Source: Gammaproteobacteria bacterium (lineage in GTDB: Bacteria; Pseudomonadota; Gammaproteobacteria; CAJXQU01). From it: a stretch of 64,000 nt of DNA. The DNA lies in the NCBI GenBank assembly GCA_965238175.1, contig CBDEGZ010000003.1, positions 222,076 through 286,075 on the forward strand, read 5' to 3'. Positions 1 to 64,000 of this stretch are shown piece after piece. Below the pieces are notes generated by a model. That model made no database searches. It saw nothing but the letters and a program-made list of their open reading frames with translations, and was not told the origin of the DNA. The position numbers were made by a program, and so were the translations under genes. The number at the start of each line of letters is the position of its first letter. Within the stretch, counting starts at the first letter, position 1.

Positions 1-102
1 CGTGTTGCAGAAGTGATGGTAGATGCCGATCAAACATATTTGATCAGACAACGAGAAACCATTGAGGAGCTCATGAATGGAGAAACTCAGTTACCCGATT
101 AG
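1..102 (+). CDS. 3' end of an unidentified upstream gene (C-terminal 33 codons, stop at 100-102)
   Basis: Open frame from the window edge, '...RVAEVMVDADQTYLIRQRETIEELMNGETQLPD*'. No recognisable family. Confidence 0.3.
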   Translation, partial: RVAEVMVDADQTYLIRQRETIEELMNGETQLPD

Positions 103-200
103 ATAGCTTGTAGGCAGCGGCGTATTATCTTGCTGATTTTTAAGCGGTATGGGACACTGTCTTGAGAAGCGCTCAATCCTTGTAGTACATAGCCTATGCA

Positions 201-248
201 AGCACTACATTGGTGCGGAGCAAGCCTTAAGTGCACCATATTAGCGCA
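201..248 (+). promoter_or_regulatory. Two candidate NtrC (NRI) enhancer sites upstream of glnA
   Basis: aGCACTAcatTGGTGCg (201-217) and TGCACCAtatTaGcGCA (232-248) each match the TGCACCA-N3-TGGTGCA dyad at 12/14 positions. They are about 3 helical turns apart and about 70-100 bp upstream of the sigma-54 promoter. Confidence 0.45.
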
Positions 249-300
249 CCTTATTTGGTCGAGCAATGCTATCTTATTGAAATAAAAAGAAAAACACTAA

Positions 301-316
301 TGGCATATGATTTGCT
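301..316 (+). promoter_or_regulatory. sigma-54 (RpoN) -24/-12 promoter of glnA (glnAp2-like)
   Basis: TGGCATatgatTTGCT: GG at 302-303 and GC at 314-315 are separated by 10 nt, matching TGGCAC-N5-TTGCW. It lies ~90 bp upstream of the glnA ATG. Confidence 0.55.
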
Positions 317-402
317 CTATTAGATTGTTGTAAAGCTTTAGATCTTACAAAAAATTAAAATATCTATTGGTAAATAAAACACAATTAGCCGGAGGAGTGG
401 CA

Positions 403-1818
403 ATGTCTGCACAAATTAAAAAAGTACTTCAAATGATCAAGGACGAAGAGGTCAAATTCGTCGATTTCCGTTTCACAGACACTATTGGTAAAGAGCAACA
501 TGTGACCATGCCAGCTCATTCTATTGATGAAGATGATTTTGAAGAAGGTAAAATGTTCGATGGCTCTTCCATCGCAGGTTGGAAAGGAATAAACGAATCT
601 GACATGATTCTTATGCCTGATCCTGACACAGCTGTTCTTGATCCCTTCTTCGATGACACTACGCTGATTTTAGTATGTGATGTTATTGAACCTTCTACGG
701 GTGAAGGTTATGAACGTGACCCACGTTCTGTTGCAAAACGCGCAGAAGCTTATCTTAAATCGTCTGGCATTGGTGATACTGCATTCTTCGGCCCTGAACC
801 AGAGTTCTTTATTTTTGATGACGTTAAATGGAATGTCGGTATTAGTGGATGTTCAGTCAAAATTGATTCTGATGAAGCATGCTGGAACTCTGATAAAGTT
901 TTTGAAGATGGTAATATTGGTCATCGACCTGGTGTTAAAGGCGGCTATTTCCCAGTTCCTCCAGTTGATTCATTGCAAGACATACGTTCAACAATGTGCT
1001 TGATCATGGAAGAAATGGGACTAGAAACAGAAGTACATCACCATGAAGTAGCAACGGCAGGCCAATGTGAAATTGGCACTGTTTTCAATACGTTAGTTAA
1101 ACGAGCTGATCAAAACCAGATCTTGAAATATGTTGTTCACAATGTGGCTCACGGTTATGGGAAAACAGCGACGTTTATGCCTAAACCTATCGTTGGTGAC
1201 AACGGTAGCGGAATGCATGTTCACCAATCTATCGCTAAGAAAGGTGAAAATCTTTTTGCTGGTAATGAATATGGTGGTTTGTCAAAAATGGCGCTTTATT
1301 ACATCGGTGGAACTATTAAACACGCCCGTGCAATTAATGCCTTTGCAAATGCTTCGACTAATAGCTACAAACGCTTAGTGCCTGGTTTTGAAGCACCTGT
1401 TATGTTGGCTTATTCGGCTCGTAACCGATCAGCTTCTATCCGTATTCCTTACGTTTCAAGCCCTAAAGGTCGCCGAATCGAAGTTCGTTTCCCTGATCCA
1501 ACGGGTAACCCATATCTGACATTCACCGCATTGATGATGGCAGGTCTTGATGGGATCAAAAATAAAATTGATCCAGGCGAAGCGATGGATAAGGATTTAT
1601 ACGATCTTCCCGCTGAAGAAGCGGCAGAAATCCCAACAGTTTGTTCTTCATTAAATCAAGCATTGGAAGCATTGGATGCTGATCGTGACTTCTTGAAAGA
1701 AGGTGGTGTTTTCACCGACGATACTATTGATGCATATATTGAACTTAAAATGGAAGAAGTCACAGCAATGCGCATGACAACTCACCCAATTGAGTTTGAT
1801 ATGTATTACAGTTGTTAA
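403..1818 (+). CDS. glnA: Glutamine synthetase type I
   Basis: The translation is a full-length GSI ('[26 protein letters not shown]...', 'DNGSGMHVH', '[21 protein letters not shown]', adenylylation-loop context). ATG at 403 is preceded by GGAGGAG (391-397). The ORF-track TTG at 367 is probably not the real start. Confidence 0.95.
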
Positions 1819-1883
1819 GAAAAACCATTCACAATAATCTGGTCTGGTTATTGCTTAATCATCTATGAGGCGATCTGAGCCTG

Positions 1884-1915
1884 AGTGGATATTGGTCATT
1901 TGATCAATATCCACT
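1884..1915 (+). terminator. Hairpin downstream of glnA (11-bp stem, 10-nt loop) without a clear U-tract
   Basis: agtggatattg-gtcatttgat-caatatccact is a perfect inverted repeat 66 bp after the glnA stop. It is not followed by a T-run, so it may be a protein-binding palindrome rather than an intrinsic terminator. Confidence 0.3.
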
Positions 1916-2016
1916 GAATCAGCCTAAGAACTTCTTTGTATAGAGATTTCTTAAGTTCCTATTCATAATTGCTGTTATATACTTTAAGTTCGATTGTAAT
2001 TGGATACTATTGCTTC

Positions 2017-2589
2017 ATGCGTAAATTCATCGTTACTTTATTACTTATTGTTCCTGTGGGGACACAAGCTGCTATTTACAAGTCCATAGATGCAAACGGT
2101 AACGTGAGTTTTTCGGATGAAAAACCAAGTTCAAATGCTAAGGAAGTAGAAGAAATAAAAATTGATCCGTCCGTATTGAAGCCACCACCTGCAAAAAGTC
2201 GTACTACGATTAAACTTAGACCTCCTGAAGTACAAGCCCCTACAGAGGAGAATCAAAGAACAAATTATGATGAGTTACGTATTACGAGCCCCAAAAATAA
2301 TGAAACTGTGCGGGCAAATAATGGAGACTTAAATGTCAATATTTCTATCGAACCCAAACTAAGAGAACAGCTGGGGCACAAGGTTGTTCTTTCCCTGAAT
2401 GGGAAACCAGTTTCTGAACCACGCTCTACCACCAGTTTCGCTCTACATGGTTTGGATAGAGGCAAACACACGCTTTCAGTTAAAATAGTGGCTAAAAATG
2501 GTAAAACTGTAAAAAAAGCCACACCTGTCACTGTATATTTGAAGCGTTATTCAAAATTACTTAATTCACGACCACCAGCAACCCCTTAA
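2017..2589 (+). CDS. Secreted DUF4124-domain protein
   Basis: Signal peptide (MRKFIVTLLLIVPVGTQA) followed by 'IYKSIDANGNVSFSDEKP', the characteristic DUF4124 motif. ATG at 2017 is chosen because the signal peptide starts there. Confidence 0.65.
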   Translation: MRKFIVTLLLIVPVGTQAAIYKSIDANGNVSFSDEKPSSNAKEVEEIKIDPSVLKPPPAKSRTTIKLRPPEVQAPTEENQRTNYDELRITSPKNNETVRANNGDLNVNISIEPKLREQLGHKVVLSLNGKPVSEPRSTTSFALHGLDRGKHTLSVKIVAKNGKTVKKATPVTVYLKRYSKLLNSRPPATP

Positions 2590-2754
2590 TTTTTCTATAG
2601 CTAAGTAGCCCAGGTTAGAAACTTGTTTCTTATCCTAATTGTTTCCATTTATAGTAGGATTAAAAAACATTGTGGCTTTAATATAATTTCACAGTGCGTC
2701 ATACTATTGACATTGCATAGTCCCTAAATAATTATTTGTAGGGGGATAATTCAA

Positions 2755-3300
2755 TTGAAGACAACAACAAAAACTACGTCCATCTTATTAATATTGCTTT
2801 TCACTTGCATTGCTTCAGGTTGTCAGATGTTGACGATTTTTGATCAGGAACTTGCAACTAACGACCTCGTATCAAATACCACTCCAGAAACTACCCCTGA
2901 AGCGACTGATGTTAGGAAATTAACCCGTGAGCTTCCGGTTATTTTTTTTGCGTCAGGTAGTACCCAATTGAGTAATGAAGCACGAAAGCAGATCCGTAAT
3001 ATTGCACCACTGTTCAATCATCCAGATATCATTGATCAGACTCTAACCATTACAGGTCACTCAGATACCGCTGGAGGTGTGGATACAAACCTGGCCTTAT
3101 CTGCTAAAAGAGCTGAGTCAGTTAGCCGTGAATTAATCTTAAACGGTATACGCAATGAGCGCTTAGTTATTCAGGCCTTAGGCGAAAAACGACCTCAAGC
3201 TAAAGAAATATTAGAAGATGGTGAGTTTGATCCACAGGCCGCTGATAAAAATCGTCGAGTAGAGATCTACCTTGGTACAATACATTCAGAAGATGAGTAA
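2755..3300 (+). CDS. OmpA-family lipoprotein (peptidoglycan-binding OmpA/MotB C-terminal domain)
   Basis: TTG start with GGGGGA RBS 8 nt upstream. Lipobox (LFTCIASGC) and OmpA-like motifs 'TGHSDTAGG...NLALSAKRAESV...NRRVEI'. Confidence 0.8.
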   Translation: MKTTTKTTSILLILLFTCIASGCQMLTIFDQELATNDLVSNTTPETTPEATDVRKLTRELPVIFFASGSTQLSNEARKQIRNIAPLFNHPDIIDQTLTITGHSDTAGGVDTNLALSAKRAESVSRELILNGIRNERLVIQALGEKRPQAKEILEDGEFDPQAADKNRRVEIYLGTIHSEDE

Positions 3301-3315
3301 TTAACAAAATTAAGC

Positions 3316-5817
3316 ATGTATCGAAATTTCTTTAATCTACAAGAAAAACCTTTCAAACTAACGGCTTCACCGGAGGTATTCCACGACAATCAAGGAATCA
3401 CTCCTGCTTATAAGAAATTGATCAAAGCCATCCACTCCGAACAAAGATTGATTTTACTTTCAGGTCAAACGGGCACGGGTAAAACGTTGTGTGCAGAAAA
3501 ATTAAAGATCGATTTAAAAGGTGATCCCTATTTTGAATGTATTGCAATTCCTTTTACTTCCCTGCCACTTGACGAAATACTTGGTTACATTTGCAATAAT
3601 CTGAACCTTCATTTTGGTTTAGGCCAAGATATCGACAAGCTGGAAATTCTTGATCGTTTTCTCACACACGGACACTCTCCAATACGCTCAGTCATCATCT
3701 TAATCGACGAAGCACAAAATCTATCTCATACCATTTTGACTGGACTGGTCGAACTTGTAAAACTCGGTGTACGCTCAAAACGTAACATCCAAATTGTGGT
3801 GATGGCTCGCAATGAAACCGATCTGAATTTACATCACTCTCGCATGGCTGAATTTAATCAACATTTATCAGTAAAGTGTCAGTTAGAACCTCTCACTTTC
3901 GAAGAAACCGACTCCTATATTAAATATCATCTTGATATGGCTGGCGCTACAGACAACGGTTTTTTCACCAAGGAAGCCACCGCAAAAGTTTTTGAACTGA
4001 CTCAGGGTCGAGCACGAGCCATTAATGTTCTTTGTGATCACATCCTTAATACCGCCGCTCACGAAAAAGCAACCATCATTACGCCCCAACATGTATTTCA
4101 GTCTCACAACCAACAAAAGTTTGATGACACAATTGAAATGGATAGTTCACTTATTTCAGATGCTATTAAGGAATATGTATACGAAGAAAATCAAGTCTTA
4201 CAAAAAGAGTCGTATATCTCCACAAAACCAGAGATCTCAAATGAGCCTGATACAAAAGATCACTCTTTTTCTGAAATTGAACTTGAAGATACCGTTGAAC
4301 CTTTGATCACAAAGCTAAATACACTAGAAAACACTCACCCAACCAAATCTGTATCTAATCAATCTCTACCATCTGTAGAAGATGAAACAATAGAATTTGG
4401 AAGTACTATTATTCATACAAATAATGAACAACTGAAATCGAACACACGTAGTAAATTCAACATACCATTGTGGGGATTAATATCACTGCTTTTAATCGCA
4501 GGACTACTCTATCAAGTAAATCAACATAAGATTTTACCTTATTTAGAAAGCAGACAAATGGACCATGAAACTCTGCCACTAACAGTAGAACCTGTCATCC
4601 AACTTGCAGAAAAAATTGATCTGCCCGATGAAATTAATCTTCAAACGGAAATTGACACCCCAATAATCGACGAAAAGACCTCAAGAACCACTTATCCTCC
4701 AGAACAAAATTTCCCTGAATCTAATCGCACGATTAAAGAAAATACACTCAGCGAAAATCAAACTCTAACTGAAATTGTGCAAAAAGACCTAATGCCTGCG
4801 ACAATAATTATTGAATCGTCTGAAGAAAAAAATTCAGTTACCGAGATCGAGTTTTTATTAAAAAAAGCTAAAGTTCAAATAGCCAGTTTAAAACTTACAG
4901 TACCAAAAGATGATAATGCCTACGCAAGCTATAAGTCGATTTTACAAAAGGATCCTGAGAATGAACAAGCCAATCAAGGTATTGAAGATCTCAAACAAAT
5001 GTTCATTGAATGGGCAAAAAACAACGTCAAAAAAAACCAATTTGATCGCGCTCGCCATTATTATCGAAAAGCATTGATCGTCGATCCACAAGATCAAGAA
5101 ACACTACAAGCACTCTCCGAGCTTGAGAACAAAATCGGGGATACAGATAACATTGAATTTAAAGCTGGACTGTTAGGTCTCGCAGAAAAAGCCAACTTAG
5201 AAGAGATACAAATGCTTCTGAACAAAGGTGCGTTTCCAGAAGTACAAGATCAAAAAGGTAATACGCCACTAATGCTGGCTACCGAACGTGGTCATGTCGA
5301 AGTGATCGAAACATTATTAAACAATGGAGCTAATCCCAACATCAAAAACAACTCCGGTGACACTGCACTAATGAATGCGGTGTGGAATGCACACGCTGAA
5401 ATTGTTGATCTTTTGATCAATAAACAAGCAAATATTGATACCGCAAACAAACGTGGATGGACGGCTTTAATGTATGCTGCAGTACAGGGCCATATAGAAA
5501 TACTAGAACGGTTGACTCTTATGCGAGCGAATTTAGAATCAGAAACTGATGATCAAAAAACTGCACTTGCCATCGCTGCCTACAACGGACAATATGAAAT
5601 TGTCAAAGCACTATTAAAAAGTGGTGCACAAATAGATACACAAGATATATCTGGCTGGACACCTTTAATGTCTGCGGCCTGGAATGGTTATAAACCGATT
5701 GTGATTATGCTTTTAGAACATGGCGCAGATAAATCTATCGCCACCCCTGAAGGTGACAATGCTTTTGAGTTAGCCTCGGAACAGAGCCACTACTCCATTA
5801 TGACGTTACTAAAATAG
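3316..5817 (+). CDS. ExeA/GspA-like P-loop ATPase (GQTGTGKT, DEAQ box) with TM segment and C-terminal TPR + ankyrin repeat region
   Basis: N-terminus has Walker A 'GQTGTGKT' and 'LIDEAQNL', typical of ExeA/MSHA-type secretion ATPases (PEP-CTERM-locus ATPase-like). A TM helix lies near residues 380-400 (PLWGLISLLLIAGLLY). TPR-like repeats come next, then 6-7 ankyrin repeats (GNTPLMLATERGHVEVIETLLNNGANPN...). Confidence 0.8.
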   Translation: MYRNFFNLQEKPFKLTASPEVFHDNQGITPAYKKLIKAIHSEQRLILLSGQTGTGKTLCAEKLKIDLKGDPYFECIAIPFTSLPLDEILGYICNNLNLHFGLGQDIDKLEILDRFLTHGHSPIRSVIILIDEAQNLSHTILTGLVELVKLGVRSKRNIQIVVMARNETDLNLHHSRMAEFNQHLSVKCQLEPLTFEETDSYIKYHLDMAGATDNGFFTKEATAKVFELTQGRARAINVLCDHILNTAAHEKATIITPQHVFQSHNQQKFDDTIEMDSSLISDAIKEYVYEENQVLQKESYISTKPEISNEPDTKDHSFSEIELEDTVEPLITKLNTLENTHPTKSVSNQSLPSVEDETIEFGSTIIHTNNEQLKSNTRSKFNIPLWGLISLLLIAGLLYQVNQHKILPYLESRQMDHETLPLTVEPVIQLAEKIDLPDEINLQTEIDTPIIDEKTSRTTYPPEQNFPESNRTIKENTLSENQTLTEIVQKDLMPATIIIESSEEKNSVTEIEFLLKKAKVQIASLKLTVPKDDNAYASYKSILQKDPENEQANQGIEDLKQMFIEWAKNNVKKNQFDRARHYYRKALIVDPQDQETLQALSELENKIGDTDNIEFKAGLLGLAEKANLEEIQMLLNKGAFPEVQDQKGNTPLMLATERGHVEVIETLLNNGANPNIKNNSGDTALMNAVWNAHAEIVDLLINKQANIDTANKRGWTALMYAAVQGHIEILERLTLMRANLESETDDQKTALAIAAYNGQYEIVKALLKSGAQIDTQDISGWTPLMSAAWNGYKPIVIMLLEHGADKSIATPEGDNAFELASEQSHYSIMTLLK

Positions 5818-6382
5818 TGATTTTCAGTCAAAACAATTCCATATCATCAAAGTCTAATTAACCTGTGAATCTACAAACAAAACAAAAAGTGGAAATGTTA
5901 ATTTATACTTCTCAATAAAAACACGAAATGAATTCCATCTGAAAGTTCCATCGCCCTTACAAACAGCAAACATGCTTAACTGCTTTGAATATCTAATACT
6001 AAATAGGCGCCCCTGAAAAACAAACTAACTCATTGAATATGTTGTCAAAGACTCAGTAACAAGATGACCCAATCGACCAGAGATAGTAAAATGTAAGCTC
6101 GTTCTCTGGTCGAAATGGTGAATAAATGCTGACCAAAAACCGTACCAGTGGTTTTCAACCGAATTTGTTTGGGAATAGACTTACTTAAACAACTAGCTCC
6201 CTCTACCCCTTCACTAGCGCTATCCGCTCGCATTCCCTGGTATGACTTTGAAAAAAACAAATTCAAGCTCCCCTTTGAGGAAATCCCAGTACTCGCTTTG
6301 ATGTGCCGATCAGTCCTCTGTTTCGCTGGCATCAAAACGAATACCTTGTACAAAACGAGGCAAAGCAGCCACAAAAATTGAT

Positions 6383-6829
6383 ATGGCGACGCTATTAAAC
6401 GAATATCCCGATGATTATCAATGGGAGCGCGGTCAACACCTAGAGGTGAGGAAACTCGCCATTTATTATGCGCTCAACCAGCTCAAAAACCGTTATAAAA
6501 AAACGCTATCCCATCCAAAATCAGATGAATACCCGTCATGCTTTTCAACATCGGAGCGCTCGCTACGAAGCCATCGGTAAAAAAGTCTTTGCCTTGATAA
6601 AGGTGGTTTTGCCCAGTGCATGCCACGAACCCATGGTGATGCCGCTAAAGGGTTACGTTGTTATGGAAAACAAAACTGCCAGGCGAAAGGAAGAGTGAAT
6701 GTGATAGGCCCGATTAGTCGTATGACTTATTTAATGTTAAGTGTGTTTCCGTGCAACATTAATGCGGACATATTTTCTGCCTGGGTAACTCAAAATTTGC
6801 TGCCTAAGTTATCTAAGCAAAATGAATAG
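6383..6829 (+). pseudogene. Degenerate IS630/Tc1-family transposase remnant (frameshifted, truncated)
   Basis: Three overlapping frames carry pieces resembling IS630 transposases: '...YKKTLSHPKSDE', 'RTHGDAAKGLRCYGKQN.QAKGRVNVIGPIS...INADIFSAWVTQNLLPKL'. No intact DDE region or terminal repeats were identified. Confidence 0.45.
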
Positions 6830-6952
6830 TAGATTTATACTAGATGCTCAAAACATTAGTTTGTATGGCATATGAGCACTAACAATGGTCACGAACTCCA
6901 TAGTAGAATGTGAGATAAACAAGTTTTTGATTAGTAAAGTGACTAAATATTA

Positions 6953-8209
6953 ATGGATATAAAAGAATACATGCAGGATCTTGGGCAAAGTGCGCGAACG
7001 GCTTCCCGAGCGATGGCAAAAGCTGACAGCAATGCGAAAAATGCTGCATTACTGGCGATTGCTGAAATTATTGAACAGCGTAAAGACACTTTGATCAGTG
7101 AGAACAAGAAAGATCTTAAAGCGGGTAAAGAGAGAAATTTGGACTCTGCAATGTTAGATCGGCTTGAATTGAATAATACTCGTATTGCATCAATGGCCGA
7201 AGGTTTACGGCAAGTAGCAGCGTTGGATGATCCTATTGGTGCGATCACCGATATGAAATATCGTCCTTCCGGTATCCAGGTTGGAAAAATGCGCGTGCCT
7301 TTAGGTGTCGTTGGGATCATTTATGAGTCGCGTCCGAATGTGACGGCCGATGCTGCTGCTCTTGCGTTGAAATCGGGTAATGCAACGATCTTGCGTGGTG
7401 GTTCTGAGGCGATAAAATCGAATCAGGCAATTGCGGTTTGCGTCAAAGAAGGCTTGAAAAAAGCCGGTTTGCCGCAAGATGCTGTACAGGTGATCGAAAC
7501 CACAGATCGAGCAGCTGTGGGTGAAATGTTGGCGATGAACGAATTTGTTGATGTCATTATTCCGCGTGGAGGTAAAGGCTTGATCGAACGAATTAGCAAA
7601 GAAGCAACCATGCCCGTGATCAAACATCTGGATGGTATTTGTCACGTTTATATAGATGACAAAGCGTGTATGGAAAAAGCGATCAATATTGCTTTTAATG
7701 CAAAAACACATCGATATGGTGTGTGTAATGCGATGGAAACATTGCTAATAGCCGAATCCGTGGCGAATAAAATTTTGTTGCAACTGGCGCCGCTTTATAT
7801 CGAAAAAAGCGTTGAGTTACGCGGTTGTGCCGCAACGATGGCGATTGTGTCAGATATTACAGAGGCGACAGAAGAAGACTGGCAAACCGAATATCTCGCA
7901 CCGATTCTTTCTATCCGAATTGTAAAAGATGTTAATGCCGCGATTGATCATATTAACCACTATAGTTCGCAACATACCGACACGATCGTCACAGAAGACT
8001 ACACGATTGCCCGTCGTTTCTTGCGGGAAGTGGATTCCAGTTCTGTAATGATTAATGCTTCTACGCGTTTCGCTGATGGTTTTGAATATGGTTTGGGAGC
8101 GGAAATTGGGATCAGTACGGATAAGTTTCATGCACGTGGACCAGTCGGTTTAGAAGGACTCACTTCACAGAAATATATTGTGTTTGGTGATGGTGAAATC
8201 CGAACCTAG
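6953..8209 (+). CDS. proA: Gamma-glutamyl phosphate reductase (glutamate-5-semialdehyde dehydrogenase)
   Basis: Full-length ProA-like translation (aldehyde dehydrogenase fold, '[29 protein letters not shown]', '[22 protein letters not shown]'). Confidence 0.95.
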
Positions 8210-8231
8210 TTTGAGAGTTATTCAGAATTCG

Positions 8232-8864
8232 ATGAAGCCAGTCGCAATTTTTGGTGGGACATTTAATCCAGTTCATAATGGACATTTGCGTGCGGCCTTA
8301 GAGATCAAAGAGACGCTCGATCTATCAGCAGTTCATATGATCCCATTGTTTGCACCACCTCATCGAGAGCCTCCAGAAGTGAGTGCAGATCTTCGATTAG
8401 TCATGCTTGAAGCGGCAACATCTGATAATGCTGATCTGATTGCAGATGATCGGGAGATCCGACGCAGTGGGATTTCATACACTGTCGATACGTTGCGTGA
8501 ATTACGTGAAGAACTGGGTTCTAATCCTTTGTGTATGATTTTAGGAACAGATGCATTTTCTCATTTGCACACTTGGCGTAATTGGGAAGAATTGATCGAG
8601 CTGGCTCATATCATTGTTGTACATCGACCAGGGACAGATCTGTCGAAAAATGTACCTGCGAATGAGCTGTTAGAAAAGCTGCAAACTGACAAAATTAAAC
8701 ATCTACACAATTCACCTTCGGGCTGTTTTATGTCGATCTCGATCCCGATGTTAGAGATTTCCTCGACACAGATAAGATCAATGTTGCACAATGACCGAAA
8801 TCCGAGATATTTATTACCAGAGTCGGTCCGAAAAGTCATCATGGAAAAAAAGTTGTATCAATAA
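8232..8864 (+). CDS. nadD: Nicotinate-nucleotide adenylyltransferase
   Basis: 'VAIFGGTFNPVHNGHL' (the HxGH nucleotidyltransferase motif) and 'ISSTQIR' C-terminal motif. ATG at 8232 is chosen over the upstream ORF-track start. Confidence 0.9.
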   Translation: MKPVAIFGGTFNPVHNGHLRAALEIKETLDLSAVHMIPLFAPPHREPPEVSADLRLVMLEAATSDNADLIADDREIRRSGISYTVDTLRELREELGSNPLCMILGTDAFSHLHTWRNWEELIELAHIIVVHRPGTDLSKNVPANELLEKLQTDKIKHLHNSPSGCFMSISIPMLEISSTQIRSMLHNDRNPRYLLPESVRKVIMEKKLYQ

Positions 8865-9211
8865 TGGAAATAGAAAAACTTAAAAAAATCGTCATCGAAG
8901 CACTGGAAGATATTAAGGCTGAAGACATTCAGGTTTTAGATGTAAGTGAGATAACCTCTATCGCAGACTATATGATTGTCGCCTCTGGTAATTCTACTCG
9001 ACAGGTGAAAGCTTTGGCCCATAATGTTGTCGAAGAAGCCAAGAAAAATGGTGTGCAGCCAATCGGAACCGAGGGTGAAGAAAAGGCAGAATGGGTATTA
9101 GTTGATCTCGGTGATATTATTATCCACGTTCTAAAACCTGAAACGCGGGAGTTTTATCAGCTAGAAAAACTCTGGGCACCGCAAGTGGATCAAGTTCAAT
9201 CTCAAGAGTAA
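8864..9211 (+). CDS. rsfS: Ribosome silencing factor RsfS (Iojap family)
   Basis: 115-aa Iojap-like protein ('SIADYMIVASGNSTRQVKALA...WVLVDLGDIIIHV'). Classic nadD-rsfS-rlmH synteny. Confidence 0.9.
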   Translation: MEIEKLKKIVIEALEDIKAEDIQVLDVSEITSIADYMIVASGNSTRQVKALAHNVVEEAKKNGVQPIGTEGEEKAEWVLVDLGDIIIHVLKPETREFYQLEKLWAPQVDQVQSQE

Positions 9212-9223
9212 GTTAAAACCAGT

Positions 9224-9694
9224 ATGCAAATACAGCTACTGGCAATTGGGAAACGGATGCCAGATTGGATCGGGATGGGATATAAAGAATACGCAAACCG
9301 TCTTAAATCAACATTACCTCTCAACTTGATTGAGATTGCCACCACTCGAAAATCAAATTCACAAGATAGTAAAACCGTCATTCGTGGAGAAGGTGAAAAG
9401 TTACTGGCAACTATTCCTGAAAAAGCCTGGGTTGTCGCGCTTGATGAACATGGCAAGCAGTGGAGCAGCAAAGAACTCGCAGAACAAATGGAAAAATGGG
9501 CCGATCATTCCTCACAAATCGCCCTTTTGATCGGTGGTGCAGACGGTTTAGATAAAGCTTGTCTAGATCGAGCAGATCAAATTTGGTCTTTATCAGCATT
9601 GACCTTACCGCATGCGTTAGTGCGTGTTGTCGTAGCTGAACAGATTTACCGCGCTTGGAGCCTTAATAGTAACCATCCATATCATCGATCATGA
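9224..9694 (+). CDS. rlmH: 23S rRNA (pseudouridine1915-N3)-methyltransferase
   Basis: SPOUT-fold RlmH-like sequence, 156 aa. Synteny with rsfS. Confidence 0.9.
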   Translation: MQIQLLAIGKRMPDWIGMGYKEYANRLKSTLPLNLIEIATTRKSNSQDSKTVIRGEGEKLLATIPEKAWVVALDEHGKQWSSKELAEQMEKWADHSSQIALLIGGADGLDKACLDRADQIWSLSALTLPHALVRVVVAEQIYRAWSLNSNHPYHRS

Positions 9695-10260
9695 AGCTTT
9701 ACCTCGCATCACAATCTCCCCGTCGTCGTGAATTGCTTGATCAAATTGATGTGAGTTATGAATGCCTGGATGTTGATATCAATGAAGATTGGGATGGTAA
9801 AGAACAAGCACGAGACTATGTGGCGAGACTCGCGCTAGAAAAAGCACAGACGGGTTACAAGTTATTGGAAGACAAAACTGATTGTGTGGTGTTGGGTGCA
9901 GATACATCCGTTGTCTTGGATGATGATATTCTCGGTAAAGCTACAAACCGGCAAGAAGTTTATAAGATGTTGTCTCGACTCTCTGGTCGCGTTCATTATG
10001 TATACACTGGTGTTGCTTTAGTAGGTTTCGAAAAGGAGGTTCTTGTTAATCTGAATAGAGTAACTTTCCGGCCATTATCTCAGAATGAATTAGAGAGCTA
10101 TGCTGCTTCGAACGAACCGCTTGGAAAAGCAGGTGGTTACGCAATTCAAGGAATGGCTGCAAAATTTATAGAACGCATTGAAGGAAGTTATTCTGGTATT
10201 ATGGGGTTACCATTGTTTGATGTTGCCGTTTTATTAAAAGGGAAAGCAATAATTTATTAA
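9691..10260 (+). CDS. maf: Maf-like nucleoside triphosphate pyrophosphatase
   Basis: 'LYLASQSPRRRELL' N-terminal Maf signature, 189 aa. Its start overlaps the rlmH stop. Confidence 0.9.
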   Translation: MKLYLASQSPRRRELLDQIDVSYECLDVDINEDWDGKEQARDYVARLALEKAQTGYKLLEDKTDCVVLGADTSVVLDDDILGKATNRQEVYKMLSRLSGRVHYVYTGVALVGFEKEVLVNLNRVTFRPLSQNELESYAASNEPLGKAGGYAIQGMAAKFIERIEGSYSGIMGLPLFDVAVLLKGKAIIY

Positions 10261-10398
10261 CTATTTATTATCGCTTTTCAAGAAAAACTTTAAGATCGAA
10301 CTTGTTAAGTAGTTCATAGAAATGTAATAAATTTGACATTAGAACGACATACAAGTAGGTCAGAATATATTGTGTTTTGAAATATCAGGAGTTTAATT

Positions 10399-10578
10399 GT
10401 GGACAATATTTTAACAAATGAGATAGAAACAGGATCTATTCCGCACCGTGTTACTAGTTATGTTAATGACACGCAAGATACAGAAAATAAGGGGCTCAGT
10501 CAATATCTGGGAGCTGTTACTATGGTTGGTTTATTAATGTGGGTTGTTTTTGCATATATTTTAATCAGCATTTTTTGA
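10399..10578 (+). CDS. Possible small (59-aa) tail-anchored membrane protein, unannotated in the ORF track
   Basis: GTG start 7 nt after AGGAG (10387-10391). Hydrophilic N-terminus and a single C-terminal TM helix (LGAVTMVGLLMWVVFAYILISIF). It lies in the long AT-rich leader of the EPS operon. Confidence 0.3.
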   Translation: MDNILTNEIETGSIPHRVTSYVNDTQDTENKGLSQYLGAVTMVGLLMWVVFAYILISIF

Positions 10579-10913
10579 TCTTTAAAATTATTTAAAATAC
10601 ACACAAACTTTTTTAATCATTTCTTCTCTTTCGCTATATATTTTTACCTGCGGTTATTAGTAATTATACTTATTTGTTTTTTACTTTTAACAAAAATATA
10701 CCTCCGTTAACAAAAAGAAACTCTCTCCTTTGATACAACTTGAATATACTCTCAGTAAGAAATGAGGTGTATTTATGCTTTATAATTTATTTGGTCAAGA
10801 TTTTGACGGTACTTGTTCGTTCGAGTATAGTCATTGATATTGGAAATTGAGAGAGTGCTTAATAAAGATAACATTAACAAAGAGATAGGGATGTTTAAGA
10901 ATGTCAGGGATGA

Positions 10914-11525
10914 GTGATGGATAGTTTAGAGATAGTAATAACAATTCTTCTCATGGGGCTTTTTATTTCAATATACTTGTTATGGTTGGAAAAAAAGAAC
11001 CGTCAACCTAACAAGCATTTTACCGTTGAATTCTTGAAGGCGGCGTCAATTCCTTCATTCCGAGATTCAATACTACCTATAAACAGTGAACTCTCGCGAG
11101 CTCGCCGTTTTGAAAAATCAGTCTCAGTTATTGTGATCAAATATAACTCGTTCGAAGAAAACCTTGAGCAAAAAAATACTCAAGCCGATGCTTCCATTGT
11201 CGCGAATATTTTTAGTCGTCATAAAAACAAAGAAATAAGTTGGGCGAACTTTTTACAGTGCGGTATCGCCGTGCGTGATGCTTTAAGAGATATAGATTTG
11301 ATTTGTTTTGCAGGAGCAAGTTATCAGTACGTCATAGTATTACCTGAAACAACAAGGGCAAATGCGGAGCTACTACATAAAAGATTGCTTGATATTGTTG
11401 GAAGTGATATTTCAAATCAATTTGATGTTGGAATCTCAGAGTTTCCAAATGATGGTTTGATTATCGATGATCTTGTTGGTAGTGCAACGGATTCCATCAA
11501 TGAGGAGTTTGTTGCACAGCATTAA
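10914..11525 (+). CDS. Membrane-anchored protein with degenerate GGDEF-like domain (GGDEF motif replaced, 'FAGASYQYVIV')
   Basis: N-terminal TM helix. The remainder aligns by eye to the GGDEF fold (VIVIKYNSFEE ~ DlDhFK region; 'DLICFAGASYQYVIVLPETT' in place of RxGGDEFxxll; 'FDVGISEFPNDGLIIDDLVGSATDSI' ~ the SiGia...AD.alY tail). It lacks catalytic residues, so it is a possible c-di-GMP receptor. Confidence 0.5.
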   Translation: MMDSLEIVITILLMGLFISIYLLWLEKKNRQPNKHFTVEFLKAASIPSFRDSILPINSELSRARRFEKSVSVIVIKYNSFEENLEQKNTQADASIVANIFSRHKNKEISWANFLQCGIAVRDALRDIDLICFAGASYQYVIVLPETTRANAELLHKRLLDIVGSDISNQFDVGISEFPNDGLIIDDLVGSATDSINEEFVAQH

Positions 11526-11622
11526 TTCAAGACTATAAGTTGATACTCAGTACAAATTAAAGACTGTTTACTAACCATGTTTATGGGGGGTCTTACAATA
11601 AATAAAAGAAACTAGGAGGTTT

Positions 11623-12345
11623 ATGCAAAAGGCGAACAATGATAGAACATTTGGGAGTTCTCTACGTGATCATTTAAAAATTAGAATATTTTATTCAGAA
11701 AGACAAAGGACGTATGATCTTTATACGTTTGATCCACCAAATTCTATAACGTATAGACAAGTCAAAAGGGTTCTGGATGTGCTGCTTAGTTCTTTGATTT
11801 TAATCGCGGTATTACCCATTTTTTTATTATGCATTCTTGCTATTAAACTTGACTCACCTGGGCCGATCTTTTTCTTTCAAGAAAGGACAGGGAAAGGTGG
11901 GCATAGATTCAAGATGTACAAATTCAGAACCATGTTAGAAAATGCAGTTGAATTGAAGCAAAAATATCTTCACCTAAATACGCTCACCTATCCAGATTTC
12001 AAAATCCCTAATGATCCTCGTATCACCCGATTAGGTCGATTTCTACGTAGGTCAAGTTTAGATGAGTTGCCACAATTGCTAAATGTAATTAAGGGGGATA
12101 TGAGCCTGGTGGGTCCCCGACCTACTTCATTTAGTTCCGATACTTATGATTTGTGGCAGACCGCGCGGTTGGGAGTTACGCCAGGGATCACTGGATTATG
12201 GCAAATCTCAGGCCGAGCAAATGTCGATTTTGATGAGCGTAATCGTCTGGATATTGAATACATTAGGGATCAATCGTTCTGGTATGACACAAGAATTCTT
12301 TTTAAAACCTTTTCCAGGGTGATGGATAGAGATGGAGCAACTTGA
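11623..12345 (+). CDS. Priming sugar transferase (bacterial sugar transferase family, PglC/WbaP C-terminal type)
   Basis: AGGAGG RBS. One TM helix, then '[27 protein letters not shown] ... [21 protein letters not shown]', the conserved undecaprenyl-phosphate hexose-1-P transferase core. Confidence 0.85.
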
Positions 12346-13496
12346 TGATTATCTTGACGGTCTCTTTCTGGATATCAATCATAATAATTTTTTACACATA
12401 TATTGGATTTCCGCTTCTATTAACCATTGTTGGCTACATAAAAAATCGTAGTGTGTCTAAAGCACCGATTCAGCCTTCGGTAAGTCTCATAATTGCCGCA
12501 TATAATGAAGCGGCTGGGATCTCGAAAAAACTGGAAAATTCACTAAATCTGGATTATCCGTCTGACAAGCTGGAAATAATTGTTGCTTCAGATGGATCAA
12601 GTGATGAGACAGATAATATTGTTAGAAGTTATGCTGAAAAAGGGATCAAACTAATGAGTTTCCCTAGGCGCGGTAAAATATTCGCGCTGAATGATGCGGT
12701 GTCCCGATGCACAGGGGAAATTCTGGTGTTTTCCGATGCAAACACACAATATCATCCTGAATCAATTAAGAAACTTGTTGCAAACTTTACCGATCCTGAG
12801 GTTGGAGGTGTCTGTGGCAACCAGGTACACACAGATAAACTCGAGAATGACAATACTGCCAGTGGCGAAAAATTATACTGGAGTTATGACAAATGGCTAA
12901 AAAGAATGGAAACACTGACAGGCAGTATAGTGTCTGCTGATGGTGCTATCTATTCGATTCGGCGCGCTCTTTTTCGGTTACCAGAATCGACAGCCGTGAC
13001 GGATGATTTTGCAATATCGACGGGTGTAATTGATCAGGGATACCGTTTAGTTTTTGAAAGTGAAGCACTTGCAGCGGAAGATGCAGCGCCTGAAGCTAAA
13101 AAAGAATTTGGACGCAAAGTCAGGATAATGAATCGTGGATTACGAGGTGTATATTTACGTAAAAACCTATTAAACCCCTTTAATTATGGCTTTTACTCTG
13201 TGATCTTGTTTTCGCATAAGTTATTACGCCGGTTAGTACCTTTATTTCTGTTTAACCTGATCATAATGAGTATTTTATTGAGCGGTGAAAGTATTTTCTT
13301 TTTTAGTTTTATGATTGCTCAAATAGTTTTTTATGTCTGGGCAGGAATAAGTTACAAGTTGAGGGATACTAAGCTTGGGCAGCATAAAATATTTTACATT
13401 CCCTTTTTCTATTGCCTTGCAAATGCGGCTTCACTGGTTGCTATTTTTAAGCTACTTAGTGGGACTAAAATTGAAAGATGGCAACCACAACGATAA
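12342..13496 (+). CDS. Family-2 glycosyltransferase with C-terminal TM segments
   Basis: 'VSLIIAAYNEA...IIVASDGSSDETD' (GT-A DxD region). Multiple C-terminal TM helices. Start overlaps the preceding gene. Confidence 0.85.
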   Translation: MMIILTVSFWISIIIIFYTYIGFPLLLTIVGYIKNRSVSKAPIQPSVSLIIAAYNEAAGISKKLENSLNLDYPSDKLEIIVASDGSSDETDNIVRSYAEKGIKLMSFPRRGKIFALNDAVSRCTGEILVFSDANTQYHPESIKKLVANFTDPEVGGVCGNQVHTDKLENDNTASGEKLYWSYDKWLKRMETLTGSIVSADGAIYSIRRALFRLPESTAVTDDFAISTGVIDQGYRLVFESEALAAEDAAPEAKKEFGRKVRIMNRGLRGVYLRKNLLNPFNYGFYSVILFSHKLLRRLVPLFLFNLIIMSILLSGESIFFFSFMIAQIVFYVWAGISYKLRDTKLGQHKIFYIPFFYCLANAASLVAIFKLLSGTKIERWQPQR

Positions 13497-13570
13497 TAAT
13501 TTATTGAATGATATAAAAATCTCCCTGTTGTCAGTAACTTATGTTTCTGCGAAATTCACTTGGGTATTGA

Positions 13571-15124
13571 ATGACAGTCTCACCTAGTAATCTACCAACA
13601 AACTCTGAAGATACAAATCCTGTCACAACTCGCAAACAAATAAGGGGTTCGGGATTATTACTTGCTGGGCGATGTGTATCGTTAGTACTTAATTTTATAA
13701 CACAAGTGCTTATCGTACGTTATCTATCAAAATCTGATTATGGATCCTGGGCGTATTGTCTGTCTTTGATTGTTTTATTCCAAGCATTCTCATCTTTGGG
13801 TCTTAAACGATCAATTACGCGTTTTTTACCTATTTATCATGAGCAAAAAGATTACGGAAAGATGTTTGGGACGATCGCTCTGGTAATTATGTCGATCTTG
13901 ATCATGGGTGTTGTATTTATTGGGAGCATTCATTTAGCTCCAGAAGTGATTTCGCAGTTGATAAAAGATAATAGCGAGGTATTGAAAATACTGTTAGTTA
14001 TGATTTTTATCGTTCCAGTCCAGGCAGTTGATGGAATAATAATTGGTATTTTCGCAAGTTTTTCAAAGTCTCGATCAATATTTTTCCGACGCTACGTGCT
14101 AACGCCAGTTCTAAAATTACTGGTTGTGTTTGGACTGCTGTATTTTGAGGGTAGCGTAGTATTTCTCGCTTTAGGGTATGTCGCCGTCAGTGTGGTGGGC
14201 ATTTTAATTTTCATAAAAATGTTGATGCGTTTATTACGTCAGGAAGGTTTGATCCAATATTCGAGCTTTAAAAATTTGGACATACCCGCAAAAATTATTT
14301 TTGCTTTTTCACTTCCACTTCTAACAACTGATTTGGTGCAAGTTGTAATGCATTCTAGCAACACATTGATGTTGGGCTACTTCTATAGTGCTGAAGAGGT
14401 TGCTTTGTACAGGGTTATTATTCCCCTCGCACACGTAAATACGATAGTCTTTGCGAGTTTTGGACTGCTATACACACCAATGGCAGCAAGGTTATTTGCC
14501 CGGAATGATTATTCAGGTATTAGTAAAAACTATTGGCAAACAGCAGTTTGGTTGGCTGTACTTTCATTTCCCGTGTTTGCATTAACATTTATATCGGCGA
14601 AACCATTAACGTTGTTACTCTATGGAGATCGTTATGCGGAATCTTGGATATACCTACAAATAATGGTGGGTGCATATTATTTCCATGTGTTACTAGGTTT
14701 TAATTCATTGACTCTTGCTGTGCTAGGGAAGGTGCGCTACGTAGTAGTAATCAATATTATAGCTCTTATTATTAACTTAATACTTAATTATATTTTTATT
14801 ACAAGATATGGTGCTTTAGGAGCGGCGATAGGAACATGCGCGAGTATGGTTTGTCATAATTTGCTCAATCAACTTGGCTTGTTCTACGCTGGAGTTGAAG
14901 TATTTGACAGGCAGTATCTATCATTATATTTGGAAATCTTCGTGACTATTTTCATGCTTTTTATAATCCAGTTTTACATTTCAGATAGCATTTATGTTCT
15001 GATCCCTTTAATAATTGTAGCTTCATTAGTTATCGTTAGAAGGAGTGCTTATCAATTAAATATTGAAGATACATTTCCTGAATTAATGAAAGTTCCTGTT
15101 ATTAGTTTGTTATTGAAAAGGTAG
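13571..15124 (+). CDS. Polysaccharide biosynthesis protein / Wzx-like oligosaccharide flippase (MOP superfamily)
   Basis: 517 aa with ~12-14 TM helices. Architecture of Wzx/RfbX-type flippases, in EPS context. Confidence 0.75.
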   Translation: MTVSPSNLPTNSEDTNPVTTRKQIRGSGLLLAGRCVSLVLNFITQVLIVRYLSKSDYGSWAYCLSLIVLFQAFSSLGLKRSITRFLPIYHEQKDYGKMFGTIALVIMSILIMGVVFIGSIHLAPEVISQLIKDNSEVLKILLVMIFIVPVQAVDGIIIGIFASFSKSRSIFFRRYVLTPVLKLLVVFGLLYFEGSVVFLALGYVAVSVVGILIFIKMLMRLLRQEGLIQYSSFKNLDIPAKIIFAFSLPLLTTDLVQVVMHSSNTLMLGYFYSAEEVALYRVIIPLAHVNTIVFASFGLLYTPMAARLFARNDYSGISKNYWQTAVWLAVLSFPVFALTFISAKPLTLLLYGDRYAESWIYLQIMVGAYYFHVLLGFNSLTLAVLGKVRYVVVINIIALIINLILNYIFITRYGALGAAIGTCASMVCHNLLNQLGLFYAGVEVFDRQYLSLYLEIFVTIFMLFIIQFYISDSIYVLIPLIIVASLVIVRRSAYQLNIEDTFPELMKVPVISLLLKR

Positions 15125-15231
15125 TGTTTTCTGGTTTCATAACCGGCGGATTCTCTTCGACATTCCGATGATCCCATTCGACAAGCTTCGTTATTATGTT
15201 CTATACCGAAGGAATTTCAGTAACTGAATGT

Positions 15232-15262
15232 CTAATTGTGTCTCCTTGGGAGACACAATTAG
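15232..15262 (+). promoter_or_regulatory. Perfect 14-bp-stem palindrome (ctaattgtgtctcc-ttg-ggagacacaattag) downstream of the flippase gene
   Basis: Seen directly in the sequence. No U-tract follows, so a protein-binding site or attenuator is as likely as a terminator. Confidence 0.35.
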
Positions 15263-15700
15263 ACTAAATAACAGCTTTCAATAAGCATATATTTTTTATC
15301 TTATTGATTTATATTATAAAATAAACTGGCGTAAACTATGCTATGTATCTAAATAATGACAATGCTGTGTTGGTGTATTACAAAAAATAATGGTTGTAGT
15401 CTAGTTATCTGACTTGTTTTAGACAGGCGCTATGATTCAGAGAAAATTAGTCAGCAACATCATTTGGTTTTAAGAATTAAAATCAACTTTTACTAACTTG
15501 CTATCGAAAAACGAATAAGTTAAATAATGAAATTATCTGAGTAACATTTATTAAGATCACTGGCGATTATCTTTCTTGCATACTAGTATTAAGAGAGGTA
15601 ACCAGTAAGTCATTAAGCTGACAATAACTAACAATAAATATTTTCTATAGAAATATTTCAGAAACATGATTTCAAGTAGAAAAAAATAGGGAAATCTTTC

Positions 15701-16702
15701 ATGTCTAGACGTTTATTAATGTTTTTCACACTTTGTTTCGTCGTTCTTAATTTGTCGATTCCAACGAGTATTGCAAAAGGTCCACTTTCCGGGAAAATTT
15801 ATGCAATCGAGGTAGATGGCACGTTTGCTTATATGGGTGCTGGAGAAGAATTGGTTGTTTTTGATGTAACCAACCCCATCAAACCTATTCAGATCGCTAG
15901 TTTAGGGTTATTGGGTGATTCGGTTCAAGACATTCAAATAGTTGGAGATCTTGCTTTTATCGCGACGGGAACAGCAGGATTACATATTATCAATGTTGTA
16001 GATCCGTATCAGCCAGCGAAGGTCAGTAGGCTTGAAACACCAGGCCAGGCCAGTGGTGTCTATGTGGTTGATGGTTATGCTTATCTTGCAGCGGGTTCTG
16101 GTCTTATCATACTGGATGTAAGCGATCCTGAAAAACCGGCTCCTGTCGCATTTTCTGAGACGCTTGGTTGGGATAGTGATGTAATCGTTGCGAAAGGTTA
16201 TGCCTATGTCGCATCTGGTGAAGAAGGCGTTCGGGTTGTAGATGTTAGCAATCCACATGCGCCGACAATTATTGGTTCAATTGATACCCCTAACGATGCA
16301 AATGGCATTTTTGCAGAAAGTGATCTTCTCTTTATTGCTGCAGGATCCGGTGGGTTACAGATCGTAAATATCAGTGATCCATCTAATCCAAAAGAAGTCA
16401 GTGTTGAAGATACGGGTTATGCACGACAAGTCATAGTCAGTTCTGGTTATGCCTATATTGCTTCAGAAAGGAAGGGCTTATGCACAGTAGATATTTCCAG
16501 TCCGACAAGACCAGAGCTTATCAAACGTTACCCTGCTGAAGGTTCGGCTAATAGCATTGATGTAGAGGATGGTTACATTTTCACAGCAGATGGCATTGGT
16601 GGTCTACTGGTTATAAATGGTTTCATGAATCATTCGAGTATATCAGATAGTCAATATTCTCCCGCGCCTGATTCCGTGAGAAGTTTCACACCTAAGAAAT
16701 GA
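15701..16702 (+). CDS. Secreted LVIVD-repeat beta-propeller protein
   Basis: Signal peptide. ~8 repeats of the 'GYAYVA.G..GL.IVDVSDP..P' LVIVD-type motif. Confidence 0.8.
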   Translation: MSRRLLMFFTLCFVVLNLSIPTSIAKGPLSGKIYAIEVDGTFAYMGAGEELVVFDVTNPIKPIQIASLGLLGDSVQDIQIVGDLAFIATGTAGLHIINVVDPYQPAKVSRLETPGQASGVYVVDGYAYLAAGSGLIILDVSDPEKPAPVAFSETLGWDSDVIVAKGYAYVASGEEGVRVVDVSNPHAPTIIGSIDTPNDANGIFAESDLLFIAAGSGGLQIVNISDPSNPKEVSVEDTGYARQVIVSSGYAYIASERKGLCTVDISSPTRPELIKRYPAEGSANSIDVEDGYIFTADGIGGLLVINGFMNHSSISDSQYSPAPDSVRSFTPKK

Positions 16703-16758
16703 TTTCACTTATAAATAATAAACATACAACAATTAAAAAAAGTAGATGGGAAATTGAT

Positions 16759-19700
16759 ATGAGAAGGATGCTTGCGTCACCCCTAAGAAGACTGCAATTG
16801 AGTCTTAAACATAAACGACTTAATAACCTCATGATCATTATTTTTATGATGATGTTTGGTTTGTCTATCGTGAAAGCTGCTACGCCGCTTTCTGAGGCAG
16901 GTTACAGAGGTTTTTCCTATCCGACAGCGCTTAGCCAACCAACAGGTGAAAAGCCCGAGAGTAAATTGTGGTTCAACGATGGTTTTTGGTGGGGCATTCT
17001 TTGGAGCACTTCTGGCGGAGCGCATCATATACATAGACTGGATGAGAACACACAAGACTGGATAGATACTGGCGTATCAGTTGATGATCGTGATGACTCA
17101 AAGTCAGACACTCTGTGGGATGGAAACAATCAAAAACTCTATGTTGTCTCACACCGATTCATCAGTAATGCAGGGCAATCAGCGACTTCAGGTAACCGCG
17201 GTGAATTGTACCGTTATAGCTACAGTGCTGGATCAAATTCTTACAGCTTGGATAGTGGTTTCCCAGTTGAAGTTAATGCAGCAAGAACTGAGACATTAGT
17301 TATAGAAAAGGATTCGAATGATCGCCTATGGGTCACATATACTCGAGATCAGACTGTCTATCTAAACCATAGTGGTTCCAGCGATACTGATTGGGATCCT
17401 ACGAATAGACCATTTATTCTACCTACTGGAGATAATACGGTAGATATCGGTGCTGATGACAACTGCTCGATTGCAACTTTTAACAACAACATTGGTGTCA
17501 TGTGGAGCAACCAATCAGATGACAAAATGTATTTTTCTGCTCATCCAGATAGCGCTAGTCCAACTACAGGTTGGTCGAGTGGTGTTGTGGTATTCGAAGG
17601 TGCTGGAAACAGGTCAGCAGACGATCACATTAACTTGGCCTCTCTTGATGGTGATCCGGCCGGTGAAGTTTTTGCCGTTACTAAAACCTCGGAATCAAAT
17701 GCTCGAAATATGCTGTTAGTCTGTGACAGCGGTTGTACTTCAAGTAGTGATTGGACAGCATACACAGCTTATCAAGAGGGTGGCAGTGTGGGAAATCCCA
17801 CACGTCCAGCGGTTGTTATTGATACCAGTAATCGCCAGTTATATGTTTTCACAAGTGTGAGTGATAGTGGTCGAGATATATATTACAAAGTAACCGATCT
17901 GGATAATATCCAGTTTAATGCCTCAAGTTTAGGTAGCCCGCTTATAAAAGATTCCTCGAACTCCCCAAATAATGTTACGTCCACTAAGCAGAATTTGAAT
18001 AGTTCAACGGGATTGGCAGCTCTTTCTGCAACTGGCAGTCGATATTTACACAACCAATTTCCACTGAGCGCTAGCCCTAGTCCCGACATAACCGTAACGC
18101 CGATATCACGTAACTACGGAGACGTTGTAGTGAACGGTGTAGGTTCATTCAACTTTATAGTTAGTAACGATGGAACAACCACATTGAATGTGAGCAGCAC
18201 AAGCCTTCTTGGAAGTGATTCCGATCAGTTCAACATCGATAGTGGTAACGGTTCTTTTAGCCTGAACCAAGGGCAGAGTCAGACTGTGAGCTTGAGCTTT
18301 AACCCGACCACTGTTGGTAACAAGAGCGCAACTTTACGAATAGCGAGTAACGATCCGAACGAAGATCCCTTTGATGTAAGCCTAACCGGAAATGGTGTGA
18401 TAAGCGCTCCAGATATAACGGTCACTCCGAGCGCCAATGATTATGGAGACATTGAGGTTGGTAACACAGTTTCTTTTAACGTTGAGATCAGAAATGACGG
18501 CAGCGAAAACCTGAACGTATCGGCCCTGTCCTTGGCTGGCAGTAATCCGGGTGAATTTAGTATAGACAGCGGACAAAGTGGCAGCACTTTAGCTCCAGGT
18601 CAAAGCCAGGTAGCTGCTGTGAGTTTCAACCCTAGTTCCCTAGGGGATAAGAGCGCAATTTTAAGCATTCCTAGCAATGATCCAGATGAAAATCCGAGCA
18701 ATGTGGATTTGAGCGGCAGAGGTATATCGCCTGGAATGGGCGGCGGCACTCTAACACTTTCCCCTAGTGACGACGCACGTGTGAGCTTGGGATTTCCCAG
18801 AAGTAATTACGGCTCAGACACAGTAATAAGAATACGAGGAGCAGGCACAAGCTCTCATGAAAGTTACCTGAAATTTAACGTGGCCGGACTTACAGGTACA
18901 CCGACATCGGCCAAATTACGTCTTTTCGTAACCGATGGAAGTCCTGATGGTGGTGATGTCTACATAGTTGGCAACAGCTGGGATGAATCCACGATCACAG
19001 CGGGTAATGCACCAGCGATTAGTGGCAGCCCAATTGCTAGTGCGGGTTCAGTTATTAATGGAATCTGGATAGAGATCGATATAACTTCTGAGATTACAGG
19101 CAATGGAACTTATAGTTTTGGTATGCGGAGTAATAGCTCGAATAGTGCTCGTTACAGTTCAAAAGAAGGTGCTAATCCGCCAGAACTGGTGATCGAACAA
19201 TCCGGTACAAGTGGTTCTGTTACACCGACACTCAGTAAGAGTTTCAACCCAATAACCATCACAAGCGGAGGTATATCGACACTGACCTTGACGATCAATA
19301 ACAACGGAAATAGCGTTGCCCTGACAGGTTTAAGTGTCAGTGATAACTATCCTGCGGCGATCACAAATGCGGCTTCAGCGAATGCCAGTAGCACCTGTAG
19401 CGGTGGTACTCTGAATGCGGCAAACGGCGGTAGCAGTATTAGCTATACCGGAGGAAGCGTTGCGGCAGGGTCGAGTTGTACGATAAGTGTGAATGTGACC
19501 AGCAACACTGTAGGCCAACACCTTAATACTAGCGGCGTGGTCAGCAGTACTGAAGCACCGGACAGTGCAACAGCGAGTGCCACATTAACTGTGAATAGTG
19601 AAGTTGTAGCACCAACACTGAGCAAGAGTTTTAACCCAACCTCCATCACAAGCGGAGGTATATCGACACTGACCTTGACGATCAATAACAACGGAAATAG

Positions 19701-21789
19701 CGTTGCCCTGACAGGTTTAAGTGTCAGTGATAACTATCCTGCGGCGATCACAAATGCGGCTTCAGCGAATGCCAGTAGCACCTGTAGCGGTGGTACTCTG
19801 AATGCGGCAAACGGCGGTAGCAGTATTAGTTATACCGGAGGAAGCGTTGCGGCAGGGTCGAGTTGTACGATAAGTGTGAATGTGACCAGCAACACTGTAG
19901 GCCAACACCTTAATACTAGCGGCGTGGTTAGCAATGCAGAGGCACCGGATAGCACAACAGCGAGTGCAACTTTGGGTGTTACTTCATCAGGGGGTGGTGG
20001 TGGTGGCACTCTAACACTTTTCCCTAGTGACGACGCACGTGTGAGCTTGGGATTTTCCGGAAGTAACTACGGCTCAGACACAGTAGTAAGGGTTCGGGGA
20101 GCAGGTACAAGCTCCCATGAAAGTTACCTGAAATTTAACGTGGCTGGATTAACGAGCATACCTACATCGGCTAAATTACGTCTTTTCGTAACCGATGGAA
20201 GTCCTGATGGCGGTGGTGTATACGTCGTTGGCAGCGGCTGGGATGAATCGACTATCACAGGGAGTAATGCACCTGCAATTAGCGGTAGCCCAATTGCTAG
20301 TTCAGGTTCAGTTACGAATGGAACCTGGGTAGAGATAGATATAGCTTCGGCGATTACAGGCAACGGCACTTATAGTTTTGGTATACGGAGTAATAGCTCG
20401 AATAGTGCTCGTTACAGTTCCAAAGAAGGTACGAATCCACCAGAATTAGTAATTGAATCATCGGGAATTCCTACCCCAGACATAACCGTAACGCCGACAT
20501 CAAATAACTACGGAGATGTTACAGTCAATGGAATGGGTTCAATTAATTTTACGGTACGCAACGATGGAATCGCCACTTTGAATGTGAGTGGTACAAGTTT
20601 GATTGGAAGCGATCCTACAGAGTTCAACATCGACAGTGGTGGTTCATTCAGCCTGACTCAAGGACAAACTCAGGTGGTGAGCGTGAGTTTCAACCCAACG
20701 TCAATTGGTGGTAAGAGTGCAAGCTTACGAATAGCGAGTAACGATCCGAACGAAGATCCACTTGACGTAAGCCTAACTGGTAACGGTGTAGTTAGCGCTC
20801 CAGATATAACGGTCACTCCGAGCACTCACAGCTATGGCGACATTGTTGTAGGAAACTCGGACTCTCTTAACATAGTTATCCGTAATGATGGTAGCCAAAA
20901 CCTGATCGTATCTGCCGTGTCCTTGAGTGGAAGTAATCCGGGGGAATTCAGTATAGACAGCGGCGGTAATGGCGGCATTCTGACTCCTGGACAAAGTCAG
21001 ACGGTTACGGTGAGTTTCAATCCCAGTTCTCTAGGAACTAAGGCCGCAGTTTTAAGTATTCCTAGCGATGACCCGGATGAAAACCCGATCGATGTGGATT
21101 TGAGTGGCACAGGTGTTGATACTCCACTACCAGGTGGTAACGTGACATTCGAAGATATACAGGCTGGCGGTTCATCGAGTGCTACTGCTGTTTCAACTTC
21201 GGGTAATGTGACAGGTGTTAGTGGTGATTTGTATTTAGCGACTATCACCAGTAAATCCTTCAAGACGGTTACATCGGTTACTGGACTAGGTTTAAGTTGG
21301 AGTCTGGTCACGGAGCAATGTGCTGGACGTAACCAGACGGGTGTAACTGTTTGGCAAGCTCAGGGTAGTAGTCCTACCTCCAGCACAGTAACAGCAAATT
21401 TATCAGGAGCTCCAACTAATGCAACAATTACAGTGTCACGTTACTCCGGTGTGAGCCAAACAGATCCCATTGGAAACATTATTTCTGGTAACACTAATGG
21501 TGTGAGCGGAGCTTGTTCTGGAGGCACTGATTCTAATAGTTATAACTTTAATCTAGACACTACTACGCATGGGTCTGTCGTATTTGGAGCTATTGCCATG
21601 CGTAACAAAGCTCATACTGAAGGTTTTGGTTACACTGAACAGGTAGAGTTTGTACAGGGCAGTGGTGGCGGAAGTGCTTCGGTAGCTAACATGGATCAGA
21701 CTATTTTTAGCCCATCGACGGTTAGTGTTGATGGTATATTTAGTAGCAATGTTGACTACGCTGTTATTGGTATTGAGATCAAGCCATAG
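16759..21789 (+). CDS. Giant (~1.68k aa) secreted multi-domain surface protein with glycan-binding / adhesin-like modules
   Basis: Long signal-like N-terminus (…KHKRLNNLMIIIFMMMFGLSIVKA). N-terminal globular region. Two pairs of ~110-aa beta-sandwich repeats ('DITVTP..NYGDV.VG....F.V.NDG...L.VS' type). Two ~150-aa 'TLTL.PSDDARVS...SNYGSD...R.RGAGTSSHESYLKFNV' modules. Two identical ~130-aa 'conserved repeat/DUF11-like' modules. A poly-Gly linker. The start could also be the ORF-track ATG at 16699; 16759 is chosen because it precedes the basic/hydrophobic signal region. Confidence 0.8.
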   Translation: MRRMLASPLRRLQLSLKHKRLNNLMIIIFMMMFGLSIVKAATPLSEAGYRGFSYPTALSQPTGEKPESKLWFNDGFWWGILWSTSGGAHHIHRLDENTQDWIDTGVSVDDRDDSKSDTLWDGNNQKLYVVSHRFISNAGQSATSGNRGELYRYSYSAGSNSYSLDSGFPVEVNAARTETLVIEKDSNDRLWVTYTRDQTVYLNHSGSSDTDWDPTNRPFILPTGDNTVDIGADDNCSIATFNNNIGVMWSNQSDDKMYFSAHPDSASPTTGWSSGVVVFEGAGNRSADDHINLASLDGDPAGEVFAVTKTSESNARNMLLVCDSGCTSSSDWTAYTAYQEGGSVGNPTRPAVVIDTSNRQLYVFTSVSDSGRDIYYKVTDLDNIQFNASSLGSPLIKDSSNSPNNVTSTKQNLNSSTGLAALSATGSRYLHNQFPLSASPSPDITVTPISRNYGDVVVNGVGSFNFIVSNDGTTTLNVSSTSLLGSDSDQFNIDSGNGSFSLNQGQSQTVSLSFNPTTVGNKSATLRIASNDPNEDPFDVSLTGNGVISAPDITVTPSANDYGDIEVGNTVSFNVEIRNDGSENLNVSALSLAGSNPGEFSIDSGQSGSTLAPGQSQVAAVSFNPSSLGDKSAILSIPSNDPDENPSNVDLSGRGISPGMGGGTLTLSPSDDARVSLGFPRSNYGSDTVIRIRGAGTSSHESYLKFNVAGLTGTPTSAKLRLFVTDGSPDGGDVYIVGNSWDESTITAGNAPAISGSPIASAGSVINGIWIEIDITSEITGNGTYSFGMRSNSSNSARYSSKEGANPPELVIEQSGTSGSVTPTLSKSFNPITITSGGISTLTLTINNNGNSVALTGLSVSDNYPAAITNAASANASSTCSGGTLNAANGGSSISYTGGSVAAGSSCTISVNVTSNTVGQHLNTSGVVSSTEAPDSATASATLTVNSEVVAPTLSKSFNPTSITSGGISTLTLTINNNGNSVALTGLSVSDNYPAAITNAASANASSTCSGGTLNAANGGSSISYTGGSVAAGSSCTISVNVTSNTVGQHLNTSGVVSNAEAPDSTTASATLGVTSSGGGGGGTLTLFPSDDARVSLGFSGSNYGSDTVVRVRGAGTSSHESYLKFNVAGLTSIPTSAKLRLFVTDGSPDGGGVYVVGSGWDESTITGSNAPAISGSPIASSGSVTNGTWVEIDIASAITGNGTYSFGIRSNSSNSARYSSKEGTNPPELVIESSGIPTPDITVTPTSNNYGDVTVNGMGSINFTVRNDGIATLNVSGTSLIGSDPTEFNIDSGGSFSLTQGQTQVVSVSFNPTSIGGKSASLRIASNDPNEDPLDVSLTGNGVVSAPDITVTPSTHSYGDIVVGNSDSLNIVIRNDGSQNLIVSAVSLSGSNPGEFSIDSGGNGGILTPGQSQTVTVSFNPSSLGTKAAVLSIPSDDPDENPIDVDLSGTGVDTPLPGGNVTFEDIQAGGSSSATAVSTSGNVTGVSGDLYLATITSKSFKTVTSVTGLGLSWSLVTEQCAGRNQTGVTVWQAQGSSPTSSTVTANLSGAPTNATITVSRYSGVSQTDPIGNIISGNTNGVSGACSGGTDSNSYNFNLDTTTHGSVVFGAIAMRNKAHTEGFGYTEQVEFVQGSGGGSASVANMDQTIFSPSTVSVDGIFSSNVDYAVIGIEIKP
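19223..19985 (+). repeat. Intragenic near-perfect tandem duplication (~390 bp x 2) inside the giant gene
   Basis: Nucleotides ~19223-19612 and ~19613-19985 are almost identical base-for-base (e.g. 'cacaagcggaggtatatcgacactgaccttgacgatcaataacaacggaaatagcgttgccctgacagg...'). The encoded modules are 'PTLSKSFNP.TITSGGISTLTLTINNNGNSVALTGLSVSDNYPAAITNA...'. Confidence 0.9.
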
Positions 21790-21810
21790 TCGAAAATTAA
21801 ATATATAAGG

Positions 21811-22305
21811 GTGCCAGTTATTATTTGTGGCACCCTTTATTATTTGTGGCACCCTTTATTATTTGTGGCACCCTTTATTATTTGTGGCACCCTTTATTAT
21901 TTGTGGCACCCTTTATTATTTGTGGCACCCTTTATTATTTGTGGCACCCTTTATTATTTGTGGCACCCTTTATTATTTGTGGCACCCTTTATTATTTGTG
22001 GCACCCTTTATTATTTGTGGCACCCTTTATTATTTGTGGCACCCTTTATTATTTGTGGCACCCTTTATTATTTGTGGCACCCTTTATTATTTGTGGCACC
22101 CTTTATTATTTGTGGCACCCTTTATTATTTGTGGCACCCTTTATTATTTGTGGCACCCTTTATTATTTGTGGCACCCTTTATTATTTGTGGCACCCTTTA
22201 TTATTTGTGGCACCCTTTATTATTTGTGGCACCCTTTATTATTTGTGGCACCCTTTATTATTTGTGGCACCCTTTATTATTTGTGGCACCCTTTATTATT
22301 TGTGG
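21811..22305. repeat. Perfect tandem array: 19-bp unit GTGGCACCCTTTATTATTT x 25, plus one degenerate leading copy
   Basis: Directly visible; the period of 19 is confirmed by the 3-nt shift per 60-nt line. It starts 22 bp after the giant-gene stop and ends inside the last codons of the convergent gene at 22277. No spacers, so it is not a CRISPR array. Confidence 0.95.
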
Positions 22306-23569
22306 AATGGGTCCAACCAGTCCACCCAATGTTTTTACCGAACCGGGTTTTCTTACGATTCCAAAAGGAGGTAGCGTAGTAACAATCAACTAATGGCAAC
22401 TGCCAGGTATCATCACCAGTAGCTGAAAAATTAGCTTCATCATTTAACCAACTGTAAGCTCTTAATAAGGCCTTATCTTGCCAATTGAATGGATCATATC
22501 CTTGTCTCTGAAGAATGATTGCTTGAACGAGTGCACCCTGTAGTGCTTCGTAAACGTAGTTTTCCTTAGGTGGCGGCCATTGAAATCCACCACCTCGGCG
22601 TTGATCATCAGGTAAGACTCCATCTATGGAGTGTCCTTCTTTTTTACAGCCTTTTGGATTGATTCCGACAGGCTTATTTGCGTGGCACTGCCAGGCAAAA
22701 CCATATCTATAAACGAAATTTGAATATGCGTCGCGATCACCAAGCCATCCTTTAAAGACAGTGGCCGCACGGTGGATTTCTGCACGATCATTAAGATATA
22801 CCGCAATTGCTAAACGGCTTGCGCCGGCGTGAGTGCCCCAATTATTAGGTCGCTCTTCATGGGTGGAAATTAAAGTTTTCCTGCTAAGAGTGTCCGGTTG
22901 CGAATAGCGAACATTGCTTAGCCAAGCCTTAAAAAGCACTTCTTGTTTTGGGGAAAGTGTGATGAGATCAGCTGCAATAACATAAGCAGCAAGTTCTCGG
23001 CCCAATGCTAACGTAGAGCCACCTTTTTCTGTTCCCATAATCATCATGATTTGTCCCATTATTTCCTGATGAAAACTCTTTAATTCAATATCACTACATT
23101 GCAGAGATGAAGGCTCTTGGGTACAACGCACATAAACAAGGGCTTTCCCTAAGATATAGACATTGTGTTTTTGTTTATTATTACTTAAGTTCGGCTTGCC
23201 AACTGGTTTAATTGCCTGTTTTTTTAGTTGCTCCCAGGCTTCTCCTTGCATATCTAGATCAGCAAGTTCTTCAGCACTAATCCAAATACTTGTTTTTTCG
23301 GCTGGCACTGGATTTTCGTTTTCAGAAGAATTTTGTTCTAACCCAATAAGTTTACGATCCGATCCGGCATCAGCCAGAGTAACCCCTTCAGAACGAGTAA
23401 CGTCTTTTTTGCTCAGGCGAAGATCTTGTGATGAGAGTTTTTGATCTGTTGAGTACTGATCAGGTTTCTCATAATCGATCATTGTTAGACCAGTAATGGT
23501 TAACAGACTGAGCGCAGTGAGAATTGTACAAAATACGAAAAACCGTCTCATCCTTATTCTTATCTCCAT
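22277..23569 (-). CDS. Secreted alginate-lyase-family (PL5/PF05426-like) polysaccharide lyase
   Basis: Signal peptide (MRRFFVFCTILTALSLLTITG). 'NNWGTHAGASRLAIAVYLNDRAEIHRAATVF' resembles the '[28 protein letters not shown]' catalytic region of alginate lyases. 'YVYEALQGALVQAI' is similar to a conserved helix. This is a by-eye match only. Confidence 0.5.
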   Translation of the reverse strand: MEIRIRMRRFFVFCTILTALSLLTITGLTMIDYEKPDQYSTDQKLSSQDLRLSKKDVTRSEGVTLADAGSDRKLIGLEQNSSENENPVPAEKTSIWISAEELADLDMQGEAWEQLKKQAIKPVGKPNLSNNKQKHNVYILGKALVYVRCTQEPSSLQCSDIELKSFHQEIMGQIMMIMGTEKGGSTLALGRELAAYVIAADLITLSPKQEVLFKAWLSNVRYSQPDTLSRKTLISTHEERPNNWGTHAGASRLAIAVYLNDRAEIHRAATVFKGWLGDRDAYSNFVYRYGFAWQCHANKPVGINPKGCKKEGHSIDGVLPDDQRRGGGFQWPPPKENYVYEALQGALVQAIILQRQGYDPFNWQDKALLRAYSWLNDEANFSATGDDTWQLPLVDCYYATSFWNRKKTRFGKNIGWTGWTHSTNNKGCHK

Positions 23570-24113
23570 AAGATAATTAACATAATTAGTTAAAACCTTT
23601 CAGCAATTTCTGTAGATTTGTTAATTTATAAATGTTTAATCTTTAAATCGTTCTCTGCCATTTTAATAGATTAAATTAAACTTAGACGAATTGGGAATAA
23701 ATGTAGAGAGTCCAGCTCTATATTATAAAGGTTGTTCAGCGCGTGGGTAATCAGTAAACACTTGGATACCTTATTTCATAAGCAGTATAAAAAAAGAAGA
23801 TATCTAGAACTCATCAAAAAAACCGATACGGCTTGATAAATCAAAGTAGCCATTTTTGTCTCTAATTAGAGACGCTTTCTTGAGGTATGAAATTTAAATA
23901 ATTTATAGAAATATCGTATCTATTTGATATTATTGTATAATTTCTATTTTTTAATGTGTGGCATACTAATTGCTATCACTGTATATGAATAGAGCTTTTT
24001 TACATCAATTTTAACTTATAGTTGTATTTGGTTTCGGAGACAAAATAGTAAATAGATACTTCAGTATCTGTAACAATTTAGCGCCATAGCAAAATAAGCA
24101 GAATAACAAAGGT

Positions 24114-25085
24114 ATGAATAAACTTATGAAGAATTTTTCGATAAAAAGAATTACATCGGCATTTATTACGGTCATGATTGGATTTTTCACAGTCCTACCA
24201 GCAAATGCATTAACTCTGTCATATCTTGACTCATTCTCAACAGGTACTGATGGTGGCGGTGCAGGTATCGCTTTCGTTGATGGTAAGCTGTATGTCTCAA
24301 ATGGTAGTAATGTAGGCAATAGTACCATTCGTGAATTCAGCTTCGATGTTAATAACATTGGCGCTAGTGCGGAGATCCGTTCGTTTACTGCTGCGACTAA
24401 TCAGGATGGTCTGCATGGATTTACTACTAATTTACTAATGTCAAGATCATCAGCGTCATCTGATACTGATAGATTGTTAGAGATATCATTGGGGGTAACA
24501 ACCCTGGGTGTTCCAGTCGGAGGAGGCACTGATTTGTTAATAGATCAAATAAATGATTCTGGAACGAATAGTCTTGAAGCAAAAGGCGTGACTGTTGGAC
24601 CTAATGGTAATTTTCTAGTTGCTGATGAAGCGAATAACCGAATCCTTGAATTGAACAGCAGCGGCGTAATTGTTTCTCAATTAGATATGACGACATTAAT
24701 GGGAAGTGGATTTATCAGTGATCTCGAAGGTATCGCCTATTATTCGGATAATAAGCTCTTTGCCGTAACAGATTCTAACGGAGGAACGGGTGCTTCTACT
24801 GTATACGAATTGGATATTTCCTCAGGTCTCGGCGCCGCCTCTTTTGTAGCGAGTACCTTTCTAGGGGCAAATGATGGAAGTTTTGGTAATTTGGATGATC
24901 CTGAGGGGCTAGCGATTGACCTAGCTAACAACTTACTTTTTGTTTCCGATAATGCCGGCAATGAAGTGGGTGTGTATCGGATTAGTACAGCTGTGGTTCC
25001 AGTTCCTGGAGCACTCATTCTTTTTGGGTCTGCCCTGCTGGGACTTTTTGGTGCTTCGCGCCGAAAACAAGTCGTCGTAGCTTAA
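24114..25085 (+). CDS. PEP-CTERM-anchored secreted beta-propeller (NHL/SMP-30-like repeat) protein; predicted exosortase substrate
   Basis: N-terminal signal peptide. The C-terminus 'VPVPGALILFGSALLGLFGASRRKQVVVA' is a VPxP motif + TM + basic cluster, i.e. a canonical PEP-CTERM sorting signal. Internal repeats 'NN.L.VSD.ANN.V..'. Confidence 0.8.
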   Translation: MNKLMKNFSIKRITSAFITVMIGFFTVLPANALTLSYLDSFSTGTDGGGAGIAFVDGKLYVSNGSNVGNSTIREFSFDVNNIGASAEIRSFTAATNQDGLHGFTTNLLMSRSSASSDTDRLLEISLGVTTLGVPVGGGTDLLIDQINDSGTNSLEAKGVTVGPNGNFLVADEANNRILELNSSGVIVSQLDMTTLMGSGFISDLEGIAYYSDNKLFAVTDSNGGTGASTVYELDISSGLGAASFVASTFLGANDGSFGNLDDPEGLAIDLANNLLFVSDNAGNEVGVYRISTAVVPVPGALILFGSALLGLFGASRRKQVVVA

Positions 25086-25335
25086 AAGGTCGTCTATTTC
25101 CCTTAATTATTTGATTGTTGACCTTATCTTTAAGCACAAAATTTGTTCGTATGAGCAAATAGACCAAATATAGATTTACGTTTGCTCGCTTTTTATATTT
25201 AAAGATATCTAACAGAGGATTCCAGCTAAACTGAGAGCGTACATGGCCTTGTTAATTTTTGTGGGATAAATTAAGTTATGGATCCAGCTGTGAATCAATA
25301 TGTCCTCTAGCTCAATAACTGACGAATAAGTTCTT

Positions 25336-26439
25336 TTGCAAAACCTTACTGATAAAAACGAACCCATCACAGCTGAAGCGGTGGAGCAAATCCTTAAAGA
25401 AATTACTACCCATGCCGCAAGTTGGTTAGGTTTATCTGGCCAAGCTATTGTCACACTACATCAAGTTTATGATCGTCCTCAGTCAACCTTGATCTTGGTT
25501 GGTGTCGGTGGAAGCCATAAAGAACTTCTAATCAAATCACCTAAGGTTACTAGTTATGATCCTCGCTTTCATGATCGACTTTTAAAACCCGTCAGTAGTC
25601 CTTTGGTTAAGAGTAAGCTTGAGTTTGAGGCATTGTCAGCCATAGCACAACATTTTGAGGCACTTGCAGATCCTCGTTTTGCCTGGATCAAAGTTTACGC
25701 ACATCTCGAAAATCCACCTGCAACCGTTATTGAGAAGGTCTCCGAGGTGACTTTTGATAAACTACTAAGACAACCTAAAATGGCACAGGATGGTTATACA
25801 TCGTCTCGTGTAATGAAAAATTTGGGAAGTTGGTTAGCTGAATATCACAAAATAGACATGCGGCAAGTAGAGCTACGTGATGCCAGAGCTGATCAGGTGA
25901 TTACAGGTATGGTGAAATTGTTGGGTATTATTTCGAATTCGAATAGTTGGCCTCGCCCTCTGCCAGAGTCTGAGAGGGTCATTCGCCAAGCAGCATCCTA
26001 CTTACTTCCGGATGAATTGCCATTGGGTCTAGGGCACGGTGACTTTGCACCAAGAAATGTGTTTGTCGGAAGTGGCTCAAGCGTTGCTGTCATAGATTCA
26101 TTGGCAAGATATAGTGCGCCGATTTATGAGGATATCGCCTACCTTTTGGTTGAACTTTTGTCTGGTGCTGTTCGTCTCAGACGCGGCACATTACCTATTT
26201 CAACGGCCGAGCTTGCTGGTTTGAGGACGGCACTACTCGAAGGTTATAGCATTGCTGATGATGAAGTATTAAATATATTTGAACTTCGTGCTTTGCTCGA
26301 CAAGTGGCGATCGCTCACACAGCGAGCTAGATCAAACAATTTGAAAGGTCGGGCTACACGTATGGTAGATACTTTTCGTCGAATAATCGTGTCACAACGA
26401 GCCAATACGCTTATTAAACAGTTAAGAAAACATCAGTAA
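25336..26439 (+). CDS. Protein-kinase-like / aminoglycoside-phosphotransferase-fold protein (paralog A)
   Basis: 'GLGHGDFAPRNVFV...VAVIDSLARYSAPIYEDIAYLL' resembles the APH/choline-kinase catalytic loop (HGD..xxN) and DFG-equivalent (IDxE). TTG start is uncertain. Paralogous to 27448-28563. Confidence 0.55.
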   Translation: MQNLTDKNEPITAEAVEQILKEITTHAASWLGLSGQAIVTLHQVYDRPQSTLILVGVGGSHKELLIKSPKVTSYDPRFHDRLLKPVSSPLVKSKLEFEALSAIAQHFEALADPRFAWIKVYAHLENPPATVIEKVSEVTFDKLLRQPKMAQDGYTSSRVMKNLGSWLAEYHKIDMRQVELRDARADQVITGMVKLLGIISNSNSWPRPLPESERVIRQAASYLLPDELPLGLGHGDFAPRNVFVGSGSSVAVIDSLARYSAPIYEDIAYLLVELLSGAVRLRRGTLPISTAELAGLRTALLEGYSIADDEVLNIFELRALLDKWRSLTQRARSNNLKGRATRMVDTFRRIIVSQRANTLIKQLRKHQ

Positions 26440-26623
26440 AGTCTCTATTGTAAACTGAACATTGATAATTTGAGGCTTTACAATAAGTTACTTGGGATCT
26501 GTTTATTCTTTATCAAAGAAATTATATGCTAATAAGTTATTATGGAATAACAAACTTCGAGATCAGATGTTTTGAAAAGAACAACAATTTCGACTAAATG
26601 TTAAGTACAGGAGCATATAAAAT

Positions 26624-27463
26624 ATGGATCGGTCACCTAATTTTCTTTATATTGGTACCAGTAAAGCAGGTTCTACGTGGTTGTATAATGTACTAGATAA
26701 TCACTCGAATATTTATATGGCACCTGGTAAGTCCATCTATTACTTTTGTAATCATTACGCGCGTGGCAGGGATTGGTATCTTCAGAATTTTGAATCTGCA
26801 GAACAACAAAAAATCATAGGTGAAGTTTCACATAGCTATCTTTACTCACCAGAAGCATGCCAGAGAATTGCGGAACTAAATCCAGATATGCATCTTATGG
26901 CATGTTTGCGAGAGCCCACAGATCGAGCCTTTTCTGATTATTTGGATGGCGTAAAAAATGGCCTGTTTCATGGCAGCTTTGAAGAAGAATTAGAACGAGC
27001 ACCTTCTTTAATTGATCGTGGAAAGTATGCAAAACATTTGAAATGTTATGTCGAACAATTTGGTCTTGAGCAACTTCATATTGGTGTGTTTGATGAGTTG
27101 GGGGCCGACCCAGATGTATTTGCCCAAAGAATATTTAAATTCCTTGCTGTAGAGGTGCGTGAACTTCCCAGCTCACAACGTAAAAAGATGATGCCAGCAG
27201 GAAAGCCCCGCTCCAAGTTTCTTGCACAATTTGCCAAGAAGGCCTCACATACTGCCAGATCTCTAGGTTTGAGGAAGTTGCGAGGCAAGGTAAAAACATC
27301 ACGATTAGCACGGAACATCCTCTACCGACCTTATACTGCTAAAGAAAAACCACAGATGAAGCCAGAAACAAGGAAGAGATTAAGAGAGGTTTTCCGAGAA
27401 GATGTTACCGCTTTAGATTCACTATTAAATATGGACTTTAAAGGACAATGGGGATACAAATAA
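26624..27463 (+). CDS. Sulfotransferase-domain protein (PAPS-dependent)
   Basis: AGGAG RBS. 5'-PSB motif 'IGTSKAGSTWL' and 3'-PB-like 'LREPTDRAFSDY'. 279 aa. Confidence 0.8.
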   Translation: MDRSPNFLYIGTSKAGSTWLYNVLDNHSNIYMAPGKSIYYFCNHYARGRDWYLQNFESAEQQKIIGEVSHSYLYSPEACQRIAELNPDMHLMACLREPTDRAFSDYLDGVKNGLFHGSFEEELERAPSLIDRGKYAKHLKCYVEQFGLEQLHIGVFDELGADPDVFAQRIFKFLAVEVRELPSSQRKKMMPAGKPRSKFLAQFAKKASHTARSLGLRKLRGKVKTSRLARNILYRPYTAKEKPQMKPETRKRLREVFREDVTALDSLLNMDFKGQWGYK

Positions 27464-28563
27464 GTACAACGCAAGAGACTATTTTTGCTCAGCATCTCTA
27501 CGATAATGCCGCTGATTATTTTCCGGATCTACTCACGCAAGAGGTCTTGGTAGATTTAGCTAATAAGTGGATACGAAACAACTCTGAGCTGTATCGTTTT
27601 AAGATAAGTGGAGGTATTACGGAACACTTTGTTTACGTTAAAGTACCGAGTCTACGTGGTGCTTCACGAGCAATTAAGCGACCTTACCTTATACCTGAAA
27701 CAACTTCAGATCAGAAATTTCAACTGCATTACACAACACTTGAATTGATTCAGCAGCATTTTGAGCAGTTGGGAGATCAACGTTTCGGTACGGTTAGAAT
27801 GCTGGACTCGTTACCTGAACATGATGCTTTCATCATGCAGGAGGCATCTGGTGAGATCATGCGTCGTTTATTGAACCGGGCTAGCCGTTCTAGCTTTGCA
27901 ACGGCTCCACAGCAACTGGAAAAGGCATTCAATAACGCGGGTGTCTGGTTACGAATATTTCACCAGGAGATGTCACCGCCAAATAATATAGAAATAATAC
28001 ACGACCAGCGCAGTGACTATGTTGCTGCTATAAGGATGTTTACAGAGTATCTATCTGGAGCGCTTGACGATCAAAAAATTTTTCATCAAATTGATTCAAA
28101 TATCGAGGGGATTGCTGAAAGAGTACTTCCAGAACAGTTACCGCTCGGTTCACGTTTTGGTGATTTTGGCTTGACAAATATACTTGTAGAAGCGGATGGT
28201 CGGGTCACCGGAATCGACACAATGGCCAAATGGCGAGCACCAATCTACGAAGATATCGCCTGGTTTCTCACCGCTTTGAAAGCCTACAACATGCAGTCAT
28301 ATAGCCAGGGTTTGGCCTTTAGTCCGAAAAAGATCAAGCTCCTTGAACAGCAGTTTTTGACGGGCTACTTTGCTAAAGATCCCATTCCTACAGCGGAAAT
28401 ACGTCTTTTTGAAATTCTAAGATTGTTGGAACGATGGTCTGCTAAAGTAAGTCGGAATCAATCCATGTCGGGGCCTGTAGGTAGTGTTAGATCATTCTTG
28501 GTAAATCGTTTTTTTCGGAAAACAATTGGTAATCTTCTGAAAGCTTGTGAGCAGACTACTTAG
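27448..28563 (+). CDS. Protein-kinase-like / APH-fold protein (paralog B)
   Basis: 'LGSRFGDFGLTNILV...VTGIDTMAKWRAPIYEDIAWFL'. Collinear with the 25336 paralog. Overlaps the sulfotransferase gene by 16 nt. Confidence 0.55.
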   Translation: MGIQISTTQETIFAQHLYDNAADYFPDLLTQEVLVDLANKWIRNNSELYRFKISGGITEHFVYVKVPSLRGASRAIKRPYLIPETTSDQKFQLHYTTLELIQQHFEQLGDQRFGTVRMLDSLPEHDAFIMQEASGEIMRRLLNRASRSSFATAPQQLEKAFNNAGVWLRIFHQEMSPPNNIEIIHDQRSDYVAAIRMFTEYLSGALDDQKIFHQIDSNIEGIAERVLPEQLPLGSRFGDFGLTNILVEADGRVTGIDTMAKWRAPIYEDIAWFLTALKAYNMQSYSQGLAFSPKKIKLLEQQFLTGYFAKDPIPTAEIRLFEILRLLERWSAKVSRNQSMSGPVGSVRSFLVNRFFRKTIGNLLKACEQTT

Positions 28564-28586
28564 TTTATGCTAGTGAGCAGGTCAGT

Positions 28587-29717
28587 ATGAACACACACAC
28601 GGACTTTGATATTCATGGGATCGTAGGGGTTCAAGTACAAGACGCTACAACCAAGGATATTTTGATGGTGGGGCGACAACTAGGACTTGTAGAAAAGCAA
28701 CTTGAACGACCTGCGGATATTATAATTCGCTTCGTAGATAAGTTAAAAACCCCAGAATCAATGCGCTATCTTGATCTGGGTGATATAGCGTTTACTGATG
28801 ATTCTTTTTATGTACTTAAAGGGAAACATAAATCACGTACAAAGGTAAAAATTCCATTTCAAGATATAGGTTCGCAATGCGAAATTGTTTGTGAGCGAGG
28901 TCTTGCGGCTGTTCCGCATCTAATCGATATTATTAATACGGTGGCACTGGGTAATGGTTTCCTGCCATTACATGCTTCCGCTTTTAATTATGATGGTGTT
29001 GGAGTAGTAGTAACGGGCTGGTCAAAGGGCGGTAAAACAGAAACGTTACTTGCTTTTATGGCTGAAGGAGCGGAGTACGTGGGAGATGAGTGGGTATATA
29101 TCAGTCGAGATGGAGCGCTAATGGCAGGTATTCCAATACCTATTCGTGTATGGGATTGGCATCTAGATGATTTACCAAACTATCGGAAAATACTTGGTCG
29201 TCGTGATCGATACCGGCTTCGGGTTCTAAAAACATTTGTTCGGATTACTGAGAAAATTAGCGAAGGTAAGATTGGGAAAGGATACCTGTCAAAACTCATG
29301 AATCGAGTTGCACCTCTACTCAAAAAGCAGATGTATGTAAATTGGTCTCCTGGGAAGGTTTTTCATAATACGAAATTTTTGATGAAAGGGAGGCCAGATA
29401 AGCTCTTTTTTGTAGGCAACCACATATCGTCAGATGTTGTGGTCTCACCGATGGATCCAAGCGAGATTGCAAAGCGAATTTACTTCTCGATACAAGAGGA
29501 ACGTGATGACTTTATTGCTATCTATCAACAATATCGTTTCGCATTTCCTGAACAACCTAATGAACTAATAGATCAGTCCAGCCAAATACAGCAAGAACTA
29601 TTGAACACAGCACTTTCTGGTAAAGAATCTTATTCGGTTTTTCACCCATACCCCGCACCTGTTTCGAAATTGTTTGAAGTAATCTCTCCATTATGCAAGC
29701 CCATCACTGAGGTTTAG
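28587..29717 (+). CDS. HprK-like P-loop protein (paralog 1; Walker A 'TGWSKGGKTETLL')
   Basis: The central 'VVVTGWSKGGKTETLLAFMAEGAEYVGDEWVYISRDG' resembles the HPr kinase/phosphorylase C-terminal P-loop (G.SG.GKSE.AL.L). ~45% identical by eye to the ORF at 38354-39496. The function assignment is tentative. Confidence 0.45.
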   Translation: MNTHTDFDIHGIVGVQVQDATTKDILMVGRQLGLVEKQLERPADIIIRFVDKLKTPESMRYLDLGDIAFTDDSFYVLKGKHKSRTKVKIPFQDIGSQCEIVCERGLAAVPHLIDIINTVALGNGFLPLHASAFNYDGVGVVVTGWSKGGKTETLLAFMAEGAEYVGDEWVYISRDGALMAGIPIPIRVWDWHLDDLPNYRKILGRRDRYRLRVLKTFVRITEKISEGKIGKGYLSKLMNRVAPLLKKQMYVNWSPGKVFHNTKFLMKGRPDKLFFVGNHISSDVVVSPMDPSEIAKRIYFSIQEERDDFIAIYQQYRFAFPEQPNELIDQSSQIQQELLNTALSGKESYSVFHPYPAPVSKLFEVISPLCKPITEV

Positions 29718-29787
29718 CCAGTTGAAAGTCATTTTCAGAAGTGACTACAGACAAGCCATATCGGCGTAATTTTATTTGATCAGCACT

Positions 29788-31179
29788 TTATTCATAATAG
29801 ATATAATTGCTATCTTGATCATCTTCAGCCGGCTCATAAGATTTAAGGATCTGTACACACGCTCCAGCCAAAGCAAGGAATAACCAAAAGTATCTCTGGT
29901 ATGAAAGGTGGAGAAATATCGCAGTGCTTAAGTAGCCAAGAATGCTAAAAATGAAAGCGGTAGCCAGGTGAGCCAATTCTGGTTCGAACAATGACCATCG
30001 GTAACGAACGACTAACAACTGATAGATCATAAAAAAGATGATTCCCATAAATACAAAAAATCCAAAAATACCAGTTTCAGCAGCTAATTCAGGATAGAGT
30101 GAATGGGCTCGCCTATTCGTATTCAGTTGCCTCAAGGCAATCGTTGGGTCGTTCATATACTCTACGGAATAAAACAGACTGTAATGGTGCGGGCCAACAC
30201 CAAGGATGGGATGATCGAGAAAAGCTTTGCTCGCTGCCATCATTTCTGTCAAACGCCCTCTGGTAACCGCATCAGGTTTATGTTGTGTAGTGTCAGAGAC
30301 AAGCCCCTCGACACCGAAAATGGTTTGCATTCTGACAAAGTAGCCTGGAGATACAACGGCAATCAATAATAAAATAACCAGCAAACCACTTAGTAGATGC
30401 CTTATTTTAATATATTTAAAGATCGTTAGAATTAAAGTGAGTAGCAGCATTGAAACAAAAGCACCGCGGGAATAGGTGAGTAATATGCCGCTTAAAATCA
30501 AGCCAACAGATCCGGCCGCAAGGATCTTTTTAGGCCGTTGAAAACGTATTTGGCAAAATATAAAAATGGCTAGTGGTAACAACAGAAGCATATTCTGAGC
30601 ATATCTGTTTGGATCACCTATAGGGCCCGTTGCACGATTGGAACCTCGAACTTTTGTCCGTTGTTTAAGAACAGCACCTTGTTGAAGATTAGGATCTACG
30701 CCATCCCAGTTCTCTATTTTTCTCTGCGCTAACCCTCCAAACTGCACATCATAGGCTCCTGTAGATTCCTGAAAAACAGACATGGAGCCTAAAATGGTGC
30801 CGGCGATCATAAGCACCCAGATCACGCGTTTCAAAGTATCTAGGTTGCGGACTACGTTTATTATTAAGAAATACAACATGATGCCTTCTAGAAAGTATTC
30901 ACCGACCCACTGGAAACCAACAATAGGCTCTTTGGAAAGCAGGGAAGACACTATGCAGATGGTCAGAAAAACAAACATTAGTCCCAACACACGATCAAAA
31001 ATAATTTTTTCGTGGCGGATAAAAATATAAAAACTAAATGGCAGCAGTAGCAGAAGAGCAAAAGAACTAGCGATAACCGGAGGGACGCCATGAAGCGATT
31101 TTGCTATAGCTCCAATATTAGTGAAAAGAATAAATAAAGCAGTCCAAGTAGCGACTTCGAGTTCTTTTGTTGCTGTCAT
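29788..31179 (-). CDS. O-antigen ligase / Wzy-type polymerase family membrane protein
   Basis: ~11 TM helices with a large periplasmic loop. 'LTYSRGAFVSMLLL' Wzy_C-type motif. Confidence 0.7.
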   Translation of the reverse strand: MTATKELEVATWTALFILFTNIGAIAKSLHGVPPVIASSFALLLLLPFSFYIFIRHEKIIFDRVLGLMFVFLTICIVSSLLSKEPIVGFQWVGEYFLEGIMLYFLIINVVRNLDTLKRVIWVLMIAGTILGSMSVFQESTGAYDVQFGGLAQRKIENWDGVDPNLQQGAVLKQRTKVRGSNRATGPIGDPNRYAQNMLLLLPLAIFIFCQIRFQRPKKILAAGSVGLILSGILLTYSRGAFVSMLLLTLILTIFKYIKIRHLLSGLLVILLLIAVVSPGYFVRMQTIFGVEGLVSDTTQHKPDAVTRGRLTEMMAASKAFLDHPILGVGPHHYSLFYSVEYMNDPTIALRQLNTNRRAHSLYPELAAETGIFGFFVFMGIIFFMIYQLLVVRYRWSLFEPELAHLATAFIFSILGYLSTAIFLHLSYQRYFWLFLALAGACVQILKSYEPAEDDQDSNYIYYE

Positions 31180-31870
31180 TTCATTAAGTTATCCATGGTT
31201 TTCGACTTGCTGCTACTAAATTTGTGGGAAATAACCGGTAAGTTCATGATAATTATATCAGTCATTTGCCTATATCTTCCTTACCACTTGGTCACTATGT
31301 AATATGAACTAAAAAAACTACATTCAATTATCGGAATTTAAAGTTAAGGTAATTAAAAGAACTTGCCATGTCAGGTTCAACGATATTGTAGATTAACTTG
31401 TGATCCTGAACGGTAAGTTATGTCAAAGAATAATAAAAATGTGTGGGTTTCTTGCAAAAAATAGTTAACCATTAGATCTTATATTGTTTATTGAGTTATA
31501 TTCCATATAGATAGCTAGTTTGGGATATAGGATCCATTTTGCATTTTGCTTGGAATGATATGGAACTGGCCGATATAAATATCACAAATAAGTGACAAGT
31601 GTAGTCCGTTTCATTAGAATAAAAACGGTATGGAAATTCAGAGAGTTAGAGTTATATTCTGAAAAAGTCTCATAAGATTCAACCGCATAGAAATAAGTGC
31701 AAGGAGCCATATCTATTCTACAATATTAACCAATAGCTCCTTCGTTAAAACTTAAGACAGCGCAATGGATGTTGTTTTTCTTTTGGAGAATATTTGTTTT
31801 AGCAAGTAAAACTTAAGAGTTTCATTACAAGTTGATGAGATTAAATTAAGAATAAAAACAAGAGGTTATC

Positions 31871-32938
31871 ATGAAAAAAACTATTTTTGTAATAATGATG
31901 GTCATCTTCAATGCCAGTTGTACTGGTATGAAAATGGTTGAGTCTTTACCTGACGTGGAAGGTGTCACAATACAGCCAATATCTGCGGAATTAATCAATA
32001 ATTTAGCCTCTGATCAACAATCGGAAGTGAGGAAGTTGTCTTCGAATCTGGGTTCATTAAATGATGGAAATTACGACTACCGAGTCGGGCCTCAGGATGT
32101 TTTGAATATTACGGTATGGGATCATCCTGAATTGACGATACCTCAAGGTCAGTTCCGTAATCCAGATGTTGCCGGGAATCTTGTCTTTGAAGACGGGACA
32201 ATTTACTTTCCATATGTGGGATATCTCCAAGTAGCTGGAAAGACGATGCCACAAATTCAAGGAATGCTAGTTAAAGGCTTAGATGACACCATCCAAGATC
32301 CACAAGTTTCTGTCACTGTCGCCAACTATCGCAACCAGAGAGCATATGTTGTAGGTGAAGTTAATACGCCTGGGCCTAAAGCAATCACTGATGTGCCATT
32401 AACAGTCGTAGAAGCGGTAGGTCAAGCTGGAGATGCAACTTCGGATGCAGATTTAACAGATGTGAAGCTGACCCGTGATGGAATCGTCTACAAAATTGAT
32501 ATGTTAGGGATATACCAAGACGGAGATCTCAATCAAAATGTATTACTCAAACATGGTGATGTATTACATATACCGAACCAAAGTGAACGTAAAGTTTTTG
32601 TTGTAGGGGAAACGTCCAAGCAAATTTCATTGCTTATTGATCAGAATCGACGGACAACGACATTGACTGAAGCAATAAGTGATGCCGGCGGTGTCGATCA
32701 GATCACTTCTAATCCAGGGCGTATTTTTGTATTGCGTGGTACAGATAATCCCGAAGAAAAATTAATTTACCATATTAATGCAAAGTCACCGGATGCCTTG
32801 ATATTAGCAAATCATTTTCAGATATGGCCCCGTGATGTGATTTATGTAGGAACAGCAGGTATCACGCGTTGGAACCGAGTTATTTCCCAATTGTTTCCAT
32901 CATCGGTATCAAGCGTCATACGTACAGTCGATAAATAG
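31871..32938 (+). CDS. Polysaccharide export outer-membrane protein (Wza/EpsE-like)
   Basis: Lipoprotein-like signal (MVIFNASCTG). Poly_export motif 'YRVGPQDVLNITVWDHPELT...G.I.FPYVGYLQVAGKT', SLBB-like repeats. Confidence 0.85.
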   Translation: MKKTIFVIMMVIFNASCTGMKMVESLPDVEGVTIQPISAELINNLASDQQSEVRKLSSNLGSLNDGNYDYRVGPQDVLNITVWDHPELTIPQGQFRNPDVAGNLVFEDGTIYFPYVGYLQVAGKTMPQIQGMLVKGLDDTIQDPQVSVTVANYRNQRAYVVGEVNTPGPKAITDVPLTVVEAVGQAGDATSDADLTDVKLTRDGIVYKIDMLGIYQDGDLNQNVLLKHGDVLHIPNQSERKVFVVGETSKQISLLIDQNRRTTTLTEAISDAGGVDQITSNPGRIFVLRGTDNPEEKLIYHINAKSPDALILANHFQIWPRDVIYVGTAGITRWNRVISQLFPSSVSSVIRTVDK

Positions 32939-33078
32939 AAGTTAACTGATTAGTGGGTCCTTTGAAGATTAAAGAACCCATAGTGTTCTCCGTTATGACA
33001 AACAAAGAATTACTGATATAAGGATCTTATTTTTATACTACAACAGTCTGCTACAGACAAGTTAATGCCGAAAAAATT

Positions 33079-35883
33079 ATGAACGATACAGCGAAAAAAA
33101 GGGAAGAAGAAATTGAGAATGGACAGGGAAGTCGCAAGAAGAGGTATTCTTGGGCATCTAAAATTAAAGCTGTTAAACAAGTTCTAGGCGGTCGGCCCAT
33201 GGATGAAGTTGCAAGTGAATATGGAGTGCGTCCTAAAACGATAAGCAAGTGGTGTCGAAACTGGAAGAAAGAATTTGCAAAGAACGTAGTAGATGATCAT
33301 AGCAAAGTAGATAGCCCTAAAGATTCGCTTGTAACTCGTGCTGTTGAGCATTGGAATGATTCAGCTGATGATTTAATTGTTGATGCAATAGGTAAAAACT
33401 TAAATGCAACACATAGGATTGATAATTCACCTCCAAGACATTCGACAGAAATAACGAACACATCATCACATCATGAAAGAAGAACCATAAAAAATAGTGA
33501 GGATATCTACAAGCAGCAACTAAATGTTCAACAATTCTCAAAAAATCAATCAAGTAGGAGGATAATTGAACCACAAACCGCATTCTCAGGCCAGGCATCC
33601 CTTAGAGAAGTCTTGGGAATACTACAGGAATCTAAGTGGTTTATTAGCCGGATCGTTCTACTTACGGCACTTCTGGGAATATTACATCTTTGGTTTGTAC
33701 CGCCTATTTACCGAGCAGATGCAATACTGGAAATTGAAGAAAATGTTCGTGGCACAGGTGCCGTCCTTGATAATTCTAACGATCTGAATGAGGAAGGTGC
33801 CATTGTTAGTGAGGAAGTCGAGATCCTTAAATCCAGAGCAGTTGTTCGTGAAGTTGTTAATAATCTTAAATTAGATTTCATTATGAGTCCAAAATACTTC
33901 CCGGTTATCGGGGAGGCAATCGCGCGAAAAAATCCTATATTAACAAACTCAAAGGAAGGTTTATCTGAAGTACCTTTATCTGCGGCATGGATTGTTAAGC
34001 AGATTCCATCAATTGAAGAGCCTCTAAAATCCACATATGCATATATTCAAACCTTAAAAACAAAATTATATGATCAACTCAAGTCTTCAAAATATGCGTG
34101 GGGAAATGAACAAATTATTGTAGAAGAAATGATCGTGCCTGATAGTTTATTGGGTGTGAAATATACCGTTATAGCTACGGATAACAAACAATATCAATTG
34201 CTTGATCAAGATGGACAAAAATTAGGAATGGGCAAAATTGGAGAGCCACTTGAGATCTCATTGCCGGATGGAAAGTTTGTCTTGCTTCTTTCAGACCTTA
34301 CTGCCACGACAGGTAAGCATTTTGAAATAACGAGAGTTCCGTTGATTGTCGCGATTGGTCAACAACAGAAAAATGTGATCGTGCGAGAGAAAGCGGGTGT
34401 TGTTAACTCTGGTCTTTTGGGCGTAACTCTAGAAGGAGCGGACAGGTTTAGCATTGTATCCATCATTAACGAGTTAATGGATACTTATATTCGCCAAAAT
34501 GTTGATCGTAAAGCAGCTAATGCTGAAAAGAAATTAAGCTTCATGGAGGAGCAGCTTGCTGTTCTCGAAGAAAGCATGAGTACAGCAGAGCAAGGATTGA
34601 ACAACTATCGACAGCAAGAAGGTTCCGTTGATCTGGCGACAGAGTCGGAAGTAATTCTAAAGCGAATTGTTGAAGTAGAATCGGAAATTTCAAGTCTTAC
34701 CAGGAATCGTCTTGAGCTTATCCAAAAATTTAAACCCAGACATCCTAAGATTCGGGCATTAGATGGACAGGTAGGTACATTAAAAAGAGAGCTGGAAAAA
34801 TTGAACGGAAAGGTAAAGAAATTACCAGATACACAACAGCAAGTACTCAGTATGACAAGAGACGTCGATGTTCAAGCTAAACTTTACTCTTTTCTTTATA
34901 ATAAAATTCAAGAACTTAAAGTTATTACTGCCGGTTCTATTGGAAACTTAAGAGTTGTTGATTATGCAACACTGCCGGTTGAGCCTGTCAAACCGCAAGG
35001 AAAAGTGATAATCGTAGCGTATCTATTGCTGGGTTTAATTCTAGGGGTTGGCGCCAGCTTTGTTAGAAGGGGAATGCATGCAGGGGTACATGATCCAGAG
35101 GTTATTGAGAAACAACTGGGCCTTGAGGTTCTTGCGGAGCTACCTTTGAGCCCACAACAGGCTAAACTTAAGAAAAGCAGCATTTTTGGTAAAAGTTCTA
35201 AAAAAGGTATTCTTGCGATTGTTAATCCAGAAGATCCAACCATTGAGGGTCTGCGTAATCTTAGAACCTCACTTTACTTCTCTCAGTTTGAGTCGAAAAA
35301 TAATCTGATAGTCATTACTGGGCCTGCACCAGAAGTAGGCAAATCATTTGTTTCTATAAATTATGCTGCTGTTTTAGCAAGTTCGGGTAGTCGTGTTTTA
35401 GTGATTGATGCAGATTTTCGCAGGGGCACTATCAGTGAATATGTCGGGATAGAACGCCATAGTGGGCTATCTGATTTGATCCTTGGGAAAATGAGTGCTG
35501 AGGAAGTGATTCAAGAAACAGATGTTGAAGGTCTGGACGTCATCACATCAGGCAAAATGCCTTCGAATCCTTCAGAGCTGCTACTACACGAAAACTTCGC
35601 AAGAGTATTAGAAAACATTTCGGCAAACTATAATTTTGTGATCATTGATACACCCCCAATCTTGGCATTTTCTGATGCCACGGTAATCGCACGACTTGCT
35701 GGCTCAGCTTTGCTTGTGGTCAAGTCTGGAATGCATTCGGTACGCCAGTTGGAATACACCATCAAGCAATTAAATAAAGCTGACGTCAAGTTAGAAGGTG
35801 TTGTTTTCAATGGACTGGATATAACAAATACAGCTTATGGGTACGGGCACAGTTATGGTTATTCGTACTCTTACAAAAATTAA
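33079..35883 (+). CDS. Polysaccharide co-polymerase / BY-kinase (Wzc/EpsG-like tyrosine autokinase) with unusual N-terminal transposase-like HTH extension
   Basis: TM1, periplasmic coiled-coil Wzz-like region, TM2, then Walker A 'GPAPEVGKSFVSINYAA', Walker B 'VIIDTPP', and a Tyr-rich tail 'YGYGHSYGYSYSYKN'. The first ~110 residues ('KRYSWASKIKAVKQVLGGRPMDEVASEYGVRPKTISKWCRNWKK') look like an IS3-OrfA-type HTH. The true start may be internal, possibly non-ATG. Confidence 0.85.
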   Translation: MNDTAKKREEEIENGQGSRKKRYSWASKIKAVKQVLGGRPMDEVASEYGVRPKTISKWCRNWKKEFAKNVVDDHSKVDSPKDSLVTRAVEHWNDSADDLIVDAIGKNLNATHRIDNSPPRHSTEITNTSSHHERRTIKNSEDIYKQQLNVQQFSKNQSSRRIIEPQTAFSGQASLREVLGILQESKWFISRIVLLTALLGILHLWFVPPIYRADAILEIEENVRGTGAVLDNSNDLNEEGAIVSEEVEILKSRAVVREVVNNLKLDFIMSPKYFPVIGEAIARKNPILTNSKEGLSEVPLSAAWIVKQIPSIEEPLKSTYAYIQTLKTKLYDQLKSSKYAWGNEQIIVEEMIVPDSLLGVKYTVIATDNKQYQLLDQDGQKLGMGKIGEPLEISLPDGKFVLLLSDLTATTGKHFEITRVPLIVAIGQQQKNVIVREKAGVVNSGLLGVTLEGADRFSIVSIINELMDTYIRQNVDRKAANAEKKLSFMEEQLAVLEESMSTAEQGLNNYRQQEGSVDLATESEVILKRIVEVESEISSLTRNRLELIQKFKPRHPKIRALDGQVGTLKRELEKLNGKVKKLPDTQQQVLSMTRDVDVQAKLYSFLYNKIQELKVITAGSIGNLRVVDYATLPVEPVKPQGKVIIVAYLLLGLILGVGASFVRRGMHAGVHDPEVIEKQLGLEVLAELPLSPQQAKLKKSSIFGKSSKKGILAIVNPEDPTIEGLRNLRTSLYFSQFESKNNLIVITGPAPEVGKSFVSINYAAVLASSGSRVLVIDADFRRGTISEYVGIERHSGLSDLILGKMSAEEVIQETDVEGLDVITSGKMPSNPSELLLHENFARVLENISANYNFVIIDTPPILAFSDATVIARLAGSALLVVKSGMHSVRQLEYTIKQLNKADVKLEGVVFNGLDITNTAYGYGHSYGYSYSYKN

Positions 35884-35956
35884 TACTATTCGTAGTATCA
35901 GCCCATTTTTGTAAATTACATATTCAGCGAATATGGGCTAAATCCAGAGTCAAACA

Positions 35957-37171
35957 TCAGGAATACCGAATGAGAAGATTAAGAAATTGCACAATGTTTT
36001 TTTCTTGATCAAATTCGTTTATCACTTTTACTCTACCCTCTTTCCCCAAAGCAATTTTTTTTGTAGGTTCTTTTTGTATATCCATTAGTGCTTTAGCTAG
36101 ACCATCGGTATCGCGAGGCTCTACTAATATCCCAGTTTCCCCATTATCCACAAGCTCAGGTATGCCCGATAACTGACTTGATATTACGGGCAACCCACTT
36201 GCCATCGCCTCCATTAATACAACGGGTATACCTTCTCGTTTGCCTTGCTTTGTCGGAACACTAGGTAGAGTAAAAACATCCGATCTGGCCAACAAATCAA
36301 GAACCTTGTCCCTTGGTAATCCACCGTGGATATGAAATTTATCCTTCAAATTCAGATCATTGATGAGTTTCTCGATGCTGTCGCGCAGAGGGCCATACCC
36401 AACCAGATGGCACTCAAAGTTTATGTTCTTATCAAGTAATATTTTGCATGCTTCGACCAGATATTTATGACCCTTTACTTCTTCATATGAAGCAACACAT
36501 AAAATTTGCAAAGGACGATCATCTGGTGATTTTTCAGTAGGAAAAAAGAGCTTAGTATCGATACCGCAGCGGATGACGTGTATTTTTTCACGATCTTTTT
36601 CCCCTGTTTCAGCTACCATCAATTCTTTGTTATAGGAGGATACGGTTGTCACAAAACTAGCCGCCTGGATCTTTTTATCTAACATCCTTCGATCAACATG
36701 TAGATCTGAACCATGTGCAGTAAAGCTGAACGGAATACTGGTTAGTCGATTAATAATTAATGCCGTGATTGTTGGGTGAGTCGCAAAGTGTGCATGAACA
36801 TGCTCCACGCCAAGCTTTTCCATCTCATAAGCGAAAAGTACACTCTTTGGCAAAATCCCAAGTGCTCCTATGAAAAAATTCCGGCTCCCGAAGGTACCTG
36901 TCAGAACTTCTCGAATGATCTTAATATAGTTGGTGAAATCGCGACGGATATAGTGCCAATGTGCTGCGAGAATTTTAAGCGATAAGAAGGGATGAAAATG
37001 AGCTCTATCTGTCAGCTCTTGAGCTTCTTTGTGAGTCACAGCTGTCTTTTCTCGCAACAGTGGGAAAATTTCTACTTTAACTCCCTGTTCTTCAAGTGCG
37101 ATAATTTCATAAAGTATGAATGTTTCAGTTAGCTTTGGAAAGCGAGACATTATGTAGGCAACTTTTTGCAT
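35957..37171 (-). CDS. GT4-family glycosyltransferase
   Basis: 'EGIPVVLMEAMASGLPVISSQLSGIPELV..GETGILVEP' E-x7-E retaining-GT motif. Confidence 0.85.
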   Translation of the reverse strand: MQKVAYIMSRFPKLTETFILYEIIALEEQGVKVEIFPLLREKTAVTHKEAQELTDRAHFHPFLSLKILAAHWHYIRRDFTNYIKIIREVLTGTFGSRNFFIGALGILPKSVLFAYEMEKLGVEHVHAHFATHPTITALIINRLTSIPFSFTAHGSDLHVDRRMLDKKIQAASFVTTVSSYNKELMVAETGEKDREKIHVIRCGIDTKLFFPTEKSPDDRPLQILCVASYEEVKGHKYLVEACKILLDKNINFECHLVGYGPLRDSIEKLINDLNLKDKFHIHGGLPRDKVLDLLARSDVFTLPSVPTKQGKREGIPVVLMEAMASGLPVISSQLSGIPELVDNGETGILVEPRDTDGLAKALMDIQKEPTKKIALGKEGRVKVINEFDQEKNIVQFLNLLIRYS

Positions 37172-37197
37172 GATTATCTAAGGGTTGCTTTTATAAG

Positions 37198-38196
37198 TCA
37201 GGTGGCGGGTGTTTTAGGAATGGGATTAATAACTGAGTGATCATGATGCTTGTTACGATGTCGCCACTTGTCAATATAGCTAAACCACTCTTGTAACCTT
37301 ATTTTAAATAGTGCCAATGAGGTTCGCTGTGTGACTTCGGTACGGTAAAGTCGCAGCGGGTTAGCTGAATTCATATTATTAAAACCATCAATGACAGTGA
37401 CCGCAAGCTCTATTTTTTCCTGTTTGAGTATATCCATAATTGCTTGATCGTGGTTACCATTCGGGTACGCAAACACCGGAAGCACCGCACCAATTTCATT
37501 TTTTAGATCATTATATGAACCACTAATCTCTTCATGTGCTGACTCCAGAGTCAGTCTTGTTAATAAGGGGTGTGTGCGAGTATGCGCACCGAGTGTCACA
37601 CCTTCATTAGCAATTACTCTAAGTTGATCCCAATCCATTGTACTCTGTTTGATTACGTTTACTATTTTCAGGCGCTCACACACATCATCAACAAGGGCCA
37701 TTGCATCACTATGAGGAAGTGTTTTTACATGATTTTGTAAAAGCTTAAGACTCTGCATTTTTTTTGTATGATCCTCAAGTAAAAGAGTCGAGAAGTTAGT
37801 GTTAGCAATTTGCAGTTGGTTTTTTGAAGTTTGGGCAAATGCTGCATAGAGCTTATCCCACCAGAAAACGAGATCGGTTTGTCCAGGATAGCTTGTTGGG
37901 ATAAATACTGTAGCGGGCAAATTAAGTTTTTTAAGGATTGGCCATGCAATCTCGATAAAATCAAAATAACCATCATCAAACGTAATTAATACAGCCCTAT
38001 CAGGTAGTTGTTCTTGTGAAAGAGTTGCGGCCAAGACCTGTTCCATTGATACAACATTGTATGACTGAGCCAAGTATTTCATTTGCTCAGCAAATATAGC
38101 CGGTGTTGCACTTATAATTCTGGGATTGAGAACACTATTTTTTGAGGGATCTGCTACACGATGATAAGTCAGGATGCGTAATAGATTTTTTTTCAT
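37198..38196 (-). CDS. Polysaccharide deacetylase (NodB-homology domain)
   Basis: 'VLITFDDGYFDFIEIAWPILKKLNLPATVFIPTS' TFDDG motif, 'GAHTRTHP' His-box. Confidence 0.85.
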   Translation of the reverse strand: MKKNLLRILTYHRVADPSKNSVLNPRIISATPAIFAEQMKYLAQSYNVVSMEQVLAATLSQEQLPDRAVLITFDDGYFDFIEIAWPILKKLNLPATVFIPTSYPGQTDLVFWWDKLYAAFAQTSKNQLQIANTNFSTLLLEDHTKKMQSLKLLQNHVKTLPHSDAMALVDDVCERLKIVNVIKQSTMDWDQLRVIANEGVTLGAHTRTHPLLTRLTLESAHEEISGSYNDLKNEIGAVLPVFAYPNGNHDQAIMDILKQEKIELAVTVIDGFNNMNSANPLRLYRTEVTQRTSLALFKIRLQEWFSYIDKWRHRNKHHDHSVINPIPKTPAT

Positions 38197-38353
38197 ATTC
38201 TTGGATCTTAAATAGTTAAACTGGTTTCACGCGATTCAGTTTCAATAACAATGGATTTAAGATTATCACGACGATGGTTAAATCCAAATGCAATTATCTT
38301 TTAAGTTATGACTGCTTCAAGTTAGGTTAGCGTAGCATAAAAAATTATATGCC

Positions 38354-39496
38354 TTAGACGTATGGTTTAATTGCCTCGTATAGATCTGGAATCGAGACAG
38401 GATAGGGATGAGAAACCAGATAAGCCTCCTTGCCCGCTAATACTTTTTTTAACATGTCACATTGGAGCTCTTCGGAATTTTCAATATATGAGTTCTTAAG
38501 CTCGGGAAACGCAAATTTAAACTTTAGATAATTATTAACAAAATCTATTTGCTCATACTGCAGAGAAAATACCATGCGTTGAGCAACTTCATCAGGCTCA
38601 ATATGCTCAACGGTTATTTCTGGTTTGTTGTGGCTAAAGACAAAAAAGAATTTATCAGGAATACCACTTAGAGATGATTCAAGACCTTTCTGATTAAACG
38701 CTTCTTTAGGTGGTAAATGCACATAGAGTTGCTTCTTGATCAATGGTTTGAGACGGTTGAAAAATGACAGAAGTTTTGAGTTACTTCGCGGATTCCTGGA
38801 TATACACCACTCTATGAAGTTGACACTCTTTCTGAGGAAGTAAAGTCGACACTTATCAGTATGGCCAACAAAATCCCACAACCGAGGTATTTCATGTAAA
38901 TGCCAATCCCAGATCCGAATGGGCTCTGGAATGCCATGCATGCGTTTACCATCAACAGATAGATAAATCCATTCATCGCCGACATACTCGGCACCATTTG
39001 CGATAAAACCAAGCAACGTTTCAGTCTTACCACCTTTGGCCCAACCAGTTGCAACTACTCCTTTATCATTATAGGTAAAGGCCGATGCATGTAACGGTAA
39101 CGCACCATTTTTCAATGCGATCAGATTGATTATGGCGATTAGCATCGGTACTGCTGCAAGCCCTCTTTCGCAGATTATCTCACACTGACTACCAATTTGA
39201 TCAAATGGAATTTGGACTTTAGCGCGAGACTTTTGTTTGCTACGCAAAATTAAAAAAACATCTTCCGTATAGCCTGCTTCATCTACTTCTAAATATTTGA
39301 TCGGGGAAGATATCTGTAATTCGTCCACGAACTTAATAATTATGTCAGGTTCACGATCTAGATCTTTTTGGAGAGGACCAACTTGTCTGATGACAATCGC
39401 AATATCTTTTGGAGAAGCGTCAACTAGTCGAATACCTACAATACCATGCAGATCAAATTCGGTACTGGACGAAATACTCTCTGGACTGACTGCCAT
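38354..39496 (-). CDS. HprK-like P-loop protein (paralog 2; 'TGWAKGGKTETLL')
   Basis: Collinear with 28587-29717 ('DLHGIVGIRLVDASPKDI...QIPFDQIGSQCEIICERGLAAVP...ASAFTYNDKGVVATGWAKGGKTETLLGF...GDEWIYLS.DG...GIPEPIRIWDWHL'). Confidence 0.45.
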   Translation of the reverse strand: MAVSPESISSSTEFDLHGIVGIRLVDASPKDIAIVIRQVGPLQKDLDREPDIIIKFVDELQISSPIKYLEVDEAGYTEDVFLILRSKQKSRAKVQIPFDQIGSQCEIICERGLAAVPMLIAIINLIALKNGALPLHASAFTYNDKGVVATGWAKGGKTETLLGFIANGAEYVGDEWIYLSVDGKRMHGIPEPIRIWDWHLHEIPRLWDFVGHTDKCRLYFLRKSVNFIEWCISRNPRSNSKLLSFFNRLKPLIKKQLYVHLPPKEAFNQKGLESSLSGIPDKFFFVFSHNKPEITVEHIEPDEVAQRMVFSLQYEQIDFVNNYLKFKFAFPELKNSYIENSEELQCDMLKKVLAGKEAYLVSHPYPVSIPDLYEAIKPYV

Positions 39497-39575
39497 TGGC
39501 TACTATCTCCTGATTTTAGTATTTATTTTAACTAACACTTTCTTAAATATCCCAAATTTACGGTGTCTTAATAAA

Positions 39576-40802
39576 TCACGCGGTTAGACTTTTCGAGACT
39601 AATTTTTTTATGGTTTCCGGTATTTGTGCTATTGCAGGTAGCGGATCATCTAGGCACAGAAGATCAAATTTTCGATATGGATTAAAAAAACCAGCGAAGG
39701 CATAGACAGCTCGCATTCGACCCGGGGACTGAAAAAAATGAAATTTCTTTTTTTGACCAAGAACACAAGCAATCCACAACATATCACGCTGCAAATCACG
39801 ACTTCTAACACCGGTTTTATATTGTTTTGGGTTGATCGACTTTACCGTGTCTGGACCGTTCAATGTCATTTCAGTCAGCATTAATGGGAAATCAACACCA
39901 CTAAGCACAGCCAGAGGTAACGAGCCCCAAACACGGCCATTTATCTCCATCAAAACCTTTTCAGAACCATTAACCTTAAATTCCACCATTGCAAGCCCAG
40001 TCCATTTTAGTTCTTTGAGCATTGCTTCAGAATAATTAAAAAGTTCTGGATCCACCTCAACACCTTCTCGGTATGAGCTTGCACCTCCAGAGACGGGATA
40101 CTCCCTGAGTCTTTTGTGTGAAAATGTAGCAATCAAGTTTCCTTCATGCATCAGCATTTCAACACCATAACCTCGACCAGTATGATATTTCTGCAGTAGT
40201 ACCTGGCATTTACCTTCAAAGGATTGCATTATTTGTTCAAGTTCTATCTTTGAAGATACATAGGTCACTTCAAAGGATTCTACTTTGCCATCCTTACTAA
40301 ACTTGGCAGATGTTATCGGTTTTAAAACAATAGGCCACCCTAAATCATCTGCGTACTGTAAAGCTTCTACAGCTGTCTCAACTACCTCTGTTCTCGGAAC
40401 TGGCACTCCCACTTTTCGCGCAAGTTCCATCGTTTTTTCTTTATCGGTGACAATACGGTATTTCTCTGTCGAAGGAAGAGCAAGGCGCGTTTGTGCTTCA
40501 AACAAATCACGACTTTTAATAATTGGCTGAATAACGACTTCTGTTGTCGGAATGAGAAGATCTATATCTTCAATTTTAACTTCGTTTAAAAGTAACTCTG
40601 CCGCTTTATCGGGATTATTTTCAGGTGAGGGATATAGCAATGTCTTCCAGACATATTTTGATTTAAAACCAATGCTGTTAGGATCACTATCAGCGGCGAT
40701 CACTTTGTAACCCGCGCGACCAAGTGAACGGATTATTGCAACCGCACAACTCCTTGAGACGTCTGCAACAAGCACCGTGGCCTTATATTCTTCCCTTTGC
40801 AT
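39576..40802 (-). CDS. ATP-grasp domain enzyme (carboxylate-amine/thiol ligase type)
   Basis: N-terminal Rossmann-like pre-ATP-grasp (VLVADVSRSCAVAIIRSLGRAGYKVIAAD) and a central ATP-grasp fold ('WPIVLKPITSAKFSKDG', 'MVEFKVNGSEKVLMEINGR'). Confidence 0.65.
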   Translation of the reverse strand: MQREEYKATVLVADVSRSCAVAIIRSLGRAGYKVIAADSDPNSIGFKSKYVWKTLLYPSPENNPDKAAELLLNEVKIEDIDLLIPTTEVVIQPIIKSRDLFEAQTRLALPSTEKYRIVTDKEKTMELARKVGVPVPRTEVVETAVEALQYADDLGWPIVLKPITSAKFSKDGKVESFEVTYVSSKIELEQIMQSFEGKCQVLLQKYHTGRGYGVEMLMHEGNLIATFSHKRLREYPVSGGASSYREGVEVDPELFNYSEAMLKELKWTGLAMVEFKVNGSEKVLMEINGRVWGSLPLAVLSGVDFPLMLTEMTLNGPDTVKSINPKQYKTGVRSRDLQRDMLWIACVLGQKKKFHFFQSPGRMRAVYAFAGFFNPYRKFDLLCLDDPLPAIAQIPETIKKLVSKSLTA

Positions 40803-40806
40803 TATT

Positions 40807-41538
40807 CTATACTTCCCTGTCTTGATGAAATTTGTAGATTTGTTCCTTTACGTGTGAGACCACCAACTCTAAAGGTATTGTTGTATCAACAACGACTGAA
40901 TTTTTTGCGACACTTTGCAATTCTAAATATTGCTTACGTTTTATTTCAAGAAACTCCGGGTTGAATTCACCTTTTCGGGCAAAAACCACTTCTCCAGGTG
41001 CATCAAGAATAATTAGCAGGTCAGGTTCTCGTAGTGTATATTTCAGCACAAATCCATGTATCCTGCGTTTGAGCGAAATATTTTTATCACCAACTTGCAT
41101 ATCTTGATGATAATAATCATAAATAAAATGTCTGTCGAACAACACAATGTAGCCACGTTGAACATAAACCCAGGAAACGAGTTGTCTGTACCATTCTTCT
41201 AGTATCCTGTTTCCTAGACCAACACTTTTACGAATTTTTCTGATCAATTTTTTAGCTAAATTTCTTGTTTCAGCTTTCCGTACTAACTCATCAAGCGCTT
41301 TATCTTCATGATCAAGTTCATTTTGAACTTTTTGGGAATGAGGTATCACATGTCCTGTAATGCCTTTGTTCTTCTTTCGAGTTTCCCACCAACGTGTGGT
41401 TGGTAACATTATGTTACTGGCTTCAACATTCATACCCATATAAATGTATTTAAGTGGTAGATTAAAAGATTCTTCAAGTTCTTTTGAAACAGTGGTTTTG
41501 CCAACACCATCAGGCCCAATTAATGTAACTGTAAACAC
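40807..41538 (-). CDS. Small P-loop NTPase/kinase-like protein (Walker A 'GPDGVGKTT')
   Basis: Walker A at residues 8-16 and a Walker-B-like 'LLIILDAPGEV'. Size and layout are those of nucleoside/sugar/APS-kinase-like P-loop kinases. The specific family was not identified. Confidence 0.45.
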   Translation of the reverse strand: MFTVTLIGPDGVGKTTVSKELEESFNLPLKYIYMGMNVEASNIMLPTTRWWETRKKNKGITGHVIPHSQKVQNELDHEDKALDELVRKAETRNLAKKLIRKIRKSVGLGNRILEEWYRQLVSWVYVQRGYIVLFDRHFIYDYYHQDMQVGDKNISLKRRIHGFVLKYTLREPDLLIILDAPGEVVFARKGEFNPEFLEIKRKQYLELQSVAKNSVVVDTTIPLELVVSHVKEQIYKFHQDREV

Positions 41539-41728
41539 CGGAACTTCACCTTTTTATTAATTCTTAGTTATCTATCTATAGTAGTGGTTTTTGGAATTAG
41601 AATGGCTAATTTTTGATAATTCAAAAATTATTTAGCAGATATGAGCACACTTTAGGAACCAATTTGTGGCTAACTCTAATTCATATTATTATTTATAAAT
41701 TTAATTTTATCAAAATTTTTAGACTTTA

Positions 41729-41768
41729 AAACAATAACTAAAGTTAAAAAACAATAACTAAAGTTAAC
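41729..41768. repeat. 20-bp tandem direct duplication (aaacaataactaaagttaaa x2) in the promoter region of the minus-strand EPS operon
   Basis: Directly visible. It lies ~190 bp upstream of the P-loop kinase start and downstream of ppa. Confidence 0.6.
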
Positions 41769-41957
41769 TCGATATTTAACTCTTTATTTTTTCCTGAAAT
41801 ATTAAAGAGGTACAGTTTTTATTTTTCGGAATTGTCCTTTAGCCCTAATAATTTTTAAGAGCAGGATTTCAGACGGTCAAACTACATCTATCAGATGATG
41901 GGTTACTTCAAAAGTTTATACCTTCCCCTTTAGTCAAAGGGGAAGGATAAGAAGAGT

Positions 41958-42491
41958 TTATTTTTCTGCTTGAGCACGCTTATAAGAAGCCATAATTTCT
42001 TCTCGCGCTGCTTCTATATTTTTCCAGCCATCTACTTTCACCCACTTACCAGTTTCAAGATCTTTATAGTGTTCAAAGAAATGTACGATCTGGTTGAGCA
42101 ACATGTCTGGGAAATCTTGTGGTTTATCTACATGTGTGTACATGCTGGACAACTTGTCAACAGGGACTGCGAGAATCTTCGCGTCTTCACCTGCTTCGTC
42201 TGTCATCGCCAACATACCCACTGGACGACAACGTACAACTGAACCTGTAATTAGTGGTACGCCGGTGACAACCAGAACGTCTACCGGATCACCATCGTCA
42301 GAAAGCGTATCAGGGATATAACCGTAATTGCATGGATAGTGCATCGCTGTGTTCATAAAACGATCGACAAACATCGCACCAGTTTCTTTATCAACTTCAT
42401 ATTTGATTGGGTCGCCGCGTAATGGGATCTCAATGATTACATTAAAATCGTCTGGAAGTTGCTTTCCAGCTGGCACGCCTCTTAAAGCCAT
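41958..42491 (-). CDS. ppa: Soluble inorganic pyrophosphatase (family I)
   Basis: '[25 protein letters not shown]' and '[13 protein letters not shown]' are family-I PPase active-site motifs. 177 aa. Confidence 0.9.
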
Positions 42492-42656
42492 GTTAAGTCC
42501 TCAGTCTATAGTTAAGGTGTAAAAATTCGAGCAATTATATACAGAAAATCAGGTGATAGCAGAAAACAACTGTTTACACAGTATTTCATGTCAGTATAAA
42601 GTGTTACTTCCAATAAGAAGTAACCTAATAATAACAATATTCAACAGGAGGTCAGT

Positions 42657-44669
42657 ATGAGTTTCAATGCATTGCTACCAATGCTGCTAGGTGTGATCGG
42701 TCTTGGTGGTGCGTTCTATCTTTATAAAGCTGTCAAAGAGTTTCCCGGAGGAGAAGGGAAAATTGCTGGAATAGCTGAACAGATCCATAGTGGCGCAATG
42801 GTTTTTATGCGTCGCGAATATACAGTGCTAGTTATTTTTTGTGCGTTCGTTTTAACATTAATACTTTTTTCTGATCTTGGTTGGAAAACGGCACTCGCAT
42901 TTTTGATCGGAGCACTTACCTCAGCCACCGCTGGCTATATCGGTATGTACACCGCGACTCAGGCCAATGTTCGTACGGCGGTTGCTGCTCGAGATGAAGG
43001 TGCTTCAAGTGCTTTAACGATTGCTTTTTTCGGTGGCTCAATTATGGGATTAACCGTCGCCTCTATGGGCTTGCTCGGGCTAGGATTTTTGTATCTTATC
43101 TTTGGTGGCGATCCTGAAACTGCACATGTTATCCATGGCTTCGGTATGGGCGCGTCAAGTGTTGCATTATTCTCTCGTGTGGGTGGTGGTATCTTCACTA
43201 AAAGTGCCGATGTTGGTGCTGATTTAGTCGGTAAGATTGAAGCGGGCATTCCAGAAGATGATCCAAGAAATCCGGGCGTGATTGCAGATAACGTTGGAGA
43301 TAATGTGGGTGATGTTGCCGGCATGGGATCAGATATTTTCGAATCATACTGTGGTTCGATGATTGCGACACTTGCACTTGCTTCAACCATGTCAGCAAGT
43401 TCCCTGGCTCAACTCAGTGCAGAACAATCTGAATTAATGTTCTTGCCGCTGGCACTTGCGTCACTAGGCTTGCTTTGCTCAATGGGTGGAATCTTTCTGG
43501 TTAGACATTTTGCTAGCAAATCACCAGAAGTTGCATTACGCATAGGCACCATCGGTGCTTCGATCATTTTCATTGTTGCGGCACTTCTTTTGATCGCAGC
43601 TTACGGAATTAGCGTTAAAGTCTGGGGCTCTGTATTAGTCGGCGCATTAGGTGGAATTATTATTGGTCTGGTGACGGAGTACTACACTTCTGCTGCACCG
43701 ATAAGACGAATCGCCAAGTCCGGCGAAACCGGTCCGGCAACCGTTATGATCACAGGTCTTGCGGTCGGCATGCAATCTGTCGTCGTTCCTGTTTTGACCA
43801 TATGCGGAATCATTTTGATCTCAAGTAACCTGGCTGGATTATACGGCGTAGCAATTGCCGCAGTCGGCATGCTCGGAACGGTTGGGATTACCATGGCGAT
43901 TGATGCATACGGACCCGTTGCGGATAACGCAGGTGGTATCGCTGAAATGGGTGGCATGGGTGAAGACACTAGAGAGATCACTGATTCTCTTGATGAGTTG
44001 GGTAATACAACAGCAGCTATCGGTAAGGGTTTTGCGATTGGTGCAGCTGCGCTTGCCGCACTCGCACTGATCAGTGCTTACATCGAAACGATTATTCATG
44101 GCAGGGCTGATTTCACCTTAGAGTTGAATAGTCCACAAGTCCTTGCGGGTATGTTCCTTGGGGGAATTTTTCCATTTGTTGTCAGCGCAATAACAATGAC
44201 CGCAGTGGGAGACGCAGCCTTCGATATGATCAAAGAGATCCGGCGTCAGTTTCATGAAATTCCTGGTCTATTAGAAGGTGAAGCTGAACCCGACACTGAA
44301 AGATGTGTAGACATTGCAACCACCGCAGCACTGAAAAGAATGGTGTTGCCAGGTGTTTTAGCAGTAGGTTCACCCGTTGTTGTCGGTTTCCTACTAGGCC
44401 CAGAAGCGCTAGGCGGAATGCTCGGTGGTGCCTTGATCTGTTGTGTCTTGATGGCGCTGATGATGGCCAATGCAGGTGGTGCTTGGGATAACGCCAAGAA
44501 ATATGTAGAAAAAGGGAATCTTGGTGGAAAAGGAACCGATACTCACACTGCGGTAGTTGTTGGTGACACAGTCGGCGATCCATTCAAAGATACATCTGGT
44601 CCAGCGATGAATATCTTGATCAATGTTATGGCGATTGTTTCTTTAGTGATTGCGCCGTTGTTGGTTTAA
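42657..44669 (+). CDS. hppA: Membrane-bound proton/sodium-translocating pyrophosphatase (K+-dependent type signature)
   Basis: 670 aa, ~15 TM helices. Motifs 'GGG(I)[16 protein letters not shown]', 'DNVGDNVGD', '[15 protein letters not shown]'. It has '[10 protein letters not shown]' (Ala, not Lys), the signature of K+-dependent M-PPases. Confidence 0.9.
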
Positions 44670-44700
44670 TAAAGAAACGTTATTGAACGTTTATAATTAG

Positions 44701-44739
44701 CCTATCCAACTTTATATTAAGTTTAAGTTGGATAGGTTT
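44701..44739 (+). terminator. Rho-independent terminator of hppA (12-bp stem, 12-nt loop, TTT tail)
   Basis: cctatccaactt-tatattaagttt-aagttggatagg followed by ttt. It begins 32 bp after the hppA stop. The IS481 copy is inserted immediately at its U-tract. Confidence 0.6.
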
Positions 44740-44742
44740 ACT

Positions 44743-45968
44743 TGTAGAAATTCAGATTTGATCTGACAGTTACCCAATTATCAGTAACCGACTGTCAGGT
44801 TAAGTTTAATTCACAAACTTTTCCTTCCAGATAGCTTGTCCGTCGATGAGTGTTTCCATCGGCGTCCTCCCGCAGCACATTTTGCCTTGGTGAGTTCGTT
44901 GAGTATTGTATTTGAGCAACCATTCGTCAAGGTCGAGTTGCAGTTCATCAATCGATTGGTAAATTTTCTTACGCAAAGCGACTTGATAAAACTCATTGAG
45001 GATCGTCTTATGGAATCGCTCACAAATACCATTCGTCTGAGGTGATTTGACCTTGGTTTTGGTGTGTTCGATATTGTTCAACGCCATATAAAGCTGATAA
45101 TCATGCTGGTCAGCTCGCCCACAATACTCCGTCCCTCTATCTGTCAAAATGCGCAACATAGGCAAACGTTGTTCTTCGTAGAATGGGAGGACGCGGTCAT
45201 TGAGCATGTCAGCTGCCGTAATCGGTGTTTTAGTCGGGTACAGTTTCGCGTGAGCGACCTTGCTGTAAGTATCAACAAACGTTTGTTGATAAACCCGACC
45301 AATGCCTTTGAAAGTACCGACATAGTAAGTATCTTGCGAGCCAAGATAACCAGGGTGTGCCGTTTCTATCTCGCCACAAGCCTCATCGTCGTCTTTTTTG
45401 CGTTCCATCGCCGCGACTTGAGACTCAGTGAGGATCAAGCCTTCACCAGCTACCTTATCAGACAATGCCTTCAGGCGATCTTTAAAGCAAGCAAGACCAT
45501 GACGAAGCCAGATACAACGAACGCCACTGGGTGAGACAAATGTTCCCCGTTTGCGCAGCTCGTTACTGGTGCGCGTTTGACCATGTGCGGGCTCTTCCAG
45601 TGCATACTCGAGCACAACGGTTTCAATAGCCGGGTCGATTCTGTTTTTAAGATTTGGGGTACGCCGATTACGATCAAACAAGGCTTCTACACCGCCTTCA
45701 TCAGCCGCTTCTTTGTAGCGATAAAATATATCTCTGGACAAACCCATCATCTTGCAGGCTTTTGAGACATTGCCGAGTTCTTCAGCGAGATTGAGTAGAC
45801 CAACTTTATGTTTTATAACTTTGTCATTAGTATGAATCATGAGAGTTACCTCTTTGTGTTTTGATGTTTACGTTGCAGTTACATCAAAGCGGGTAACTCT
45901 CACTAAATCAAGCGTCGCTACGCTCCGCTTGATTTAGTGATGTGTCAGATTGGGTCTAAACTTCTACA
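44743..45968 (-). mobile_element. IS481-family insertion sequence, copy 1 (1226 bp) with 7-bp target-site duplication GTTTACT
   Basis: Identical to the copy at 62266-63491. Imperfect ~24-bp terminal inverted repeats: TGTAGAAaTTcAGAtttgATCTGA / TGTAGAAgTTtAGAcccaATCTGA. Flanking direct repeat gtttact (44736-44742 and 45969-45975). Confidence 0.85.
44806..45840 (-). CDS. IS481-family DDE transposase (344 aa)
   Basis: N-terminal HTH ('LSRDIFYRYK') and rve-type integrase core ('...RILTDRGTEYCG...', 'NGICERFHKTILNEF'). It differs from the second copy by one residue (I/T). Confidence 0.9.
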   Translation of the reverse strand: MIHTNDKVIKHKVGLLNLAEELGNVSKACKMMGLSRDIFYRYKEAADEGGVEALFDRNRRTPNLKNRIDPAIETVVLEYALEEPAHGQTRTSNELRKRGTFVSPSGVRCIWLRHGLACFKDRLKALSDKVAGEGLILTESQVAAMERKKDDDEACGEIETAHPGYLGSQDTYYVGTFKGIGRVYQQTFVDTYSKVAHAKLYPTKTPITAADMLNDRVLPFYEEQRLPMLRILTDRGTEYCGRADQHDYQLYMALNNIEHTKTKVKSPQTNGICERFHKTILNEFYQVALRKKIYQSIDELQLDLDEWLLKYNTQRTHQGKMCCGRTPMETLIDGQAIWKEKFVN

Positions 45969-45982
45969 GTTTACTTATATTG

Positions 45983-46546
45983 CTACTGATATTCATACGT
46001 ACGAAATAAGATATTCTGACTTTTTTCGAGGATAAATACTTTGTTTCCTTCAAGCTCTAAATTGAGTTTTAGAGGATATGTTATTTTGATATTTTTAGCT
46101 TGTGCTGATTTTACAAGACTTTCAATGTCTCCTCTTGTTTCAATTTCTATTTCCTGAAGAAGTTCGATCATATAATCAGAATGCCTTATTGCATCAATGC
46201 TACCTCCATTTATATTGTACCCACCCCCTAAAAGCCCATATATAGATCCGTCTTTCAATTCGATAAAAGTAGAAACTCCGGTTCTACGAAATTGATTGTG
46301 TGTATTCTCGTTTATTGGACGAGATAATCCCGTAATGCCTTTAAGTTTATAAAGCTCTATAGATTCTGGCTAATCTCTATGTAGTATTTCCACGATTTCT
46401 TTTTTTACCCAACTTCCATGAAGGAATATACCAATAAAAAATACACTGTCATTAGTTATCCTTGCAAATAACAAAGGCCCAGTCCTTTTATGAAGCCATC
46501 TTTTTCTATTGTTTCTCCAAGGTGAAAATGATGTATTCCCCAATCA
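45983..46546 (-). pseudogene. Disrupted gene of unknown function (in-frame TAG at 46370-46372; upstream frameshift relative to 46585-46851)
   Basis: The minus-strand translation reads '...RTGPLLFARITNDSVFFIGIFLHGSWVKKEIVEILHRD*PESIELYKLKGITGLSRPINE...KDGSIYGLLGGGYNINGGSIDAIRHSDYMIELLQEIE...'. It is continuous apart from one stop. The upstream ORF (46585-46851) ends 38 nt before it in another frame. Confidence 0.4.
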
Positions 46547-46584
46547 TTCAAAAGTGAATCATCGTAATCAAGCTTCTTTAGGCC

Positions 46585-46851
46585 TCAGCTTAGATACGGA
46601 TTAACGTTTTCACCGTTTCTGAATTGATTTTCGATATTATCTAATGAATCTTTAAATTCTGTAGGACACTCAAAAGTACTAGATTTGTTTACATATCTTT
46701 TGCATGGAAATATTTCTCGTAGTTTCACGTTAAAATACTGAAAGGCAATATCCTCTACGCTTTTATTTTCGTCGGGATCGTATCCTCTTTCCTTTAGGAA
46801 ATATAATAGTAGCTTTCTCCAATCTTCAACTAAGTTTATTTCCACTTCCAT
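46585..46851 (-). CDS. Hypothetical small protein (88 aa); possibly the N-terminal piece of the disrupted downstream gene
   Basis: ORF only, no recognisable motif ('MEVEINLVEDWRKLLLYFLKERGYDPDE...'). Confidence 0.3.
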   Translation of the reverse strand: MEVEINLVEDWRKLLLYFLKERGYDPDENKSVEDIAFQYFNVKLREIFPCKRYVNKSSTFECPTEFKDSLDNIENQFRNGENVNPYLS

Positions 46852-46879
46852 AGTTAACCTTTGGACTGTTATACCTCAG

Positions 46880-47608
46880 TTAATAATCCCCAAACCGATT
46901 TTGCAAAGCCGCTACAGTTGCTAAGGCTGCGGTTTCAGTACGCAAAATTCTAGAACCAAGCTTGATCGCAATGAATTCATTCTTTTCTAAGGTTTCAATT
47001 TCTGATCGACTTAAGCCACCTTCTGGCCCGATAACCAAACTGACTGTTTTTATTTGATCTGAAAAATCAGAAAGAGTTTGTTCTGCATCCGGGGCCAAGA
47101 TCAATTTTAGATCTTGTTCATTTGTTGTCTGTAGATCTTCGAGTTTTTTGAGTTCTGTAAGCTCAGGGATCTGGTTTCTTCCACACTGTTCACAGGCGCT
47201 GATAATGACTTTTCCCCAGTGATCGAGTTTTTTTTCAGTTCTTTTTTGATCGAGTTTTACATTTGAGTAAGTGGTGATCAAAGGTGTAATTTTATTCACT
47301 CCAAGCTCAACCGCTTTCTGAATGGTGAAATCCATTTTGTCGCCTTTGGATAAGCCTTGGATCAACTCGATACTGATCGGGGATTCTCTTTCGATATCGA
47401 TAAATTCATTTACTTTAACTTCTACATTTGATTTATGGATCGAAGTTACTACTCCATTAAATTCACCACCCTGTCCGTTAAATAAAACGACAGCTTGATC
47501 TGGCTTCATGCGTAAAACACGGGCGACATGATGGCCTGCCGTTTCGGACAAAATTGTTGATTCCTCTACTTTTAGATTTTGATCTATGAACAGTCGAGTA
47601 GTTACCAT
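46880..47608 (-). CDS. rsmE: 16S rRNA (uracil1498-N3)-methyltransferase
   Basis: 242 aa. N-terminal PUA-like region and a C-terminal SPOUT region ('LVIGPEGGLSRSEIE', 'GSRILRTETAALA'). Confidence 0.85.
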   Translation of the reverse strand: MVTTRLFIDQNLKVEESTILSETAGHHVARVLRMKPDQAVVLFNGQGGEFNGVVTSIHKSNVEVKVNEFIDIERESPISIELIQGLSKGDKMDFTIQKAVELGVNKITPLITTYSNVKLDQKRTEKKLDHWGKVIISACEQCGRNQIPELTELKKLEDLQTTNEQDLKLILAPDAEQTLSDFSDQIKTVSLVIGPEGGLSRSEIETLEKNEFIAIKLGSRILRTETAALATVAALQNRFGDY

Positions 47609-48973
47609 TTAATTATCACTCACAGCGTGATCAATACTTTCAAGCGCAACTTTCGCCATCATTTTTATTTCATCTTCATTGATCACGTAAGGTGGCATAA
47701 AGTAGATCACATCACCCATTGGCCTTAGCAAAACACCTTGCTGCATAGCATAGTGGAAGGCCTTTCGTCCTCGCCGTTCTTGCCAGTCGAATGGTTCTTT
47801 TGTGTTTTTATTTTTAACCATTTCGATTGCTAGAATCATCCCTGTTTGTCTAACTTCAGCTATATGTGAGTGCTTACTATACCCGGATGTTGATTGTTTT
47901 ATAGTAGCCGCGAGTGTTTTGTTATTTTCGATTACATTGTCTTGTTCAAAAATATCCAATGTTGCATGTGCAGCCTGGCATGCTAAAGGGTTTCCGGTGT
48001 AGCTGTGAGAGTGTAAAAAGCCAGTTAAATTCGTAAAGTCATCATAAAAAGCTTGATAAATAATTTCGCTGGTTAGCACAGTAGATAGTGGTAAATACCC
48101 ACCAGTGATCCCTTTTGAAAGACACATGAAGTCGGGACTAATATCAGCCTGCTCACAAGCAAACATGGTACCGGTTCGGCCAAAGCCGGTGGCGATTTCA
48201 TCGGCGATCAAATGTACCTCATATTTATCGCAAGCTTCGCGCAGAAGTGTCAGATAGATCGGATGATACATGCGCATAAAACCTGCGCCCTGGACTAATG
48301 GTTCTACAATCACTGCACAAATTTCGTCAGATTGATCGGCCAGAATTTTTTCCATTTTGACAAACTGCTGTCGTGAATAATCTTCCCAACTTTGTCCTTG
48401 TTCTCGATGATAACAATCCGGAGAAGGTACGGTGATCACATCTAATAATAATGAACCATATGTTTTTTTATAAAGTGGTACATCACAGACGGAAAGCGCG
48501 CCTAGAGTTTCACCATGATATGCATTTCCAAGATTTACAAAGCGCTGTTTATTTGATTTGCCGACATTTTGCCAATAATGAAAACTCATTTTCATGGCAA
48601 TTTCGACAGCGCAAGAACCGTTGTCTGCATAAAAACAACGATCAAGTCCTTCTGGTGTGATTGAAACCAGTCGTTCTGAAAGGCGTACAACCGGTTCATG
48701 GGTGAAACCTGATAGCATGACTTGCTCTAAGGTGCCAAGCTGATCAGAAATTGCCTGGTTTATGCGCGGATTTGCATGTCCAAACAGGTTTACCCACCAG
48801 GAACTAATTGCATCTAAATATCGATTCCCATCATGATCTTCAAGCCAGACACCCTCGCCTTTTTTGATCGGGATGGGTGGCCAGGATTCATGATCTTTCA
48901 TTTGCGTGCAGGGATGCCAGACGGTGTTCATATCACGTTGTGCGAGATTAAAATTGCTATGTTGGGTTATCAT
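47609..48973 (-). CDS. bioA: Adenosylmethionine-8-amino-7-oxononanoate aminotransferase
   Basis: Class-III PLP aminotransferase with BioA-specific N-terminus ('VWHPCTQMKDHE...PIPI.KGEGVWL.D.DG..YLDAISSWWVNLFGH') and PLP lysine context 'FMCLSKGITGGYLPLS'. Confidence 0.9.
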   Translation of the reverse strand: MITQHSNFNLAQRDMNTVWHPCTQMKDHESWPPIPIKKGEGVWLEDHDGNRYLDAISSWWVNLFGHANPRINQAISDQLGTLEQVMLSGFTHEPVVRLSERLVSITPEGLDRCFYADNGSCAVEIAMKMSFHYWQNVGKSNKQRFVNLGNAYHGETLGALSVCDVPLYKKTYGSLLLDVITVPSPDCYHREQGQSWEDYSRQQFVKMEKILADQSDEICAVIVEPLVQGAGFMRMYHPIYLTLLREACDKYEVHLIADEIATGFGRTGTMFACEQADISPDFMCLSKGITGGYLPLSTVLTSEIIYQAFYDDFTNLTGFLHSHSYTGNPLACQAAHATLDIFEQDNVIENNKTLAATIKQSTSGYSKHSHIAEVRQTGMILAIEMVKNKNTKEPFDWQERRGRKAFHYAMQQGVLLRPMGDVIYFMPPYVINEDEIKMMAKVALESIDHAVSDN

Positions 48974-49004
48974 TAGGCAATTATATAGTGGAACTGGACT
49001 CGCC

Positions 49005-49463
49005 GTGATAAGTGCAATACAAAAATTTTTTAGTGAACGGATTTCTGTTCCGGAATCAACAGATACACAACGACAAAAGGCATTACAAATTGCTGCATCG
49101 GTTTTAATGATCGAGATTAGCCGATCAGATATGCATGTTTCTGAAACTGAAGAACAAACGATTTTGTCGGCACTACAAAAAACATTCTCGCTTGATCAAA
49201 AAGAGTCAGAGAATTTGATGTCGTTGGCAAATGATAAAACGGATCAAGCAATTTCTTTTCACGAATTTACGCGTGAGATAAACGATCAATTTTCAGCAGA
49301 GGAAAAGATCAATTTAGTCAGATTACTTTGGGATGTTGCGATAGCCGATGGTGAGATTGATAAGTATGAAGATTTTTATATTCGAAAAATTTCTGATCTG
49401 CTTTATGTTTCACACAGTGATTTTATCCGTATGAAGCACAAAGCTATCGAGAATAAACCTTAA
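49005..49463 (+). CDS. TerB-family (tellurite-resistance TerB-like / DjlA N-domain-like) protein
   Basis: '...LLWDVAIADGEIDKYEDFYIRKISDLLYVS' TerB-fold signature. GTG at 49005 is proposed because the ORF-track ATG (48906) lies inside bioA on the other strand. Confidence 0.55.
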   Translation: MISAIQKFFSERISVPESTDTQRQKALQIAASVLMIEISRSDMHVSETEEQTILSALQKTFSLDQKESENLMSLANDKTDQAISFHEFTREINDQFSAEEKINLVRLLWDVAIADGEIDKYEDFYIRKISDLLYVSHSDFIRMKHKAIENKP

Positions 49464-49933
49464 GAGACTTCTTGCTCGAATGATAGATCACCGATCATTG
49501 CAGTAATCAATTGATCTTCAAATTCTATACGAGACGTGAGAAGTTCTCCTAATTTGGATATATCATTTTGTAGATGATTTTCGATAACGGCAGAATCTAA
49601 TGGTTCATACCGTTCATTGAATTCTATTGCAGCTTGAGTTGAATCAGAAATTAAGGGGTAAGTTTTTTCTGCCGTATTGACAACAGTTTTACGCCGTTCT
49701 TTACCGTCAGCGATTCGTTCGTATAAACCAAAGTGAGCTGAAGCGATGTAATCAACTAAAACTTCGCAGAATTTTTGTAAGCTATCTTTAACGGATGTTT
49801 CGGCTTTAAACGGCTTTAAGCCAGAGACTTCACACAGTAACACCAACATTTCTCGGCGTTCTTGTAGCATTTTTTGGATAATTTCTTGGGTTTGATCACG
49901 AGGTTCGAGTGCTGATATCTCTTCTTGCGTCAT
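49460..49933 (-). CDS. rsd: Rsd/AlgQ-family regulator of sigma-70
   Basis: 157 aa. 'EVLVDYIASAHFGLYERI' matches the Rsd/AlgQ conserved core. Confidence 0.65.
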   Translation of the reverse strand: MTQEEISALEPRDQTQEIIQKMLQERREMLVLLCEVSGLKPFKAETSVKDSLQKFCEVLVDYIASAHFGLYERIADGKERRKTVVNTAEKTYPLISDSTQAAIEFNERYEPLDSAVIENHLQNDISKLGELLTSRIEFEDQLITAMIGDLSFEQEVS

Positions 49934-50220
49934 GACAGTATTAGCTCCTTATTATTTATCATTTAGATTTTAGAGACCCTTGAGTCTCTTTCCCTGATAG
50001 AGACAATGCAAGAAGAAGGCCTATCTAATTTTTTGGACAATGCTTGAGGTTACAAATTGTTTCTTACCTGCTAAGCTATTGAAATATATTTAGAATATCT
50101 ATTACTATTCTTAATCAATAAAAATAAGTGTTTTTGCTTGTTTTCAACTATTTGATCTATAGATGGTTATAATAGTGGGCTAATTAATGGGTAGGGTAAA
50201 CTCATACTAACGTACAGAAT

Positions 50221-51657
50221 ATGGAAATTACAGGCTACAAAATAGATAGAACAATTGGTGAAGGTGGCATGGCGACAGCTTACCTTGCCGAACAGGAATC
50301 GCTAGGGCGGTTGGCTGTACTTAAAGTGCTCAACACAGACAATCGAGATACCAAAGAAAATGTAGAACGCTTTCTAAATGAAGGCCGTATTGTTGCTTCC
50401 CTTAACCACCCGCACATTATTACTATTTATGATATTGGTATTGAAGAAGATTTTATCTTTATCTCAATGGAGTATATCGAAGGTGGTGACCTAAAAGAAC
50501 GTCTAAAGAATCCGGTTTCTGCTTCAGAAGCAATCGATATTATCAAAAAGGTCTGTAGTGGTCTTGACGTTGCGCATCGTAAAGGCATAGTTCATCGTGA
50601 TGTAAAACCAGGCAATATTTTGTTCAAAACCAGTGGTGAGCCATTACTGACCGATTTTGGGATCGCCAAGCGTTTGACGATGGATCAAGACCTTACTATG
50701 ACGGGTGTTTTCCTCGGTAGTCCAAACTATATGGCACCTGAGCAAGCAGAAGATGGGCCGATTGACGGGCGCGCAGATATTTATGCGTTGGGTGTTATTT
50801 TGTATGAAATGCTCGTCGGACAGAAGCCCTATAAGTCAGAATCTATAATTGATGTCATTGTTCAACATAAACAAGCGCCAGTGCCCATCCTGCCAGAAAA
50901 ACACCAGGTCTATCAGCCCCTGTTGAACATGATGATGGCTAAAAATCGTAAAAATCGTTTTAGAGATGCTGCTAGTGTCCTGCATTTTATTCATCACCTT
51001 GAGCAACTGGAATCGTTAAAAGTTCCAACAGATGATCAGGTAATAAAAGAAATGCCTGCCGATGAAGTATTCACATCTCATCTGCGACAACCAAAAAAAG
51101 CACGGAAATGGTCGACTTATGTTTTGACGGGGTTACTGCTGTTAACCGCATCAGGATTTGCTTTTGTTTCATTTATGAATACGAAACTCAGCCACGAAAT
51201 TTCTACTCTCAGTACTATTGAAGCAGAAGAAGCTAATCTAGAGTCATTCGTGAAGCTCGCACCAATTCCAGAGGTAGGATCAAAACCACTGAAAGTGAAT
51301 AATCCTGATGAGGTTGAGGAGGTATCAAAAGCATTAGGCTGGTTAGCGAGAAAAAGTCTGGAAGAATATCGTTTGACCGCCCCCCCGAAAGACAATGCTT
51401 ATTATTATTATGTGCGCTTGCTTGAGATCAATCCGAACAACAATATTGCCAGACAAGGTTTGCGACACATTGCAGAGAAATTTGCTCTTCTCGCAGAAAG
51501 AGAGTTGGCGGATAACCATTACCAAGCAGCTGCGGGTTACATTGAAATTGGTTTACAGATTAATCCCAGTAATCCAACATTGAAACAACTAAAATTGTTA
51601 ACTGCCACGAGCAAGCGTAGTGTTTTTGATAGTATCAAGAGCTTATTCAGCTCCTAG
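50221..51657 (+). CDS. Hanks-type Ser/Thr protein kinase with TM segment and C-terminal TPR repeats
   Basis: 'IGEGGMATAY', 'AVLKVL', 'HRDVKPGNILF', 'DFGIAK', 'SPNYMAPE'. A TM helix lies at ~300-320; TPR-like 'YYYYVRLLEINPNNNIARQGL...YQAAAGYIEIGLQINPSN' follows. Confidence 0.85.
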   Translation: MEITGYKIDRTIGEGGMATAYLAEQESLGRLAVLKVLNTDNRDTKENVERFLNEGRIVASLNHPHIITIYDIGIEEDFIFISMEYIEGGDLKERLKNPVSASEAIDIIKKVCSGLDVAHRKGIVHRDVKPGNILFKTSGEPLLTDFGIAKRLTMDQDLTMTGVFLGSPNYMAPEQAEDGPIDGRADIYALGVILYEMLVGQKPYKSESIIDVIVQHKQAPVPILPEKHQVYQPLLNMMMAKNRKNRFRDAASVLHFIHHLEQLESLKVPTDDQVIKEMPADEVFTSHLRQPKKARKWSTYVLTGLLLLTASGFAFVSFMNTKLSHEISTLSTIEAEEANLESFVKLAPIPEVGSKPLKVNNPDEVEEVSKALGWLARKSLEEYRLTAPPKDNAYYYYVRLLEINPNNNIARQGLRHIAEKFALLAERELADNHYQAAAGYIEIGLQINPSNPTLKQLKLLTATSKRSVFDSIKSLFSS

Positions 51658-51667
51658 TCAGAATTAT

Positions 51668-52240
51668 TTATTCGTCTATTTCTTCCGTTGTTTTAACCTC
51701 AAGTAGGGATTTAGCTTCTTCGGTTCGATTTTTATCCCAAGCGCTGATCAATAATTTTAACCGTTCTATTCTATCGTCAGGGGATTCTGATTCTTTTTTG
51801 ACTGAATTTTCAGCAGGTTTTACTGGCTCATCATTTTTAAGTCCGTCGGCGAGCTCCTGATCTGAAATTGGCGCTTGTTGTGGAGGTTTTTTCAGATATT
51901 CCTCCAAAACAGGGGATTCGATAAGTGCTTCAATTTTTTCTTCAAATGCTGCAATAGCCTGAGAAGAAGTTAGGGAGCTTTTTTGATCACTAGCCTCAAT
52001 CTGCAATGCTTTATTACGAAATTCAAGGCGTTGTTCTTCACTTACATACACAGCAGTGTCATCGACTAACACATTTTTTTCGAAAACCAATACACGAGGG
52101 CCGCCTGTTTCGCTTCGATACCAGGAAGGTGCCTTCCCTGACATTTGTGAATTGCCCGTTGTTGGGTTAACCCATTGATACATACGCGCCTCGACTGAAA
52201 CCACCGATAGCACCATAAAAAGACATATAATTTTTCGCAT
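51668..52240 (-). CDS. Secreted DUF4124-domain protein (second copy in the window)
   Basis: Signal peptide followed by 'MYQWVNPTTGNSQMSG'. Acidic coiled C-terminal region. Confidence 0.6.
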   Translation of the reverse strand: MRKIICLFMVLSVVSVEARMYQWVNPTTGNSQMSGKAPSWYRSETGGPRVLVFEKNVLVDDTAVYVSEEQRLEFRNKALQIEASDQKSSLTSSQAIAAFEEKIEALIESPVLEEYLKKPPQQAPISDQELADGLKNDEPVKPAENSVKKESESPDDRIERLKLLISAWDKNRTEEAKSLLEVKTTEEIDE

Positions 52241-52303
52241 AAATAAGATTATAGCAAGGATGTGATTTTAAAGGCTATTTTCTGGAGAGTTCCTCTATAG
52301 ATT

Positions 52304-54976
52304 TTGTTAACATGGAGACATAAAAGCCGATCTCGCCATTACTCAATGCTACTATCTGATCACCGCCTTATTATCACTATCAATCGTCGTCTCGCCCGAG
52401 AATTGACGGATCAATATTCTGCGGCTCAGATAAAAGCAGGTAAGCTAGTTTGGGAGTCACCCGTCGTTATGCCCTGGTCAAGCTGGTTAAATAGTTTGTG
52501 GCGGCAGGAACTTAAGTTACACGTTAACGCATCACTTTTATTATTGAATAACGTGCAGTCACAAGTTGTGTGGGAAAACATTATCCGATACTCACCGGCG
52601 ACAGATGGGTTGCTACAAGTTTCTGAGACTACAAAAGTAGTTATGCAGGCGTGGCATTTATTACATGAATATCAAGTGACGTTTGATCAAGTTAAGCAGC
52701 AACTTGTTGAATCTAATCTCGATATGCAGGCCTTTGCTGAATGGGTGAAAACCTATCAAGATCGCCTAAAACACAAGGGCTGGATCGATCAAGAAATGCT
52801 GGCCAACAAATTGATCGAACAATTTGATTCAGGAAAACAAAAAATACCTGAGAAATTATTACTGGCCGGTTTTGCTCAACTTACACCATTACAACTACGA
52901 TTTATCAATTTATTAGTCACACAGGGTTGTTTGATCGAAACTTATAAACCTATGGATATTAAGGCACAAGCATTTCGTTTTGCCTGTGTAGATTTTGATC
53001 ATGAATTGAAATTTGCGGCCTACCGGACACGTTATCTTCTTGAGCAAAATCCAGCGACGCGAATAGGGATTGTTATTCCTAACCTACAAAAAGACAAAAC
53101 AAAGGTTGAAGCCGTTTTTGAAGATATTCTACAGCCTGACAACCTTGTGTCGGATACAAAAGAAATACGCCCTTTTAATATTTCCCTGGGTGATTCGTTA
53201 GCGGATTTCCCTATGATTAAAACGGCTTTTTTGGTCATGACAGCCGCAACAGGCCGTCTCCCACTAGAAGATTTGAGTCGTCTTCTCCGCTCGCCTTATC
53301 TTGTTGGCGGCGAATCAGAAATGGCGCAACGTTGTTTGCTCGATGCCCAATTAAGGAATTATGGTGATGATTCTTTAGGACTTTCTTTAGTTGTAAAAGA
53401 AGCGTCTTCGGACGAGGTTTGGAAATGTCCAATTTTAGTTGAAATTATTAGCAAAAACAGAGAGTTGATTGAAGAGAAGGATTTTTCCAAAAAACGCACA
53501 ATTGTTGACTGGGTAAATGTATTTGATGAATTGCTTAAATCCATGGGTTGGCCAGGAGAGAGGACGTTAAGTAGCGCAGAATATCAATTACATGAATCCT
53601 GGGAAGCCGTCAGAGAACAATGCACTGCATTGGAAACCGTTACCCAAGAAATGGGTTATCGAATCGCCCTTCAACACTTACGAAAGTTGGTTAGTGATCA
53701 AATCTTTCAAGTAGAAACGGTAGATGCTCCCATACAAATTATGGGGGTTTTGGAAACAGCAGGATTACAATTTGATTATCTCTGGGTTATGGGGATGACT
53801 GATGATCAATGGCCTGTAAAACCTTCACCGAATCCATTCTTGCCTATGCAACTACAACGTAAACATAAAATGGCGCATGCAACGGCGGATTGGGAGTTAG
53901 GTTTCGCCCGTTCGGTAACCGATCAATTATTAGTTTCTGCACCGCATATCACTTTTAGTTATTTGCTCAATGAAGCCGATCAAGAATTACGACCGAGTCC
54001 ATTGATTAAAAAGTTGCCGGTGAAAACAGAACTGGAACTTGAGATGAGTTTGTTGCCAGATTATCGCCAGAAAATGTGTTCACAGTCTGTTTTGGAAAGA
54101 CTTGTGGATAATCACGCAAGCAGTTTGTCCGAGCCACGAAACTGGAAGGGTGGCGTCGGTATTTTTAAGGATCAAGCAGCGTGTCCTTTTCGCGCTTTCG
54201 TTCGACATCGCCTGAAAGCTGAACCGTTGGGAGTTGCTGAGTCAGGATTGAACCCTGCAGAAAGAGGCTCTCTTGTTCATGTGGCACTTGAGATCCTTTG
54301 GAACAACTTACAAACGCAAGAAAAGCTCAATCAACTTTCTGATGAATTGATCAAAAAAGAAATTCATCGCTCCGTAGAAATGGCATTAGAACAACTTCGC
54401 TTTGGAAAATCGGTGGTTAAAACAGAACAATTTCAAAGCCTGGAGCAGACTCGATTGGAAAGTTTGTTATCCGAATGGTTACTCGTTGAACGTGATCGAG
54501 AGCCATTTAACGTCATTGCCAGTGAGAAAGAATTACAACTGACGGTTGGTGGGATCAGTGTCAATACGCGTGTTGATCGAATTGATCAATTAGAAAGTGG
54601 TGAACTGGTTTTGATCGATTATAAAACGGGCGAAGTGAATACTAATAGCTGGTTGGGTGATCGACCCGATGAACCACAACTTCCACTTTATGCAACAAAT
54701 ATGTCGAAACCACCTCAAGCGGTTTTATTTGCAAAGCTAAAAAAAGGTGAACAAAAATTTGTCGGATTTTCCGCAGATTTAAAACTAGGTAAAACACAAG
54801 AAAACTGGGACACATTAATTTTACAGTGGCAAATAACACTTGAAAATTTAGCTAAACAGTTTCGACAAGGAGAAGCACAAGTTGATCCAAAAGAAGCGGC
54901 AACTTGTCAATATTGTTCTTATCAAAGTTTATGCCGAATTGATGAAGTGACCGATCAGAAAGGAAGCGAAATATGA
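52304..54976 (+). CDS. AddB-like subunit of AddAB-type helicase-nuclease (PD-(D/E)XK nuclease with Fe-S cysteines)
   Basis: C-terminal 'LVLIDYKTGE...' nuclease motif flanked by 'CPFRAF' and 'CQYCSYQSLC' cysteines, as in AddB. No functional Walker A at the N-terminus. It immediately precedes the AddA-like gene. Confidence 0.65.
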   Translation: MLTWRHKSRSRHYSMLLSDHRLIITINRRLARELTDQYSAAQIKAGKLVWESPVVMPWSSWLNSLWRQELKLHVNASLLLLNNVQSQVVWENIIRYSPATDGLLQVSETTKVVMQAWHLLHEYQVTFDQVKQQLVESNLDMQAFAEWVKTYQDRLKHKGWIDQEMLANKLIEQFDSGKQKIPEKLLLAGFAQLTPLQLRFINLLVTQGCLIETYKPMDIKAQAFRFACVDFDHELKFAAYRTRYLLEQNPATRIGIVIPNLQKDKTKVEAVFEDILQPDNLVSDTKEIRPFNISLGDSLADFPMIKTAFLVMTAATGRLPLEDLSRLLRSPYLVGGESEMAQRCLLDAQLRNYGDDSLGLSLVVKEASSDEVWKCPILVEIISKNRELIEEKDFSKKRTIVDWVNVFDELLKSMGWPGERTLSSAEYQLHESWEAVREQCTALETVTQEMGYRIALQHLRKLVSDQIFQVETVDAPIQIMGVLETAGLQFDYLWVMGMTDDQWPVKPSPNPFLPMQLQRKHKMAHATADWELGFARSVTDQLLVSAPHITFSYLLNEADQELRPSPLIKKLPVKTELELEMSLLPDYRQKMCSQSVLERLVDNHASSLSEPRNWKGGVGIFKDQAACPFRAFVRHRLKAEPLGVAESGLNPAERGSLVHVALEILWNNLQTQEKLNQLSDELIKKEIHRSVEMALEQLRFGKSVVKTEQFQSLEQTRLESLLSEWLLVERDREPFNVIASEKELQLTVGGISVNTRVDRIDQLESGELVLIDYKTGEVNTNSWLGDRPDEPQLPLYATNMSKPPQAVLFAKLKKGEQKFVGFSADLKLGKTQENWDTLILQWQITLENLAKQFRQGEAQVDPKEAATCQYCSYQSLCRIDEVTDQKGSEI

Positions 54977-55009
54977 TCCAAAAAAAAGCTTAAACATGGA
55001 TTATAAATC

Positions 55010-58000
55010 ATGGTAGTTGATCAAAAAGTGAGAGATGAAGCACTTGATCCAGGTCGATCATTTATTGTTCAGGCCCCGGCTGGTTCTGGAAAAACGGAAT
55101 TGCTCATGCAACGCTATCTGGCGTTATTAGCGACGGTTGAAAATCCTGAAGAAGTTATTGCGATTACTTTTACGCGTAAAGCAACAGCGGAAATGCGCGG
55201 TCGAATTCTTAGTGCATTAGAGAATGCCGCTAGTAATCAAAAGTCCAATCAACCACATCATCAAAAAACCTGGCAACTTGCTCAGCAGGTTTTGATCAGA
55301 GATGAAACATACAACTGGAATTTGCAACAGAATCCAAATCGTTTGCAGATCCAAACTATTGATGCGATGTGTGCGAGTTTGACTAGACGTATGCCGGTGT
55401 TGTCTCGCGCAGGTGTTAATCCACAAACGATAGAAAAAGCCGATGAGTTGTATCGAAAAGCAGCAAGAGCAACATTGCAAGCATTACCGAAATCAAAAGA
55501 GGTCGGAATTCTTTTATCTCATCTTGATAACAACTGGCAAAAATTGGAGTCAATGATCACCAACTTGTTACAAAAACGAGATCATTGGTTACGACATTTA
55601 CCGATTAATGGAGAACTGCAACAAGAGCGAGAAACTTTACAGGCAAGCCTTTGCGCGATCATTTGTCAGACCTTAGAACAAGCCTATCAAAACATACCAG
55701 CAGCTTTAATTGAGGAATGGATCGGTCTAAGTAAATATGCTGCAGAAAATTTATTATCTGAAAAAAAACAAACGCCACTGACCGCTTGTGCTGGTTTACA
55801 ACAATGGCCAGAACCATTTCCGGAAGAATTACATTTTTGGGAAGGATTGATTGAATTGGTCTTAACGAAAGATAATAAATGGCGAAAAGCAGTGAATAAA
55901 ACAATTGGGTTTCCGACCTCGACTGGTGAGCAAAAACAGTTGCAGGCGGAGATGAAATTAAGCATTTTGAGTTTAATCGAAACGCTAAGTGAAATTCCAG
56001 ATTTGATCGGAAATTTTCAAGTGATAAGACAGTTGCCGAAGCCAGGTTATAGTGAAGATCAATGGCAAATTTTAGGATCCTTATTTGTCGTTTTAAAATT
56101 AGCCGTTGCGCAACTACAAATTGTATTTCGTGAACAAGGGCAAGTTGACTTTACTGAGGTCAGTATTGCTGCAGTTTACGCACTCGGACATGCTGAACAA
56201 CCAACCGATCTTGCGTTAGCTCTGGATTATAAAATTAATCATTTATTAGTGGATGAATTTCAAGATACATCTATAAGTCAGTACTCACTACTGCAAAGAA
56301 TCATCGCAGAATGGGAAATTGATGATGGGAGAACATTATTCCTCGTCGGTGATCCCATGCAATCTATTTACCGTTTTCGTGAAGCAGACGTTGGATTATT
56401 TATAAATGTTCAACAACAAGGCGGGCTAGGACATGTCCCTTTAACATCGTTAAAACTAACGGTAAATTTCAGATCAAATCACGAAGTAGTTGAATGGGTT
56501 AACCACACTTTTCAACGAGCAATGCCGGTGAAAAATTCAGTCACAAATGGCGCAGTATCCTATACACCTTCACAGGCATTTCACCCTTCTGAATCAGAGG
56601 CACTTGTTTCAGTACATCCGTTTATCGATACGGATAAAAAACAAGAAGCATTGTTAGTTTGTGATCTAGTTCGACAAGGGATAGAGCAGGAAAAAAATAT
56701 TGCTGTTTTAGTGCGTAGCAAATCGCATCTTTTGCAGATTACATCTGCACTAAAAGATCAAAAATTATCTTATCAGGCCGTCGAAATTGAAACCCTGGCG
56801 CAACAACCTGTTATTAACGATCTTCGTTCTTTGACATGTGCGTTATTACATCTCGCAGATAAGATTTCCTGGTTATCAATTTTGCGGGCACCTTGGTGTG
56901 GTTTGATATTGGATGATTTGGAAAGGTTAATGGGTCGATCAAATTTATCTGTTTGGAGTTTGATTAACGCAGATCAAAAAGTTAATTCGATCAGTAATGA
57001 TGGGAAAAAACGACTTCTCCGAGTACGAGCAATTATTAATAAAGCGTTGTTGCAACGACAACGTGTTTCTCTATCACGTTGGGTTGAAGGCGTTTGGGTT
57101 TCTTTAGGTGGTCCAGCGTGTTTGGAAAATGATTCTGATCTTGATAATGCGAATTCTTTTTTTGAATTATTGAATCAACTTGAAGATGCCGGCGAACTTT
57201 CTTCTGTCGAAATTTTGGATCAATCAATTAAAAATTTGTTTGCTTCAGCAGGTCAAGTCACGGATTGTTCTGTGCAATTGATGACGATCCATAAAGCTAA
57301 AGGATTAGAGTTTGATACTGTGATCTTGCCTGCACTTGAGCGACAACCAAGGAATGATGAGCGGCAATTGTTACAATGGACTGAATGGCACAATACAGAA
57401 GAAAACGCGGATGAATTATTACTTGCACCGATAGAAGAAACAGGCCGTGAAAAGGAACGCATAAATCAATATTTATCTTTGCTAGAGAAAGAACGATCAC
57501 GACACGAAACCGTACGACTTTTATATGTTGCGGTGACCAGAGCAAAACAACAACTGCATTTGATTGGCTGTGCAGAATACAATACTAAAAACGAATTAAA
57601 ATCACCCGATCAACGTTCTTTGTTAGCATGCATTTGGCTGTCCATTAAAGATCAGTTTGAAGAAAAATCAGATCAAAAAGTTGAGATAAATTCTGTTACT
57701 GAGCCAACCGAAACTTTCACTCCTTACATAAGCAGATTACCCACTGATTGGCTGTCGCCAGAAAGTTCCGAATCGGTTGATTGGCATGTTGATTTAATTG
57801 ATGCGAAAAAGAATAAACAAGCAGAAAAAGAACAAGATTTAGAATTTATCTGGGCAGGTGCTCCAGCAAGGCATATAGGAATCGTTGTGCATCGACTTTT
57901 ACGGCAGATTGCAGAGGAAGGTCTTGAGCAATGGGATCAGAAACGAGTTGATTCTATAACATCGTTGATTAAAACATTGCTTTTGGAATCTGGATTATCT

Positions 58001-58399
58001 AAAAGCAGATTATCAGTAGCGATTAAAAAAGTTTTGGAATCAATTAATCAAATATTGCAAGACGAACGAGGTCGTTGGATTTTGAGCGCTGAAAACCGGC
58101 AAGCTCAAAGTGAGTACGCACTTACCGGTATTGTTAATGGGGAACTGATCAATATCATTATTGATCGGACATTTGTTGATCAAAATGGTACACGTTGGAT
58201 CATTGATTATAAAACTGGCAGTCACGAAGGTGGCGACCTCGAGGGCTTTCTTGATAATGAACAATTGCGTTATCGTGAGCAACTCGAACGTTATGCAAAA
58301 ATAATCGCAAATCTCGAAAGTCGACCTGTTAAATTAGCGCTTTACTTCCCAAAGTTTTGTGGTTGGCGCGAATGGTCATTTCCTGATGCGGGACACTGA
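55010..58399 (+). CDS. AddA-like UvrD/Rep-family helicase with C-terminal PD-(D/E)XK nuclease
   Basis: 'FIVQAPAGSGKTELLMQRYLALL' (motif I), 'LVDEFQDTS' (II), 'TIHKAKGLEFDTVIL', 'LLYVAVTRAKQQL', C-terminal 'WIIDYKTG' nuclease motif. Confidence 0.8.
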   Translation: MVVDQKVRDEALDPGRSFIVQAPAGSGKTELLMQRYLALLATVENPEEVIAITFTRKATAEMRGRILSALENAASNQKSNQPHHQKTWQLAQQVLIRDETYNWNLQQNPNRLQIQTIDAMCASLTRRMPVLSRAGVNPQTIEKADELYRKAARATLQALPKSKEVGILLSHLDNNWQKLESMITNLLQKRDHWLRHLPINGELQQERETLQASLCAIICQTLEQAYQNIPAALIEEWIGLSKYAAENLLSEKKQTPLTACAGLQQWPEPFPEELHFWEGLIELVLTKDNKWRKAVNKTIGFPTSTGEQKQLQAEMKLSILSLIETLSEIPDLIGNFQVIRQLPKPGYSEDQWQILGSLFVVLKLAVAQLQIVFREQGQVDFTEVSIAAVYALGHAEQPTDLALALDYKINHLLVDEFQDTSISQYSLLQRIIAEWEIDDGRTLFLVGDPMQSIYRFREADVGLFINVQQQGGLGHVPLTSLKLTVNFRSNHEVVEWVNHTFQRAMPVKNSVTNGAVSYTPSQAFHPSESEALVSVHPFIDTDKKQEALLVCDLVRQGIEQEKNIAVLVRSKSHLLQITSALKDQKLSYQAVEIETLAQQPVINDLRSLTCALLHLADKISWLSILRAPWCGLILDDLERLMGRSNLSVWSLINADQKVNSISNDGKKRLLRVRAIINKALLQRQRVSLSRWVEGVWVSLGGPACLENDSDLDNANSFFELLNQLEDAGELSSVEILDQSIKNLFASAGQVTDCSVQLMTIHKAKGLEFDTVILPALERQPRNDERQLLQWTEWHNTEENADELLLAPIEETGREKERINQYLSLLEKERSRHETVRLLYVAVTRAKQQLHLIGCAEYNTKNELKSPDQRSLLACIWLSIKDQFEEKSDQKVEINSVTEPTETFTPYISRLPTDWLSPESSESVDWHVDLIDAKKNKQAEKEQDLEFIWAGAPARHIGIVVHRLLRQIAEEGLEQWDQKRVDSITSLIKTLLLESGLSKSRLSVAIKKVLESINQILQDERGRWILSAENRQAQSEYALTGIVNGELINIIIDRTFVDQNGTRWIIDYKTGSHEGGDLEGFLDNEQLRYREQLERYAKIIANLESRPVKLALYFPKFCGWREWSFPDAGH

Positions 58400-58492
58400 C
58401 ATAGGGAATGGTTGGGCCTCTTTGGTTTTTATAGGCGCCAATCTACGACTCTAAGATGGTGGAGTGGATTTCATACATCGATTTGGAATTAA

Positions 58493-59467
58493 CTAAGCAA
58501 TTTCTGCTTCATCTGCATCTATAGTTTCAACACTTTTTTCCAGTGAAATAACCGCTGTTACTTCATTTCCTTTATCGTTGTATATCAAATTATCTAGACT
58601 CATCAAATTGGATGAAGCAATGCCTCTACCATGAGTATCGAAAACACGTTCAGGACTAAACTCCATGTATTTTCCCCAGTCAAAACCTTCCCCTTGATCC
58701 CTAATTATTATTGTTATATTTTTTTTATTACGCTTAAATGTCACATTGACAAATTTTTCCTTATTTTCAGGTAAGGCCAAACGTCTATCAACCTCATCTT
58801 TCCATTGACCTTTTTTATCTAGCTCAGACTTTTCATGATAGGTGATACCAATATTGCCATGCTCTACAGCATTTACGAATAGCTCGGACAAACCAATAAC
58901 AACTTTTTGTGGTTTTGGACAAGTTCTTGCCAAATACGTTGCTAAAGACTGCGCTTCATCTAATGTCTGGAATTGAAACTGCGCGTAATTTATCATCCCT
59001 GCTGAAATAATACTTTCCATTAAAGACTGTTGAACGCGAACAGCTTTTTTACTTTCCGCAACGGCGCTCCCTACCATTGACAATAAAACATCTTCATCAA
59101 ATGGCTTCGTCAAATAAAAATATGCGCCAGCGTCAATCCCTTCTTTAATATCTTCTTTTGTTGATCTTGCTGTTTGTAATATAACGGGTATGTTTTTTAA
59201 GGCAGGATCTTGTTGAATTATTTCCATCAACTCTAAACCTGTCATAACTGGCATCATACGATCAAGTAATAACACATCTATCTTATGCGCAACTAATTTT
59301 AAGATTTCTAAGGCTTCAGCTCCATTACTCGCAAAACTTAGTTTGTAATCTTCATTTTCAAGGTAAAACTCAATAATTTCTCTATTGAGTGGTTCGTCAT
59401 CAACGATGAGGATATGTGGTTTGTTTTCTTGAATAGAATTACATGTCTCGTTCATATTCATTACCAT
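58493..59467 (-). CDS. Response regulator receiver fused to RsbW/SpoIIAB-like anti-sigma-factor serine-kinase (HATPase_c_2) domain
   Basis: REC domain ('ILIVDDEP...LLDRMMPVMTG...LTKP'), then 'LSELFVNAVEHGN...DQGEGFD', typical of GHKL partner-switching kinases. Confidence 0.7.
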   Translation of the reverse strand: MVMNMNETCNSIQENKPHILIVDDEPLNREIIEFYLENEDYKLSFASNGAEALEILKLVAHKIDVLLLDRMMPVMTGLELMEIIQQDPALKNIPVILQTARSTKEDIKEGIDAGAYFYLTKPFDEDVLLSMVGSAVAESKKAVRVQQSLMESIISAGMINYAQFQFQTLDEAQSLATYLARTCPKPQKVVIGLSELFVNAVEHGNIGITYHEKSELDKKGQWKDEVDRRLALPENKEKFVNVTFKRNKKNITIIIRDQGEGFDWGKYMEFSPERVFDTHGRGIASSNLMSLDNLIYNDKGNEVTAVISLEKSVETIDADEAEIA

Positions 59468-59489
59468 TGATTAGTAGTACCTTAATAAT

Positions 59490-60494
59490 TTATGCCGGAT
59501 TTTTTTCAGAAACTGAATTGTTTCTAGCTTTGCTTTTACTCAATTCAGAATCCTGAGTTTTGCATGCTTCTAATAACAAGGAAAATTTAAATATACTGCC
59601 GCCTTCGGGATTTTGTTCAACCCATATATGACCTTCATTTAATTCAATGATACTTTTACAAATTGCTAAACCTAAACCAGTTCCACCTACATATGAGCTA
59701 GTTTTACTACTCTGAATAAACTTATCAAATACTGACTTTAACTCATTATCTGGGATCCCAACACCTTGATCGGCTATAGATACTTCTAGAGCTGGATATT
59801 GTTCTTTATCTATTAACTGAACACTATGGCAGTAGGAAATGGTTATCTCTTTACCATTTTCTGAAAACTTAATCGCATTGATTATAATATTTCTAATAAC
59901 CTGTTCAATTTTAACTGGATCAAAAAAAGCAACTGTCTCACATTCAGGAACTATAATTTTTACGGAAATAGTTTTTTCATCTAAAACCATCTGCTGTTCA
60001 GCCAAGACAATATCAACAACACTTTGTATATCTGACTTTCTACGGCTAATAACAAATTGACCTGATTCAAATTTTGATAAATCTAGCAAGTCATTAAGTA
60101 ATGTTAGTAATTTTTTGCCGCTTATATTTATATTACTGAAATATTTTTCTAACCTTTCTAGCTTACTTTTATCTATATCTTTTTTACCAAAATCTGAAAA
60201 ACTTATAATCGCATGTAGTGGTGTCCTAAGTTCGTGAGACATATTCGCCAAAAATTCACTTTTAGATCGATTGCGCGCCTCAGCTTTTGCTACAACAGCA
60301 TGAAAGCTATTTGTCTTTTCTTCAATGATTCTCTGTAGGTATATATTACGTTCAAACACTGCAAACGAATCACTTGTGTTTTGAATACTGCGCTGAACCC
60401 GATCGCGTAACGCCTTAATCACTTTATCTTTTTTATCTAGTTTCTTCTGCAACTTTTCAATTTCTTTTTCTAACACTTCTTCTGATGAGGTCAT
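59490..60494 (-). CDS. Sensor histidine kinase (coiled-coil N-terminus, HisKA + HATPase_c)
   Basis: H-box 'FLANMSHELRTPLHAI'. N-box 'IRNIIINAIKFS', G1 'DQGVGI', G2 'GGTGLGLAI'. Confidence 0.85.
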   Translation of the reverse strand: MTSSEEVLEKEIEKLQKKLDKKDKVIKALRDRVQRSIQNTSDSFAVFERNIYLQRIIEEKTNSFHAVVAKAEARNRSKSEFLANMSHELRTPLHAIISFSDFGKKDIDKSKLERLEKYFSNINISGKKLLTLLNDLLDLSKFESGQFVISRRKSDIQSVVDIVLAEQQMVLDEKTISVKIIVPECETVAFFDPVKIEQVIRNIIINAIKFSENGKEITISYCHSVQLIDKEQYPALEVSIADQGVGIPDNELKSVFDKFIQSSKTSSYVGGTGLGLAICKSIIELNEGHIWVEQNPEGGSIFKFSLLLEACKTQDSELSKSKARNNSVSEKNPA

Positions 60495-60500
60495 ATCTGA

Positions 60501-61754
60501 TTAACCTCCAATCACGACACCAGTTAATGTTTGGTTTACATGAATAGAATTGAATTGCTCACCATAGGTACTAAACCCCATAAAGTTTAATGGCATCAAG
60601 ATCTCTTCCACTTCATCTTTTATACCCGTTTCAAGAATTTCCATACGACGATGTATACAGTCAAAGCCTAATGTCATTTCAATATGATCAAAATCGTTTA
60701 CTAATGCATTGACTCGTTCAGCCAAGGAATTAACCAAGCCTTCACATTTGCCTACTGTTAGGGGCAGGCCTGCATCCATTGCACATGCAAAAGATAGAGA
60801 TTCATCTGCATGATAATTTTTAATAGATCGTACGTACCATTCATCTCCAACTTGCAACATAACTGGAAACGTCGAATAAACTTCCATAGTCAGCTGTTCT
60901 TTGCTCACACCAATAATTTCTGCTAATTCTGTTGCAGCAGGACCACCATCTATTTCGTAAACAATACGCTTACCAGGGTCTGCTTCGGTTATAGTCATCT
61001 CCATGTTTGAAGGTGTATAGTGCTGCTCTTTAAAAACTTTGAAATTAGACTTGGATTCAATAAGTGCAATTGCAGCTGTACCCGTTTGAAATTTTCCATC
61101 AGAAAAAACCGACGTTTTCGTAAAAGTTAGGCTATCGCCTGCAGAACCGCCAATAACCTCGACTCCGCACAGAGCACTGTGCAAACCTGCTGCAACATGT
61201 TCTTCCATCATAGAAAGACCATCGATGAGTAAAAATCCAAACATTTTATTTGCATCAAACTTGTCTGAAAACTTCAATTGTTTTTTTAGTTTTTCCGCAA
61301 TTTCTGACGCAGCAGCGGTACTAAAAGTGTCCAGTTTATTAATTGTTTCTATGTGAAAGTTAAAAGCAGCCTTCGAAAAGCTTGCCGCAACAATGCCGCC
61401 ATTTTGGTATGTCGAGCCAATTTCTCCTGCGGTTGTACAGCCAATAATCGGACATTCAAAAGTCTCGTTCAGTAAATCTGCCAGCAGCTCGAGATCATAT
61501 TTATCGGAACAGAAAAACGTAATACCTGCCAAGTTATCTGTATGAAGATTATTCCGCATGTATTTAACAACTTCTCGCTCATCTAGAGTTGTAATCTCGG
61601 TACGAAATACATTTCCAACCACTAAAACATCTCCTGCAAATAAACCTGAAATAATCAAATTTTCAGCCACAATAACATTGTAGCGACACCAAGGTTCATA
61701 ACTTAACTTATTAACAAGTACATTTTCTAACGACAGAGCCTCAATAAAACACAC
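60501..61754 (-). CDS. FIST-domain sensory protein (FIST_N + FIST_C)
   Basis: 417 aa. The C-terminal 'LNFMGFSTYGEQF' resembles the FIST_C signature. It is operonic with the HK and the REC-kinase. Confidence 0.6.
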   Translation of the reverse strand: MCFIEALSLENVLVNKLSYEPWCRYNVIVAENLIISGLFAGDVLVVGNVFRTEITTLDEREVVKYMRNNLHTDNLAGITFFCSDKYDLELLADLLNETFECPIIGCTTAGEIGSTYQNGGIVAASFSKAAFNFHIETINKLDTFSTAAASEIAEKLKKQLKFSDKFDANKMFGFLLIDGLSMMEEHVAAGLHSALCGVEVIGGSAGDSLTFTKTSVFSDGKFQTGTAAIALIESKSNFKVFKEQHYTPSNMEMTITEADPGKRIVYEIDGGPAATELAEIIGVSKEQLTMEVYSTFPVMLQVGDEWYVRSIKNYHADESLSFACAMDAGLPLTVGKCEGLVNSLAERVNALVNDFDHIEMTLGFDCIHRRMEILETGIKDEVEEILMPLNFMGFSTYGEQFNSIHVNQTLTGVVIGG

Positions 61755-61850
61755 TTACTTAACATTTTAAATTTAAAAAACCTCTTTTGTGTACGTTTAT
61801 TGCTTTAATCATTATCGAGTAGCACCCAAAAACTAATAGAGGAAGCAATA

Positions 61851-62225
61851 ATGGCGAAAATTTTGGCAGTTGATGACGCTAAACTAATGCGAGAACTTGT
61901 GAGTGTAAGTTTAGCAACACAAGGTCACGAGGTTGTGACTGCAAATGACGGGCAAGAAGCTTTGGATTACGCAAAGAATAATTCTGTTGATTTAGTTATA
62001 AGTGATGTAAACATGCCAAATTTAAACGGCATTAACCTGCTCAAACAACTACGCGAGTTACCACATTATTCAGAAACACCTATCCTTATGTTAACAACTG
62101 AAGATGCTCAGTACCGTAAAGATAAAGCGCGTACTATGGGTGCTAATGGCTGGCTAACAAAACCCTTTGATCCACCAAGATTACAAAGCGCTGTAGAAAA
62201 ACTTCTTATTAAAGCAACAGCATAA
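61851..62225 (+). CDS. Single-domain CheY-like response regulator
   Basis: 'ILAVDDAKLMRELV...DLVISDVNMPNLNG...LMLTTE...TKPF'; Asp pocket present. 124 aa. Confidence 0.85.
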   Translation: MAKILAVDDAKLMRELVSVSLATQGHEVVTANDGQEALDYAKNNSVDLVISDVNMPNLNGINLLKQLRELPHYSETPILMLTTEDAQYRKDKARTMGANGWLTKPFDPPRLQSAVEKLLIKATA

Positions 62226-62265
62226 GTTAAGAACATCTGCTTGAAGAAATAACGCTGCTTTAAAA

Positions 62266-63491
62266 TGTAGAAATTCAGATTTGATCTGACAGTTACCCAA
62301 TTATCAGTAACCGACTGTCAGGTTAAGTTTAATTCACAAACTTTTCCTTCCAGATAGCTTGTCCGTCGATGAGTGTTTCCATCGGCGTCCTCCCGCAGCA
62401 CATTTTGCCTTGGTGAGTTCGTTGAGTATTGTATTTGAGCAACCATTCGTCAAGGTCGAGTTGCAGTTCATCAATCGATTGGTAAATTTTCTTACGCAAA
62501 GCGACTTGATAAAACTCATTGAGGATCGTCTTATGGAATCGCTCACAAATACCATTCGTCTGAGGTGATTTGACCTTGGTTTTGGTGTGTTCGATATTGT
62601 TCAACGCCATATAAAGCTGATAATCATGCTGGTCAGCTCGCCCACAATACTCCGTCCCTCTATCTGTCAAAATGCGCAACATAGGCAAACGTTGTTCTTC
62701 GTAGAATGGGAGGACGCGGTCATTGAGCATGTCAGCTGCCGTAATCGGTGTTTTAGTCGGGTACAGTTTCGCGTGAGCGACCTTGCTGTAAGTATCAACA
62801 AACGTTTGTTGATAAACCCGACCAATGCCTTTGAAAGTACCGACATAGTAAGTATCTTGCGAGCCAAGATAACCAGGGTGTGCCGTCTCTATCTCGCCAC
62901 AAGCCTCATCGTCGTCTTTCTTGCGTTCCATCGCCGCGACTTGAGACTCAGTGAGGATCAAGCCTTCACCAGCTACCTTATCAGACAATGCCTTCAGGCG
63001 ATCTTTAAAGCAAGCAAGACCATGACGAAGCCAGATACAACGAACGCCACTGGGTGAGACAAATGTTCCCCGTTTGCGCAGCTCGTTACTGGTGCGCGTT
63101 TGACCATGTGCGGGCTCTTCCAGTGCATACTCGAGCACAACGGTTTCAATAGCCGGGTCGATTCTGTTTTTAAGATTTGGGGTACGCCGATTACGATCAA
63201 ACAAGGCTTCTACACCGCCTTCATCAGCCGCTTCTTTGTAGCGATAAAATGTATCTCTGGACAAACCCATCATCTTGCAGGCTTTTGAGACATTGCCGAG
63301 TTCTTCAGCGAGATTGAGTAGACCAACTTTATGTTTTATAACTTTGTCATTAGTATGAATCATGAGAGTTACCTCTTTGTGTTTTGATGTTTACGTTGCA
63401 GTTACATCAAAGCGGGTAACTCTCACTAAATCAAGCGTCGCTACGCTCCGCTTGATTTAGTGATGTGTCAGATTGGGTCTAAACTTCTACA
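62266..63491 (-). mobile_element. IS481-family insertion sequence, copy 2 (1226 bp) with 7-bp target-site duplication TTTAAAA
   Basis: Base-for-base near-identical to copy 1, same orientation. Flanked by tttaaaa on both sides (62259-62265 and 63492-63498). Confidence 0.85.
62329..63363 (-). CDS. IS481-family DDE transposase (344 aa)
   Basis: Same protein as 44806-45840 ('SRDTFYRYK' variant). Confidence 0.9.
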   Translation of the reverse strand: MIHTNDKVIKHKVGLLNLAEELGNVSKACKMMGLSRDTFYRYKEAADEGGVEALFDRNRRTPNLKNRIDPAIETVVLEYALEEPAHGQTRTSNELRKRGTFVSPSGVRCIWLRHGLACFKDRLKALSDKVAGEGLILTESQVAAMERKKDDDEACGEIETAHPGYLGSQDTYYVGTFKGIGRVYQQTFVDTYSKVAHAKLYPTKTPITAADMLNDRVLPFYEEQRLPMLRILTDRGTEYCGRADQHDYQLYMALNNIEHTKTKVKSPQTNGICERFHKTILNEFYQVALRKKIYQSIDELQLDLDEWLLKYNTQRTHQGKMCCGRTPMETLIDGQAIWKEKFVN

Positions 63492-63504
63492 TTTAAAAAC
63501 AGCG

Positions 63505-64000
63505 TTATTTTTTTGACTCAAATACCTTCCGTTTACCTTGGTTTTTTATCCTTTCCACCATTTTATTTTTCTGTCCTTGAAAAGGATTGTTACCCTGTCT
63601 AAACTCAATTTTTATTGGTGTACCAACTAATTTTAACGATTTTCGAAAAGCATTCTCGAGATAACGTCGGTAGGATGCAGGAACGGATTTCACTTGATTC
63701 CCGTGGATAACAAATCGTGGCGGATTTTGTCCAGCCATATGAGCAAATCGTAATTTGATCCTGTGATTACGAACAATCGGCGGCTGATGATCAGTAATTG
63801 CTTGTTCCAATATACGATTCAGTTTTGATGTTCCAACTTGAACATTCGCAGAATTGTAGGCTTTATTAATGCTGCCAAATAGATTCCCAACTCCCGTTCC
63901 ATGTAATGCTGAAATAAAGTGTGTTTTAGCAAAATCAATAAAACGCAATTTTCTCTCTAATTCACGTTTAATCCAATCTCGTTGATCTGGTTCCAAACCA
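63505..64000 (-). CDS. der: GTPase Der (EngA), C-terminal part; gene continues past the window edge
   Basis: '...RIKLRFAHMAGQNPPRFVIHGNQVKSVPASYRRYLENAFRKSL.L.GTPIKIEF' is the Der C-terminal KH-like domain. The N-terminus is outside the window. Confidence 0.85.
   Translation of the reverse strand, partial: GLEPDQRDWIKRELERKLRFIDFAKTHFISALHGTGVGNLFGSINKAYNSANVQVGTSKLNRILEQAITDHQPPIVRNHRIKLRFAHMAGQNPPRFVIHGNQVKSVPASYRRYLENAFRKSLKLVGTPIKIEFRQGNNPFQGQKNKMVERIKNQGKRKVFESKK

Follow-up and report, generated by a model that had tools for sequence, protein, structure and literature searches.

A conserved gene pair encoding an ExeA-like ATPase with predicted periplasmic ankyrin repeats and an OmpA-domain lipoprotein in uncultured marine gammaproteobacteria

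Introduction

What does an ExeA-like ATPase do when its predicted periplasmic part is built of ankyrin repeats and the peptidoglycan-binding domain is encoded by the gene next door? This question is raised by two adjacent genes in a 64-kb stretch of DNA that was analyzed as a whole (hereafter, the window). ExeA/GspA-like ATPases are widespread and, to our knowledge, only the T2SS version of them has been studied. In that system, GspA is a peptidoglycan-binding ATPase working with a periplasmic partner (PMC9239104). An initial annotation of the window had read the two genes as a split, rewired ExeAB-type module, possibly serving PEP-CTERM/exosortase or EPS machinery nearby. Both open reading frames proved to be as it described them, and its interpretation was supported in part only; each of the three findings that it had named as refuting (cytoplasmic repeats, a gene pair not kept in relatives, degenerate ATPase motifs) was looked for, and none was made. 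Our literature search found no paper combining ExeA and ankyrin, and, judged by title or abstract, none of the papers it found on "ExeA-like", "ExeA family" or COG3267 addresses this architecture.

Results

Domain organization of the ATPase

The features of the locus are collected in Table 1. The N-terminal domain of the ATPase matched PF13401 AAA_22 (2.5e-13), and its assignment as an ExeA-type head was borne out by homology to GspA/ExeA (~30% identity, E 1e-26). Both the Walker A motif (G50-Q-T-G-T-G-K-T57) and the DEAQ box (I130-D-E-A-Q-N135) were intact and invariant in 13 family members, and their core positions (G50, G55, K56, T57 and D131-Q134) were invariant across 63 ExeA/GspA-like sequences, with no sign of degeneracy. 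In the lid/sensor motif, G231 and N237 were likewise invariant in 63 ExeA/GspA-like sequences and R234 was at least 90% conserved. The AAA+ fold of the head was closest to the switch/initiator proteins Cdc6/ORC/TnsC/MuB; solved structures of ExeA-type heads were not recovered by sequence, and the top match was Cdc6 (E 0.023). TIGR03015, the model of the XrtA/PEP-CTERM system-associated ATPase, matched the head better than any other NCBIfam or curated model (E 4.8e-40, residues 1-258), yet its score of 137.7 bits fell short of the 324.5-bit cut-off, and membership of the PEP-CTERM-locus ATPase subfamily, which had been suggested, was not upheld.

Table 1. Features of the OmpA/ATPase locus and related elements in the window
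Feature	Position	Strand	Remarks
Second promoter-like site	2660-2687		Upstream of OmpA gene; consensus match only
Promoter-like site TTGACA-17-AATTAT	2707..2735	+	Consensus match only, in 165-nt gap upstream of OmpA gene
OmpA-domain outer-membrane lipoprotein gene, Pal-like partner	2755..3300	+	181 aa; PF00691 6e-20
Lipobox A-S-G-C (Cys23), Gln at +2	2812..2823	+	Cys23 invariant in 7 partner proteins
OmpA_C-like peptidoglycan-binding domain	2944..3273	+	Motifs GHSDT-G, N-LS-KRAESV, NRRVE
ExeA-like ATPase gene	3316-5817	+	833 aa; starts 15 nt after OmpA stop
Cytoplasmic ExeA-type AAA+ domain, residues 1-266	3316..4113	+	
Walker A GQTGTGKT, residues 50-57	3463..3486	+	
Walker B/DEAQ box IDEAQN, residues 130-135	3703..3720	+	
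Lid/sensor motif of ExeA-like ATPases, G231-R-A-R234-A-I-N237	4006..4026	+	
Family-specific cytoplasmic motif QQKFDDTIEM-SSLISDAI, residues 266-290	4111..4185	+	Predicted helical
Variable acidic disordered cytoplasmic linker, residues 291-382	4186..4461	+	25% identity, length 66-93 aa
Single transmembrane helix (predicted), residues 383-405	4462..4530	+	Hydrophobicity and AlphaFold model
Predicted periplasmic disordered spacer, Glu/Thr/Ile/Leu/Pro-rich, residues 406-507	4531..4836	+	Net charge -13
One ~100-aa TPR-like module, residues 508-612	4837..5151	+	Motif LKLT-P-DNA-Y-IL-DP-N-A-GI
Seven ankyrin repeats, residues 613-833, and stop codon	5152..5817	+	
Rearrangement scar with decayed IS630-type transposase fragments, between pair and proA	5818..6952	.	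Not part of module
HTH_Tnp_IS630 fragment	6383-6580		E 0.0027, below threshold
DDE_3 fragment	6620-6829		E 1.2e-4, below threshold; collinear with HTH_Tnp_IS630 fragment
Hanks-type Ser/Thr kinase with same TPR-like module after transmembrane helix	50221-51657		

The ATPase contained a sole segment of transmembrane-grade hydrophobicity (Kyte-Doolittle 1.96 over 19 aa), and such a segment occupied the matching position in 12 of the 13 family members, the exception being P0002. In the AlphaFold model, the AAA+ domain (1-266) is followed by a disordered stretch (268-385), a transmembrane helix (386-414), a second disordered stretch (415-507), a five-helix TPR-like domain (510-611) and seven ankyrin helix pairs (619-832), pLDDT >90. 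Because the single transmembrane helix stands after the ATP-using domain and before the repeats, the TPR-like and ankyrin parts are predicted to be periplasmic, as the initial annotation had proposed, with the N terminus inside the cell; the prediction draws on hydrophobicity, the model and analogy with Hanks kinases, in which the module lies outside the membrane. The same annotation had described ~430 residues of TPR-like and six to seven ankyrin repeats. Seven ankyrin repeats were indeed found, as tandem 33-residue helix-turn-helix units of the PF12796/PF00023 type (Ank_2 1.7e-52 in Pfam, PDB ankyrins 1e-92), but about 100 of those residues form the disordered acidic spacer, and the TPR-like part comes down to one module that fell below threshold for the Pfam TPR families. 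Most relatives carry eight ankyrin repeats, and the window protein and its closest relative are without one 33-aa repeat.

Conservation was uneven along the protein. The QQKFDDTIEM-SSLISDAI motif was the most conserved of all regions, with 75% mean pairwise identity in the family, and the ankyrin region (66%) equalled the ATPase domain, whereas the linkers were length-variable and reached only 22-25% (22% and 102-139 aa for the periplasmic spacer). We took this pattern as support for selection acting on the solenoid.

The OmpA-domain lipoprotein

The gene immediately upstream encodes, as had been noted, an OmpA-type peptidoglycan-binding lipoprotein (71.8 bits to PF00691 against a threshold of 27.2). 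It starts with TTG, 8 nt 3' of GGGGGA, and its product has a signal peptide and the lipobox IASG-C23; the source annotation uses an internal Met start (157 aa), whereby the signal peptide is lost. Residues G101, H102, S103, D104, T105, N112, R119, A120 and N166-R-R-V-E170 were invariant in seven OmpA partners, and so was the peptidoglycan-contact motif (D of GHSD, R of KRA, NRRVE). With its lipobox Cys and these binding residues invariant, the partner looks competent, and its OmpA domain should bind peptidoglycan non-covalently. The lipoprotein is not Pal itself, since the Pal model TIGR02802 scored 53.2 bits against a cut-off of 125.35; no tol genes adjoined the pair in the window or in the relatives' loci. 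Promoter-like sites upstream of the gene were no more numerous than in shuffles.

Pairing and distribution of the family

The OmpA gene lay directly upstream of the ATPase gene in all nine distinct family members with upstream DNA read (the window, P0002, P0003, P0006, P0009, P0010, P0011, P0149 and the fragment L005), with gaps of ~8-54 nt. Every relative read thus kept the pair, and it was kept in three different flanking contexts. The family sizes also matched, with 13 full-length hits for the ATPase and 14 clusters for the OmpA protein, and no OmpA-like ORF occurred within 8 kb at ~60 other ExeA-like loci. The two genes form a conserved unit, present in a small number of uncultured marine gammaproteobacteria. 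Among the matches listed, the contig scan gave at least one full-length member and at least one fragment, and the species distribution is undersampled. For the ProA of the window, relatives were found at 88-96% identity, and the nearest named ones (Spongiibacteraceae, Methylococcales, Sulfuricaulis and a Solemya symbiont) stood at 73-74%.

Outside the family, a distant cousin (P0181) had the same ATPase-transmembrane helix-module-ankyrin layout at 26-32% identity, with IDDAHS replacing the IDEAQN box; it had no OmpA gene within 8 kb and no partner or client gene in its context. The TPR-only relatives P0165 and P0156 also stood alone, in contexts without a partner or client gene. P0181 and the TPR-only relatives lack the OmpA partner, and the solenoid can therefore work without the lipoprotein.

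No client machine (secretin, T2SS or T4P) appeared in any family context read: secretin, gsp, pil and msh genes were absent within 8-10 kb in nine family-member contexts and among the scanned ORFs of the window. Among the neighbours, both in the window and at the relatives' loci, no GspB-like Pfam family was found, nor was any gene for a cytoplasmic partner or regulator conserved beside the pair. DUF3530 was considered as a third component, being upstream in six relatives, yet it is absent from the window locus. In L001, the closest relative, it has kept its place next to rpe, the pair being four genes further on, and we provisionally treat its nearness as synteny. A defence system was also rejected: the PADLOC matches were all generic, to ankyrin models (PDC-M72A, MzaA) and OmpA models of the MotB/ZorB type, and the surrounding genes are housekeeping ones.

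Genomic context and the EPS locus

Between the pair and proA lies the IS630-type scar; in sister genomes hemB directly precedes proA. Five housekeeping genes separate the pair from an EPS locus of the Wzx/Wzy/Wza/Wzc type, which begins ~5 kb downstream of the pair and occupies 11.6-41.5 kb of the window. In the sister genome with the closest orthologue, proA...maf-ppa is contiguous without the EPS locus and the pair is on another contig; in a second close relative maf-ppa is likewise contiguous and the EPS locus absent. The EPS locus is thus an insertion here, given that two sister genomes have maf-ppa contiguous without it. Scans of 47 window ORFs, which cover most of those with 110 aa or more, against Pfam and/or NCBIfam detected neither an exosortase nor a PEP-CTERM family, and PEP-CTERM-specific models stayed below cut-off in the EPS locus. 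The window gave no tRNA or Rfam matches.

A module shared with Ser/Thr kinases

Other ExeA-like ATPases and Ser/Thr kinases also carry this ~100-aa TPR-like module on the non-cytoplasmic side of the membrane, frequently as tandem copies, of which there are up to 17 in Hanks-type kinases. The module-bearing kinases (for example P0150, P0153 and the one in the window) share with the ATPase a cytoplasmic enzyme, one transmembrane helix and one or more extracytoplasmic modules; they differ in having a kinase instead of an AAA+ ATPase and in lacking ankyrin repeats and an OmpA partner. At E <= 0.001 there were 28,048 matches to ExeA/GspA-like ATPases, a number that includes proteins matching only the TPR-like module. 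This extracytoplasmic module, common to Ser/Thr kinases and ExeA-like ATPases, is uncurated.

Discussion

In this study, we identified a real and previously uncharacterized variant of the ExeA/GspA ATPases. Like GspA/ExeA, the T2SS secretin-assembly ATPase that acts with GspB/ExeB in Aeromonas and Vibrio, it has an AAA_22 head with Walker A/B and G-PR-IN motifs, one transmembrane helix with a large periplasmic C-terminal part (here judged by hydrophobicity and the model) and a functional tie to a peptidoglycan-binding domain. In contrast, GspA/ExeA carries a cysteine-peptidase-like domain and PF01471 where the protein here has the spacer, the TPR-like module and seven to eight ankyrin repeats. 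Pfam found neither PF01471 nor PF21327, which we take to be probably the periplasmic cysteine-peptidase-like domain of GspA, in the ATPase, and both are carried by its GspA homologues. Furthermore, peptidoglycan binding here resides on a separate OmpA-type lipoprotein, and the pair lies away from any gsp cluster. It is fair to say that peptidoglycan binding has moved in trans, because the ATPase is without PF01471 and an OmpA-type peptidoglycan binder is encoded next door; to this extent the idea of a split module stood, but an ExeAB-type module it is not, as no context held a GspB-like gene.

We tentatively propose, with a confidence slightly short of even, that the pair forms an ATP-switched bridge from the inner membrane to the cell wall and outer membrane, with peptidoglycan bound in trans. 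By sequence, the upstream gene encodes a Pal-like lipoprotein of the outer membrane with an OmpA domain expected to sit on peptidoglycan, and the downstream gene an inner-membrane protein headed by a cytoplasmic ExeA-type AAA+ ATPase of the Cdc6/ORC/TnsC "switch" kind. Beyond the transmembrane helix, the acidic disordered spacer of ~100 residues would let the rigid TPR-like-plus-ankyrin solenoid extend to the peptidoglycan and outer-membrane layer, where it may dock on the co-expressed lipoprotein or a complex held by it, as adjacency and co-occurrence suggest. ATP-dependent oligomerization of the heads could then cluster or release the solenoid contacts, and the outcome would be an ATP-controlled link of inner membrane, peptidoglycan and outer membrane. 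Such a design would follow that of ExeA/GspA, with the peptidoglycan-binding domain supplied in trans and a protein-binding solenoid in place of GspA's periplasmic domains.

Other explanations have to be weighed against this bridge. The pair might be a functional equivalent of GspA/ExeA that assists a secretin encoded elsewhere (T2SS GspD, T4P PilQ or similar) through peptidoglycan, the Ank/TPR solenoid replacing GspB as secretin binder and the lipoprotein replacing PF01471. The homology of the head to GspA agrees with this, GspA/GspB partners are highly variable, with fusions or truncations in some cases (PMC9239104), and the ExeA-like PA5037 of Pseudomonas aeruginosa affects type IV pili, its mutants having fewer pili (PMC6321873); however, GspB is absent, and so are secretin, gsp, pil and msh genes from the nine contexts and the scanned window ORFs, which leaves such a role unlikely. 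An outside-in receptor seems similarly improbable to us. Its periplasmic TPR-like and ankyrin parts would detect a ligand or protein of the cell wall or periplasm, with the lipoprotein as ligand presenter or co-receptor, and the AAA+ switch would be the output, oligomerizing and recruiting a cytoplasmic partner via QQKFDDTIEM. The use of the same module as the extracytoplasmic part of many Hanks kinases, including that of the window, is consistent with a receptor, as are the switch/initiator-like fold and the position of the most conserved segment just after the ATPase domain on the cytoplasmic side, but the pair has no conserved neighbour that encodes a cytoplasmic partner or regulator, and ExeA is thought to act inside-out.

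Two further readings deserve far less credence. If the hydrophobic segment did not span the membrane, the ankyrin repeats would be cytoplasmic or the protein a secreted host-targeting effector, and the OmpA gene an unrelated neighbour. In its favour, the bacterial ankyrin proteins known to date are mostly effectors aimed at a host, and Legionella Dot/Icm effectors gave the best ankyrin matches in NCBIfam; these matches, however, represent generic ankyrin similarity, since all are far below their cut-offs. The transmembrane-grade segment keeps its place in all members but P0002 despite low identity there, the OmpA pairing is strict, and homologous GspA proteins and module-sharing kinases have the cytoplasm-membrane-outside layout, so that this reading is very improbable. 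Least credible, with a probability close to nil, is the role suggested initially, as an accessory of PEP-CTERM/exosortase or EPS export machinery ~5 kb downstream. The TIGR03015 match, the large EPS locus and, in the closest orthologue L001, glycosyltransferase genes downstream on the opposite strand speak for it. Against it stand the low TIGR03015 score, the lack of any exosortase/PEP-CTERM family among the scanned ORFs, the Wzx/Wzy/Wza/Wzc type of the locus and the five intervening genes; at seven other family loci, moreover, Band_7/NfeD or the contig end follows downstream, with EPS genes in none. We reject the link because the EPS locus is strain-specific, missing in two sisters, and the pair abuts proA via IS630 debris; synteny already contradicts it. 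As for the XrtA/PEP-CTERM system-associated ATPase itself, its model TIGR03015 spans 269 positions only, with no counterpart to the transmembrane helix or periplasmic domain.

The proposed bridge resembles Tol-Pal by analogy only: there, a long periplasm-spanning protein anchored in the inner membrane (TolA) reaches a peptidoglycan-bound OmpA-domain lipoprotein of the outer membrane, and Pal has the size and layout of the partner here (lipobox, short linker, OmpA domain). Nonetheless, homology to TolA, TolQ or TolR is lacking, and the energy would come from an AAA+ ATPase rather than the proton-motive force. One could go further and regard the pair as a self-contained, ATP-driven counterpart of Tol-Pal, in which a Cdc6/TnsC-like switch gates the contact of ankyrin solenoid and lipoprotein independently of a secretin, and the TPR-like module as a general cell-wall or envelope-sensing domain of kinases and ExeA-like ATPases; we give this a low probability. 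If it were true, outer-membrane tethering or envelope remodelling would be set by ATP and not by the proton-motive force, and the module would be a previously undescribed envelope-sensing domain.

The family is small and known only from uncultured gammaproteobacteria without a genetic system. It shows the modular design of ExeA, in which the peptidoglycan binder is movable to a lipoprotein of its own and a protein-binding solenoid can serve as the periplasmic part, and this arrangement would allow the ATPase, spanning and peptidoglycan-binding functions to be tested apart. MshM of the Vibrio MSHA pilus is encoded next to the TPR protein MshN, a pairing that resembles the combination of ATPase and TPR-like module here. 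PA5037 and MshM/MshN are linked to type IV pili, with ExeA-like ATPases of unclear mechanism, but they lie beside pilus and secretin genes, unlike the pair, and lack both ankyrin repeats and an OmpA partner. Precedents for ankyrin repeats that function in the periplasm of bacteria are Bd3460 of Bdellovibrio, which binds peptidoglycan-modifying enzymes (PMC4686830), and RARP-1 of Rickettsia (bioRxiv 10.1101/2022.02.23.481736). Both differ from the ATPase here in being small soluble proteins without an ATPase, a transmembrane anchor or an OmpA partner. In the family described here, several ankyrin repeats have conserved Trp/Tyr residues at their positions 3 and 11, which we take to face the concave surface.

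Domain Organization of the Gene Pair

Our analyses showed that the ExeA-like ATPase gene and the OmpA-domain lipoprotein gene upstream of it form a real, conserved and uncharacterized pair. The initial annotation, which had described an ATPase-TM-TPR-ankyrin protein beside an OmpA-type lipoprotein, was confirmed with small corrections, since the ORFs, domain matches and AlphaFold layout all agreed with it. In the ATPase ORF, the AAA_22 domain carries the Walker A sequence GQTGTGKT at residues 50-57 and IDEAQN at residues 130-135. Only one hydrophobic stretch is present (residues 383-405); TPR families match weakly at residues 567-611, and ankyrin families match strongly over everything from residue 617 onward. 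Of the ~430-residue periplasmic repeat region first proposed, the TPR-like and ankyrin parts were both recovered in a model built on 13 orthologues, but about 100 residues are spacer and the TPR-like part is only one ~100-aa module.

Features of the pair and other elements of the window
Feature	Position	Strand	Evidence
Exported DUF4124 protein	1969-2589		
OmpA-domain lipoprotein ORF, 181 aa	2755-3300	+	ORF call; PF00691 match 6e-20
ATPase ORF, 833 aa, begins 15 nt after lipoprotein ORF	3316-5817	+	ORF call
AAA+ domain, folded	residues 1-266		AlphaFold model
Cytoplasmic linker, disordered	residues 268-385		AlphaFold model
TM helix	residues 386-414		AlphaFold model
Periplasmic spacer, disordered	residues 415-507		AlphaFold model
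TPR-like domain, five helices	residues 510-611		AlphaFold model
Seven ankyrin helix pairs	residues 619-832		AlphaFold model, pLDDT >90
Rearrangement scar, 1.1 kb	5818-6952		
HTH_Tnp_IS630 fragment	6383-6580		E 0.0027, below threshold
DDE_3 fragment	6620-6829		E 1.2e-4, below threshold
EPS locus	10900-41600 (about 11.6-41.5 kb)		
EPS-locus ORF	27448-28563		no match at all
EPS-locus ORF, about 380 aa	28587-29717		HprK-related kinase B, faint
Wzc tyrosine-kinase ORF, 934 aa	33079-35883		
EPS-locus ORF, about 380 aa	38354-39496		HprK-related kinase B, faint
IS element, copy 1	44743-45973		
Hanks-type Ser/Thr kinase: kinase domain, one TM helix, one module copy	50221-51657		module E 7e-14
NosP-like sensor and putative operon	58493-61754	-	369 bits, below 450 cut-off
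IS element, copy 2	62266-63495		

The lipoprotein ORF starts with TTG, 8 nt 3' of GGGGGA, and encodes a signal peptide with lipobox IASG-C23 followed by an OmpA_C-like domain. In the public annotation of the source genome the gene begins at an internal Met (157 aa), so that the signal peptide is lost; the TTG start at 2755 (2755-2826) brings back the signal peptide and lipobox, which are conserved in all relatives. The lipobox Cys and the PG-contact motifs GHSDT, N..S..RA..V and NRRVE are invariant among the partner lipoproteins, and judged by its sequence the protein looks competent. Its layout is Pal-like; identity with Pal was ruled out (TIGR02802, 53 bits vs. a cut-off of 125).

Conservation of the Family

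The same full-length architecture was present in 12 further proteins with 40-69% identity in a search of 5.8 billion proteins, beyond which matches dropped to ~30% identity, were limited to the ATPase head and were mostly GspA/ExeA with PF01471. One additional, divergent member, P0149 (34% identity), came from an exhaustive profile search. With 14 clusters, the OmpA partners make up a family just as small as that of the ATPases. ProA of the source organism has its nearest named taxa at 73-74% identity, and the pair occurs only in a small lineage of uncultured gammaproteobacteria. Genomes with the pair include GCA_045110495.1, GCA_054024145.1, GCA_053986195.1 and ERZ1743479; some close relatives, such as the 2.93-Mb contig of ERZ25073254, seem to be without it.

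The ATPase motifs were checked for degeneration in the alignment and proved intact: no family member departs from Walker A, Walker B or the G-R-A-R-x-I-N lid motif, and their core residues do not vary among 63 ExeA/GspA-like sequences. Mean pairwise identity was 66% in the ATPase domain, 75% in a cytoplasmic motif directly after it (QQKFDDTIEM..S.ISDAI), 22-25% in the two linkers of variable length, 56% in the TPR-like module and 66% in the ankyrin domain, which is therefore constrained as strongly as the enzyme. The ankyrin repeats keep Trp/Tyr at positions 3 and 11, residues that we take to lie on the binding face.

The TPR-Like Module

The exhaustive profile search, whose query was the non-ankyrin part of the ATPase, revealed the ~100-aa TPR-like segment to be a separate unit that recurs in tandem, a single protein containing as many as 17 copies; this module is uncurated, no Pfam family covering it above threshold. 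It occurs in Hanks-type Ser/Thr kinases (the database relatives P0150 and P0153, and one encoded in the window), in further ExeA-like ATPases that lack ankyrin repeats (P0152, P0156, P0162, P0165, P0174), and beside ankyrin repeats without an ATPase (P0171). These settings indicated that a cytoplasmic enzyme with one TM helix and one or more modules is a recurrent design. In the kinases the module follows the TM helix; it is therefore extracytoplasmic, and this is independent support for placing the TPR-like and ankyrin part of the ATPase in the periplasm. A distant cousin, P0181, is organized as ATPase-TM-two modules-Ank, with 26% identity in the head, IDDAHS instead of IDEAQN, and no OmpA neighbor. 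Two TPR-only relatives stand alone among housekeeping genes. Elsewhere in the window, a NosP-like nitric-oxide sensor gene precedes genes for a histidine kinase and for a response regulator carrying a HATPase_c_2 domain; together they look like an NO-responsive signaling operon.

Pairing and Genomic Surroundings

Conservation of the pair in relatives was borne out wherever upstream DNA was readable: in 9/9 such members (the window, P0002, P0003, P0006, P0009, P0010, P0011, P0149 and fragment L005) the OmpA gene lies directly upstream of the ATPase gene, with a gap of about 8-54 nt. The surroundings are rpe / DUF3530-pair-Band_7/NfeD in most relatives, rhodanese-pair-DUF6077 in the closest one and glnA-DUF4124-pair-IS debris-proA in the window. 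About 60 other ExeA-like loci were scanned with an HMM from the partner lipoproteins, and no OmpA-like ORF turned up within 8 kb of any of them. Constant pairing in three surroundings, together with its absence from those loci, showed that the pairing is family-specific and moves as a unit.

The DUF4124 protein encoded upstream in the window has a BiPBP_C / Ig-like C-terminal domain, and no relative was found to have this gene beside the pair. In most relatives, a gene immediately ahead of the pair (6353-7348 in locus L004; equivalents in L002, L073, L074, L076 and L078) encodes an exported DUF3530 protein with a signal peptide and a GHGMG motif that resembles that of alpha/beta-hydrolases but lacks the usual Ser. 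Its gene is absent from the window's locus and adjoins rpe in the closest relative, not moving with the pair; it could be a third component or plain synteny.

Between the pair and proA lies a stretch without an intact gene, in which collinear HTH_Tnp_IS630 and DDE_3 fragments of an IS630-type transposase were detected. In relatives hemB directly precedes proA, which marks this stretch as a rearrangement breakpoint; the rearrangement put the pair beside proA and left this scar. Separately, the window holds two 99.7% identical copies of a 1.23-kb IS element, each with a minus-strand gene for a 344-aa HTH/rve transposase. Copy 1 lies between the H+-PPase gene and rsmE, a place that is empty in relatives.

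Proposed Function and Alternatives

GspA/ExeA, the closest known system, has head and topology in common with the ATPase of the pair, which differs in its periplasmic domains, partner and genomic context. The resemblance to TolA-Pal is functional, an analogy only. Known periplasmic ankyrin proteins, Bd3460 (PMC4686830) and RARP-1 (bioRxiv 10.1101/2022.02.23.481736), are small and soluble, unlike this ATPase, and our literature search found no paper combining ExeA with ankyrin. A known defense system was rejected for the pair.

The architecture, intact catalytic motifs, competent-looking OmpA lipoprotein, strict pairing, ankyrin constraint and variable spacers led us to propose, tentatively, that the pair follows ExeA logic with peptidoglycan binding in trans, as an ATP-set link of inner membrane, peptidoglycan and outer membrane. 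The ATPase head would be located in the cytoplasm, and an acidic spacer of ~100 residues would give the TPR-ankyrin solenoid reach to the peptidoglycan/outer-membrane layer. There the Pal-like lipoprotein, or a complex anchored by it, may serve as the docking site of the solenoid, and oligomerization of the heads with ATP would set the state of the link. Alternatively, the protein might act as an outside-in receptor, with the AAA+ switch and the conserved cytoplasmic motif as its output; the TPR-like module common to kinases favors this reading, which we nevertheless consider unlikely. A true secretin-assembly factor with its client machine encoded elsewhere in the genome seems similarly doubtful, as no secretin occurred in any local context read. 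The model places a TM helix between head and repeats, and a non-membrane or effector protein seems very improbable.

Several identities were not upheld. GspA is defined by periplasmic cysteine-peptidase-like and PF01471 domains (PMC9239104); these are missing, which ruled out GspA/ExeA in the strict sense, and with no GspB-like gene accompanying the pair in any context read, the ExeAB-type module suggested initially was abandoned. Membership of the PEP-CTERM-locus ATPase subfamily failed as well (TIGR03015, 137.7 bits vs. a cut-off of 324.5). A role as accessory to the EPS/exosortase machinery 5 kb away is hardly credible: none of the 47 window ORFs scanned matched an exosortase or PEP-CTERM family, two close relatives, one with the closest orthologue of the ATPase, have no EPS locus between maf and ppa, five housekeeping genes (proA, nadD, rsfS, rlmH and maf) lie between, and it was a rearrangement that brought the pair to proA.

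The EPS Locus

The EPS locus is of the Wzx/Wzy/Wza/Wzc type. In two close relatives (L083 and L085), hemB-proA-nadD-rsfS-rlmH-maf-(one extra gene)-ppa-H+-PPase is contiguous, maf and ppa being adjacent or one to two genes apart; one of them also carries the 69%-identical orthologue of the ATPase, on another contig. This contiguity indicates that the EPS locus was inserted between maf and ppa in the source strain, and the whole locus appears, from gene order, to be a ~31-kb strain-specific insertion. It encodes Bac_transf, GT2, a Wzx-like flippase, an LVIVD propeller, a 1696-aa CBM96/DUF7933/DUF11 protein, an alginate-lyase-like protein, a sulfotransferase, Wzy_C, Wza, Wzc, GT4 and a deacetylase. 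Two of its ORFs belong to no Pfam family and resemble HprK-related kinase B only faintly (E about 1e-5 to 1e-4). In the Wzc ORF, an HTH_Tnp_1 (transposase) match covers residues 19-63, and alignment to the Wzc models does not begin before about residue 320; the ORF looks over-extended, or fused in frame to an IS fragment.

Follow-up and report, generated by a model that had tools for sequence, protein, structure and literature searches.

What does a small membrane protein with a GGDEF-like domain do at the head of an EPS gene cluster when the motif that names the domain is missing? The question is raised by a gene on the forward (+) strand at 10914..11525 of the window, by which we mean the whole 64 kb stretch of DNA that was analyzed. 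An earlier note on this DNA proposed that the gene encodes a catalytically dead GGDEF-like protein that resembles c-di-GMP receptors such as PelD and controls an EPS operon. In what follows, the gene, the fold of its product, the two nucleotide sites of the domain and the neighborhood of the gene across related loci are examined, and the ways in which the protein could act on EPS synthesis are weighed.

The open reading frame encodes 203 amino acids (aa) from a GTG codon and contains a single hydrophobic helix, which agrees with the small one-TM protein described previously. Because homologues begin with MDNSQLI..., the ATG at 10917, which lies one codon past the GTG and gives a product of 202 aa beginning MDSLEIV..., is more likely to be the start than the GTG at 10914. 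The deposited form of the protein (P0001) has 190 aa and starts from M14, which would truncate the TM helix. This helix spans residues 5-25 (10926..10988, +), has the hydrophobic sequence LEIVITILLMGLFISIYLLWL, was found by a hydrophobic 19-mer test and is helical in the AF2 model (residues 4-29). The basic stretch EKKNRQPNKH follows directly after the helix, and by the positive-inside rule this would place the GGDEF-fold domain (residues about 44-197; 11043..11504, +) in the cytoplasm.

The gene is preceded by an AT-rich leader of 650 nt that contains a promoter-like sequence, TTGACG-17-TATAGT (10803..10831, +), which matches the sigma-70 consensus at 10 of 12 positions and is a consensus match only. 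An Rfam scan of the 650-nt leader and of the whole window found no riboswitch and no other Rfam family, and this is therefore evidence against c-di-GMP riboswitch control at this locus. The leader also holds an ORF of 59 aa (10399..10578, +) with a C-terminal TM segment. A 56-aa homologue of this ORF (MDN[IV]LT...GLS..LG...) is found at the same position in two related loci (L002 and L004), and the ORF may encode a conserved tail-anchored micro-protein of the locus.

Assignment of the domain to the GGDEF fold depends on how the search is carried out. On its own, the window protein has no match in Pfam, a weak match to PleD in NCBIfam (E 0.01) and an insignificant match to a diguanylate cyclase in the PDB (E 0.77). 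None of these single-sequence searches is significant, and the fold comes to light only with profiles and structure. A total of 21 homologues were found, none of which has a precomputed Pfam domain (0/21), and PF00990 is weakly matched by 20 of the 21 when each is scanned singly. When a profile made from the first alignment was compared with the PDB, its top matches were all GGDEF cyclases, and a family profile of 123 sequences matched the GGDEF domain of DosC (E 7e-8) and 6d9m (E 1.2e-7). When the 123-sequence profile was run against a large protein collection, the family graded into true PF00990 proteins at an E value of about 1e-13. The GGDEF match is significant at the level of the family profile and not with the lone sequence in Pfam. 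BLASTP aligned the window protein with the domain of a genuine GGEEF cyclase (L009) at E 6e-9. The window protein has the palm-like GGDEF fold, and its AF2 model is of moderate confidence (pLDDT 74.8). The earlier note had proposed this fold and had named the lack of any significant GGDEF-fold match as grounds for giving the proposal up; the profile and structure searches returned GGDEF domains, and the proposal stands.

The catalytic site of the domain has been lost. L009 came from the genome scan and served as the positive control for the alignment; it was rejected as a member of the family and kept out of it, being a canonical multidomain GGEEF cyclase with no phosphoglycosyl transferase gene downstream. 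In the BLASTP alignment, the window segments ELSRARRF, IKYNSF, RDALRDIDLICFAGASYQYVIVLPET and HKRL lie opposite ELSRTRRY, MDIDHF, REALRDIDIIGRIGGE-EFAIVLPQT and AERL of L009, respectively. The equivalent of GG(D/E)EF is G134-A-S-Y-Q-Y139 (11313..11330, +), which is aligned to GGE-EF with a one-residue insertion, so that the replacement by GASYQ in the earlier note was essentially right. Strand beta1 carries K76-Y-N78 (11139..11147, +), within IKYNSF, in place of the metal-binding D-x-D, and a variable loop of residues 81-104 (11154..11225, +), with pLDDT <50 and gap-rich alignment columns, is found where active cyclases have the GTP-binding segment FKxxNDxxGHxxGD. Among 169 aligned relatives, the family consensus at the GGDEF position is a-a-n-N-Q-[YF], and neither the GGDEF-equivalent nor the metal-Asp-equivalent positions are conserved. 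The window protein has neither a GG(D/E)EF motif nor the D-x-D-x-F-K Asp and guanine-binding N/D segment of active cyclases. An active diguanylate cyclase was rejected as an identity for the window protein on these missing catalytic residues. The family as a whole likewise has no GG(D/E)EF motif, no metal-binding Asp and no guanine-binding N/D segment, and it therefore cannot be one of cyclases. As a separate observation, many family members have a G-N-G or NGNG-rich low-complexity stretch at the equivalents of window residues 89-94, which is located in the loop that substitutes for the GTP-binding segment; the window protein lacks it.

The residues of the allosteric I-site have been retained. 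The primary I-site is R125-D-I-D128 (11286..11297, +), an RxxD motif that aligns with RDID, RSSD and REVD of solved or genuine cyclases. It is followed by LICFA and then by GASYQY, which puts the RxxD five residues N-terminal (5') of the degenerate motif. The third I-site Arg is R157 (11382..11384, +), which aligns with the Arg of AERI/AERL in DosC and L009 and occupies what we take to be the position of PleD R390. An ExxRxRR motif, E59-L-S-R62-A-R64-R65 (11088..11108, +), contains the secondary I-site RxxR and aligns with the ELSRTRRY segment of L009. Across the 169-sequence alignment, which includes the best 150 relatives from the exhaustive HMM search described below, R125 and R157 are each found in 169/169 sequences, D128 and R65 in 167/169, R64 in 166/169, E59 in 164/169 and R62 in 163/169, with the reservation that relatives were gathered with the family profile and the apparent conservation of the motifs is somewhat inflated. 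The mean column identity in the 123-sequence alignment is about 21%, and no columns other than R65, R125 and R157 are invariant. A search for an RxxD equivalent, which had been suggested as a check, was strongly positive: no residues in the family are better conserved than those of the RxxD, the RxxR and the third Arg. The window protein has the RxxD spacing, the third Arg and the secondary RxxR of I-site receptors of the PelD/PssE/YdaK type. Judged from its sequence, the combination of an invariant I-site with a wholly degenerate A-site is the signature of a receptor and not of an enzyme, and the protein is best read as a diguanylate-cyclase domain stripped of its catalytic site in which an I-site of the c-di-GMP type has been retained. 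Some findings count against its being a c-di-GMP receptor. The structural model is only moderately confident, a one-residue insertion sits between the I-site and the helix that bears R157, and no GGDEF, EAL or HD-GYP enzyme is encoded among the ORFs of the 64 kb window.

The receptor gene is the first gene of an EPS cluster that extends to about 41.5 kb of the window. The next gene encodes a small (240 aa) polyprenyl-phosphate phosphoglycosyl transferase (PGT) of the Bac_transf type (11623..12345, +; PF02397, E 1e-65; TIGR03025-like). It is followed by a membrane GT2 of 384 aa with N- and C-terminal TM segments (12342..13496, +; PF00535, PF13641, PF13632), the start of which overlaps the PGT stop, and by a Wzx-type flippase (13571..15124, +; PF01943, PF13440, MatE). 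The Pfam identities of these three genes agree with the priming transferase, GT2 and flippase that had been read directly downstream (3') of the gene, and the best NCBIfam match of the GT2, PgaC/IcaA, is far below the cut-off. A Wzy-like polymerase (29788..31179, -; Pfam Wzy_C), Wza (31871..32938, +; Pfam Poly_export/SLBB) and Wzc (33079..35883, +; Pfam Wzz/GNVR/AAA_31; NCBIfam Wzc) are encoded further along, and the cluster also encodes GT4, deacetylase, sulfotransferase, APH-like, ATP-grasp and dTMP-kinase-like proteins.

Which of these genes is the partner of the receptor was examined across related loci. The profile search with the first alignment gave 5 genome loci and 8 metagenome loci, and the tally reported here covers 21 loci (L001-L008, L011-L022 and the P0089 contig), or roughly 15 once near-duplicates are merged; it leaves out L009 and L010, both of which have no downstream PGT, and L023, where the downstream DNA is too short. 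A small Bac_transf gene lies directly downstream of the receptor gene in each of the 21 family loci that extend far enough in that direction. Where gene calls exist, its product has 228-255 aa, and the stop and start codons of the two genes often overlap. The adjacency persists down to about 22-26% receptor identity and includes Calditrichaceae and deltaproteobacterial MAGs. The PGTs are 45-75% identical to that of the window (at least 61% except in L022) and the GT2 proteins 46-79%, so both are far better conserved than the receptor. A GT2 follows the PGT in nearly all loci, with the exception of L014, where it is 9 kb away, and the setting is that of Wza/Wzc/Wzx/Wzy clusters. Wzc is directly upstream of the receptor gene in L001, L006-8, L011, L015, L017-L020 and the P0089 contig, and it is not adjacent in the window or in L002-5. 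The PGT is taken as the partner because, unlike GT2 and Wzc, it is adjacent in every tallied locus, and it is the PGT rather than the whole operon that is the invariant genomic partner of the receptor family. Location in an EPS biosynthesis operon, and specificity to such operons, is a further feature shared with receptors of the PelD/PssE/YdaK type.

Several characterized proteins resemble the window protein in part. PssE (Lmo0531) from Listeria monocytogenes binds c-di-GMP with a Kd of 0.79 uM and a stoichiometry of two per protein and is essential for EPS; like the window protein, it is a membrane protein with a degenerate GGDEF motif (DKDDA in PssE), an RxxD five residues upstream and a place in an EPS operon with a GT2 (PMC4125290). 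PssE, which was compared by description, differs in having 285+ aa, in passing the Pfam GGDEF model and in that its gene closes a pss operon of the synthase type, whereas the window protein has 203 aa, one TM helix and a domain below the Pfam threshold, and its gene is the first of the cluster and is paired with a PGT in a Wzx/Wzy/Wza/Wzc setting. In Bacillus subtilis YdaK, the R202A and D205A substitutions abolish EPS production from the ydaJ-N operon, and a secondary RxxR has been described (PMC5422440). YdaK shares with the window protein a TM region joined to a degenerate GGDEF motif (SDERI in YdaK), an RxxD five residues upstream and the secondary RxxR (PMC5422440), but it has four TM helices, its partners are the GT2 YdaM and YdaN, and there is no PGT, Wzx or Wzy.

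The protein named in the earlier note, PelD from Pseudomonas aeruginosa, requires R367, D370 and R402 for c-di-GMP binding (PMC8461298). It is likewise an inner-membrane I-site receptor with a degenerate GGDEF domain that gates a polysaccharide post-translationally, and R367, D370 and R402 correspond to R125, D128 and R157, the last of these by position and not through direct alignment. I-site residues of this set are needed for binding or function in PssE and YdaK as well as in PelD. The claimed resemblance to PelD-type receptors that are much larger is upheld in that the I-site residues correspond and the architecture differs. The window protein was rejected as a PelD orthologue, since it lacks the arrangement of four TM helices, GAF and degenerate GGDEF domains together with pelE/F/G and has lower structural similarity. 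BcsE, a GIL/degenerate GGDEF protein of enterobacterial cellulose secretion, is similar in that it uses an I-site-like RxxD to bind c-di-GMP and controls an EPS machine (PMC8461298); membership in BcsE/GIL (DUF2819) was rejected on architecture and lower structural similarity. The best structural and sequence matches are active I-site cyclases (PleD, DosC, TpbB/YfiN and the T. maritima DGC), which share the motifs ExxRxRRY, RxxD, LPET, AER and FP.DG with the family but differ in having GG(D/E)EF, the metal-binding Asp and the guanine-binding N/D segment, all three of which the family lacks. There is a precedent in the Caulobacter holdfast glycosyltransferase HfsJ, which works at an early step of a Wzx/Wzy-like pathway and is directly activated by c-di-GMP (PMC11481889). 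HfsJ differs in being itself the protein that binds c-di-GMP, with no receptor subunit of the GGDEF type.

The reading that we favor, with a probability of about 0.6, is that the window protein would be an I-site c-di-GMP receptor of the PssE/YdaK/PelD kind that gates the priming of Wzy-dependent EPS. It would be a membrane-tethered pseudo-diguanylate cyclase, with one TM helix and a cytoplasmic GGDEF-fold domain in which the GTP/metal site has been destroyed, and c-di-GMP would bind the retained allosteric site formed by the RxxD and R157 together with the secondary RxxR. In PleD, an intercalated c-di-GMP dimer bridges the primary and secondary sites of two protomers; the ligand of the window protein would probably also be an intercalated c-di-GMP dimer, and it may bridge the primary and secondary sites of two protomers. 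The c-di-GMP-bound receptor would act on (activate or stabilize) the adjacent small PGT and/or the membrane GT2 that follows it. Undecaprenyl-phosphate priming, the first committed step, would in this way be switched on post-translationally at high c-di-GMP, and flux through the Wzx/Wzy/Wza/Wzc EPS pathway would be gated via priming. Every check applied here agreed with the interpretation in the earlier note. That c-di-GMP binds, whether it activates and which protein it acts on through the receptor are inferred, and the adjacency of the genes is compatible with PGT, GT2 or Wzc as the target. Because the gene always directly precedes the EPS-initiating enzyme and the I-site has been kept, it is probably an unannotated switch that couples polysaccharide synthesis to c-di-GMP.

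The strict adjacency to the PGT would also be expected of a scaffold that acts independently of nucleotide, in which the dead GGDEF domain recruits, stabilizes or positions the PGT (and the GT2) at the membrane and the conserved Arg and Asp residues serve contacts or the fold. Pseudoenzymes often have scaffold roles, and PelD does not need to bind c-di-GMP in order to assemble the PelDEFG complex (PMC8461298). What makes this explanation unlikely is that invariance coincides exactly with the I-site set (RxxD, Arg and RxxR) in a domain that has otherwise diverged to about 21% identity. The RxxD is moreover dispensable for the GGDEF fold, and many active cyclases lack it, which counts against a purely structural role.

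Retention of the site could also reflect a different ligand, such as a cyclic dinucleotide other than c-di-GMP, (p)ppGpp, GTP or an intermediate of the pathway. Binding of further nucleotides by GGDEF domains does occur, and a PleD structure with both c-di-GMP and ppGpp (9g85) is among the fold matches, but the Arg/Asp geometry of the I-site is that of the guanine-specific c-di-GMP site in PleD, PelD, PssE and YdaK, and the GTP-binding half of the window domain is deleted or disordered, so a different ligand seems highly doubtful. A further alternative keeps c-di-GMP as the ligand and moves the output, possibly an inhibitory one, to the GT2, to the Wzc kinase/co-polymerase or, through GGDEF-GGDEF contacts, to a partner cyclase. 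YdaK acts together with its cognate cyclase and with the GT2 YdaM (PMC5422440), a GT2 comes after the PGT in nearly all loci and Wzc is directly upstream in many. This arrangement is improbable when set against the distance of the GT2 in L014 and the non-adjacent Wzc genes of the window and L002-5, since the PGT is adjacent in every locus.

The family to which the favored c-di-GMP receptor belongs is large. When 1.84 billion representatives were searched exhaustively with an HMM, 3778 proteins matched at E<=0.001, of which 561 (clusters) remained at a cut-off of E<=1e-10 and 78 at one of E<=1e-30. Among the top 150 matches, almost every protein has 160-280 aa. Pfam and NCBIfam contain no model for the receptor family, and most members are annotated at source as 'hypothetical protein', with one 'GGDEF domain-containing protein'. 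A hydrophobic N-terminal 19-mer is found in about 105/169 members, and the remainder are apparently soluble or fragments. About 38% of members are without a hydrophobic N-terminus, and membrane tethering is therefore not essential to function; P0150, for example, is a soluble member with the same gene neighborhood. It is a tentative proposal, which we hold at somewhat less than even odds, that this large, cross-phylum and unmodelled family of minimal I-site receptors represents dedicated c-di-GMP-sensing subunits of small monotopic PGTs, with the window protein as its founding example.

To our knowledge, the well-described post-translational c-di-GMP switches all act on synthase-dependent systems. 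A 2021 review of post-translational c-di-GMP control of EPS covers cellulose, alginate, Pel and PNAG and never mentions Wzx (PMC8461298). Our literature searches turned up no paper in which a priming transferase, or a Wzy-dependent pathway, is linked to a degenerate GGDEF receptor. The minimal architecture, a divergence that puts the family under the cut-offs of curated models, its wide spread and the strict pairing with a PGT in a Wzy-dependent pathway are new. The family has hundreds of diverged members across phyla that have been overlooked by Pfam and NCBIfam and are mostly called 'hypothetical'. If its members are indeed dedicated subunits of small PGTs, a post-translational c-di-GMP switch would exist at the priming step of Wzx/Wzy-dependent pathways. 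Should binding be confirmed, the priming step would become a new control point in c-di-GMP biology, the signature ExxRxRR ... RxxD ... R ... FPxDG without GGDEF could be added to effector censuses, and the receptor and the PGT would offer a small, tractable two-protein system for the regulation of PGTs.

Other features of the window were noted in the course of the analysis. Genes for an APH-like kinase, sulfotransferase, ATP-grasp and dTMP-kinase-like proteins are located at 25336..27463 and 39576..41538, and these modifier-type genes recur with the receptor-PGT-GT2 triad across phyla (L001, L014, L015), which suggests that these clusters make a conserved, chemically modified polysaccharide (possibly sulfated or phosphorylated). 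Two paralogues of about 377 aa (28587..29717, + and 38354..39496, -) are 50.5% identical and have no match in Pfam or NCBIfam; orthologues of both turn up in the corresponding EPS clusters from distant taxa (L006, L008, L011, L014), and one orthologue has faint matches to HprK_C/ScmC. The Wzc ORF (33079..35883, +) is extended at its N-terminus by about 170 aa, which include an HTH of the transposase type (HTH_Tnp_1/HTH_28, residues 19-64). Either the ORF has been called too long, or Wzc is fused to the remnant of an IS, or this is a genuine variant of Wzc that binds DNA. The EPS cluster also encodes, at 15701..21789 (+), an LVIVD-repeat beta-propeller and a 1696-aa protein (CBM96, DUF7933, DUF11, ASH/Ig-like), and an alginate-lyase-like gene (22277..23569) lies on the opposite strand to these.

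The remaining observations concern the rest of the window, which has a G+C content of about 40%. A large AAA and ankyrin-repeat protein is encoded at 3316..5817 (+) and a eukaryote-like Ser/Thr kinase at 50221..51657 (+), a combination that hints at a gammaproteobacterium living in association with a host, for example one of the Legionellales. Two IS481-family insertion sequences (about 44743..45973 and about 62266..63495) are 99.7% identical over 1231 nt, have their transposases on the minus strand and bracket about 16 kb. Relatives with 70% identity to an IS481 copy are found on plasmids of Pseudoalteromonas, Vibrio and Aquicella.

Follow-up and report, generated by a model that had tools for sequence, protein, structure and literature searches.

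The near-identity between two tandem DUF7933 domains in a large multi-module protein is best read, from its synonymous sites, as a putative gene-conversion tract laid over an old pair and not as a new duplication. We consider it probable that this protein, encoded in the window (the whole 64,000-nt stretch of DNA that was analysed), is a Sec-exported, multivalent binder of polysaccharide that perhaps also cleaves it, and that its repeat units comprise old paralogues together with this one conversion tract. The open reading frame spans 16699..21789 on the forward strand (1696 aa), and the identical protein sequence is already deposited in public databases. An in-frame ATG at 16759 (Met21) was taken as the start in a sequence-only reading that preceded this analysis; 16699 and 16759 are both possible starts. 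The features of the gene and its borders, by position in the window, are as follows.

15701..16702, forward strand: gene for a secreted LVIVD-repeat beta-propeller, the conserved partner upstream (Pfam LVIVD, E 3.2e-47)
16828..16878, forward strand: predicted Sec-type signal peptide, hydrophobic core plus VKA/A cleavage motif (aa 44-60), read from the translation
16879..18084, forward strand: N domain, seven-bladed beta-propeller, aa 61-462, no Pfam family
18085..18726, forward strand: A-block 1, two choice-of-anchor D Ig-like domains, aa 463-676 (NF012200), repeated at 20470-21114
18739..19200, forward strand: B1, CBM96 / DNRLRE module, aa 681-834 (PF24517 E 1.6e-62, NF033679, PDB 8wab)
19219..19605, forward strand: C1, DUF7933 (DUF11-like) Ig-like domain, aa 841-969 (PF25564)
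19256..19541, forward strand: putative gene-conversion tract, 286 nt with one mismatch to its partner 19643-19928, edges about 75% identical
19606..19992, forward strand: C2, tandem DUF7933 copy, aa 970-1098 (PF25564), repeat of C1
19999..20460, forward strand: B2, second CBM96 / DNRLRE module, aa 1101-1254, 87% nucleotide identity to B1
20476..21117, forward strand: A-block 2, two choice-of-anchor D domains, aa 1260-1473, repeat of A-block 1
21133..21786, forward strand: X domain, all-beta head, aa 1479-1696 (about 217 aa), no Pfam family
21808..21838, forward strand: terminator-like hairpin directly past the stop codon, 10-bp stem AAGGGTGCCA/TGGCACCCTT with an 11-nt loop

Profile searches bore out the domain types that the sequence-only reading had guessed. 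Choice-of-anchor D was recovered in four stretches (NF012200, 222.9 bits against a cut-off of 45), as were Pfam Cep192_D4, HYDIN_VesB-like Ig and ASH; CBM96/DNRLRE in two (PF24517, 210.6 bits, cut-off 26; NF033679, 134.8 bits, cut-off 34); and DUF11-like DUF7933 in two, each over the full length of the model (PF25564, 205.8 bits, cut-off 26.5, 1-123/123). The B1 module also matched a DNRLRE domain in the PDB (8wab, E 1.2e-5), a single-sequence search gave no match between the CBM96 module and 7vbo (TM6-N4, with the Lys/Arg/Tyr residues of the basic groove for alginate or another polyuronate), and a PDB sequence search with the C domain returned no match. The resulting order, N-propeller, AA-B, CC-B, AA-X, comprises three units, each of two Ig-like spacers and a head. 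We also considered whether the run A B C C B A forms a 'domain palindrome' and rejected this as a special structure, because every repeat is direct and three spacer-spacer-head units, as in relatives, account for the order.

We infer secretion from the Sec-type signal peptide visible in the translation (..KHKRLNNLMIIIFMMMFGLSIVKA, then AT after the cleavage point), in agreement with the earlier description of the protein as secreted; this region can be aligned with the N-terminus of P0002, a syntenic relative from Methylococcales. Beyond this leader, Pfam and NCBIfam scans of the protein found no anchor, sorting or secretion-system signal (T9SS C-terminal domain, LPXTG, PEP-CTERM or autotransporter barrel), and its C-terminus is the X domain itself, ending ..VIGIEIKP. 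Several relatives, unlike the protein here, carry a Por_Secre_tail. Lacking an anchor or sorting domain, the protein does not bear out the proposal of a surface adhesin, whereas the two CBM96 modules make the alternative offered with it, carbohydrate binding, plausible. At the 3' end, the hairpin region folds with a minimum free energy of -25.3 kcal/mol over a 96-nt stretch (z = -3.0). A perfect array of a 19-nt unit (21818-22305, 25.7 copies) begins 29 nt past the stop codon, and a convergent gene ends inside it, its stop falling in the first unit reached. The 19-nt unit was absent from the 15 loci examined for it, and an Rfam scan of the window found zero RNA families.

When the gene was compared with itself in a numeric dot-plot (windows of 60 nt, identity of 70% or more), off-diagonal identity appeared at four offsets only, 387, 1260, 2391 and 2394 nt, each divisible by three, and none in three codon-shuffled controls. 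The repeats that had been read from the sequence are thus present, at positions that were off by a few bases at most. The tandem pair C/C' (19219-19605 and 19606-19992) has a period of 387 nt. Its near-perfect identity, described earlier as almost 100%, held for the central 286 nt (19256-19541 against 19643-19928), which contain one mismatch and a longest exact run of 187 nt, and did not hold for the full unit, in which 32 differences leave 92% identity and the flanks outside the centre are about 75% identical. The B/B' pair (18739-19200 and 19999-20460, offset 1260 nt) is homologous as proposed, with a measured identity of 87% in place of the estimated 90% or so. Homology also extends to the flanking beta-sandwich pairs A/A' (18076-18720 and 20470-21114), which are 76-77% identical in nucleotides at offsets of 2394 and 2391 nt separated by one 3-nt indel. 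Copies in the same position of the two A-blocks are closer in amino acids (A1/A1b 77%, A2/A2b 73%) than copies in different positions (52-57%), indicating that the A-block was duplicated as a whole.

Synonymous divergence gives the tandem pair a history different from the one its central identity suggests. In C/C', dS is 0.014 in the centre (94 codons) and 1.32 and 1.48 at the edges, the edge estimates being saturated and drawn from only 13 and 22 codons; this contrast within one pair points to a conversion tract on an old pair. Synonymous differences number 16.8 at 26 sites in the edges and 1 at 70 in the centre (Fisher p = 1.6e-11), and a longest-run permutation test was significant for C/C' (p < 5e-5) and not significant for B/B' and A1/A1'; for A2/A2', the exact run gave p = 0.01 and the run with one mismatch allowed gave 0.08, too weak to call. 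The old age of the C pair is read from the edge dS and from the 387-nt period shared with a relative, not from a tree. These values suggest a sequence of events in which the A-blocks (dS about 0.85) and the CBM96 modules (about 0.41) would be older intragenic paralogues, the tandem DUF7933 pair would be at least as old as both (edge dS > 1), and recent non-reciprocal recombination, that is, gene conversion, would have overwritten about 286 nt of one C copy with the other and so produced the near-identity. The sequence-only reading had spoken of very recent internal duplications in a rapidly evolving protein. The saturated edges flanking a centre with a dS of 0.014, and the occurrence of C-C pairs of the same period in a relative, speak against the first part; dN/dS values of 0.17-0.24 across all three repeat pairs (A, B and C) speak against the second, because they indicate a sequence under purifying selection and not a fast-evolving one.

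A very recent duplication of the whole 387-nt unit, with linker-like ends that then diverged fast under relaxed or diversifying selection, would account for the tandem layout, the 92% overall identity and the position of the ends, which abut inter-domain linkers. We nevertheless regard it as very improbable, since most differences at the ends are synonymous, a contrast with the centre that protein-level selection cannot yield, and since the ends fall within the DUF7933 envelope of Pfam and have dN/dS of 0.08-0.18. That the near-identical stretch, or the entire repeat structure, arose in assembly or polishing is a very improbable explanation. The 187-nt exact run does exceed short-read k-mers, and the array just downstream is suspiciously perfect, but there are 32 differences between the copies, which remain in frame, and polishing homogenises only nearly identical copies and cannot give a contrast of 99.7% to 75%; moreover, an independently assembled relative has the 387-nt C-C period three times, and the 3.33-Mb contig suggests long-read data. 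Long direct repeats within the gene and a microsatellite-like array adjoining it also call to mind a phase- or antigen-variable contingency locus, in which repeat slippage would toggle the protein or vary its surface. Here the offsets preserve the frame, the array starts after the stop codon and the convergent gene stops in its first unit, so that copy number should alter neither product, and a dN/dS of about 0.2 speaks against diversifying selection; phase variation was rejected on the first two grounds, and a contingency locus is very improbable.

Scans with the protein found relatives at no more than 49% identity in genome contigs and a best match of 50% in metagenome contigs, and its 90% cluster has one member. 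Among named relatives of the gene, the nearest is from a Methylococcales MAG. P0002, at locus L005, has the same LVIVD partner immediately upstream (59% identity) and the proA-nadD genes nearby. Its architecture is N, C-B, CC-B, CC-B, CC-B, against N, AA-B, CC-B, AA-X here, so module content changes between lineages. The 1254-nt units of P0002 are 87-100% identical per 100-nt window, mostly at least 96%, and its C-C pairs show, three times, the 387-nt period found here, with 85-86% matches; with 3.5 near-identical CC-CBM96 units, P0002 shows that module amplification happens in this family of propellers with heads. Copies within the gene resemble each other more than they resemble any copy in P0002 (C, 92% against 55-58% in amino acids; B, 86% against 65-71%), which fits either concerted evolution or lineage-specific duplication. 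Neither C1 nor C2 showed position-specific orthology to the first or the second member of the P0002 C pairs, both being 55-58% identical in amino acids to all of these, and this counts against the main reading. Unequal recombination of the RecA type would gain or lose whole modules in frame, since all repeat offsets are multiples of three, and the in-frame direct repeats predict variants that lack 387, 1260 or 2391/2394 nt.

The gene lies within a Wzx/Wzy-type exopolysaccharide locus that encodes Bac_transf, GT2, Wzx, an alginate-lyase-like protein, a sulfotransferase, Wzy, Wza, Wzc, GT4 and a deacetylase; it adjoins the alginate-lyase-like gene, and the stop of the upstream LVIVD gene overlaps the ATG at 16699. 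This setting suggests that the protein most likely acts on the cell's own exopolysaccharide, probably an acidic or sulfated one. The founding member of CBM96 binds alginate, and CBM96 modules are attached to lyases of acidic polysaccharides (PMC9971899; PMC13260240). Ligand and any enzymatic activity are what we infer from such context: with its three heads the protein could cross-link the polymer or retain it, and a lectin or lyase/hydrolase activity might come from the propeller. The family of the propeller numbers at least 2,351 cluster representatives (E ≤ 1e-3) from many phyla, and about 115 of 122 homologues have the N domain followed by one to five B or X heads with Ig spacers, an arrangement to which NAABCCBAAX conforms. 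The X domain recurs one to four times in many members; searched against PDB and Pfam, it gave chance-level matches only (4mt0, E 0.52; PF23374, E 0.36). The N domain has the seven-bladed beta-propeller fold of the GH145, PL42, PL25 and PL24 CAZymes, and its nearest structural matches are GH145, PL42, PL25 and propeller lectins. By sequence it belongs to none of these four CAZyme families, and it had no PDB sequence match as a single sequence or profile and no Pfam match even at E = 10.

In a rival reading the protein is chiefly an enzyme. Its propeller would then be catalytic, of an undescribed lyase or hydrolase family, with the repeats as carbohydrate-binding appendages and any adhesin or scaffold function secondary. 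Of 43 sampled relatives, 26 have CBM96 as well as the propeller, and CBMs are usually found alongside catalytic modules (PMC9971899); the structural matches to GH145, PL42 and PL25 are to enzymes acting on uronate-containing glycans; some relatives carry Alginate_lyase or Wzy_C in the same chain; and the propeller has invariant His, Arg, Tyr, Lys, Asp and Glu residues, including H222, H250, Y115, R71, R112 and R309 (domain numbering, to which 60 is added for the full-length protein). We regard an enzyme as a rather unlikely main identity of the protein. Only tentatively do we suggest that the propeller is the catalytic module of such a family, trimming or remodelling the cell's own exopolysaccharide, and that X is possibly a new family of carbohydrate-binding module.

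Among known systems, the protein resembles multimodular CAZymes with tandem CBM96 such as the alginate lyase Dp0100 of Defluviitalea phaphyphila (PMC9971899), which are secreted and have CBM96 separated by Ig/FN3-like spacers; unlike them, it has no recognised PL or GH module, and its N domain is a propeller outside known families. The close known seven-bladed systems are GH145 (BT3686, BACINT_00347), PL42 (FoRham1), the PL25/PL24 ulvan lyases and the PLL/PHL-type lectins. Runs of Ig-like domains of about 105-130 aa with high intragenic similarity are shared with the choice-of-anchor D and DUF11/DUF7933 repeat proteins, and NCBI-style annotation names the protein here in the same manner; unlike long homogeneous arrays (20 A domains in P0004, 12 C domains in P0082), however, its Ig pairs space globular heads. 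In Vibrio cholerae, the secreted matrix proteins RbmC and Bap1 join lectin modules to a beta-propeller and attach to the exopolysaccharide of the cell that makes them. They may serve as a functional analogy to the proposed role; their propeller and head types differ, and no relationship in sequence or domains is expected. In many bacterial surface-protein arrays, gene conversion drives concerted evolution of repeats. The protein shares with such arrays a block of near-identity within diverged paralogues and intragenic repeats that are closer than orthologous repeats between species, and differs from them in having one clear tract, between two copies, with no significant tract in the other pairs.

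Together, these data partly support the interpretation first drawn from the sequence. The repeat phenomenon is ordinary biology and the domains are moderately interesting. The lesson is methodological: the age of a duplication cannot be read from a near-identical block in a repeat. In this protein, which is under purifying selection, the mosaic of synonymous sites indicates that old modules have evolved in concert. The protein exemplifies a secreted family of propellers with CBM96 or X heads at exopolysaccharide loci, a family that is large and unnamed and whose propeller and X head both lack a Pfam family and a solved homologue. Should the propeller prove catalytic, or the X head bind glycans, they would represent new CAZy families, with relevance to turnover of the biofilm matrix in environmental bacteria, among them methanotroph relatives.

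A repeat search of the large gene recovered pairs at spacings of 387, 1260, 2391 and 2394 nt, and Tandem Repeats Finder reported a 387-nt period (1.9 copies, 95% matches). A numeric self dot-plot (60-nt windows, identity at least 70%) placed off-diagonals at exactly these four offsets, with 0 in three codon-shuffled controls. Three independent analyses thus confirm the internal repeats described in a sequence-only reading. That reading began the gene at 16759, the in-frame Met21 of the ORF; both ATGs are possible. Its 'almost 100%' identity for the tandem unit held for a 286-nt core of C/C' (19256-19541 versus 19643-19928; one mismatch, longest exact run 187 nt) but not for the whole pair (92%).

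Large gene, its repeat pairs and its domains (A, B and C by Pfam and NCBIfam).
16699..21789, + strand: single ORF of the region, 1696 aa
19219-19605 versus 19606-19992, + strand: C/C', 92% identity, 32 differences
18739-19200 versus 19999-20460, + strand: B/B', 87% identity
18076-18720 versus 20470-21114, + strand: A/A', 76-77% identity
aa 61-462: N, N-terminal 400 aa (propeller), without family even at E = 10
aa 463-676 and 1260-1473: A, four choice-of-anchor D Ig-like domains
aa 681-834 and 1101-1254: B, two CBM96/DNRLRE modules
aa 841-969 and 970-1098: C, two DUF7933 (DUF11-like) domains
aa 1479-1696: X, C-terminal 217 aa (head), without family even at E = 10

Because Pfam and NCBIfam identify the A, B and C domains, the earlier guesses of choice-of-anchor D, DNRLRE and DUF11-like modules were right. 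The module order, N/AA-B/CC-B/AA-X, comprises three 'two spacers + head' units; we rejected the apparent A-B-C-C-B-A nesting as a special structure, since it is a by-product of units with common parts. A predicted Sec-type leader precedes N (basic residues, hydrophobic run, VKA/A), in line with the proposed secretion, and the two CBM96 modules agree with carbohydrate binding, itself a prediction. The 'surface adhesin' label found no such backing, as Pfam and NCBIfam revealed no anchoring or sorting domain.

Comparing the pairs codon by codon (Nei-Gojobori type counts) gave dS of 0.85-0.87 for A/A' (dN/dS 0.17-0.20), 0.41 for B/B' (0.18) and 0.21 for C/C' overall (0.24). C/C' divergence was a mosaic, with dS 0.014 and zero non-synonymous changes across the central 94 codons versus dS 1.32 and 1.48 at the edges (13 left and 22 right codons). 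Synonymous differences numbered 1 at ~70 central sites versus 17 at ~26 edge sites (Fisher p = 1.6e-11), and a longest-identical-run permutation test was significant for C/C' (p < 5e-5). The same test detected no conversion tract in B/B' or A1/A1', and for A2/A2', the second A domains of the two blocks, it was too weak for calling one (p = 0.01 for the exact run, 0.08 with one mismatch allowed). The simplest reading is that the C-C pair is probably old and its middle recently homogenised by gene conversion, because protein-level selection cannot strip synonymous differences from the centre alone. 'Very recent duplication' is therefore not supported. Nor is 'rapidly evolving', since the dN/dS of ~0.2 across all pairs points to purifying selection rather than fast sequence evolution. 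An assembly artefact is an unlikely source of the repeats: the C copies differ at 32 sites with the reading frame kept, polishing errors could not yield a 99.7% versus 75% contrast, and an independently assembled relative has the same 387-nt period.

That relative (P0002, 1973 aa), from ENA metagenome assemblies, belongs to a cluster containing a Methylococcales MAG protein and is 65% identical over N and 61% over the B-C-C-B stretch. The two loci look syntenic because both have a preceding secreted LVIVD propeller gene (59% identical) and proA-nadD nearby. This LVIVD-repeat gene (window 15701-16702; 8951-9940 in the relative's locus) directly precedes the N-propeller gene in both, its stop in the window overlapping the downstream ATG (ATGA), which looks like a conserved gene pair. 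P0002 reads N/C-B/CC-B/CC-B/CC-B; its C-C pairs match at 85-86%, and identity between its 1254-nt CC-B units, over ~3 kb, ranges from 87 to 100% in 100-nt windows and is at least 96% in most of them. This architecture and these near-identical units show that related lineages differ strongly in their modules and that units have been amplified recently within this propeller + CBM96/X family. The general idea of a variable module content is thus supported at the level of lineages. Copies within the large gene resemble each other (amino acid identity 92% for C, 86% for B) more than those of P0002 (55-58% and 65-71%), which would fit concerted evolution or duplication within this lineage; between the two sets, no orthology by position was seen. 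G+C in the gene region (16000-22000) was 0.43-0.48 per 2-kb window (0.46 overall, GC3 0.38), above the 0.34-0.39 (GC3 0.29-0.34) of the polysaccharide genes on either side; in the relative, the gene likewise exceeds its locus (0.53 versus 0.45). Gly/Ser/Thr/Ala-rich composition or foreign origin of modules may explain the elevation.

The homology search retrieved the identical protein (one member, encoded on a 3.33-Mb contig) and returned no close orthologue. When the ten modules were mapped onto 122 retrieved proteins, architecture was very regular: N first, then one to five B or X copies, rarely both, separated by varying Ig-like spacers (A, C, PKD, TIG, cadherin-like, InlB B-repeats), as in NAAX, NAAXAAX, NBB, NBBB and NXX. 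In some members the same chain also includes an Alginate_lyase or Wzy_C domain. Named homologues from an earlier search include Calditrichia, KSB1, Acidobacteriota, Chloroflexi and Latescibacterota. With N as the sole query, an exhaustive search collected 2,351 cluster representatives (E <= 1e-3), of which 963 remained at E <= 1e-30. A 49%-identical homologue in a Cytophagia MAG (L001, 11544-19657) is split over ORFs of 867, 195 and 1544 aa, a pattern that points to frameshifts or to misassembly of a gene rich in repeats.

Every repeat offset in the large gene is a multiple of three, so the frame is never lost, and we rejected a phase-variation switch. If A blocks, B modules or C domains underwent homologous recombination with one another, 2391/2394, 1260 or 387 nt would be lost or gained in frame, giving NAAX, which is common in the family, NAABAAX or a single-C form; the repeats are thus predicted substrates for module gain and loss.

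Other repeats occur in the window. Beginning 29 nt past the stop of the large gene, a perfect 19-nt tandem array (TTATTATTTGTGGCACCCT; 21818-22305, 25.7 copies, 100% identity) repeats the loop and 3' arm of a terminator-like hairpin (21808-21838), so the RNA would have one 5' arm and ~26 alternative 3' arms. It lacks stop codons in any + frame, creating spurious ORFs of 184-188 aa, and provides the last ~9 codons and stop of the convergent alginate-lyase-like gene. Absent from 15 related loci examined, it may have expanded recently by slippage or stem from faulty assembly. A ~1.24-kb insertion sequence is present twice (44736-45975 and 62259-63498), the copies differing by 11 mismatches (99.1% identity). 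Their terminal inverted repeats are imperfect, and each copy encodes a 344-aa HTH + rve-type (DDE) transposase; the 25 members of its protein cluster are scattered over many short contigs.

The large gene lies within a ~30-kb Wzx/Wzy-type exopolysaccharide locus.

Genes of the locus.
Initiating sugar transferase
GT2 glycosyltransferase
Wzx flippase
LVIVD propeller gene
16699..21789, + strand: the large gene
22277..23569, - strand: alginate-lyase-like gene, convergent to the large gene
NHL protein
Kinase-like protein
Sulfotransferase
Wzy, Wza, Wzc
GT4 glycosyltransferase
Deacetylase

The first ~65 aa of a Wzc-like tyrosine-kinase/co-polymerase ORF (33079-35883, 934 aa) match transposase HTH (HTH_Tnp_1, HTH_28) and could be an in-frame IS remnant or an over-extended start. 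Between an OmpA-family gene and proA, 3316-5817 encodes an 833-aa protein with an N-terminal AAA ATPase (AAA_22/AAA_16) and C-terminal ankyrin repeats.

CBM96 was founded as an alginate-binding module and also occurs on acidic-polysaccharide lyases (PMC9971899, PMC13260240). Given this literature, the exopolysaccharide locus and the Alginate_lyase/Wzy_C fusions, we propose a secreted multivalent protein whose two CBM96 heads and single X head, kept at a distance by the Ig spacers, would bind the exopolysaccharide of the producing cell, which is probably acidic or sulfated; N could serve as a lectin or as a lyase/hydrolase.

Structural matches of N, with scores.
GH145 BACINT_00347: 28.3
CylK: 27.5
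BP39L lectin: 27.0
PL42 rhamnose-glucuronate lyase: 27.0
PLL lectin: 26.6
PL25 ulvan lyase: 24.2
Generic WD40 propellers: about 22

Foldseek agreed (PLL/PHL lectins, GH145, PL24), and invariant residues of N include His, Arg, Tyr, Lys, Asp, Glu and Trp; N may be an undescribed carbohydrate-active module, a possibility that we rate as less likely than not. Concerted evolution of modules in large secreted repeat proteins is a familiar phenomenon; what is more novel here is that the N propeller and X head represent large families without curated description.

Follow-up and report, generated by a model that had tools for sequence, protein, structure and literature searches.

A 19-bp minisatellite that probably grew from half of a terminator-like hairpin between two convergent exopolysaccharide-cluster genes

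Introduction

How does a 19-bp sequence come to stand 25 times, head to tail and without a mismatch, between the ends of two convergent genes, and does its reiteration matter to either of them? The question is raised by a stretch of 64,000 nucleotides (the window) that represents a chromosomal exopolysaccharide (EPS) cluster of a gammaproteobacterium with ~40% GC. The cluster encodes a sugar transferase, a GT2 glycosyltransferase, a flippase, an LVIVD-repeat protein, a giant CBM96 protein, a lyase-family protein, an NHL/phytase-like protein, an APH-type kinase, a sulfotransferase, an O-antigen-ligase-like protein, Wza and Wzc; the window also holds the housekeeping genes glnA, bioA, a pyrophosphatase gene and addAB-like genes. 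By its GlnA the organism can be placed no more closely than in the gammaproteobacteria: the nearest relatives share ~91% identity, and named matches at 80-83% include MAGs of Thiohalomonadales, Methylophaga, Arenicellales and Thiotrichales.

Our analysis makes it probable that the array is a lineage-specific minisatellite of the VNTR type, grown by slippage from the short spacer between two convergent genes of this cluster. As a bacterial minisatellite it belongs to an ordinary class, and its origin is unusually easy to read.

The array and its flanking genes

The features from which the argument starts are the following.

16699-21789, plus strand: gene of a giant secreted or surface protein, 1696 aa, with two CBM96, two DUF7933 and four Ig-like domains; stop codon TAG at 21787-21789
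21818-22305, no strand assigned: tandem array of 25.7 copies with a period of 19 and 100% identity; counted in another register, 25 full units at 21827-22301
22277-23569, minus strand: alginate-lyase-family gene, 430 aa, convergent with the giant gene (Pfam PF05426 Alginate_lyase, E = 3e-8)
22277-22305, minus strand: array-proximal 29 nt coding for the lyase tail, with the genuine C-terminal (S)TNNKGCHK and the stop
21811-22393, plus strand: three overlapping ORFs (21811-22374, 21825-22379 and 21827-22393; 187, 184 and 188 aa), stop-free through the array

In the sequence read from 21500 to 22700, a pattern search located 25 mismatch-free head-to-tail copies of GTGGCACCCTTTATTATTT at 21827-22301, with GTGG at 22302-22305 directly after the last full unit; shuffled sequence gave zero matches to the same 25-copy pattern. 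TRF delimited the array at 21818-22305 with 100% matches and 0 indels. Both results agree with an earlier sequence-only reading of this DNA, which had described a perfect 19-bp tandem array with 25 exact copies between a giant gene and a convergent lyase-like gene, a setting that ORF and domain evidence supports as well. The start given there for the array, 21811, indeed lies 22 nt past the giant-gene stop. This gene ends 17 nt before the stem of the hairpin described below (18 nt before the array by the TRF start), and its C-terminus, NVDYAVIGIEIKP followed by the stop, is conserved among orthologous loci.

The three long ORFs across the array had been suspected to be artefacts, and rightly so, as they exist only because the unit is free of stops in every plus-strand frame. 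On the minus strand, TAA closes every frame within 14 codons. We therefore reject a coding repeat. A search with the array-encoded repeat peptide among 5.8 billion proteins found no match, which is a weak negative, since even the array of the source genome has no entry in that collection.

At its other end the array overlaps the lyase-like gene, as had been noted: the last eight sense codons, the stop and 2 nt lie inside it (22277-22305), and each unit holds the last six codons of this gene together with the stop. The encoded end, STNNKGCHK-stop, aligns with the orthologue tails SAKNxxxCGKK-stop and SARNTITCIK-stop, and the homologue ends WTHSAKNAGACGKK, WTHSAKNTAACGKK and WTHSARNTITCIK, each closed by a stop, align residue for residue with WTHSTNNKG-CHK-stop. 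Given this homology, the array-encoded lyase tail is ancestral and the unit contains real coding sequence. The make-up of the unit, real lyase-tail coding sequence plus half of a terminator-like hairpin, is what the first description missed.

A hairpin formed by a single left arm and the first unit

Three adjacent elements, none of them assigned to a strand, make up an inverted repeat at the left edge of the array.

21799-21816: left arm, single copy, composed of the A/T-rich AAATATAT and the GC-rich stem arm AAGGGTGCCA (21807-21816)
21817-21827: 11-nt loop GTTATTATTTG, formed with the first unit, which would contain the lyase stop in a one-unit allele
21828-21845: right arm in the first unit, composed of the stem arm TGGCACCCTT (21828-21837) and the T-rich TATTATTT; arm and tract are the reiterated part

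The stem arms AAGGGTGCCA and TGGCACCCTT pair perfectly over 10 bp, and the TGGCACCCTT arm is present in each repeat unit, so that every one of them is complementary to AAGGGTGCCA. A repeat finder extended the arms to 18 nt at 83% complementarity (AAATATATAAGGGTGCCA and TGGCACCCTTTATTATTT, 11 nt apart), including the A-rich and T-rich tracts, and the inverted repeat spans 18 of the 19 positions of the unit. The single left arm can pair with every unit, across loops of 11, 30, 49 nt and so on. AGGGTGCCA is found once within the 64-kb window.

Predicted folding of the hairpin RNA yields -20.3 kcal/mol on the plus strand (z = -4.7; 0 of 200 shuffles as good) and -17.4 kcal/mol in the lyase sense on the minus strand (z = -2.6). 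The stem is followed on its 3' side by a U-rich tract in both senses, UAUUAUUU in the plus and AUAUAUUUAAUUUU in the minus sense; a stable GC-rich stem-loop and such a tract on both strands are two marks of a bidirectional intrinsic terminator. The order of A-tract, stem, loop, stem and T-tract is that of a bidirectional terminator-like hairpin, of which the repeat unit is the right half, and suggests terminator activity. It resembles bidirectional Rho-independent terminators between convergent genes in its GC-rich 10-bp stem, its A-rich and T-rich flanks, its position directly after both stops and its folding on both strands. It differs from a canonical terminator in its loop, 11 nt instead of 3-8 nt, and from bidirectional terminators in having one arm in a single copy and the other, with its T-tract, in 25. 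A consensus terminator scan did not call the hairpin because the loop exceeds the 3-8 nt that the scan allows. Array RNA alone is no more structured than shuffles (four units, z = -0.5 and -1.95; whole plus strand, z = +0.46), and Rfam returned no match, either for the window at gathering thresholds or for the array at E <= 1. Four other convergent spacers in the window measure 70-136 nt, and two of the four fold as long-stem hairpins with loops of 12-19 nt.

The hairpin also clarifies what had been taken for a degenerate leading copy of the repeat. The leading stretch is present at 21808-21826, although as the opposite arm of the inverted repeat and not as a decayed direct copy: 13 of its 19 positions match the unit, nine of them being the shared TTATTATTT, and its GC-rich part gives the unit core when read on the opposite strand. 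The GTGCCAC that had been read in this copy is absent from it; the actual string is GTGCCAG, and the sole GTGCCAC of the window lies at 19577.

Orthologous loci and the proposed origin of the array

Comparison was made with six contigs that represent five distinct loci: L007 (with its duplicate L008), L009, L010, L011 and L012. All five keep the convergent giant/lyase pair, the end of the giant orthologue (DYAVIG[IV]EIKP-stop) facing the lyase stop across a spacer of ~34-101 nt, and none of the five carries a tandem array.

Two further observations were made on these loci. A Cys at 3-4 residues from the C-terminus is conserved among the lyase-family orthologues (C-G-K-K, C-I-K or C-H-K before the stop; window 22277-22300, L007 and L009-L012). 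In L009-L012, the UGUGGC of the Cys-Gly codons near the lyase end is complementary to GUCGCA or GUCACA just past the giant-gene stop (L009 3320-3440, L010 1570-1690, L011 3890-4000, L012 1800-1850). The predicted pairing would enclose the whole spacer in a long-range hairpin, with the topology of the window hairpin and loops of roughly 30-90 nt.

Collapsing the array of the window to one unit leaves the lyase protein intact (ending in WTHSTNNKGCHK and two stops), shortens the spacer to 31 nt and places the lyase stop in the hairpin loop. In the collapsed allele, the 13 bp TTATTATTTGTGG (in the lyase sense, CCACAAATAATAA) recur as a direct repeat with a period of 19 bp. At the homologous codons (K-N ... 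K-K-stop), the direct repeat of L009, L010 and L011 is AAAAAT(A), 6-7 bp long and with a period of 22 bp.

From these features a path to the present array can be proposed. An ancestral spacer of ~31 nt, as obtained from the collapse, would have carried one bidirectional terminator-like hairpin, consisting of an A-rich tract, AAGGGTGCCA, an 11-nt loop, TGGCACCCTT and a T-rich tract, with the right arm inside the last lyase codons and the lyase stop in the loop. Slipped-strand mispairing during replication on the 13-bp repeat, whose length and 19-bp period offer enough microhomology to begin expansion, probably started the amplification. Out-of-register recombination or further slippage within the growing array would then have raised the 19-bp segment to 25 copies. 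Each unit of the present array comprises a stem arm and its T-tract, together with the final six codons of the lyase gene and their stop. Bacterial minisatellites are thought to arise and vary by just these processes, replication slippage and unequal recombination. The locus would thus be a clean example of the birth of a minisatellite, from a 13-bp repeat with a 19-bp period at a place where the last codons of a gene overlap a terminator arm, by an amplification that spared both flanking genes.

Age and authenticity of the array

The perfect identity had been read as a sign of active expansion and contraction. By itself, identity only bounds the age of an array: over 475 bp, and at 1e-9 to 1e-10 substitutions per site, it implies an array younger than ~2e6 to 2e7 generations. 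That identity would last no longer and that no relative carries the array both suggest that it is young. From the side of the relatives the bound appears loose, as the nearest orthologues are only 61-69% identical; this is the range of the best lyase-family homologues apart from one entry with 100% identity. In the population, the array is probably polymorphic in length.

It might be objected that the length of the array, or even its expansion beyond one or two units, was produced by the assembly, the true allele being much shorter or heterogeneous. Perfect short-unit repeats are classic trouble spots for assemblers, and the array turned up in no independent assembly among reference genomes, JGI metagenomes and 5.8 billion proteins. 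Several points speak against this objection. The identical lyase protein is on record only once, from a single contig of 3,332,875 bp, which suggests a closed genome and hence a long-read assembly, with reads that would cross the 494-bp array many times over. With short reads, graph assemblers are more likely to collapse a loop of this sort than to inflate it to 25 copies. The boundaries are clean as well, with an intact hairpin on the left and, on the right, an intact reading frame that ends in a homologous protein tail. We therefore consider an artefact unlikely.

Consequences for the two genes

The copy number of the array cannot alter either flanking protein, because the lyase gene stops at the TAA of the first unit it meets and the giant gene ends before the array. 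The two transcripts would be affected differently. A plus-strand transcript would meet a complete hairpin and U-tract right where the array begins. The lyase transcript would have to cross all 25 units before reaching the sole complementary arm, and therefore would gain ~456 nt of 3' UTR and have its stop moved away from the hairpin. As a default assumption, we take the array to be selectively near-neutral.

The array would matter more only if its copy number tuned termination or mRNA fate at the convergent pair. Reiterated half-terminators might modulate termination and read-through, convergent interference or the stability of the lyase mRNA, by way of a longer 3' UTR, of 25 alternative arms offered to one complementary arm, or of the uncoupling of the lyase stop from the hairpin. 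The outcome would be heritable but reversible variation in the expression of an EPS-modifying gene pair; the array would set the length of the 3' UTR and the stability of the lyase mRNA, as well as the degree of read-through and collision between the convergent EPS genes. This proposal draws on the ability of each unit to pair with the single left arm, with a U-rich tract after each, and on the position of the stop in the loop of a one-unit allele, where a terminating ribosome would mask the stem, an overlap that the array removes. The genes concerned also have surface and polysaccharide functions, a class that is often phase-variable. However, the orthologues of five lineages do without an array, the first unit already completes the plus-strand terminator, which should make transcription of later units from that side rare, and the array RNA is not more structured than its shuffles. 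Such a tunable 3' module seems to us rather improbable, and its selected form, a contingency locus that acts through termination instead of a promoter or reading frame, is a shade more doubtful again.

In this context, the comparison with phase-variable simple-sequence contingency loci is instructive. The array shares with them a perfect repeat, a unit length that is not a multiple of three and a place beside surface and polysaccharide genes. Unlike theirs, its tract lies past the effective end of both reading frames and outside any promoter, and slippage cannot switch either protein. Classical phase variation is ruled out by this position, since the lyase stops in the first unit whatever the copy number.

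The practical value of the minisatellite is mostly that annotators are warned off three phantom ORFs of 184-188 aa. If copy number varies as expected, the array is also a ready-made hypervariable marker for tracking strains of this uncultured-type gammaproteobacterium.

Locus specificity and comparison with known systems

Is the repeat confined to this locus? In the other 63.5 kb of the 64-kb window there is no further copy of the cores GGGTGCC/GGCACCC and AGGGTGCCA/TGGCACCCT. Outside it, the exact 19-mer was hit three times in 596 Gb of reference genomes, each time singly and in unrelated MAGs, where chance alone predicts 4.3 hits, and JGI metagenomes gave three singletons; viral contigs contained none, and blastn found none in plasmids. 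The possibility that the 19-mer belongs to a genome-wide repeat family, raised with the first description, thus yielded nothing in the window and at most chance-level singletons in the genome, metagenome and viral collections.

The array accordingly shows what characterizes a minisatellite: head-to-tail units in the range of ~10-100 bp, high identity, and restriction to one locus as far as the window and the public collections extend. The first description of the array as a genuine, locus-specific and perfect repeat of the VNTR or minisatellite kind holds. Like the VNTR loci used in MLVA typing, it is largely intergenic and built of units of tens of bp. It differs from the typical case in that the origin of its unit, half a terminator and the last codons of a gene, is unusually clear, and in that it is known from one assembly. 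A CRISPR array is ruled out, as the units are contiguous, with no unique spacers between them.

The near-palindrome formed by the unit and the leading stretch had also been taken as a hint of a reiterated protein-binding site, and an iteron-like, centromere-like or nucleoid-organising array of such sites would be one way to account for 25 identical direct repeats with a unit in the size range of iterons. The palindrome is better explained by the arms of the terminator-like hairpin, since the unit alone holds only GTG-N-CAC. The unit also consists in part of coding sequence, from the tail of the lyase gene. The contiguous 19-bp period corresponds to ~1.8 helical turns, so that successive sites would face different sides of the helix. 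Elsewhere in the 64 kb the motif is absent, the array has no similarity to any plasmid or viral contig, and neither a rep, par or regulator gene was found among the annotated neighbours of the array nor a gene for a transcription factor or other DNA-binding protein in the surrounding EPS cluster. Plasmid iterons and centromere-like arrays share with it multiple direct repeats of ~19 bp; they differ in that this array is chromosomal, lies in an EPS cluster devoid of rep and par, and has contiguous and identical copies where theirs are spaced and slightly degenerate. The absence of a cognate rep or par gene, the neighbourhood of EPS biosynthesis and export, and the lack of a plasmid match rule out an iteron or partition-site array in particular, and we regard a binding-site array of any kind as very improbable.

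Least credible of all is a small mobile or dispersed repeat of the SDR or REP type that was inserted and then tandemly reiterated: bacteria are known to carry repeats of ~20 bp, scattered and locally in tandem, which are mentioned as 'small dispersed repeats' in PMC2884548, but the core has no second copy in the window, no repeat family emerged from the reference genomes or metagenomes searched, and the homology of the unit with the ancestral end of the lyase gene points to an origin at the site itself.

Other features of the window

Internal repetition is also seen within the giant gene, where a 387-bp tandem duplication (19223-19967; 1.9 copies, 95% identical) doubles a DUF7933/DUF11-type module. 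The 1696-aa protein as a whole looks like a near-mirror, with two Ig-like domains, CBM96 and DUF7933 followed by DUF7933, CBM96 and two Ig-like domains. A perfect 20-bp repeat in two tandem copies, AAAACAATAACTAAAGTTAA, lies at 41728-41767 in the intergenic region that separates the end of a minus-strand ORF, at 41538, from the pyrophosphatase gene at 42657, and may be another incipient slippage site.

The ORF at 3316-5817 fuses an ATPase domain of the PEP-CTERM/XrtA-system type (residues 1-258) to C-terminal ankyrin repeats (~627-830). The mechanically called ORF of the Wzc-type tyrosine autokinase (33079-35883) is extended at its N-terminus by ~300 aa, which include a weak IS3-transposase-like match (residues 27-147, E = 2.5e-4); its true start may lie downstream, or the extension may be a fused transposase remnant. 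Finally, the 136-nt convergent spacer at 44670-44805, between the pyrophosphatase gene and the ORF at 44806-45840, holds two adjacent strong hairpins with stems of 14 and 17 bp (-45 kcal/mol), which may be a terminator pair or a REP-like element.
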